Positions 1-30,843 of a stretch of DNA of 30,843 nt are shown here, piece by piece. Every line of letters starts with the position of its first letter. The first letter of the stretch is position 1. Source of the DNA: a virus (taxonomy: Duplodnaviria; Caudoviricetes); IMG/VR virus record IMGVR_UViG_3300037045_000014, positions 1 to 30,843 of that record; one strand, written 5' to 3'. Under the pieces are notes generated by a model. It had not been told where the DNA came from. It did not search any database and saw only the letters and a program-made list of their open reading frames with translations. A program made the translations under genes and the position numbers.

Positions 1-127
1 GTTATTCTTTCTATCATATGTGAACATTCATGTGTTATTACATCCATATATTCTGTCCCTTTTGGATGGAAATCTAATCTTATACATCTGTCATACATTT
101 TTGCTGATTCCTTAGTATCCCAGAAAT
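1..127. repeat. Terminal overlap identical to 30717-30843 (circular contig)
   Basis: GTTATTCTTT...CCCAGAAAT at 1-127 is repeated exactly at 30717-30843. The 127-nt length matches a common assembler k-mer, and an ORF reads through the junction. Confidence 0.97.
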
Positions 128-1361
128 GTCTAGTAGATATTTTTAATGCTCCACCATAACTTACAGATGCTATTGAATTGCCCATTGTTGAATCCATTTG
201 AATTGTTTTCATGCTTCCCTTTAATTGAGGATACATATTAAATATCTTATCTAATCTACCTACTATCTGTCCAGCTAATTCATGTGTTATTTTTCTACCC
301 CAGTTGACTTCTTTGAATCCTAATTTATCTATAGCATGTTTTGCTGCATCCTTCTTATCTTTGAATGTTAATGCATCATTATTAGTATTTCCAGTTTTAT
401 AATCTGTAAATTCTCCAGCTGGTTCATGCTCTAGAGCATCTGGAATAACTGGTAAAATTGTACTTCTACAGTTTGGATGCATTGGGGGCATGTTAGTTCC
501 TACTATAGCATTATCTAAATTAAATATCTGTCCATCTGATTTTTTACATATAGCAGATGTTCTTGCATCTATTTCTGCCAGAAACTCATATTGAGTTAAT
601 CCAGCATCTATATAACCATTTTTGTGTCCTTGTGTCATTGCATAATTGGTTTCAGTTCTAACTAATCTAGCAGCTTGAAAATATAATGTATTGCATCTTT
701 CCATAAGATCTTTTGACATGTTCTGAATAGAAGATCCTTTGATTAAACCTTTAGCCAGATCATCATTAATATAATTTAGCAGCTGTTGTTTATTTCTCCA
801 GATCCTATCACTAAACATTGCTCCAGCATAAGGATAATTAATAATTTCTTTAACAGCAGCTACTGGAGTTACTGGAATATTTTTAACTCCTAATGTTTTT
901 AATGTATCTTTGTATTCTCTTTGATACATATTAATTAAATGATCTTCCATAGCTATTTGTACATTATTAGATGTTTCTATTAATACTTTATCTATAGAGT
1001 CTAATAAAGCCATCTGTCTTGTTACATATGCTCTGGATTGTAGTTTATTAATTTGCTCTAATACAAATGGATTATGTGATGCATTATATAATTGTCTTAA
1101 AGTTTTTATATGTTCTTGATATTGCTTCATTTCTATAGGAGTTAATAACCTTTGTGCCTCTTGAAGTGTTATAGAATTGTTTATAGCATAATCATTGTAC
1201 CAGTTATTAAGTTCTTTTTTTACTTCTTTAAAAGATTGTTTATATAAGTTATTTAGTTCTGATATTAATTTATCTTCTGATTTTTTAGCAGCAATATCTT
1301 TGTCTAATGCTCTTTCAAGCCAGTATTCTCTGCTTGGCATATTAGTATAATAAGTAGGCAT
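1..1361 (-). CDS. MuF/SPP1 gp7-like minor capsid protein, N-terminal part (continues across the junction to 30488; about 529 aa in total) with C-terminal Zn-metallopeptidase domain
   Basis: Not in the ORF track; translated by hand from ATG at 1361 (RBS AGGTGA): MPTYYTNMPSREYWLERA...FSDRIWRNK...AARLVRTETN...DARTSAICKKSDG...PPMHPNCRSTILP (MuF motifs), then ...VITHECSHMIE (HExxH). Directly follows the portal gene. Confidence 0.92.
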   Translation of the reverse strand, partial: MPTYYTNMPSREYWLERALDKDIAAKKSEDKLISELNNLYKQSFKEVKKELNNWYNDYAINNSITLQEAQRLLTPIEMKQYQEHIKTLRQLYNASHNPFVLEQINKLQSRAYVTRQMALLDSIDKVLIETSNNVQIAMEDHLINMYQREYKDTLKTLGVKNIPVTPVAAVKEIINYPYAGAMFSDRIWRNKQQLLNYINDDLAKGLIKGSSIQNMSKDLMERCNTLYFQAARLVRTETNYAMTQGHKNGYIDAGLTQYEFLAEIDARTSAICKKSDGQIFNLDNAIVGTNMPPMHPNCRSTILPVIPDALEHEPAGEFTDYKTGNTNNDALTFKDKKDAAKHAIDKLGFKEVNWGRKITHELAGQIVGRLDKIFNMYPQLKGSMKTIQMDSTMGNSIASVSYGGALKISTRHFWDTKESAKMYDRCIRLDFHPKGTEYMDVITHECSHMIERI

Positions 1362-1370
1362 TTATATCAC

Positions 1371-2738
1371 CTACTTACTATCAGATTTATTGGTATTGCT
1401 TATTTTTTCTGTGTATGCCACTTGTATGTCATTAAAGTTATAATCATCAAAAGATACTTTTTTTTCTTCTTGTACCTTCTCATATTCTTCTTTAGGTTTC
1501 TCTATAAAATCTAACTGACTTAATAAAGTTTCATTAGATACTATGCCAGTTAATTTAGATACTAATTCTGCCTGCTCTAATGCATTAGTAGGTAATGCTC
1601 TAGTAAATGTAATCTTAATTTCTTTGTAGTCATAAGATCCACCTATCATGTTTAATCTATTATTGATTAATTCTAGCATCCTTTGTAAAGACTTCTTCCA
1701 TTTAGATTCTTTTTTAGACATGTCTTTTTCAAGTCCAAATAATTTAAACTTTAAAGCTACACCAGATGCATTACCAGAGAATGATTCATCTGTTAAAGCT
1801 GGAGTCTTTGTAAGTTTATGATAATCAGTTGTTAGTCTATTTAACATATTTTGTATATAAGTATCATTTATATTTTTTATTAAAAACTCTGCTTCTCCAT
1901 CAGCCTCAGTTAATAATACTCTATTATTCTTCATATCTTGAATATCAGCTGTTTCTGTTGCTGCTAAATTCTTTAAATGTAAATAAGCATTATCAAAGTA
2001 TTCTATTTCATTCATTGAAGAACTTATAGTATCTTCTATTGCATCTACTATAGATATAGCATCTTGATAGCAGCTTTTTCTTTCTGTATTCTCTATAAAT
2101 TCTATTACTGGTATATCTCCAAAATAGTTTGGTTCTTCTTTAATTAAGATTAAATTACTTTGAGAACCAGAAAAATATTGTATCTTATCTTTTTTAAATA
2201 CTGTCATTTCTAATATTGTATTATTATTAGCAGCATCTTTATATTCAAAGTATCTTATTGCCCCTATTGGATTAGCAGCTAAAGAGTTGTCATGTACCAG
2301 TATTATGTTATCTGGTGATTCTGCTGCCATCCTTGTTTGTCCTTCTTCATCTATCCATAATATTAGGAAAGCATGTCCATATATAGCAGATAGTTTATCT
2401 AATTCTGAGTTAGTATCTTGGAAGTCATTATATTCAAGAATGTCTAGAATTGCTTCCTGCTGCTTTTCATTGCCAGAAGTAAATGTTATAGGTTCTCCAG
2501 AAAAGTATCCAGTTCTTATATCTACTGTAAAGGAAGGTAAATTAGATATGATTTTATTATTAGGTTTAGATGGATCTTCCATAGTTTTATATAATATCTT
2601 ATGGTTTCCTATGAAGTAATCATAATTATAATTGTATTTTGATTTAAAGTTCTTATGTTCTTTTATTATACTATCTATAGTATTTTTATCTAAATCTTTA
2701 ACATTGGTTTTAAAGACTGGTTTATTAAAGTTATTCAT
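1371..2738 (-). CDS. Portal protein, SPP1 gp6-like
   Basis: 455 aa with motifs GYFSGEPI, HxFGxIP-like YFGDIPVIEF, FSGNASGVALKFKL and IKITFTRALP; downstream of TerL. Confidence 0.95.
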   Translation of the reverse strand: MNNFNKPVFKTNVKDLDKNTIDSIIKEHKNFKSKYNYNYDYFIGNHKILYKTMEDPSKPNNKIISNLPSFTVDIRTGYFSGEPITFTSGNEKQQEAILDILEYNDFQDTNSELDKLSAIYGHAFLILWIDEEGQTRMAAESPDNIILVHDNSLAANPIGAIRYFEYKDAANNNTILEMTVFKKDKIQYFSGSQSNLILIKEEPNYFGDIPVIEFIENTERKSCYQDAISIVDAIEDTISSSMNEIEYFDNAYLHLKNLAATETADIQDMKNNRVLLTEADGEAEFLIKNINDTYIQNMLNRLTTDYHKLTKTPALTDESFSGNASGVALKFKLFGLEKDMSKKESKWKKSLQRMLELINNRLNMIGGSYDYKEIKITFTRALPTNALEQAELVSKLTGIVSNETLLSQLDFIEKPKEEYEKVQEEKKVSFDDYNFNDIQVAYTEKISNTNKSDSK

Positions 2739-2797
2739 TTGTGGTTTCTCACCTTCTTATATTATAATGGTTCTTTGTAAAATCTAGTTTTTTGATT

Positions 2798-2826
2798 AAA
2801 GAAGGCCTTTTATAAGGTCTTTTTTA
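2798..2826 (+). terminator. Intrinsic terminator-like hairpin
   Basis: AAGGCCTT-TTAT-AAGGTCTT followed by a T run; the G-U pair works on the + strand. Confidence 0.55.
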
Positions 2827-2922
2827 GTTGCATCTGCTATAATGTAATTTATAGGGGAATTTAAATCTTATTTGATGAATTAATATTTAACTATTTCAAA
2901 TTTATCATAGGAGATATAAAGC

Positions 2923-3009
2923 ATGAATCAAAAAACCTATAATATCTGTTCTCTTATTGTGCAGATATTAACTTTTGTTTTGGCTATGATATTAGCTGTA
3001 GCAAAATAA
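2923..3009 (+). CDS. 28-aa hydrophobic membrane peptide (type I toxin-like)
   Basis: MNQKTYNICSLIVQILTFVLAMILAVAK*; RBS AGGAGA; extended -10 TGCTATAAT at about 2835-2843; hairpin immediately after the stop. Confidence 0.65.
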   Translation: MNQKTYNICSLIVQILTFVLAMILAVAK

Positions 3010-3010
3010 T

Positions 3011-3036
3011 AAAAGACTGTCTTAGGACAGTTTTTT
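3011..3036. terminator. Probably bidirectional terminator
   Basis: AAAAGACTGTC-TTAG-GACAGTTTTTT. Confidence 0.7.
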
Positions 3037-3179
3037 GTATGAAATGCAACTATTCCTTAAATGAATCTTTAGGGATTAGTTGAAAAGAATTGAGTGTTTC
3101 CAGTAGGTCTATCCATTGTGGTATTTTGTGATTATAGGAAAATGACTGTTTTTTGCTAAAAGTTTAGTTGTAGTAAACT

Positions 3180-4424
3180 TTATAAGCCTAAATTCAGCTT
3201 TTTAGATGTGATTTTGAATGAATTATAAATATCACTGTAAGCATATCTTAATGCATCTATTGAGTGTGAATAATCATGGTCTGTCTTATCTTCTATTAAT
3301 TGATTTGTTGCTTTATCTCTTAAATAAACATAGTTTTCTAATTCAGCAGCTACATTCTTACAGCTACTATGGCATACAAGTGTATGATTCTGTAAAAAAG
3401 ATATTCCAGTTTTAACTGAGTCTTTACCTTTTTTAGCACCTTCTGCCCTTAATCCATTAGTTTTAAAATAACTGATTGCTCTTGGGTCTGCTGAATCACA
3501 ATATATCTTCTGCTTAGTTATGTTCATATCTTTTATAGCTTGTACTATTTCATCTAGTGTAGAGCCTCTTTTGTAATATTCATTTATTATGTATATTGTT
3601 TTAGTTTCTTTATTGTAAAAACTTAATACTACTGCTGTTGGATCTACATAACCTATATCTAGTCCTGCTCTTACTTCTATCTTAGGATTTCTTAGTAGTT
3701 CTTGTATATCAAATGATTCTATTTTATGATTAGGTAATACTAAATCATCTACTAATACTCCCCATTCACCTTTAACAAATACTTGTGCTTTTCTTGGGTT
3801 TCTAGTTAGCATTTCTTCTAAAGAATTTACATAATCATTAGTTAAAAATTTATTATCTTTATAAGTTGATACATGATACAGAAAAGATTCTGGTGGGTTT
3901 ATTTCACAAAAGCCATATAGCCAGTGTTTTGATGATATTGGATTAAATGCCATATAGATTTGCTGATTAGCAGCTTTTCCTCTCATTCTAAGGTTTAACT
4001 GTTCTATTATGTCTTTAGTTGCTTCATATACTTCTTCTATGAATATATCTGATATATCTTGAAGGGATAATAGTTTTGCTTCATCATCTAAACCAACAAA
4101 TAATATTTGTGAGCCATTAGGAAGTGTTATAGTTCTATCTGATTTGTTTATATTACAGTATTCATATATTTTAAAGTTTCTTAATGTATCTTCAAATAGT
4201 GCAAATACTGAATTTCTTATAGTTACTGCATATCTTCTGCAAGCTAATACTCTTCTTTTATTCTGTAATGCTTTTAGTACTATCTTTTGTGCTATGAAGT
4301 GAGACTTACCAGAACCAGCAGAGCCTCTGTAGACTTCCCATCTATGGGAATAATCAAATAATAATGGATAATATGACTCATTAAATATTTTTTTACTAAT
4401 ATTAAGTTTCATCTGGTTCATCAT
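3180..4424 (-). CDS. terL: Terminase large subunit, PBSX family
   Basis: Walker A GSAGSGKS, Walker B IFIEE, MAFNP, nuclease motifs GLDIGYVDPTA, DSADPR and HSIDALRYA. Confidence 0.96.
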   Translation of the reverse strand: MMNQMKLNISKKIFNESYYPLLFDYSHRWEVYRGSAGSGKSHFIAQKIVLKALQNKRRVLACRRYAVTIRNSVFALFEDTLRNFKIYEYCNINKSDRTITLPNGSQILFVGLDDEAKLLSLQDISDIFIEEVYEATKDIIEQLNLRMRGKAANQQIYMAFNPISSKHWLYGFCEINPPESFLYHVSTYKDNKFLTNDYVNSLEEMLTRNPRKAQVFVKGEWGVLVDDLVLPNHKIESFDIQELLRNPKIEVRAGLDIGYVDPTAVVLSFYNKETKTIYIINEYYKRGSTLDEIVQAIKDMNITKQKIYCDSADPRAISYFKTNGLRAEGAKKGKDSVKTGISFLQNHTLVCHSSCKNVAAELENYVYLRDKATNQLIEDKTDHDYSHSIDALRYAYSDIYNSFKITSKKLNLGL

Positions 4425-4800
4425 CCATTATAGTTATTTCAAAGTTTGTATTAGTATTATTTGATTCTACTCTATCAGTAAATAAAGCATGTGTTTTTCC
4501 TAGCATTTCTGCTGCTCTTAATCTTTGTGCTATGTGATGTTTCCCATTAGCAGCTCTCATAGTATCTGTTAAAAAATTTAAAACTTCATCTTGTGATGCT
4601 ATTAGTTCTGCATCCTTTGATTCCATTCTTTCTTGTATATAATCTTTTATTTTTTGCTGTTGTAATAATCTTTTAGATTCTACAGCAGCTACATTATCAT
4701 TCTTTGCTTTATATCCAGCATCTTTATATGCTTGGGTTGCATTGAGTGAGATAATGTAATTATCTGCAAATAATCTTTGTTTAGGAGTTAATTTATCCAT
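4402..4800 (-). CDS. terS: Terminase small subunit
   Basis: LTPKQRLFADNYI..NATQAY..AGY and RLRAAEMLGK..ALFTDR motifs; overlaps the TerL start. Confidence 0.93.
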   Translation of the reverse strand: MDKLTPKQRLFADNYIISLNATQAYKDAGYKAKNDNVAAVESKRLLQQQKIKDYIQERMESKDAELIASQDEVLNFLTDTMRAANGKHHIAQRLRAAEMLGKTHALFTDRVESNNTNTNFEITIMDDEPDET

Positions 4801-4816
4801 TAGCTCACCTACTTTC

Positions 4817-5473
4817 TTATTTAATTGTTATTTCTCTATATAAGTCTTGGAAGTTTTCTTTTTTAGGGTATGATTGCAGCTCTTTTAAAATATTTAAGTT
4901 TTTCTGCAATGGATAAATATAGATATGTTGATTTGCTATTATCTTAGATACTTGATTATAATTTTCTATTAGAAATTTAGCACTTCTGGTTTTATGTCTA
5001 TGCCAGATGCTTATGTTATGGATTATTTCTCCATCTAATTTGTAGAATGATTGTGATGTGGTATATCCAAGATAAAGCCAGTTTGTAGCTTGATATATTA
5101 TTCCTAGATTTCCTTGTTTCTGGTCTGAATATGAAAGAATATATTTTATATCTTTTTTATTGGATTTGAGCCATTTAATACATTTGCCTATGGCTTTAGA
5201 TTCAGAGAACTTAGGAGCTGTGTCCAGCATTGCCATTCTTCCTAGTTCTAACATATCTTTGGTAGTAGAGTTTTCTACTAATTGGCTTGTTGTTGAGTTG
5301 CTTCTTATTGGATGGTTAAACATTAATACACCTTGCAATGTATCATCTTCAAATACTCCAAGTGTTAATTTAACACCCTTGGAAACTTTTTTACTGTAAT
5401 GATATGTTTCTATAAAAGTTTTTCCAATTTTGTAATCTATTTCTTTTACTATATAATTATTTTGTTTTCTCAT
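4817..5473 (-). CDS. Mom-family (phage Mu Mom-like, GNAT-fold) DNA adenine modification protein
   Basis: HYS, ELGRM, ESKAI and SYSDQKQGNLGIIYQATNWLYLG match the Mom-family pattern SYxDxxxGxxGxIYQAxNWxYxG; 218 aa. Confidence 0.8.
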   Translation of the reverse strand: MRKQNNYIVKEIDYKIGKTFIETYHYSKKVSKGVKLTLGVFEDDTLQGVLMFNHPIRSNSTTSQLVENSTTKDMLELGRMAMLDTAPKFSESKAIGKCIKWLKSNKKDIKYILSYSDQKQGNLGIIYQATNWLYLGYTTSQSFYKLDGEIIHNISIWHRHKTRSAKFLIENYNQVSKIIANQHIYIYPLQKNLNILKELQSYPKKENFQDLYREITIK

Positions 5474-5714
5474 TTATTAATCCTAGAGTTATTTCTAAAT
5501 CTTTTTCTATAGTAGCTAATTTGTTTTTATTCTCCAGCTGTGTTTCTTTACATTCATTAACTTCTTCTGTTAAAGCTATTAAATCATTAGTCATTAGATT
5601 TGATTTAAAATAAAATTCTAGCAGCCTTTTCATGTCATCCTTATTAAATGTCCAGCACATCTGGTTTAATATTGAATCATTTAATTTGTTTTGTGATTCT
5701 TTTAAATTACTCAT
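5457..5714 (-). CDS. Hypothetical coiled-coil protein (85 aa)
   Basis: RBS AGGAG upstream; overlaps the mom-like start codon, suggesting translational coupling. Confidence 0.75.
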   Translation of the reverse strand: MSNLKESQNKLNDSILNQMCWTFNKDDMKRLLEFYFKSNLMTNDLIALTEEVNECKETQLENKNKLATIEKDLEITLGLINEKTK

Positions 5715-5738
5715 GTGTATCAGCTCCTATAAGATTTT

Positions 5739-5921
5739 TTATTTATCCAGTGTGTCTATTTCTATTTTTATTGTGTAATCATCAGTTATTGTTACTGTAT
5801 AATCCATGTTACAGTTTGAACATGTGTAAAATGTTTCTGCTGTTAAAGGATCTGCTCCAGTTCCAGCTAATTCAGATCCACAATTAAAACAATAATTTTC
5901 TTTGTTATATTGCTTGTCCAT
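5739..5921 (-). CDS. Small Zn-ribbon protein (60 aa), Com-like in size and position
   Basis: CFNC-x19-CSNC; RBS AAGGAG; first gene of the operon containing the mom-like gene. Confidence 0.75.
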   Translation of the reverse strand: MDKQYNKENYCFNCGSELAGTGADPLTAETFYTCSNCNMDYTVTITDDYTIKIEIDTLDK

Positions 5922-6005
5922 TGTGTTCTCCTTAGTTTTAAATTGTATTGGTAAGTATCTTTAGAATTGAACTAAAGTTGCAGCATCCAGCTTACTTATA
6001 TTAGT

Positions 6006-6080
6006 AAAAAAAAAATAACTCCAGCAGTTAAAGGAGGGAAAATCTGCCAGAGTTATTAATTAAAGGAGGGTAAATATCAT
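6006..6080 (-). ncRNA. Putative sRNA or late-operon leader with two anti-Shine-Dalgarno motifs and a terminator
   Basis: On the minus strand CCCTCCTTTAA occurs twice (6028-6038, 6060-6070). One copy is in the loop of a 14-bp stem (6014-6027/6044-6057) whose two G-U pairs work only on the minus strand; a U run follows. Confidence 0.55.
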
Positions 6081-6204
6081 TTTATTTCTTACATATATAT
6101 AGAGTGAATTAGGCTGTGATTTTTTATTTCTACTAGGAAACTTTTCTTTATGGCATATACATGACATACATTTTATATGATTATGGCATACATCTAAAAA
6201 GAAG

Positions 6205-7122
6205 CTATTTAGCAGCCTCTAGCATTGATATAACTTCTCCTAGTTTCTTAAATAGTGCTATTCTATACTCTTTTATTCCTTCTGGAGCATTAGCCCCTTT
6301 ATTAAAAGATTTCATAGTATTCATTGATACATGAGTTGTTATAGCATCTATTATAAAATCTTCTTCCATGTAATCATTTAAAGTTGCTCTAAAGTCTTTT
6401 GCATCTAATATAGTTTCTAATATTCTTTGCTGATCCATAAGATTTGCTATTCTTGGTGATACATCTCCATAGTGTTCTTGATATGTTTTAGATACTCTTT
6501 CTGCTATTCTTTTTCTTATAGCAGATTGATTTCCAGAGTCAGTAGAAGTTTTATTTTCATTTTCAAGATAAGATAATTGCTTCTTAGTTAATATATTTTT
6601 CTTGTTATTATTGAACCAGTTTAAAAATTGATTCATTTTCTCTTCTTTTGCTCCCATTAGTACAGCTATATCTTGCCCTGCTAATATATCTTCTATTGTA
6701 AGAGCTTGTCCATTTTCATTAACTCCTAATTGGCTTGCTGCTATTTCTTGAACTTCTATAACTTTTCCATTGCTCTTTTTAGATTCTGGTATTAAATGAG
6801 TTTTTATTTTTAACATAGTCATGTTATAAACTGGCCCTGCAAAAGTTGGATTATCCAGTTTTATATCTTCTATATCCATATCTTTTGATACTATAACCAT
6901 TGATTCATATAATGTAGCATATACTTCATCCCTTATTATATCTGCTGACCATTCTAAAGAATATTTAGGTCTTGCAGCTGCTACTGCTTTGGCTATTAAA
7001 TCTTTATTGTAATGCTTAAATTTTATTGTTTGAGATTCTTCTGTAGCATTTTCTTCTGCTAAATCTATTAATAATATATTTATCATTTCATTTGTTAAAT
7101 TAGTTAATATAGTTTTTTTCAT
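6205..7122 (-). CDS. Hypothetical 305-aa protein, possibly a divergent sigma-factor-like late transcription regulator
   Basis: Clear ORF with RBS AAGGTAGG; last gene before the packaging operon. IIRDEVYATLYES loosely resembles sigma region 2 and ILTKKQ...SAIRKRI loosely resembles region 4. The function call is weak. Confidence 0.5.
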   Translation of the reverse strand: MKKTILTNLTNEMINILLIDLAEENATEESQTIKFKHYNKDLIAKAVAAARPKYSLEWSADIIRDEVYATLYESMVIVSKDMDIEDIKLDNPTFAGPVYNMTMLKIKTHLIPESKKSNGKVIEVQEIAASQLGVNENGQALTIEDILAGQDIAVLMGAKEEKMNQFLNWFNNNKKNILTKKQLSYLENENKTSTDSGNQSAIRKRIAERVSKTYQEHYGDVSPRIANLMDQQRILETILDAKDFRATLNDYMEEDFIIDAITTHVSMNTMKSFNKGANAPEGIKEYRIALFKKLGEVISMLEAAK

Positions 7123-7287
7123 TTGCTTTGTACCTACCTTTATTAGTTATTTTTGTTTTGTATCTTATGCACCTTATGAGACTTATTTAGTTTTAATATA
7201 TGAATGTCACACATATGTATGTCCTTGTGTTTCTATTAATTTATTACTGTATATTTAATTATTTTTAACATTTTTTATTTGAATTTT

Positions 7288-7968
7288 TTAAGAAATCTTC
7301 CATTGATTTGAATTATTATCTAGATATAACAGATGTTTATCTTCTTCTATGATTTGATTGAACCAGTTTAATACATTGTCTGCATTTCTTGGATCTCCAG
7401 ATTTTCTAACACTGTAAGCTAATCTGTAGCCTACTCTCCTTGCTTTTGTGCTATGATTTAATTTATATAATGCTGTTGAATCAGCTGAATTGAAAACTGA
7501 GATATTAAACATTTCCCCTTCTATGTCTCTTGCTAATAAATCTACTTTATAAACTGTATCCATGTAATGTGATGCTTCCCTTACTTCTTGGAATAAACCT
7601 AATTCATTTAATGTATTCTGTAGATAAAATTCATATAGCATAGATTCAAAATTCATTAATCTATTTTTTATATGGTGCTGTAGTCCAGCATCTTCACCTT
7701 TTACATCTATGTAAAGTTTATCTCCATTCCATTTTCCTTCTGGATAATATTTCTTTTTACCTACAAGTCCATTTTCTTTTATCCATTCTGGATTTGTATC
7801 ATAATTCATTGTTTTTCAGATATATTCTGCTACCTCTGTAGCTATTTCATTAAAAGTATGAGTACCAGTTAAAACTGGTTCTATTAAATCTTTTTTAGCA
7901 TCCCCAGTAGGCATAAATAAAGAAAAGCAGTCTATAGCTTGTGCCATAGAATTAAAGTTTTTTGTCAT
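7288..7968 (-). pseudogene. Hypothetical 226-codon gene interrupted by an in-frame TGA at codon 51 (nonsense mutation or readthrough)
   Basis: ATG at 7968 with RBS AAGGGGG gives MTKNFNSMAQAIDCFSLF...VAEYI-TGA(7816-7818)-KT-MNYDTNP..., in frame with the 173-aa ORF, whose ATG has no properly spaced RBS. Confidence 0.7.
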
Positions 7969-8215
7969 GTAGAATGACCCCCTTTTATGAATTGTTTTGT
8001 AAGATAACTTCCATATTTTTACTATATGTGCCTCTTATTCATGTATTACATGTTAAGAAGCTTTTTTTACATATGAGATATAAAGTTTTTTTTAGAAATG
8101 TCCTTCTACTATGATTAATGCCTACTAAATTAATTAAATTTCTACTTTTTAAAATTTTTTTTGGAATAGTTTTAGAGGAATATGGTATACTTATAAGGAA
8201 TAAAATTTTAAGCAA

Positions 8216-8247
8216 TAAAAAAAAAGAAGAGTTGGCAGCTCTTCTTC
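8216..8247 (-). terminator. Terminator downstream of rep
   Basis: AGAAGAG-CTGCCAA-CTCTTCT followed by a long T run on the minus strand. Confidence 0.8.
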
Positions 8248-8307
8248 AATAATAAATCATATTTGTATTTTTAAGTCTTACTTATTGGCATTTGTAAGAT
8301 TGTGATA

Positions 8308-10308
8308 TTAACAGTATATTGTAGTATTATTTTTTATTTTTGATGTGATAGAGTGTTGTTCTCTTGTGGACTTCTTTACTCTATCTTTTTTTATGTTTAT
8401 TTGTTTTATTATATGTGGTATAGAATCATCTATTAACTTTTGTACTACATCTTTTTTTATTTTTCTCTTAGGATCAAATGCTTTTCTTAGTTGTTCTTCT
8501 GTAAAGTAACCTTGTTTATCTATTAAAGCTCCAGCTGTTATTATTAACTTATCCAGCTGTGTTTTAGTCTTAGGATTATTTATTTTTGCTGATACATCCA
8601 TTTGTACATTTATATTAGCTACAAAATCTTCTCCTAATGCTGCTGCTCTTCTAGTAGCATTTATTTTCTTTCTCTTTACTCCAGATTCTTTTAAAGTTAT
8701 TATTATTGCTTCTGCATTATTTATAACTTCTTCTGATAAATCTACTAATTCATAATATTCAACTCTGTTAAGATATTTAGCATTTGTTTTAATAGCTTGT
8801 GATGCTCTTACAGAATTTGCTTTAGCTAGTGTTTCTGGTGATAATTCTTCATTTCTTAAAGCTCTTATAATTCCTAGTTCTTTTAAAGAATTTAATTTAT
8901 ACCCCACCATGCTAGAACCTCTCATATTATATTGTTCCATTTTATCTCTTAATTGGCTCTGAGATAAGAAGAATGTTATTTGCTCTTCATCTGCTAATGG
9001 TACTGGAGTTACATGTGCTAGAGCAAACTGTTGTATTAAATTATATGTTCCATGTAAATTACTCCTAGACATGTATTTATATAATATAGAACCTTCTTTT
9101 ATTAAGTTATCAGTTTGAGCCATTATTTCAGCTATTAATGCTCTCATATTTCTTTGGTATTCTGAGCCTAATCTTATTCCAGATGCATTTGCTATAAAGT
9201 GTAATACTTTTGCATGAGACATATTTAATATTTTAGCCATTGAATCTATAGTAGATAAGTAAGATTGACACCCAGAGCATTTATAATAATCTTGTCCATT
9301 ATATTCAGCTATGTATGCAGATGCATTTTTATCATCATGTGCTGGTAATATGCATCTAAATCTCATTTCTTTTTCTACTCCCAGTAAATATGCTGGAGAT
9401 ATATTTTTATTTACAAAATCATAAGCTAAAGCATATTCAACATCTACATCAAAGTTAAGTGCCTTTAATCTATCCATTATTATTAATTCTGTTACTGTTA
9501 ATTTATCTTCTATCTTACCTTTTATTTTGGTTCTAGAAGTCTTTTTAATTTCTTTTTCTTCATATTCCACATTAGTAGATACTGTAGCAGTTTTATTTAA
9601 TGCTACAACTCTTCTTCCACCATATATGCAGTGTACTACTGATACTTTAGCATCAGAATATGGATACTCATTTTTAATAGTTTCTGCTACTGCATTTAAA
9701 TGATTTAAATCTGTTACTGGTTTTTCTAGCTGGAATACTGCTCTGTATTTATGTACTGCTTCTGTATGAGAAAATGTAGTATATACAAGAGCTGGTTTTA
9801 TATCTGATTTTTCAGCTTGTGCTATAAAATCTTCTACAGATACATATCCATATTGTTCTAATTCTTCTCCCTTATTGTCTATATCTACAGCTATTAAAGA
9901 AGATGATATAAATGTATCTTGTGTTGTTCCAGTTAGATATGCAGCTTTAAAAGTTCTTCCTTTAGCTACTGCTTCTGCTAATTCTTCTATAGTAACTTCT
10001 GTTGAACACTCTGGAAGTCTCTTTTGTATAGAACCAGCTTGCAAGTTGCTTGGTTTTATTTTAAATTCTTTTATATCTAATAATACTTTGTGTTTCATCA
10101 TAGGCATTTCCTCCTCAAAGTACATTATATCATTTTTTCTGTCAATTTTATGCATTATTTGTTCCATTTCTTTTTTCCATTCAGCTTGTGCTTTCTCTGC
10201 TTTTCTAGCAGCTATTTTTTTCATTTCTGCTATTTTCTCTTCTCCAAATATTGCTAATGTCATTTGTTCAAAATCTAGCTCTTTTATCATATTAATTGAT
10301 ACCCCCAT
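8308..10308 (-). CDS. Plasmid-type replication initiator with AEP primase-like N-terminus and CHC2-like Zn finger
   Basis: IAVDIDN (hhhDhD) and YTTFSH....HKYRAVF are AEP-like motifs; FRCILPAHDDKNAS...YKCSGC is a CHC2-like Zn finger; basic C-terminus. Confidence 0.7.
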   Translation of the reverse strand: MGVSINMIKELDFEQMTLAIFGEEKIAEMKKIAARKAEKAQAEWKKEMEQIMHKIDRKNDIMYFEEEMPMMKHKVLLDIKEFKIKPSNLQAGSIQKRLPECSTEVTIEELAEAVAKGRTFKAAYLTGTTQDTFISSSLIAVDIDNKGEELEQYGYVSVEDFIAQAEKSDIKPALVYTTFSHTEAVHKYRAVFQLEKPVTDLNHLNAVAETIKNEYPYSDAKVSVVHCIYGGRRVVALNKTATVSTNVEYEEKEIKKTSRTKIKGKIEDKLTVTELIIMDRLKALNFDVDVEYALAYDFVNKNISPAYLLGVEKEMRFRCILPAHDDKNASAYIAEYNGQDYYKCSGCQSYLSTIDSMAKILNMSHAKVLHFIANASGIRLGSEYQRNMRALIAEIMAQTDNLIKEGSILYKYMSRSNLHGTYNLIQQFALAHVTPVPLADEEQITFFLSQSQLRDKMEQYNMRGSSMVGYKLNSLKELGIIRALRNEELSPETLAKANSVRASQAIKTNAKYLNRVEYYELVDLSEEVINNAEAIIITLKESGVKRKKINATRRAAALGEDFVANINVQMDVSAKINNPKTKTQLDKLIITAGALIDKQGYFTEEQLRKAFDPKRKIKKDVVQKLIDDSIPHIIKQINIKKDRVKKSTREQHSITSKIKNNTTIYC

Positions 10309-10696
10309 TTTTTCTAAAGTTTCTTAATCTTTTATATTGTTTTTCTTTAAATTCAAAAGCAGCTTTTTCTTCTTCCCATTCTCTTAGAGCTTTTAAATCT
10401 GGATCTTCATATTCTCCAGAATCTTCTAATGCTATTTCTGCTTCTATTTCTTTTCTATCATAATAATAATCTATAAAGTTTTCATAATGTTTTAATGGCT
10501 CTGTTACTTCTGCTATAGTCATTTTCATGTTTTGTAGTTGCATTTTTGCAGTTCTCCATGCTGATTTAATTCCTTCTGTATTTCCTGCTTTCTTTACTTT
10601 CCAGCCTGCTTTCATTATTGCAGCTCTGTTATAGCTTACTTGTCCATCTTCTGTTATATATATAAATCCTTGTTTTGCTATTTTTAATAATTTCAT
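10292..10696 (-). CDS. Hypothetical early protein (134 aa)
   Basis: RBS AAAGGAG; YNRAAIMKAGW...KSAWRTAK motif; overlaps the rep start. Confidence 0.75.
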   Translation of the reverse strand: MKLLKIAKQGFIYITEDGQVSYNRAAIMKAGWKVKKAGNTEGIKSAWRTAKMQLQNMKMTIAEVTEPLKHYENFIDYYYDRKEIEAEIALEDSGEYEDPDLKALREWEEEKAAFEFKEKQYKRLRNFRKNGGIN

Positions 10697-10712
10697 TTTT
10701 ATATACTCTCCT

Positions 10713-10895
10713 TTATATAGTTAATTTTTTATATTCTTCTTCTATTAAACCAGTTATTAAATCTCTTAGAGTTAAACCAGTTAAATCTATTAATTCATTT
10801 AATTTTTTATTTTCATCTTCTGTCACTCTTATTTGTCTTTGCCTCATTTCTCTGGCTTGTCCATCTCTATCAGTATAATTACTTTGTGCTATCAT
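10713..10895 (-). CDS. Ribbon-helix-helix (CopG-like) regulator, 60 aa
   Basis: Beta-strand QRQIRV followed by two helices (TEDENKKLNELIDLTG, TLRDLITGLIEEEY); first gene of the rep operon; RBS AAAGGAG. Confidence 0.7.
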   Translation of the reverse strand: MIAQSNYTDRDGQAREMRQRQIRVTEDENKKLNELIDLTGLTLRDLITGLIEEEYKKLTI

Positions 10896-10930
10896 TTTTT
10901 TAAACTCCTTTTGCTATCAGTGTGGTATCA
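10887..10930. promoter_or_regulatory. TGSTATCA direct repeats, putative RHH operator
   Basis: TGCTATCA at 10887 and 10912 and TGGTATCA at 10923, flanking the RBS and start of the RHH gene. Confidence 0.5.
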
Positions 10931-11577
10931 CACTTTATTTTTTTAAAGAGACTTGATTGCCTCTATCTAATTATTACTATATGGCTATATCCATTTTACA
11001 TTTCACTTCTAAAATTTTTTTAGAATAGCTGTTGATTCCTTTTGCATATCTCATATACACCTTATGAGACTTTTTGATTATAGTTAATTATAGTTCTGGC
11101 CAGAACATTTTTGTCTTACATTATTATTAATACCATATATATATTATTAATTTACACTTTTTTGGATTTTTTTTAAAAGATTTGTTTTTAGGAAATGACT
11201 ACTATTTACTCTGTGTTCCAGCTGATTAATCAAGCTTTTATTCTGTAGCTGCCTTTGGCCTATAAAGTCTTATTAGCTTTCTTCATATGATCTATGATCT
11301 TCCTCTAGCATTGTTATCAGTACCTCAGTTTTTATTACCTTCTCTGTTTCCCTGCTATGTGAGTTCTTAGTGCTGTTGCTCTATCTCCACTACTTTTATT
11401 AAGTTATTAATTGCTTCTGTGTTCTTGTTTATTCAGTATTCATTATTAGTTAAGTAGCTACTCTTACTCAGACATACATGTGTATGTCATAGGCTTGTTA
11501 TCTGCTGTGATTGCCATCTCTGGATTCTCTTGCTGTTTCCTGCCCTTCATTTGCTCTACTATTTATCTTGTAAATAC

Positions 11578-11606
11578 ATAGTAACACCATATAAAAAATA
11601 ATGCAA
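11578..11606 (-). promoter_or_regulatory. Sigma-A promoter facing the non-coding ori-like region
   Basis: TTGCAT-17 nt-TACTAT with a TG extension. Confidence 0.65.
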
Positions 11607-11725
11607 TAGGTTTACATAATTTTGTGAAACTTTTTTCTTTTAATGTTCCTCAATATAATATTAGCAATAATTTTATCTTTATTACACATCTATTTTAAAA
11701 AATATAGCCACTAAATTAATAGCAG

Positions 11726-12466
11726 CTATTTATATTTATCTATAAACATTTGTAATGCAATATTTAATAAATCATGTTGTCTATATTCTCCATATTTTGC
11801 CTTCCAGATGCTGTTAAATTCATCCATTAATGGTTTATGAACTCTAATAGTTGTTCTTGTTGCTGTTTCTTCATAATTTTTTACTGGTAAAGATGTATCT
11901 ATTATTTCTACATCATAATCTGGCTCTGGTCTTTCTTGTGTCATTGCTATTTCAGATTCAATTAATTTAGTATTATTTTTATTTTCTATCTCTACAGTTT
12001 TTGACATGTAATATTCTATTATAGATAAAACTCTTTCATTTTGATCTCTATCATTATTCATTATAGATACTAATTGATTTTGAGTATTTGTTTCTTTAAT
12101 TTGATAATCTTTTATAATATCCAGCATTTTATTATTTTGATCTAATTGTTTATCTTCTTTTTCTTTGTATTCATTTATAATGTTTAAAAGCTCCTGCTGC
12201 TGCTCTAGCAGTTTTTGATTCTCTTCTTTTAATTCTGTAGCTATATTATCTTTGGCAATAGGTTTAAAACTTGTCCCATCTTTAGGGACAAAAGTATTAT
12301 TTCTTTTGCTGTAGCCTCTTCCATTCATAAAATCATTTATAACTCTTTTGCTTCTTACTTCAAAGTAATCATTTAATTGGTCTGCTGTATAGCCTTGACC
12401 TAATAGCTCCAGTACTAATGCTTCTCTTTCAGCTGGAGTTAATCCATACCATTCATGTTTATTCAT
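11726..12466 (-). CDS. HTH / coiled-coil / RHH DNA-binding protein (246 aa), candidate plasmid maintenance factor
   Basis: N-terminal HTH-like region (LLGQGYTADQLNDYFEV), central Q/E/K-rich coiled coil, C-terminal RHH (RTTIRVHKPLMDEFN...QHDLLNIALQMFIDKY). Confidence 0.7.
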   Translation of the reverse strand: MNKHEWYGLTPAEREALVLELLGQGYTADQLNDYFEVRSKRVINDFMNGRGYSKRNNTFVPKDGTSFKPIAKDNIATELKEENQKLLEQQQELLNIINEYKEKEDKQLDQNNKMLDIIKDYQIKETNTQNQLVSIMNNDRDQNERVLSIIEYYMSKTVEIENKNNTKLIESEIAMTQERPEPDYDVEIIDTSLPVKNYEETATRTTIRVHKPLMDEFNSIWKAKYGEYRQHDLLNIALQMFIDKYK

Positions 12467-12490
12467 TCTATTATAATCACCTCTAAAAAC

Positions 12491-12524
12491 ATTATATCAT
12501 ATTGTGGCATACATGTGACATACA
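12491..12524 (-). promoter_or_regulatory. Promoter of the 246-aa gene overlapped by tandem GRCATACA sites
   Basis: TGATATAAT extended -10 at 12491-12499; GGCATACA at 12506 and GACATACA at 12517. Confidence 0.6.
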
Positions 12525-12601
12525 CTCTGCATATTGTTCTAAAAAGGTGGTTGTGATACAATTAATAAACATAAATAAGCTATTAAAAGGAGCTGTTAAA
12601 T

Positions 12602-12910
12602 ATGACAGATAAAAAAGATATGGAAGTTGATCTTGATACTGGCACTATAAATATTCCTACTGTTGGTACTATAGATATACAAATAATAATTGATGCATAT
12701 GAAAGAATTAAACAAAGAGAAGGAATAGCTGCTGCTCTGGCAGAAGGTAAACATATAGGAAGGCCAGCTAATGTTCCAGATGATTTTGTAGAATACAATA
12801 ATAAAGTAGTTGATGGTTTTATATCTGTACCAGAGGCTATTAAACAACTTAATATAAGTAGAGCTAAATTCTACAGATTAAAGAAGAAGCATGAAGAAGG
12901 GCAACTATAA
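12602..12910 (+). CDS. Serine resolvase C-terminal fragment (arm plus HTH, no catalytic domain)
   Basis: ERIKQREGIAAALAEGKHIGRP and LNISRAKFYR are resolvase C-terminal motifs; the YxRVS catalytic motif is absent; RBS AAAAGGAG is intact. Confidence 0.8.
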   Translation: MTDKKDMEVDLDTGTINIPTVGTIDIQIIIDAYERIKQREGIAAALAEGKHIGRPANVPDDFVEYNNKVVDGFISVPEAIKQLNISRAKFYRLKKKHEEGQL

Positions 12911-12983
12911 CAGTTGTTCTTTTTTTAGTATAGATAATTGGTATTAATGACTATAATCTCTATTAAAAGGAGTTGATCCAATT

Positions 12984-13067
12984 ATGTTGGGATTATTATT
13001 AATACCAGCTACAATGATTATAGGTAGTATTGTATATATCTGCTTAATATTAAATAATGATATATAA
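12984..13067 (+). CDS. 27-aa hydrophobic membrane peptide
   Basis: MLGLLLIPATMIIGSIVYICLILNNDI*; RBS AAAAGGAG; TATAAT at 12952-12957. Confidence 0.55.
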   Translation: MLGLLLIPATMIIGSIVYICLILNNDI

Positions 13068-13132
13068 AAGGGGCAAAAGTATTCTAAAAAAGGAACTGTA
13101 CTCCAGTTATATCAATAGCTGTAGCTGTTTTA

Positions 13133-13194
13133 AGTAAAGACCCATAGTTATAGTAAAGAATATATATTCTTTATATTATCTATGGGTCTTTACT
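13133..13194. repeat. 62-bp imperfect palindrome with dif-like core, inside nested inverted repeats (13069-13259)
   Basis: AGTAAAGACCCATAG (13133-13147) and CTATGGGTCTTTACT (13180-13194) flank TAAAGAA-TATATA-TTCTTTA and share the same centre. Confidence 0.85.
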
Positions 13195-13264
13195 CTTACA
13201 CCCTTCAAGCAAAGCAATACCAATGCATACAGCTATATTTTCTATTAGTTTTTGCCCCTATTTA

Positions 13265-13912
13265 TTATCTTTTTATTAGATAAGCATCTTTATAACCTTT
13301 AGCTTTTACTTCTGCTAATACTTTATCAGCTGTTGCTTTATTTGAATAAGCTCCAACACATACAGCTAGTAGTTCATCAGAAGTATCAGAAGGTGATTCT
13401 CCTACTAAACCTTTAACTATAGCAGCAGCCATTTTCTCTGGAGAATATTTAGCTACATCTGATTTAGAATCACAAAAACAACATTCAATTAATATAGCTT
13501 TAGAAGTAGTAGCTCTTAACCAGTATAGATCTGGTCTTTGTTTAATACCTCTGTCAGTATAACCAAAAGCAGCAGTTATTTCTTTATTAATAGCTTTAGC
13601 ATATTTATTAGGAATAGCATTAGAATCAAATACTAATGTTTCTGTACCAGTGCCTCCACCAGCATTAAAATGTATACTAACAGCTAAATCTGCATCATGT
13701 TTATTAGCAGTAGCTACAGCCTCTTTTAAATAGTTCTCTGACTTATCTATTGTACATTCTATTACAGTATGTCCTAGTTGTTTTAATAGCTTAATAACAT
13801 GACTTACTACTGCTCTATTTTCTTTTGATTCATTAATTAGGCCAATAGCTCCACTTCCAGAATCAGTAAGAGTATGGCCTGCATTTATTATAAATTTACT
13901 CATATATATCAT
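13265..13912 (-). CDS. Endolysin, N-acetylmuramoyl-L-alanine amidase (Amidase_3) with SPOR-like cell wall-binding domain
   Basis: NAGH, E, VSIHFNA, GTE and AILIECCFCD motifs; C-terminal VCVGAYSNKATAD...KGYKDAYL. Confidence 0.93.
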   Translation of the reverse strand: MIYMSKFIINAGHTLTDSGSGAIGLINESKENRAVVSHVIKLLKQLGHTVIECTIDKSENYLKEAVATANKHDADLAVSIHFNAGGGTGTETLVFDSNAIPNKYAKAINKEITAAFGYTDRGIKQRPDLYWLRATTSKAILIECCFCDSKSDVAKYSPEKMAAAIVKGLVGESPSDTSDELLAVCVGAYSNKATADKVLAEVKAKGYKDAYLIKR

Positions 13913-13999
13913 CCCCTAGTTATATTTTCAGAAGTAACAAAATCACTACATCTGGAAATTTATTAGTACTGTCCCCAAAAAAGGTAAGTGCTAGAATTT

Positions 14000-14272
14000 T
14001 TACTTTTTAAACTTTTTTTCTAAATCAGATACTTTTTCTTCTAAAGTGTCCATCCTATCACATAATCTATTTAATTGGATTGTTGCTGATTCAGTTGCAT
14101 CTGCTACTACTCTTAAAGCATCAGATAATTTATTATTATTTTCTATAAGCTGTATTTCTCTTTGTCTGCTATCTTCCATAACTTTAGTTATAAAGTCTCT
14201 TCCAAACCATGCCAGAGCAGTTACAGCAGTTATTGGGAAGCCTACAGTTTGTATCATTGTTGTCATATCCAT
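14000..14272 (-). CDS. Holin-like protein
   Basis: N-terminal transmembrane segment IQTVGFPITAVTALAWF plus coiled coil; immediately upstream of the endolysin. Confidence 0.75.
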   Translation of the reverse strand: MDMTTMIQTVGFPITAVTALAWFGRDFITKVMEDSRQREIQLIENNNKLSDALRVVADATESATIQLNRLCDRMDTLEEKVSDLEKKFKK

Positions 14273-14309
14273 TTATATCACCCCTAGTTGTTTTTGTTTT
14301 AATAGCATA

Positions 14310-14336
14310 ATAAAAAGGCAGCCATAAAGACTGCCC
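14310..14336 (-). terminator. Terminator before the lysis genes
   Basis: GGCAGTC-TTTAT-GGCTGCC followed by TTTTT. Confidence 0.75.
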
Positions 14337-14360
14337 AGTAGGTATAATTACTTATATATT

Positions 14361-14750
14361 CTAATATCTAGTACCAACATCTATTATGGGTACTGGATTT
14401 ACTTGTATATCTCCTAAACTTGCTATAACTTGATTAAATGTTTCAGATGCTATTATAGTTAATTCTTGTCTTATTCCTTCTAGATCATCTAGTATAGAAG
14501 GTGCAGTAGTTATAGTTGTAGCTAATCCCATAGTTACAGCTAATGCAGTTACTTCACTTGTAAAATCTCTATAAGCTATTAATATATTATCTTTATTACT
14601 TTGATATAAATTAGGATATGTTATATTCATGTTTACATAAATTCCAGAATCTTTATTTAGAGTTGCATTAAAAGCAGCCACTGGAACTTTATTATTAGTT
14701 ATATTATCTGTTATTGTATATTCTTTTGATATTTGCATATTATCAAACAT
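14361..14750 (-). CDS. Hypothetical tail-associated protein
   Basis: ORF after the tail spike gene; likely start at 14750 (MFDNMQ, RBS GAGGTG). Confidence 0.7.
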   Translation of the reverse strand: MFDNMQISKEYTITDNITNNKVPVAAFNATLNKDSGIYVNMNITYPNLYQSNKDNILIAYRDFTSEVTALAVTMGLATTITTAPSILDDLEGIRQELTIIASETFNQVIASLGDIQVNPVPIIDVGTRY

Positions 14751-14805
14751 ATTCTTCACCTCATGTATTGTATTTAAAAAGGTCATATAGATGTATGACC
14801 CTTAA

Positions 14806-17800
14806 TTAGCTAGTATAAGTTAATTCTATTTTTGCATTACTTTCACATTTAAAATAAGTAGCTGCACTATTTGTATCTGCTTTTAAATAGAAATATTTTA
14901 TTGCTCCAGATTGAATCTTAGCAACTATAGCAGCACTTAGAGCTACCCATACACCTTGTCCTTGATCTATTAGTGTAGATGTTGTTATAGCAGTTCCATC
15001 AGAACCATATAAACAAAGTTTAGAATCTACAGAATTACCAGAAGTAGTTCTTCTTTGGATATAAATTCTACCAGATAAATTAGTTCCACCAGCTATAGCA
15101 GTTCTTATTGCTGCAAAATCATCTGTCATTTGCATATACCCAGTCCATCTACCAGTTGACCAGCTAGAGCAATAACCTTGTATTAACTCTGATTTATCTG
15201 ACCAGCCATTTAATGTTTCATCACTCCAGATTTTATTAAAAGTCCAAGTTCTTGTATTTGTAGTAGTAGCTGGTGGAGCTGGTGGCACATAAGAAGGTGG
15301 ATAGATAGCTCCATTCATTCTTGTATTTATAGTTCCAGAAGTTTGTCCTTGATCTCCACCAAATATCATATAATAACTTGCTCCAGTAGAGTTTGATTCA
15401 TATGTTGCATTTGGTACTACACCATAACCTTCTTGAAGATATATTTCTCCAAAGTTAGAACCAGTACATAGGTAATCTAAATCTGATCCACTTGTATTAA
15501 ATAAAGATATTCTTCCTTTGTATTCTGCTCTTATAGGTGAACTAAATCTATCTATTTCACAAGCATTTACATAAACAGTAGAGCCTGAAACAGAAGTTAC
15601 TGCATATCCATTGCCCTTGCCACTACCACAGATACACATATGATATATTTCTACAAAAGAACAAGTTCTTACATAAATACAACTTCCAGTATCTCCATTT
15701 ATTATTTGTCCTACAGAATTAGACCATGTATCAGCTCCTGCAATTTTTACTTTGCAAGTACATTCTCTTATATCAAATAAGCTAGTATAAAGTTTTGAGC
15801 CATTAGCAAAACTTAAATGAATTTGCCCTGCTCCTTGGAAACCTCTCATTCTTACTTCTTGTGAGCCAGTTCCAGAAATGATTATAGTAATAGTAGTATC
15901 ATCTTCCAAAAATTTATATAAATTATCTAGTGCAGCTTGTATAGTTTTTAATGGAGAAGTAGAAGAACCATTATTGTTATCATTACCAGTAGATAAATTA
16001 ACATAATAAGTTAATGACTGTTGAGTATTAACTATATTAGGAGCATATATTGCATCTGCTGTTATAGTTCCAGATTTAAGGATTGGTATGTTAGAAGTAG
16101 TAGAAAATTCTGCTATAGTACCACCAGTATTATTTTCTACTCTAAAAGATCCACTATCTATTTGAGTATAAGTATCAGAGTTGTTATTTTTTACTGTTAT
16201 ACCATCTTTATCTATAGTAGTTATACCATCATATATTTCATTTGGATTGGGACTCCACTCTGTTGCAACAGAGCCTTTTTCCACTTGTATTTGAGAAAAA
16301 TAAACTCTCTTTGTAGTGTCTCTTACATATCCAAAGACTTCTAATCTATTAAATTGTTTTCCACTTGCTTTTGTAAATGTAATACTAACCTTTTCCCATG
16401 TGTCATATTTTGTATTTTGTACAGCAGGGTAAGATGCTGTTCCATCTGTGTACACCAAGTTAGAATATAATTTTCTAAATGGATTTGTAGTTCCATCAGC
16501 ACCAGTAGAAGAAGTATACATCCAACATGATAAAGTATAGTTTGAAGCATTTTTATCTAAATTTACATTTTGTGTTATCCATTTTGTTGTATTTAATGCT
16601 CCTAATATATTAACAGCAATACTATTAGGGCAAGTACAAGTTGTAGCATAATCTACAGTTCCATTTAAATTCCATTTTTCAAATTCTCTTTTAAAATCAC
16701 CATTATATAATAAGTTGTATCCACCAGACTCTTCAAATTTAATCTCTAATGCATTTACTGTTTGCTGAACTTGAGAAGAAGTTTGATAACCTTTAGAAGT
16801 TATAGCTGTATCTGTTTCTGATTTAGTATAGAAGTTAGCTTTAACTGTATTAGTTATAGCAGTATCTGTAATCTTAGATTCAGCACCAGTCATTCTAGTT
16901 TCTAAAGAAGTTACTTTGCCATCTGTAGTTGTTTGTTTAGATTCAACAGTTCCTACTCTGGAAGTTATAGAAGTTAAATTAGTTTCTATTGTAGATACTT
17001 TAGAATTAGTTGAAGCTATAGAAGTTGTATTTGTATTAGCCTTACTTAAAGCACTATCTGCTGTAGTTTTAGCTGTATTTGCAGTTGTATCATCAGTATA
17101 TTTTGATGCTTTTTCCCAGTCAGATGCAGTATATGAGCCAGTTGCTCTTGCTACTTTACATTTCATTACATCCCCAGTTGTCCCTTGTGTCCATAGATCT
17201 CCAACTTTATAAGGAACTGTTGGAGTTGCTGTAAAAACTTTTGCTTTACTATCTGCTAAAGTGTTTGCATTATTAGCATTTGTTAAAGCAGTATTAGCAG
17301 TGTTAGTAACAGTATTTACAGTAGTTTCAGTTGAAGATACTCTTTGAGTTATAGCATCTGTAGTAACTTTTATTTCTGACTTAGCAGCATTTATTTTAGT
17401 ATCCATTGTTCCTAATAATTCTGATTTAGCAGTATTTATGTCAGTTTGTTCAACTTTTAAAGCTATTTCATTGTTTAGTAAATTTATATCAGAAGTGTTT
17501 TTATTAAGAGTAGTAGTCATTGCAGTTTTATCTGTTTGATATGTTTGAGAATCAACTTTTAGATTAATAGCAGTTTCATTAGCAGCTATTTTTGAAGAAT
17601 GTTCTGTAATTGTCTGCCCTTGTGCTGTTTGAGTTGTATCTATAGTAGATAATTTAGTAGTTAAAGAAGTGCCATTTACATCTATTTTAGCTCCAGAGAT
17701 TGAAGTAGTTCCAGCATTTATTTTAGTTACTACAGAGCTAATATTTAATTTTGCTCCATCAATATTTGCAGTTCCAGATATTTTTTCATTAGTTATAGAG

Positions 17801-19713
17801 CCATTAGTAATTCCAGCATTAGTAACACCATTTTCATCCATTATAACAGTTTGGCCATCTGCCCCTCTTATTAATAAACCATATTTAGAGCCATTTCCAT
17901 TAACATCCCCTAAAGATACTCTTTCAACTTGTCCAGATCCTATGCCAGTAAATACTTGTAATCTATTACCAGACATTTTTAAATTGCTGTTAGGCCCTGC
18001 TACAGTAACTTTTGAAGTATCTATAGTCCCTGCATTTACTTTAGCAGCATCTAAAGATGAAATCTGAGCTGAACCTATTGCACCATTAGCAATAATACCA
18101 GAGCCAGCTGTTATAGTTCCAGCCTTAATATTAGCAGCAGTAATATTTCCTGCTAACAATGTATCTATATTAGCTACATCTGCTTTTAGATTAGTTATAT
18201 CAGCATTAGCAGCAGTTAAATCAGTTACATTGGCTTTAGTAGCAGTAAGGTTGGTTATATTTGCATTAGTTACATTTAAGTCAGTTATATTAGCTTTAGT
18301 TGCTACCAGATTTTCAATAGAAGCATCTTTTGCTTTTAAGTTAGTAATCTCTGCATTAGTTGCAGTAAGATTATCTATTATAGCTCTATCTATTTGAGCA
18401 TCTTTAGCAACTAAATTATTTATCTTAGCATTAGCAGCATTTAATTCACCTATAGTTGCTTTATCAGCTACAAGATTTTCAGCCTCTACTTTTGCTGCTA
18501 TTAATACATCAGTTTTTATAGTTGTTAAATATTGTGTATCTATTTTTCCTTCTGTTATAGCTCCATCAGCTATATTGTCAGATGTTACTGGAAATTTTCC
18601 ACTTATTATTGCTTGGATTGTTTCAAGTGATAAGACACCACTTTTAACATCTTTAAAATTAGTTAATATACATTTATTTTTTGTATGATCTGTAAGACTT
18701 ATTTCTAATTTACCCACTCTAGCACTTAAATGTAATGCTGGAGCATAGTCATTATCTATTACATAAACTGTATCACCTATGTTTATTCCTTCTTCATCAC
18801 CCAGAATCATTTCTGTTTTAATATCATAAGTGAACTTAGGTTGTTTTCTTCTTTGTAGCTCATTCCATGTTAATCTTAATAGCTCTGCTGGTGATTCTGT
18901 ATTAAATTCAAAAGTACCAGTTATATGTGAGCCATTTTTATTCCATGTTTTATATGCTTCTTCATCTGCCACAAAATCTTGGTTAATAGGTTTTACTATA
19001 GGGCCAGTTCCAGCAACAGATTTAAAATCTATTCCATTTGCTCCTATACCTACTAAAGCAGTGCAAAACTCTGACATATCCACTTGTTTAGAGACACCAG
19101 AAACATTAACACCATATTCAAATCTTTTTTTAGTTTCTTTTCCTCTTTGGCTGTAAACATCTATGTATTTTCCTATGACTTGATTATGAGACATTACAGC
19201 TCTATATTCTATTTCTATACCATATACACTTAAATTGTCTTGAATTAATTTGTATACATTCATAGATTTATCTATATTTGTAGTTAATACATTAGTTATC
19301 CCAGCATCTACTATTCCTAGTTTCCAGTCAGTATCAGCCAGTATAGTTTCCATGAATTGTTTTATATTTGCAGCAGCTATTTCTCTTGGTCTTACTATTT
19401 CATTAATTAATTCTAGTCCTGCTACTTCACAATAACATGATTTATATAAACCTTCCTCATGCTCTTCTGTTGTTTCTAATATTTGAAATAATTTAGTTTT
19501 ATTTTTATATTTAAAAGCTACATATCCACCAGCTATTATATATTTACTTGTTCTTTCATTTGATAAAGTTGTAAATTCAAAAGTTTCAGCTCCAGTAGCC
19601 ATGTCTTGAACATATGAATCATCAAAAAAGGGACTCTTTGGTGAGTCCCCATTGTTACTAAGAACATCTATTACATGCATGTCCTTATTTAATATAAAAA
19701 TTGTATTAGTCAT
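14806..19713 (-). CDS. Tail spike / Tal-like central fibre protein (1635 aa)
   Basis: Prophage tail endopeptidase-like N-terminus (GDTVYVID...LSARV), ANITNL-type repeats, coiled coil, carbohydrate-binding-like domain (NLLYNGDF...QVEKGSVATEW), beta-helix-like region (GNDNNNG..SPLKTIQAA). Confidence 0.85.
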   Translation of the reverse strand: MTNTIFILNKDMHVIDVLSNNGDSPKSPFFDDSYVQDMATGAETFEFTTLSNERTSKYIIAGGYVAFKYKNKTKLFQILETTEEHEEGLYKSCYCEVAGLELINEIVRPREIAAANIKQFMETILADTDWKLGIVDAGITNVLTTNIDKSMNVYKLIQDNLSVYGIEIEYRAVMSHNQVIGKYIDVYSQRGKETKKRFEYGVNVSGVSKQVDMSEFCTALVGIGANGIDFKSVAGTGPIVKPINQDFVADEEAYKTWNKNGSHITGTFEFNTESPAELLRLTWNELQRRKQPKFTYDIKTEMILGDEEGINIGDTVYVIDNDYAPALHLSARVGKLEISLTDHTKNKCILTNFKDVKSGVLSLETIQAIISGKFPVTSDNIADGAITEGKIDTQYLTTIKTDVLIAAKVEAENLVADKATIGELNAANAKINNLVAKDAQIDRAIIDNLTATNAEITNLKAKDASIENLVATKANITDLNVTNANITNLTATKANVTDLTAANADITNLKADVANIDTLLAGNITAANIKAGTITAGSGIIANGAIGSAQISSLDAAKVNAGTIDTSKVTVAGPNSNLKMSGNRLQVFTGIGSGQVERVSLGDVNGNGSKYGLLIRGADGQTVIMDENGVTNAGITNGSITNEKISGTANIDGAKLNISSVVTKINAGTTSISGAKIDVNGTSLTTKLSTIDTTQTAQGQTITEHSSKIAANETAINLKVDSQTYQTDKTAMTTTLNKNTSDINLLNNEIALKVEQTDINTAKSELLGTMDTKINAAKSEIKVTTDAITQRVSSTETTVNTVTNTANTALTNANNANTLADSKAKVFTATPTVPYKVGDLWTQGTTGDVMKCKVARATGSYTASDWEKASKYTDDTTANTAKTTADSALSKANTNTTSIASTNSKVSTIETNLTSITSRVGTVESKQTTTDGKVTSLETRMTGAESKITDTAITNTVKANFYTKSETDTAITSKGYQTSSQVQQTVNALEIKFEESGGYNLLYNGDFKREFEKWNLNGTVDYATTCTCPNSIAVNILGALNTTKWITQNVNLDKNASNYTLSCWMYTSSTGADGTTNPFRKLYSNLVYTDGTASYPAVQNTKYDTWEKVSITFTKASGKQFNRLEVFGYVRDTTKRVYFSQIQVEKGSVATEWSPNPNEIYDGITTIDKDGITVKNNNSDTYTQIDSGSFRVENNTGGTIAEFSTTSNIPILKSGTITADAIYAPNIVNTQQSLTYYVNLSTGNDNNNGSSTSPLKTIQAALDNLYKFLEDDTTITIIISGTGSQEVRMRGFQGAGQIHLSFANGSKLYTSLFDIRECTCKVKIAGADTWSNSVGQIINGDTGSCIYVRTCSFVEIYHMCICGSGKGNGYAVTSVSGSTVYVNACEIDRFSSPIRAEYKGRISLFNTSGSDLDYLCTGSNFGEIYLQEGYGVVPNATYESNSTGASYYMIFGGDQGQTSGTINTRMNGAIYPPSYVPPAPPATTTNTRTWTFNKIWSDETLNGWSDKSELIQGYCSSWSTGRWTGYMQMTDDFAAIRTAIAGGTNLSGRIYIQRRTTSGNSVDSKLCLYGSDGTAITTSTLIDQGQGVWVALSAAIVAKIQSGAIKYFYLKADTNSAATYFKCESNAKIELTYTS

Positions 19714-19717
19714 TTAT

Positions 19718-21688
19718 TTATAGCCACCTCTCAGTTAATGTTACAGTAGAAAATATTTCAGCATCATCAGAATGAATTTTAATATTTGTATCACCAGAAC
19801 CTAGCTCAAAAAATTGTGAGCCTATATCTACATGTTGCATAAATGGTTCATCATTTAAATAAACCATGTTAGTGCTACAGTCTATTTCTAATTCATCCCC
19901 ATTCTTAAATATTTTTTGATTAACTGTTGAATCTACTGTATTTAATTGATTAATAGAAAGATGTGTTAATGTCATTTCTACTGGAGATTTGTCTTTAAAA
20001 GCTCCCATGTATAAAACTACATTATTTAAACTTCCTTTTGGATATGAATCAGAAACTAGATTTGCTGTATGAATTGTTGTAACAACTTTACCATCTTTTA
20101 TTTTATTTACTTCACAATACCATTGATGTTTTCCATTAATGGTTTTTCTTCTTACTTTGATATTTCCATAGAACTCATTCCATTTTCCATATTTTCCAGA
20201 TAAGTCATTTACAGTTACTTCTTCACCTTTATCATTTTTTTCTTTTTTAGTTAAAGGTTTTGGAACAGTTCCATCATCTTTTAAAACTATATTATTGCCT
20301 ATTTGTACTTGTGGATGTGTATATTCATACCATTCATTAGCATCTGTTAGCATCATTTTAAATAATTTCTGTCCATTAGAATCAAAGCCATAAAGTTCAA
20401 TTACTCCTAATTTATTGTCTGCTGTATCTTCTCCATTAAAAACAGTTGCACTTGCTGTTTGAGTTAAAGCTGTTAAATATTGAGTTGAAACATAGCCAGT
20501 ATATCCTTTATAAGTAGTTTTGCCCCAGCCTCCAGATATTTCTGATACATTTATTGATGTTCCATTAGGTATAGTTAATATTATTTTATAGCCAGTGCCT
20601 CTGCCACTTCTTAAATTAAGATTTGCTGTAGTTCTATGAGTTGAATTTACAGCAGCTACCAGCTTTAAATACTGCATAGAACAATAACCAGTAATGTTTT
20701 TATAAGTAACTTTACCCCAGCCAGATGCTATGTCAGTTACAGTTATTTTAGTTCCACTTGGCATTGTAGTTAAAACTTTATTGCTTGTGCCTCTGCCACT
20801 TCTAATATTTAAATTTGCTGTTGTTTGATATTGAGAATTAGATGGAGTATTTAAATTATTAGATACATTTTTACCTTTGGAATCATGTTCAAAAGTAGCA
20901 ACTACTTCAAAATCTTGTACATTAGTCCCCAGATTCCTTCTAACAGCTGGCCCATGCCACTTTTGATCTGTAGTTGTACCAAAATTGCTGGCTTTAATTC
21001 CATAGCCACCACTATTTATAGTAACTCCACCTTCTACTAATCTATCTGTATCAACTACATTCCCAGCAGAAAGCCAGCTAGTAGTTACCTCACATGGATC
21101 TTGAAGATGTAAAGTTTTATTAGCTTGTGAATTTTTGTCTGCATTAGTCCATTCTCCTATCAAAACTGCTTTTCCAGTATCAGCATTAGTTACTTGAACA
21201 AAGTGTGCATCTTTAGAAAAGTTAGTTTTAATTATTGGATATGCATCTGTAGTTCCATCATTTTTAGCAGTAATCAAATTAGTTCCTTCAAATAGTTTAT
21301 ATTCATTAGAATAAATCATTGGATCATAACAAGTAAAATTTACTTTACCTTCTCCAACTCCTACAGATATTTCATCTATTTCAACTTTTCCATCTGGTAC
21401 AGAATAATAATATGAAAGTTCATCACCCAGATATAGCCTAGAAGGTGCATCTACATCTAATGCATTGGCTATATCTGTTACATATTGGCTGTATTCATAT
21501 GAGTTGTCTGGTCTTACTATAAAAGTAATTTCTATTTCTCTTGTCCCATATTTAAAGCCATTGTATAGTTCTCCATGTCTTGATGGAATATCTATAGATA
21601 TATTTTTTCTATTTGGAATGGCAGAAGTATTAACTGTTCTTACTTGGAACAAGTCAGATAATATAATTCCTGCATATTTAACATACAT
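19718..21688 (-). CDS. Distal tail protein (Dit) with two inserted SH3b domains
   Basis: Follows the tape measure gene; Dit-like ends (FTCYDP, FFELGSG); two ANLNxRSGRG..GW.K..Y....GY SH3b repeats; likely start 21688 (RBS AGGAGG). Confidence 0.85.
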   Translation of the reverse strand: MYVKYAGIILSDLFQVRTVNTSAIPNRKNISIDIPSRHGELYNGFKYGTREIEITFIVRPDNSYEYSQYVTDIANALDVDAPSRLYLGDELSYYYSVPDGKVEIDEISVGVGEGKVNFTCYDPMIYSNEYKLFEGTNLITAKNDGTTDAYPIIKTNFSKDAHFVQVTNADTGKAVLIGEWTNADKNSQANKTLHLQDPCEVTTSWLSAGNVVDTDRLVEGGVTINSGGYGIKASNFGTTTDQKWHGPAVRRNLGTNVQDFEVVATFEHDSKGKNVSNNLNTPSNSQYQTTANLNIRSGRGTSNKVLTTMPSGTKITVTDIASGWGKVTYKNITGYCSMQYLKLVAAVNSTHRTTANLNLRSGRGTGYKIILTIPNGTSINVSEISGGWGKTTYKGYTGYVSTQYLTALTQTASATVFNGEDTADNKLGVIELYGFDSNGQKLFKMMLTDANEWYEYTHPQVQIGNNIVLKDDGTVPKPLTKKEKNDKGEEVTVNDLSGKYGKWNEFYGNIKVRRKTINGKHQWYCEVNKIKDGKVVTTIHTANLVSDSYPKGSLNNVVLYMGAFKDKSPVEMTLTHLSINQLNTVDSTVNQKIFKNGDELEIDCSTNMVYLNDEPFMQHVDIGSQFFELGSGDTNIKIHSDDAEIFSTVTLTERWL

Positions 21689-21689
21689 C

Positions 21690-24227
21690 TTATAGCACAC
21701 CTCCTAGTCTATTTCTTCTTGTGTTTATTTTGTTAATTGCCCCATCAGTATATTTGGCAGTTTGACTTGCAATTGTTTTACTATCTAAATAAATTGCTGT
21801 TGTCATGTGTTGGTTATTTGAATTGGAATTTTTACCACTAGATACAGCAGCTCCAGATGCAGATACACCATGAGGCATAACAGCAAAACTTCTTAGCATA
21901 GCTGGCTTAGATACAGTAGAAACTGTAGTAGTTTTGGAAATGTTTATTTTTGAATTAATAGGCTTGCTTAAAGCACTTCTTAATCTATTAAAATCAGATA
22001 TTGCAGAATTTACAGCACCTTTTATATTAATAGCACTTCTAACTGTATTCATGTTACCTTGTACAGCATAAGATAAACTTCTAATAGAGTTACTAGCTCC
22101 ATTATATAAGTTACTAAATTGGTTTCTACCTACATTAGCTAAATTTACAAAAGAAGTTTTACAGCCATTATACATAGAGCTGCAAGCTGTTCTTGCATTA
22201 TTTGCCATGCTGCTAAATGAAGTAGATACTCCATTGTACATTGAACTCATAGAAGATCTTGCTACATTTGCTAGACTGCTAAAAGAAACTTTTGCACCAT
22301 TATACATGTTAGTTGCTGACTGCTGTAATGCTTGTGTAGCTGCTGCCATTTCTTGTGCTGCTGCTGGTGATAATTGAGCTAAACCTTCTTTAGCTCCATC
22401 TGTTGTTGCTTGTCCTACTTCTTTACCTTTAGCCTTTGCAGTCTCTTTAGCACCAGCTGTAGATTCATTAACTGCTGTATCTACAGTAGCTTTAACACCT
22501 TCTTTATTAGTATTAATTCCTTCTTTAACACCATCAGAAAACTGCTGACCAGTTTTAGTACCTTCTGCTTTTGGCTGTTCCCCTTGTTGTTTAATAAGGT
22601 TATCTACTATAGTTTTAACTTCAGGACTTAATTCAGCTATTTTTGTTTTAACACCATTGATATATGCATAACCAGATTCTTGACCATTGACTTGAATACT
22701 TGTAAAAGTATCTTTAGAAAATAAAGACTGTGTTAATGAAGGGCCTTTGCCAGTAAATACTTGACCACTAGAAGAAAGCCATGCTGTAGCAGCCTCAGCT
22801 CCTGCTTTAGATGCATCAGCTTTTGCTGGAGCCCAATAATTATCATTCATTGGTTTATACTTACTTCCAGCCTGCCAGATACCTTCCCAGACACCTCTTA
22901 TAAATTCTCCACCAACTTCTAAACCTGCTTGAAATATCATAGTTTTATAGTCTAAAAATAAATCAACAGCTGTTCTTGTTATATTATAAACTGCACTATG
23001 TAAAGCATCTTTATTGTTTTCTAGACCAGTTCTAATAGCATTTATAATAGTTCTTCCAGTAGCCTCTATAGCTGGCATGTTTTGATTTATCCATGATGTT
23101 ACTTGTCCTATTAAACTTGTTATCCCAGCACTTATATTGCCTTTATTTATTTCTATTCCTTTTGCTATGTTTTGGACTATAGCTCCACCAGCAGCCATTA
23201 TAGCTGGTAAACTACTGTTAATAAAACCAGTAATACCACTAATCATTTGACCCATAGCTTTTGGAATACTGTCAGACATTTGAATTATTTTGTCAGATAT
23301 ATATTTAGTCATATAATCTATAGCAGCCATTAAGCCTTGATCTGCTAATATATTTTTAGTTTGATCTAATGCAGCTCCAAAATCTTTAATGGATGCTATA
23401 GCTGGCCCTAGCATATTTGCACCCAGAACAGCTAAAAATTCTTTGAATGAGAATTTTAAATTACCTATAACATTTTCTAAATTGTCTGCTTCTCTTGCAG
23501 CTTGTCCCATTGCTCCAGATTCTTTATAAATCTTTCCAGATATATCAAGCATTAAGTTTTGTTTTTCTGCTTCTGTAAGCTTTTGCCACTTCTTACCATA
23601 CTTATCCATTGCAGCTGTATTTCTTTGAGATTCAGAAGTAAATAGACCTATAGAGTCCCCAGCCTCAGTATTACCTCTAATAAAACTTCTAAGTTTTAAA
23701 ACAGCATCTTCTAAAGGAATGTTATAAGCAGCTGCTGCATCAGCAGCCAGTCTCATACCTTTTTCAGTTAGTCCCAGTGCTTCTTTTGATTCAATACCAG
23801 AACCTTTTAACTGCATGAACATATCTGTAAAGCCTTGCTTTAATCTACCAGAAACAACACCAGTTTCTTTGGCCATCTTATCCATTGCTTTAGTAGCAGT
23901 ATCAGTTAAACTTCCAAAAGTCTGCTTAAACATGGAATCCAGAGCTTGGAACTCCCCAGCCATATTTACAGCAGCAGCAGTTATTCCACCTACAGCAGCA
24001 CCTATTTTAATAGATGCACTTACAACAGCTTTAGCAGTATTAGCAAACCATTTAATTGATTCAGTCCCTAATTTTACATATGCTTTAGCAGCTCCAGCAA
24101 CTACTTTTCCTATGCTTTCTACTTTACTTTTAAAGTCAGTTACAGCAGCCATTGCATCTTTTAAACCAGATTTAAATGCAGCAGCATCTAAAGATAATCT
24201 AATCATCATGTTTCTATTATTAGACAT
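21690..24227 (-). CDS. Tape measure protein
   Basis: 845 aa, Ala/Gly-rich helical protein with 22-aa MYNG repeats near the C-terminus; follows the tail chaperones. Confidence 0.92.
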   Translation of the reverse strand: MSNNRNMMIRLSLDAAAFKSGLKDAMAAVTDFKSKVESIGKVVAGAAKAYVKLGTESIKWFANTAKAVVSASIKIGAAVGGITAAAVNMAGEFQALDSMFKQTFGSLTDTATKAMDKMAKETGVVSGRLKQGFTDMFMQLKGSGIESKEALGLTEKGMRLAADAAAAYNIPLEDAVLKLRSFIRGNTEAGDSIGLFTSESQRNTAAMDKYGKKWQKLTEAEKQNLMLDISGKIYKESGAMGQAAREADNLENVIGNLKFSFKEFLAVLGANMLGPAIASIKDFGAALDQTKNILADQGLMAAIDYMTKYISDKIIQMSDSIPKAMGQMISGITGFINSSLPAIMAAGGAIVQNIAKGIEINKGNISAGITSLIGQVTSWINQNMPAIEATGRTIINAIRTGLENNKDALHSAVYNITRTAVDLFLDYKTMIFQAGLEVGGEFIRGVWEGIWQAGSKYKPMNDNYWAPAKADASKAGAEAATAWLSSSGQVFTGKGPSLTQSLFSKDTFTSIQVNGQESGYAYINGVKTKIAELSPEVKTIVDNLIKQQGEQPKAEGTKTGQQFSDGVKEGINTNKEGVKATVDTAVNESTAGAKETAKAKGKEVGQATTDGAKEGLAQLSPAAAQEMAAATQALQQSATNMYNGAKVSFSSLANVARSSMSSMYNGVSTSFSSMANNARTACSSMYNGCKTSFVNLANVGRNQFSNLYNGASNSIRSLSYAVQGNMNTVRSAINIKGAVNSAISDFNRLRSALSKPINSKINISKTTTVSTVSKPAMLRSFAVMPHGVSASGAAVSSGKNSNSNNQHMTTAIYLDSKTIASQTAKYTDGAINKINTRRNRLGGVL

Positions 24228-24597
24228 TATTTATTTCACCTACCTTGTTGTTTTCAAATACATTTAATAGGTAGTTTAATTCTTCTTTTTTCTTTTCTGG
24301 ATCTATTTTTTGTCTGCTGTTTTTTTCTTTAGAATCATTAAATAGGTTTAATTCTTTAAACTTTTTACCAGCTTTAATGTATCCATATGCATTATAAGAA
24401 GCAGTAAAAGTTATATTATACATTGCTCTTTGTCTATTCTCATAACCATTGATTATTAAGCCAATTTCATATGGATTAGAATTATAAAATGATTCTGGAG
24501 CTATTCCTATTTCTCCAACAGCAAAAGTATATAATCCAGATATGTATTCTAAAAAAGAAGAGGGAGACTCTACAGCCTCCCTAGTATCTACTTTCCC
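24220..24597 (-). CDS. Tail assembly chaperone extension (gpT-like), reached by -1 frameshift
   Basis: The -1 frame is open from GGG AAA at 24597 (GKVDTREAVESPSSFLEYISGLYTFAVGEIGIAPESFYNSNPYEI...) through the 67-aa ORF to the stop at 24220. Confidence 0.8.
   Translation of the reverse strand, partial: GKVDTREAVESPSSFLEYISGLYTFAVGEIGIAPESFYNSNPYEIGLIINGYENRQRAMYNITFTASYNAYGYIKAGKKFKELNLFNDSKEKNSRQKIDPEKKKEELNYLLNVFENNKVGEINNV
24561..24597 (-). other. Programmed -1 ribosomal frameshift site (GGGAAAG plus stem-loop)
   Basis: G GGA AAG at 24591-24597 just before the chaperone stop codon; hairpin AGGGAGGCT-GTAG-AGTCTCCCT at 24561-24582. Confidence 0.8.
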
Positions 24598-24902
24598 TTA
24601 TCAGAATTTGATTGTCCCATTGCTTTAGTTAATGCAGTTGTAATTTTTTCAGTCATTTCTGCCATGTCTCCACCTTCTTCTAAGAACTCAGACATTATTT
24701 CTCCTGCTTTTTCTAATGTTAAATCTTTTTTATAATATCTCATTAAAGCATAATAAAATAATTCTCTAAAAGTAGATATAGTAAATGCTTCATTGTCTAA
24801 ATTCATTACATCAAAACCATTTGCATCCATTAAGCATAATGTATTTATATCAAATGCTAATAAATAGTCTTTATTATTTATTTTTATTACTGTATTTGTC
24901 AT
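24588..24902 (-). CDS. Tail assembly chaperone (gpG-like)
   Basis: Between the tail tube and tape measure genes; INNKDYLLAFDINTL N-terminus; ends at the slippery site. Confidence 0.85.
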   Translation of the reverse strand: MTNTVIKINNKDYLLAFDINTLCLMDANGFDVMNLDNEAFTISTFRELFYYALMRYYKKDLTLEKAGEIMSEFLEEGGDMAEMTEKITTALTKAMGQSNSDKGK

Positions 24903-24939
24903 GTGTTTGTTCTCCTACTCATTTTTAAATTTCTGTATT

Positions 24940-24968
24940 AAAAAAACTGCTATACTCCTAGCAGTTTA
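24940..24968 (-). terminator. Terminator after the tail tube gene
   Basis: AAACTGCTA-GGAGTA-TAGCAGTTT followed by TTTT. Confidence 0.75.
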
Positions 24969-24971
24969 TTA

Positions 24972-25376
24972 TTATGGTACTGGAACTATTTCTGTTAAAG
25001 CTCCAACACCTTCAAAATCCATAGAATATGTCATTGCATCATCATATGGAGCATCTATAGATAAAGTTGTTATTATAGCAGATCCAGTATATCCTATTGT
25101 TTTTCCTTCATCAGATAATCTTATTGTTACAGCAGTTCCAGCATTAAAAGCAGCTACAGCAGCTTTATATCCAGTATCACTTATAAAACATATACCTTCA
25201 CAACTTGAAGTCCATGATTTAGCACCACTTATTTTAGCAGTCCAGTCTCCAGTTGTTTTAGTTGATACATCTAATGTTTCAGAAGTCATTTCTATAGATG
25301 CACCTCTTTGTCCACCTATTGCAGTTTCCCCCACATATATCATAAGGTCTAAACCTCTTTTTGCTTCATTTGCCAT
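24972..25376 (-). CDS. Major tail (tube) protein, TP901-1-like
   Basis: IGGQRGA, DVSTKTTGDW...GAKSWT and IDAPYDDAMTYS..FEGVGAL motifs. Confidence 0.92.
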   Translation of the reverse strand: MANEAKRGLDLMIYVGETAIGGQRGASIEMTSETLDVSTKTTGDWTAKISGAKSWTSSCEGICFISDTGYKAAVAAFNAGTAVTIRLSDEGKTIGYTGSAIITTLSIDAPYDDAMTYSMDFEGVGALTEIVPVP

Positions 25377-25427
25377 GTTTGTTAATTCCTCTCTAGTTAG
25401 TTTTTTTGCATAAAAAAAGAGCCATGT

Positions 25428-25811
25428 TTAATAGCTCTTGATTTCAAATATTAGTACACCATGATAGATAGTGCCTTTGTTTGGTATGTCTTTAGGTAAC
25501 ATTGCTTTCATATCTTCTGTAATTACTGTTGAATGTTCTAAAGAAATCATATAGCCATTTATAATAGCTCCATCTAATAGAATTTCTATGTCTTGGATAA
25601 TTTCTTTAACTTCTTTAGAACCTTTATAATTAGAAAAAATATCTATATATTGCATTGTCCTATGTCCTTTTGATGTTTTAGTTTTATTAGGACTACTGAA
25701 AGTGCTACTAATTCTTACAAAAGGAAATGGAGCATCTTCTTTAACATAGTCATAAACATCATAAGGAAGTTTATTTAATTCATCATATATAATTTTTTGT
25801 ACATCTAGCAT
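25428..25811 (-). CDS. Tail terminator / DUF3168-like protein
   Basis: VYDYVKEDAPFPFV, IDIFS..KG..EVK and YHGVL motifs; position before the tail tube gene. Confidence 0.82.
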   Translation of the reverse strand: MLDVQKIIYDELNKLPYDVYDYVKEDAPFPFVRISSTFSSPNKTKTSKGHRTMQYIDIFSNYKGSKEVKEIIQDIEILLDGAIINGYMISLEHSTVITEDMKAMLPKDIPNKGTIYHGVLIFEIKSY

Positions 25812-26165
25812 TTATAACAGCCTCCTTATTATCCTGCTTACTTGGTTTTCAAACTTTTCTATATGTTTATCATAAGCTGGGTTCAAATAAGGTTTTGCTG
25901 CCATCTTATATGTTCCATACTCTACATAATCTGCATATTCTACATTAGTTCCTACTTCTGCTTCTGGATTAGTTTCACTTGGTTTAAAGTCAGTAGTTAT
26001 AGAACCTCTTAGCCTTCCAGTATCTACTGGAGCAGCTAACTTAGCAGATCTTTCTATATTAAAAGCTGTATCTCTTACTGCTATATTTAATTCTGGCATT
26101 ATCTCAGTTGCATCTTCAAGACTAGCCAGAACATCTGCTATATCTAAATTCATTCTTATCTTCAT
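25812..26165 (-). CDS. HK97 gp10-like tail completion protein
   Basis: AKLAAPVDTGRLRGSI...VEYADYVEYGT..MAAKPYL motif. Confidence 0.92.
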   Translation of the reverse strand: MKIRMNLDIADVLASLEDATEIMPELNIAVRDTAFNIERSAKLAAPVDTGRLRGSITTDFKPSETNPEAEVGTNVEYADYVEYGTYKMAAKPYLNPAYDKHIEKFENQVSRIIRRLL

Positions 26166-26461
26166 TATTTATCTATCTCCATAATGTATAGCATTACTTT
26201 TCCATAATCAGTGAATGTCATATACTTGTATGTCACATCTTTATAATTAATAGCAAAGTCCTGCAAATCTATTTTATTTTTAGTAAATAACTTAATAACT
26301 TGATGGTTAATTTCTCTTCCACCAGATATTATATTTTCTATAGTTATAGGAGCTAGAGCAGCTTTAATAGTAGAGTGTTTTATATATTCATTAGTTACAC
26401 CACCATAGCCATCAGAAGTAGATATATTTGAATAAACATCTATATTATTATTAAAATTCAT
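26165..26461 (-). CDS. Head-closure / head-tail adaptor protein
   Basis: SDGYGG motif; between the connector and gp10-like genes. Confidence 0.75.
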   Translation of the reverse strand: MNFNNNIDVYSNISTSDGYGGVTNEYIKHSTIKAALAPITIENIISGGREINHQVIKLFTKNKIDLQDFAINYKDVTYKYMTFTDYGKVMLYIMEIDK

Positions 26462-26770
26462 TTATAAAGTCCTTAATCTCTTTTTATTAGATGCTTTATA
26501 CTCATTTAATATAGAGCTATATTCAGATAATGGAGCATCTTCAAAGTCATTCTTAATAACATCTATTGATTCTGCTTTTAATCCTTCTGAGCCTATTTTT
26601 CTAAATCTTTTAATGGCTATTTCTTCTGCTATCCATGCTAGTTTGGCTGGCAGAGTTTCTTGTGTAACATATAAGCAAATTAAATTAGATGCATCTTCTA
26701 AAAGCATAGTCAATAATGCATCTTGGTTATTATCAGTTATAGATAATTTTAATTTAATTCTAGTAAGCAT
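26462..26770 (-). CDS. Head-tail connector protein (SPP1 gp15-like)
   Basis: IKLKL.I....QDALL...LP..L.WI..E.AIKRF.KIGSEG..ES motif. Confidence 0.88.
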   Translation of the reverse strand: MLTRIKLKLSITDNNQDALLTMLLEDASNLICLYVTQETLPAKLAWIAEEIAIKRFRKIGSEGLKAESIDVIKNDFEDAPLSEYSSILNEYKASNKKRLRTL

Positions 26771-26895
26771 TATTTTTCACCAGCTTTCTTAGTAGCTGGC
26801 TTTTTAGGTTTAGGCTCTTTTGGTACTTCTATTTTAATTTCTGGTTCAACTTCTAATGGTTGTACTCTTCTTCTTCTAAATAGTCCTATGCCCAT
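26770..26895 (-). CDS. 41-aa basic, Pro-rich protein after the capsid gene
   Basis: MGIGLFRRRRVQPLEVEPEIKIEVPKEPKPKKPATKKAGEK*; RBS GAAAGGA; TAATG coupling to the connector gene. Confidence 0.7.
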   Translation of the reverse strand: MGIGLFRRRRVQPLEVEPEIKIEVPKEPKPKKPATKKAGEK

Positions 26896-26915
26896 TCTTA
26901 TCAGTCCTTTCTAAT

Positions 26916-26940
26916 AAAAAAAGAGGCTGATATGAGCCTC
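26916..26940 (-). terminator. Terminator after the major capsid gene
   Basis: GAGGCT-CATATC-AGCCTC followed by TTTTTTT. Confidence 0.8.
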
Positions 26941-26968
26941 TAATTTACTTATGTCTATTTAATTGTAA

Positions 26969-27772
26969 TTAAGCAGCAGCTATAGTAACTTTTATAGCTT
27001 TTGATGCATCTCTTAAATATGCAATAAAGTGCTTATCTATTGCATATACATTTGTTTTAGTTAATATATCTCTGTCAGATTCTACATTAGTTTCTCTTTT
27101 TAACTCTATGCCTACAGCACCTTCTTTAACTATATACATTTCAGTAGTAGTTACTTTATTAGATATAACAACATTTACACCATATATCATTCCTATATGT
27201 CCAGTAACTTTTGCTTCTCCATTTGCTATGTGAACAAAATCAGCTGACTTTCTTATAGCACCATAATGAGCTGGGTTCATATATACATACATTGTATCTT
27301 CTATATCTTCTCCAAACTTTAATACAGCATCTGCTACAATATCTACTGTTACAGCTCCAGTATGTGCATGAACCATGTTACCAGTTATTGCTCTTAAAGC
27401 AGCAAAACAGTCATTATCTACTTTATTAGCTATAGAATGTAATAATTGAGTTGCTACTTCATTTACTGGATCTCCATATCCAGATAATATTGATTCATCT
27501 GTTAATTCAACAGCTTTAGCAGCCTTTTTAACAGTTACTTGTGTAGAACTTGCTTGCAATAATACTGGAACATCTGCTTCACCTTCTGCTAGATCTGCTG
27601 CATCTCCTATGTACTGATACACTGGTATAGTTAAAGAATGTCCTGCTTGTCCTTGTAAATCTCTACCTATTCTAGCTAAAGGAGCTAGTTTTATTAAGTC
27701 AGTTAATTTAGCATCTATAAATGCTCCTAATTTCTCTGGGTTTATTAGATTTGTTAATTTAGTCATTGCCAT
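26969..27772 (-). CDS. Major capsid protein (N4-gp56-like family)
   Basis: MAMTKLTNLINPE..., L.GQ.G..LTIP...YIGDA..LAEG, ELTDE..LSGYGDPV and VESDRDI motifs; start moved to 27772 (RBS AGAGGA). Confidence 0.93.
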   Translation of the reverse strand: MAMTKLTNLINPEKLGAFIDAKLTDLIKLAPLARIGRDLQGQAGHSLTIPVYQYIGDAADLAEGEADVPVLLQASSTQVTVKKAAKAVELTDESILSGYGDPVNEVATQLLHSIANKVDNDCFAALRAITGNMVHAHTGAVTVDIVADAVLKFGEDIEDTMYVYMNPAHYGAIRKSADFVHIANGEAKVTGHIGMIYGVNVVISNKVTTTEMYIVKEGAVGIELKRETNVESDRDILTKTNVYAIDKHFIAYLRDASKAIKVTIAAA

Positions 27773-27887
27773 GTTTTTTAATTCCTCTCTTGAATTGAAT
27801 TTTAGATTTGATTTGTGATGTGCTTTTTTTTGCACTAAAAAAGAGCCATAGATAATTGGCTCTTGAATTTATATTAAAAGTTGTTTA

Positions 27888-28445
27888 CTACTGCATGCTT
27901 ATAAAATCAGTAAATGACATGTTCTTAGTATCAGTAGTAGAAGTAGTTTGAGTAGGAGTAGATGGAGTAGTACCTTTAGTTCTTTCTACTACAGTTTTAT
28001 CTAACTGTGTCTTATACTCTGATTCAAATAAATCTAAGTTGCATCTTGTTTCCTCTTCTGTAGAGCCAACAAAATACTTTACTAATGCAGCTGGTAAACC
28101 ACTTTTACTAGCTAATTCTGTTGCTTGTGATGTTAATTTTTCTCTTGTAGCCTCTTGCTTTATTTGCTCCATTTGCTGCTTTAATTCTCTTATTTGCTTT
28201 TGCTCTGGAGTTTCATTAGGAAATCTTTTTGCTATTTCCTCATTCATTATTTTTTCTAAGTTATTTTGTTTCCAAGAATCTAAACCTTTGTTAAAGTTTC
28301 TATCCATTCTTGGTTGTAGTACCTTCTTACCAGATTCAGAATCTAAGTAATTGTTTACTACATCATCATTAACTAAGTTAGCCAATAAGTCAGTTTTAAG
28401 TGCCTCATTGTCATTTAATAATTCTAATATTTTTTCTAAGTCCAT
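27888..28445 (-). CDS. Capsid scaffolding protein (DUF4355-like)
   Basis: Charged coiled coil, GLDSWK..NL..PNETPEQK.I.EL; directly upstream of the capsid gene. Confidence 0.85.
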   Translation of the reverse strand: MDLEKILELLNDNEALKTDLLANLVNDDVVNNYLDSESGKKVLQPRMDRNFNKGLDSWKQNNLEKIMNEEIAKRFPNETPEQKQIRELKQQMEQIKQEATREKLTSQATELASKSGLPAALVKYFVGSTEEETRCNLDLFESEYKTQLDKTVVERTKGTTPSTPTQTTSTTDTKNMSFTDFISMQ

Positions 28446-28599
28446 TGTTACACCTCATATTTTGCCCTTATAGTCAAGTTAGCCTATAAGTTCATATTTT
28501 TATATTTATTGTTCTTTAAAGCCTGCAATAAGTAAAAAAGGCATAAAAAAAGAGCCTCTTAAATGCTCTCTGTGTTCATTCTAGAACTTTGTTATTTTT

Positions 28600-28926
28600 T
28601 TATTTAGATATGAAAGTTATTGAATATGTTGATGCATCATCATATGGAGCATCAATTTTAATATCTTCAACTTTTATTCTTATTTCTTTGTTGATATAGC
28701 CTTTAATTTTTAGCATTAATTCTTTGTCATCTATATAAGAGTTAAATACCTTTTTCATTGCTTTATCCTCTTTTGCACATATACCAGAGCAAATTATTTT
28801 CATGCTCTTATCTTTACAAAGATATACTTTAGCATCTGTTTGTCCTTGTATTTGATTGTATATATAGCCATCTTCTGTATTAGTTCCAACTAATATCATA
28901 GTGTAAATTCCTCTTGATATTTCCAT
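28600..28926 (-). CDS. Diverged, internally deleted paralog of the tail tube protein
   Basis: Collinear matches to 24972-25376: RGIYTMILVG/RGLDLMIYVG, IQGQTDA/IGGQRGA, KSMKIICSGIC/KSWTSSCEGIC, IDAPYDDASTYS/IDAPYDDAMTYS. Confidence 0.8.
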   Translation of the reverse strand: MEISRGIYTMILVGTNTEDGYIYNQIQGQTDAKVYLCKDKSMKIICSGICAKEDKAMKKVFNSYIDDKELMLKIKGYINKEIRIKVEDIKIDAPYDDASTYSITFISK

Positions 28927-28958
28927 AATTAATCATCACCTTTGTTTTTTTGTATAAT

Positions 28959-28985
28959 AAAAGAGCAGCTATTTAAACTGCTCTT
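28959..28985 (-). terminator. Terminator after the 137-aa gene
   Basis: AAGAGCAG-TTTAAATAG-CTGCTCTT followed by TT. Confidence 0.75.
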
Positions 28986-28993
28986 ACTTTGTT

Positions 28994-29407
28994 TTATTGA
29001 TTCCTTGCAAAATTATAAAAATCTTCATTTTCTTTAATTTGTTTTTGCACTTGTTCTTCTGTTTGATATGTATAATCACATGAAGGACAATGCATTTTAT
29101 TTTCCAGCTTATTATTAACAACAGCTCTGAGTTGACCATCTTTATCATAGCACTTTATACAATATGGTCCTTTTTCATCTACCCAGTATGCTCCATCTCT
29201 TAATTCTATTTTTCCTTTTACTTCTAATTGCATTTTTAATATATCTAGTTCACTTTGTAATCTTAAGTTTGCTTTAAGAAACTCATTATTTTCAGTAACA
29301 ACTTTAAGTACACTTTGTTGTAAATTTATTATTTCTTGTGTTAATTTTGTGTTATTTATCCCTTTTGCTATAGTTAAAACACCTTGTATTGCTGTAAGTG
29401 GATCCAT
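28994..29407 (-). CDS. Coiled-coil plus Zn-ribbon accessory protein (137 aa)
   Basis: GPYCIKCYD...CPSC; RBS AAAGGAG; followed by its own terminator. Confidence 0.78.
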   Translation of the reverse strand: MDPLTAIQGVLTIAKGINNTKLTQEIINLQQSVLKVVTENNEFLKANLRLQSELDILKMQLEVKGKIELRDGAYWVDEKGPYCIKCYDKDGQLRAVVNNKLENKMHCPSCDYTYQTEEQVQKQIKENEDFYNFARNQ

Positions 29408-29481
29408 TTATTCCATCTCCTTTATAGTTTTATTTATTTTGATTGTACTATAAACTAATGGTAATAGTGTCCATTTCTTAA

Positions 29482-29546
29482 TTATTTAATATCTTTATTA
29501 TTTTGTTTTTCTCTCATATACCCTTCAAATTCTTTTTTTGCCCAGT
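29482..29546 (-). repeat. Diverged duplicate of 30345-30409 (3' half of the 47-aa gene)
   Basis: 65 bp with 8 mismatches, all transitions; encodes WAKKEFEGYMREKQNNKDIK* with no in-frame start. Confidence 0.85.
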
Positions 29547-29652
29547 TTAAAATACATTAGAGTTAATTCTAAAATATTATCTAATAAGAAAGTTCACCTA
29601 GTTTGTAATATTATGGTATTATTAGAATATTAAGGTACAAGGGGGTTTTAAT

Positions 29653-30318
29653 ATGTCTAATTTTTCAGATTCTATTCATAGTAGAGAAATACATGATTAT
29701 AATATTCATGGAATAGTTAATAGTTGTCCATCCTGCAATAAAGGTATAAAGCCTACATATATATCTCATGTGCCTTTTTTAAAAAAGTTGGTTGTGATAG
29801 AAAGTTGTCCCTTATGCCAAGAGCTTATAATATCTATTTTTAAATATGATACTATATATCTAAAAAGATGGATGTTATACACTACATATCCATATAATGA
29901 AGATCCAGAAAAATTTAGTAGTGAAGTTACATTTATATCTGAGAGTTTTGTTAATATTTACAATCAAGCTAAACTAGCAGAAACAGTAGGACTAAAAGAT
30001 ATATGTGGAATGGGATATAGAAAGGCATTGGAGCATCTAGTTAAAGATTATGCAAAATTAGAATATCCAGAAGAGTCTTCTTCTATAGATAAAAGACCTT
30101 TAAAACAATGTATAGAAGCATATATACAACATCCAAAAATGAAATCTTGTATCTTAGGTGCAACTTATTTAGGCAATGATGAAACTCATTACATTAGAAA
30201 GATTGCAAATAAAGATATAGAAGATTTAAAAATATTAATTAAATTATCTACCTTATGGATAACTATGAATGAAGCTACAAAAAAATATGAATTAGATCCA
30301 GAGCTTAACATTAAATAA
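29653..30318 (+). CDS. DUF4145 (HEPN-like) protein with N-terminal Zn ribbon; moron
   Basis: CPSC...CPLC, GMGYRKALE.LVK and LGNDETHY motifs; opposite strand to the late genes; RBS AAGGGGG. Confidence 0.8.
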   Translation: MSNFSDSIHSREIHDYNIHGIVNSCPSCNKGIKPTYISHVPFLKKLVVIESCPLCQELIISIFKYDTIYLKRWMLYTTYPYNEDPEKFSSEVTFISESFVNIYNQAKLAETVGLKDICGMGYRKALEHLVKDYAKLEYPEESSSIDKRPLKQCIEAYIQHPKMKSCILGATYLGNDETHYIRKIANKDIEDLKILIKLSTLWITMNEATKKYELDPELNIK

Positions 30319-30355
30319 ATAAGACATACAAATGTATGTCTTATTTATTTAATGT
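30308..30355. terminator. Perfect 23-bp inverted repeat between convergent genes (bidirectional terminator)
   Basis: ACATTAAATAAATAAGACATACA-AA-TGTATGTCTTATTTATTTAATGT. Confidence 0.85.
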
Positions 30356-30488
30356 CCTTGTTATTTTGTTTTTCTTTTATATATTCTTCAAATTCTTTCT
30401 TTGCCCAGTCTGGAGCATCTTCTTTAATAGTCCAGTTACAGTAGTCAAAATTAACATAATCCATAAAATCTTGGTACATTTCAGACAT
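30345..30488 (-). CDS. 47-aa protein coupled to the MuF gene, candidate immunity or partner protein
   Basis: MSEMYQDFMDYVNFDYCNWTIKEDAPDWAKKEFEEYIKEKQNNKDIK*; TAATG overlap with the MuF stop. Confidence 0.72.
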   Translation of the reverse strand: MSEMYQDFMDYVNFDYCNWTIKEDAPDWAKKEFEEYIKEKQNNKDIK

Positions 30489-30843
30489 TATTTTTTCAAC
30501 TCCCTATTAATTATTTTAAGAATCTCTTTAGATATTGGTTTTGCTTTATCTCCATTAGATATAGCATCTGCAAATGATTCTGCCATAAATTCAGCCTCAT
30601 TATAAGTAGCATATTTAGATAATGATTGAGCCACTAATTGTTTATCTTTTATAGATGTAATTCCAAGATAACTTAATGCCTCATTAGTAACTTTAGGAGC
30701 AAATTCATTCCAGTCAGTTATTCTTTCTATCATATGTGAACATTCATGTGTTATTACATCCATATATTCTGTCCCTTTTGGATGGAAATCTAATCTTATA
30801 CATCTGTCATACATTTTTGCTGATTCCTTAGTATCCCAGAAAT
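30488..30843 (-). CDS. C-terminal metallopeptidase part of the MuF minor capsid protein (continuation of 1-1361)
   Basis: THECSH (HExxH) and SKYA...EFMAESF; in frame with the ORF starting at 1361 after circularisation (1590 nt in total). Confidence 0.9.
   Translation of the reverse strand, partial: FWDTKESAKMYDRCIRLDFHPKGTEYMDVITHECSHMIERITDWNEFAPKVTNEALSYLGITSIKDKQLVAQSLSKYATYNEAEFMAESFADAISNGDKAKPISKEILKIINRELKK
30717..30843. repeat. Terminal overlap identical to 1-127
   Basis: Exact match to the window start. Confidence 0.97.

What the first reader, a model, noticed from the sequence alone, without database searches (positions are those of the whole stretch)
28600..28926. Loop-deleted tail tube paralog in the accessory island: candidate dominant-negative tail decoy
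Seen: the 108-aa protein aligns collinearly with the phage's own tail tube protein, including 21 identical nt (28633-28653 = 25035-25055). It lacks the roughly 20-aa segment SETLDVSTKTTGDWTAKISG and the C-terminal arm, is more Lys-rich, and sits between two terminators among accessory genes, 3 kb from the tail operon. Known: in siphophage tube proteins an extended loop in this region mediates polymerisation, and loop mutants of lambda gpV are dominant negative. Inference: it could join and cap growing tubes, poisoning tail assembly of superinfecting related phages or tuning its own assembly. This would be a defence made from a structural-gene duplicate.
Basis: partly seen in the sequence, partly recalled or inferred. 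Interest (0 to 1): 0.8.

Follow-up and report, generated by a model that had tools for sequence, protein, structure and literature searches.

The report
Loop-less tail tube decoy gene family
A small bacterial virus carries a second, shortened copy of its tail-tube gene that lacks the loop used to stack tube rings; close relatives swap it for a very different shortened copy or an unrelated gene, so it likely acts as a decoy in conflicts with host defences or rival viruses.

Summary
28600-28926(-) encodes a 108-aa relative of the phage's TP901-1-type tail tube protein (TTP). It keeps the predicted tube fold but lacks the ~20-aa beta2-beta3 stacking loop and the C-terminal GxGAL tail. It is not a fresh self-duplicate: orthologues (66-77% identical) sit in the same slot between MuF and the scaffold gene in relatives with other head modules.

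New here: phages 96-99% identical around this slot carry one of three things in it. These are this allele (A), a second loop-less TTP derivative only ~30% identical (B), or an unrelated 192-aa gene. The gene is therefore dispensable and exchangeable. Both alleles keep TTP-invariant residues at the inferred head-facing end and have lost the loop-end invariants and the acidic lumen face.

Function is untested. No conserved own promoter was found, and the leader resembles the TTP gene's, which points to late co-expression. I favour a soluble decoy for TTP-recognising defence proteins (~0.36) over dominant-negative tail interference (~0.30). A relaxed or repurposed remnant is ~0.2. The 21-nt repeat and the terminators carry little weight. 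Six literature searches found no report of such a family.

The parts
28600..28926 (-). Loop-less tail tube paralog, allele A (108 aa)
28633..28653 (-). 21 nt identical to the TTP gene; encodes the DAPYDDA turn between the last two strands
28937..28942 (-). Ribosome-binding site (AAGGTG), also present upstream of allele A in L027 and L028 and of allele B in L093
28961..28985 (-). Terminator-like hairpin 34 nt before the start, with a weak T-tail; a similar hairpin precedes alleles A and B in relatives and the TTP gene
28551..28569 (-). Terminator-like hairpin with T-run between the paralog and the scaffold gene
   Evidence: not listed by the scan
24972..25376 (-). True major tail tube protein, TP901-1 family (134 aa)
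   Evidence: PF06199 E 1.3e-19, above cut-off
25224..25283 (-). Codons of the beta2-beta3 stacking loop (TTP residues 32-51), absent from the paralog
24975..25004 (-). Codons of the C-terminal tail (TTP residues 125-134), absent from the paralog
25035..25055 (-). TTP copy of the 21-nt tract
25417..25439 (-). Terminator-like hairpin upstream of the TTP gene; its end and the A-run behind it match the paralog's leader at 23 of 26 nt
27888..28445 (-). Head scaffolding protein, downstream boundary of the variable slot
   Evidence: PF14265 E 2.6e-25
28994..29407 (-). 137-aa accessory gene in the slot (no family above cut-off; CxxC pairs); absent from L027, L028 and L029
29483..29546 (-). Second, partial copy of the 3' end of the small post-MuF ORF
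29653..30318 (+). 221-aa accessory gene (PHROG 1305 E 2.6e-33; weak DUF4145), between the two copies of the small-ORF end
30345..30488 (-). 47-aa acidic ORF directly after MuF; upstream boundary of the slot in all relatives seen

Best explanation
The gene encodes a tail-tube-fold protein without the ring-stacking loop and C-terminal tail, which is likely made with the virion genes and would act as a soluble decoy that occupies defence proteins recognising the real tail tube protein. Shown: homology, the deletion, the position upstream of the TTP gene in the late gene order, dispensability, and exchange between two divergent loop-less alleles and an unrelated gene. Predicted: the tube fold. Inferred: late read-through expression; that it stays out of the phage's own tail; that it binds a TTP sensor or tail-assembly inhibitor (DSR2-like) without triggering it, as DSAD1 does with a different protein; and that allele swapping tracks different sensors.
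For: Expression context: same strand, upstream of the scaffold, capsid and TTP genes; a leader like the TTP gene's; no conserved sigmaA-like promoter (at most 7/12 in the window; the 9/12 site in L027/L028 lies upstream of the hairpin and is not kept in the window or L093), whereas the 192-aa replacement gene has 10/12. The counter-defence anti-Tab is encoded in a late operon (PMC10884400, Discussion). Dispensable: the complete genome G003 has one TTP-like gene only and is 96-99% identical to L027 outside the slot. Two alleles ~30% identical occur between flanks 98-99% identical. Core-facing strand positions stay hydrophobic. At 12 inferred lumen positions all 5 loop-less proteins scored have 2 acidic, 2-3 basic and 3-4 bulky hydrophobic residues, a pattern in 0 of 37 TTPs, so it is unlikely to be a DNA-conduit subunit. 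DSR2 binds TTP monomers, DSAD1 blocks it by competing for the site, and a small deletion in the TTP hairpin halves activation (PMC11850899, PMC11087589, PMC11263360; passages). Loop or C-arm removal stops self-polymerisation of the monomeric SPP1 TTP (PMC8718954).
Against: No binding to any sensor was tested, and the host and its defences are unknown. Avs16, a TTP sensor, is modelled to contact the very hairpin that is missing (PMC13581612). DSR2 buries nearly the whole TTP domain, yet the paralog's surface is much changed. Promoter calls in 70% AT DNA are weak (35 sites found against 40.9 in shuffles). dN/dS is clearly below 1 in only 1 of 3 pairs. The lumen change may reflect relaxed constraint plus AT pressure. 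The YSD1 loop deletion forms hexamers, not monomers. The neighbouring slot genes match no PADLOC model.
Confidence: 0.36

Rival explanations
1. Dominant-negative tail interference. The one-faced subunit would join TTP rings sideways, or bind the loops of incoming subunits like a false growing end, so that rings of co-infecting or superinfecting phages fail to stack. Alleles A and B would target different TTP lineages.
For: [quoted passage not shown] The hairpin gives 93% of inter-ring contact area in YSD1, and its deletion forms rings. TTP-invariant residues kept in A and B (G8, G22, Q23, G61, D67, A109, Y117; P110, Y111, D113 in A) map by strand order to the head-facing end. Those lost (D36, K40, W45, G123, G125, L127) map to the loop end (mapping inferred, no coordinates inspected). 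The gene is accessory and allelically exchanged.
Against: No conserved own promoter, so it is likely made with the phage's own TTP, and allele A is closest to the window's own TTP group (36-38%): self-poisoning is expected. No antidote gene was identified, whereas Tab needs both constitutive expression and anti-Tab. Other near-invariant TTP residues are also lost (A76, G98, A100, T103). No integrase or resolvase was found in 2 of 2 complete genomes, so a carrier state is assumed, not shown.
Confidence: 0.3
2. A relaxed or repurposed remnant: an old TTP duplicate that lost its loop and either drifts under AT pressure or uses the beta-sandwich for an unrelated job.
For: dN/dS 0.69 and 0.61, not significant, in the two pairs with L028. 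FYMINK share 0.44-0.48. Long branches. Absent from some close relatives. Only 2 representatives among 1.84 billion match the allele A profile.
Against: Full-length frames in all 15 cluster members listed (8 A, 7 B), apart from 9-residue start-call variants. dN/dS 0.31, p=1.6e-4, for window against L027, within the 0.30-0.58 of five other genes in that pair. The hydrophobic core alternation is kept in both alleles despite ~30% identity. A model built without TTP rows still ranks tube-fold proteins on top.
Confidence: 0.2
3. An optional modulator or minor part of the phage's own tail, for example a brake on premature TTP polymerisation or a spare ring at a tail end.
For: It lies in the late gene order with a TTP-like leader. 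Tube-fold rings also build Dit hubs and terminators.
Against: The phage already has a terminator (PF11367) and Dit (PF05709, PF22768). A complete near-identical relative with the same TTP lacks the gene. Two alleles 30% alike occur in phages 98-99% alike around the slot, and the acidic lumen pattern is lost.
Confidence: 0.1

Closest known systems
TP901-1-family tail tube proteins (PF06199; monocin MttP 8QHS/9J1J, RcGTA tube 6TBA)
   Same: Fold: Z 13.1-13.6, rmsd 2.6-2.9 A over 99-106 residues for the TTP-guided model; GQ, CxG and APYDD-TY motifs.
   Different: No beta2-beta3 loop, no GxGAL tail, no acidic lumen pattern; below the Pfam cut-off; second copy outside the tail cluster; dispensable.
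Engineered loop mutants of lambda gpV, SPP1 gp17.1, YSD1_22 and T5 pb6
   Same: The same loop is removed or altered. These fail to polymerise, are dominant negative (lambda, SPP1) or stop at hexamers (YSD1).
   Different: Those are otherwise wild type. This is a natural gene only 31-36% identical to its phage's TTP.
DSAD1 (anti-DSR2 of phage SPbeta)
   Same: Phage protein that competes with TTP for a TTP sensor: the proposed mode of action.
   Different: The passages read do not describe DSAD1 as a TTP derivative; no DSAD1 comparison was run here; no sensor is known for this phage.
Tab and Tai tail-assembly-blocking defences
   Same: Small accessory phage genes that block tail assembly of other phages.
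   Different: Tab acts through the tape measure protein, is constitutive and has a late-operon antidote. Neither is described as a tube-protein paralog in the passages read; both come from Proteobacteria.
Prophage FimU mimics (PMC12952977, search listing only); SaPI Ccm capsid paralog (recalled, no call)
   Same: A copy of a structural subunit used to interfere with an assembly.
   Different: They target the host pilus or a helper's capsid, not the tail tube.

Membership tests
TP901-1-family major tail protein | Sequence homology to the family | tested here: met
   PHROG 1407 E 3.6e-7; hhalign 97.6% for A and 95.2% for B
TP901-1-family major tail protein | Score above the curated PF06199 / TIGR02126 cut-off | tested here: not met
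   16.9 against 23.8 bits; 14 against 37; allele B 21.5 against 23.8
TP901-1-family major tail protein | Beta-sandwich plus one helix (tube fold) | tested here: met
   Predicted only: pLDDT 88 with TTP rows, Z 13.7. Without TTP rows pLDDT 52, same strand order; tube-fold proteins fill ranks 1, 2 and 4-11, but Z is only up to 7.4
TP901-1-family major tail protein | Beta2-beta3 stacking loop | tested here: not met
   20-21-column gap in A and B; D36, K40, W45 absent
TP901-1-family major tail protein | Acidic or polar lumen face | tested here: not met
   Inferred lumen positions: 2 acidic, 2-3 basic, 3-4 bulky hydrophobic, against 3-6 acidic and at most 1 basic or bulky in 37 of 37 TTPs
TP901-1-family major tail protein | Gene between tail terminator and tail chaperone; essential | tested here: not met
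   Lies between MuF and scaffold; absent from complete genome G003
Tail-assembly-blocking defence (Tab/Tai type) | Own promoter for expression in the non-lytic state | tested here: inconclusive
   No conserved sigmaA-like site, but the scan has little power in this DNA; no RNA data
Tail-assembly-blocking defence (Tab/Tai type) | Cognate late antidote gene | not tested
   None identified; not searched for systematically
Tail-assembly-blocking defence (Tab/Tai type) | Blocks tail formation of other phages | not testable with these tools
   Needs plating and electron microscopy
Anti-defence competitor of a TTP sensor (DSAD1 type) | Binds a TTP-sensing receptor without activating it | not testable with these tools
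   Host and sensor unknown; no genome in the species collection held allele A or the slot motif
Anti-defence competitor of a TTP sensor (DSAD1 type) | Homology to DSAD1 | not tested
   No DSAD1 sequence was compared; the family scans that were run gave tail-tube hits

The most novel reading that the evidence does not exclude
These phages keep an exchangeable family of natural tail-tube decoys: TTP copies stripped of the stacking loop and tail, swapped as alleles in a late-operon slot. They either soak up TTP-sensing immune receptors or poison the tails of rival phages. Either would be a conflict weapon built from the virion's own subunit.
Probability: 0.6. Interest if true: 0.85.

Novelty: new variant of a known kind. 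Interest (0 to 1): 0.72.

Why it matters
Tail tube proteins are both an essential polymer and a pattern that bacterial immune receptors (DSR2, Avs16) read. Loop-less tube proteins were known, in what I read, only as laboratory mutants. A natural, exchanged family of them gives two ready-made, divergent reagents for a direct test of whether phages use trimmed copies of their own structural proteins as anti-immune decoys or as assembly poisons. It also suggests a search pattern: second, below-threshold copies of structural genes lacking their polymerisation elements, which automatic annotation labels as 'tail tube protein' or hypothetical.

Tried and rejected
Complex prediction of 4 TTP + 2 paralog chains gave no verdict (score 0.00, controls not folded); it is not used for or against binding.

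No RNA holder was listed. Laying two runs' contigs on the region covered too little to use.

No orthologue of allele A was found in the viral collection (one search returned only full-length TTPs), in the species-genome collection or among named phage records, where the 20 of 35 hits listed were major tail proteins or weak Enterococcus phage matches. Allele B had no match in named phages or plasmids and one locus in the viral collection. The slot motif was absent from the species genomes, so the host was not identified. The last homolog search found no third allele.

The 61 terminase-related loci showed no loop-less gene within the DNA held; most are distant phages or end before the tail genes.

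The sequence search of solved structures with the paralog profile gave only chance hits. Atlas look-alikes were unnamed clusters at 0.89-0.91. PADLOC gave nothing for the neighbouring slot genes and a negligible DpdF hit (E 0.014) for the paralog. Earlier scan notes held nothing.

Rejected: recent self-duplication as the source of the 21-nt tract; terminators as a mark of a separate island; 'capping' as the geometry. My early idea that the 8-aa insertion proves origin from another TTP lineage is not settled: allele A is closest in identity to the window's own TTP group. The primary SPP1 paper was not held and the lambda paper was not read, so dominant negativity rests on a review.

Full report
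Setting. The window is a complete circular phage genome: 127-nt terminal repeat, classed as direct terminal repeats, 100% complete, 30% GC. It has SPP1-like portal, MuF, scaffold, capsid, connectors, terminator, TP901-1-type tail tube protein (TTP), chaperone, tape measure, Dit, Tal and amidase. No tyrosine integrase or resolvase was found in it or in a complete relative (0 of 2). A clostridial host is inferred from composition and from one close TTP named 'Clostridium sp.'; it is not shown. On the minus strand the order is MuF, a 47-aa ORF, two accessory genes, the finding, scaffold, capsid and onward to the TTP.

Observation. The ORF, the homology, the 21-nt tract, the loop gap, the short C-terminus and the Lys excess are all real. 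Against TTP alignments the gap is one block of 20-21 columns. It aligns with the equivalent segment of the solved monocin and RcGTA tubes, which I take as the beta2-beta3 loop from the fold described in reviews. AlphaFold2 with TTP rows gave pLDDT 88 and the tube order of strands and helix. The best matches were monocin and RcGTA tube or neck rings (Z 13.1-13.7). That model is biased by the TTP rows. A model from paralog rows alone was poor (pLDDT 52) but still placed tail tube, Dit, baseplate and Hcp chains in 10 of its top 11 rows, at Z 5.9-7.4, a range the tool warns is common.

The 21 nt are beyond chance (0 of 100 shuffles), but orthologues match the window TTP at 19 of 21, and the L027 orthologue matches its own TTP at 16 of 21: this is a conserved motif, not a recent copy. 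Hairpins flank the TTP and other structural genes too. Lys excess is part of a general drift to AT-rich-codon residues.

Relatives. A search of 5.8 billion proteins gave 3 hits: the window's own and two at 75% and 66%. Three metagenome contigs carry it (L027, L028, L029), each right after MuF and the small ORF. In L027 and L029 it precedes a scaffold and capsid with no tblastn match to the window's, and the portal is 35% identical; L028 ends before the scaffold. The paralog is better conserved between window and L027 (78%) than the TTP is (62%). dN/dS was 0.31 (p=1.6e-4) for window-L027, within the 0.30-0.58 of five other genes in that pair, but 0.69 and 0.61 (not significant) for the two pairs with L028.

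The slot is exchangeable. L030, part of the complete genome G003, is 96-99% identical to L027 on both sides but holds an unrelated 192-aa gene there and has a single TTP-like gene; L092 is the same type. L093, 98-99% identical to L027 on both sides, holds a 105-aa protein with the same loop gap and the same early end, only 29-32% identical to allele A. It is TTP-derived too (hhalign 95.2%; PHROG 1407), and one cluster member is annotated as tail tube family protein. Of 7 distinct contigs where I saw the slot, 4 hold A, 1 holds B and 2 hold the 192-aa gene. Cluster tables list A on 52 contigs (8 sequences), B on 82 (7 sequences) and the 192-aa gene on 205 (15 of 16 members listed); I did not see the context of those contigs.

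A and B probably share one origin. A profile of A run over 1.84 billion representatives returned only A and B. A and B group with support 0.91 on 89 shared columns, and B matches A at 9 of 37 positions where A is unlike TTPs, against 4.1 in shuffles (p=0.012). Long branches, shared composition and the shared gap could inflate all three results.

What was kept and lost. Of TTP columns at least 85% conserved, both alleles keep G8, G22, Q23, G61, D67, A109 and Y117, and A also keeps P110, Y111 and D113. Both lose D36, K40, W45, G98, A100, T103, G123, G125 and L127, and 4 of 5 lose A76 to Ser with Asn in the fifth. By strand order the kept set lies at the end opposite the loop, and the loop and tail losses lie at the loop end; this is inferred, as I had no coordinates. 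In YSD1 the N-terminus faces the head and the hairpin the tip, and the hairpin gives 93% of inter-ring area (PMC7385642, passages). In 80alpha, rings are added through the stacking loop (PMC7048315, passages). So this would be a one-faced subunit: able to receive a loop but with none to give, which does not fit 'capping the growing end'. At 12 alternating positions inferred to face the lumen, all 37 TTPs have 3-6 acidic and at most one basic or bulky hydrophobic residue. The five A and B proteins scored have 2, 2-3 and 3-4, while most core positions stay hydrophobic. The protein is thus unlikely to line a DNA channel. Whether the change is a new binding face or AT-driven drift cannot be told.

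Expression. The leader is hairpin, T-run, A-run and ribosome site, like the TTP gene's (23 of 26 nt). The best sigmaA-like score is 7/12 in the window and 8/12 in L093. A 9/12 site in L027 and L028 lies upstream of the hairpin and is not conserved. The 192-aa replacement has 10/12 and only a weak hairpin. This suggests late read-through, but the scan has little power here and there are no RNA data.

Mechanism. Late co-expression makes a tube poison dangerous to its carrier, above all in the window phage, whose own TTP group is allele A's nearest (36-38%). Tab solves this with constitutive expression plus a late antidote (PMC10884400, abstract and Discussion); neither is evident here. A decoy has no such problem. 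DSR2 captures TTP monomers, DSAD1 blocks it by competition, and trimming the TTP hairpin halves activation (PMC11850899, PMC11263360, PMC11087589; passages). Loop or arm removal stops SPP1 TTP self-polymerisation (PMC8718954, PMC7666168; passages). Against this, Avs16 is modelled on the missing hairpin (PMC13581612, passages), and no sensor or host is known. I put the decoy at 0.36, dominant-negative interference at 0.30 (precedent: PMC9022992, passage; primary papers not read), a relaxed or repurposed remnant at 0.2 and an own-tail modulator at 0.1. The first two are close, and one experiment separates them.

Novelty. It is not a member of the functional TTP family (loop, lumen, position and cut-off tests not met) but derives from it. 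Six full-text searches returned Tab, Tai (PMC11364771, passages), DSR2/DSAD1 and pilin mimics (listing only) but no natural loop-less TTP paralog. The library omits most subscription papers, and no supplements were read. PMC10721106 (passages) added nothing used here. Interference by a structural paralog has a recalled precedent in the SaPI Ccm capsid protein, so I file this as a new variant of a known kind, with interest 0.72.

Noticed in passing
L093:2824-3138 (-): Allele B, a second loop-less TTP derivative in the same slot; cluster of 7 sequences on 82 contigs; one member is annotated as a tail tube family protein.
   Followed up: yes
L030:5233-5811 (+); also L092: 192-aa gene of no known family (Pfam, PHROGs, NCBIfam, PADLOC) with a 10/12 sigmaA-like promoter, replacing the paralog; its cluster is on at least 205 contigs. 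Candidate defence moron.
   Followed up: partly
window 1-1361 and 30488-30843 (-), with 30345-30488: 529-aa MuF spanning the origin, with a C-terminal HExxH metallopeptidase-like region followed by a 44-47-aa acidic ORF. This is the layout of MuF polymorphic toxin-immunity pairs (PMC5576092, passages); the domain match is below cut-off.
   Followed up: partly
window 29483-29546 and 30372-30438: The 3' end of the small post-MuF ORF is present twice, flanking the opposite-strand DUF4145-like gene, suggesting cassettes are added at this sequence.
   Followed up: partly
window 24561-28985 (-): Terminator-like hairpins precede or follow most high-copy structural genes (scaffold, capsid, connector, TTP, chaperone); 16 found in 24400-30843 against 1.7 in shuffles. 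This implies read-through control or mRNA processing in the late operon.
   Followed up: no
window 30308-30355: Perfect 23-bp inverted repeat between the convergent DUF4145-like gene and the small ORF; likely a two-way terminator.
   Followed up: no
window 8308-12910: No integrase or resolvase; instead a 666-aa replication-like protein (PHROG 25531, weak CHC2 zinc finger), a weakly NikA-like 60-aa protein, a 246-aa PHROG 2727 protein and an HTH protein. G003 has counterparts of three of these. A plasmid-like or lytic lifestyle is open.
   Followed up: partly
window 4817-5473 (-): Mom-family DNA modification gene before the small terminase; no match at that place in L027, so another variable anti-defence position.
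   Followed up: no
L027:9631-11234 against window 26969-28445; L030:6679-7482: Scaffold and capsid are swapped for proteins with no tblastn match between the window and L027, although flanking genes are homologous; the L030 capsid is only 80% identical to L027's amid 98-99% neighbours.
   Followed up: no
window 19718-21700 (-): The Dit carries two inserted SH3_3 domains.
   Followed up: no
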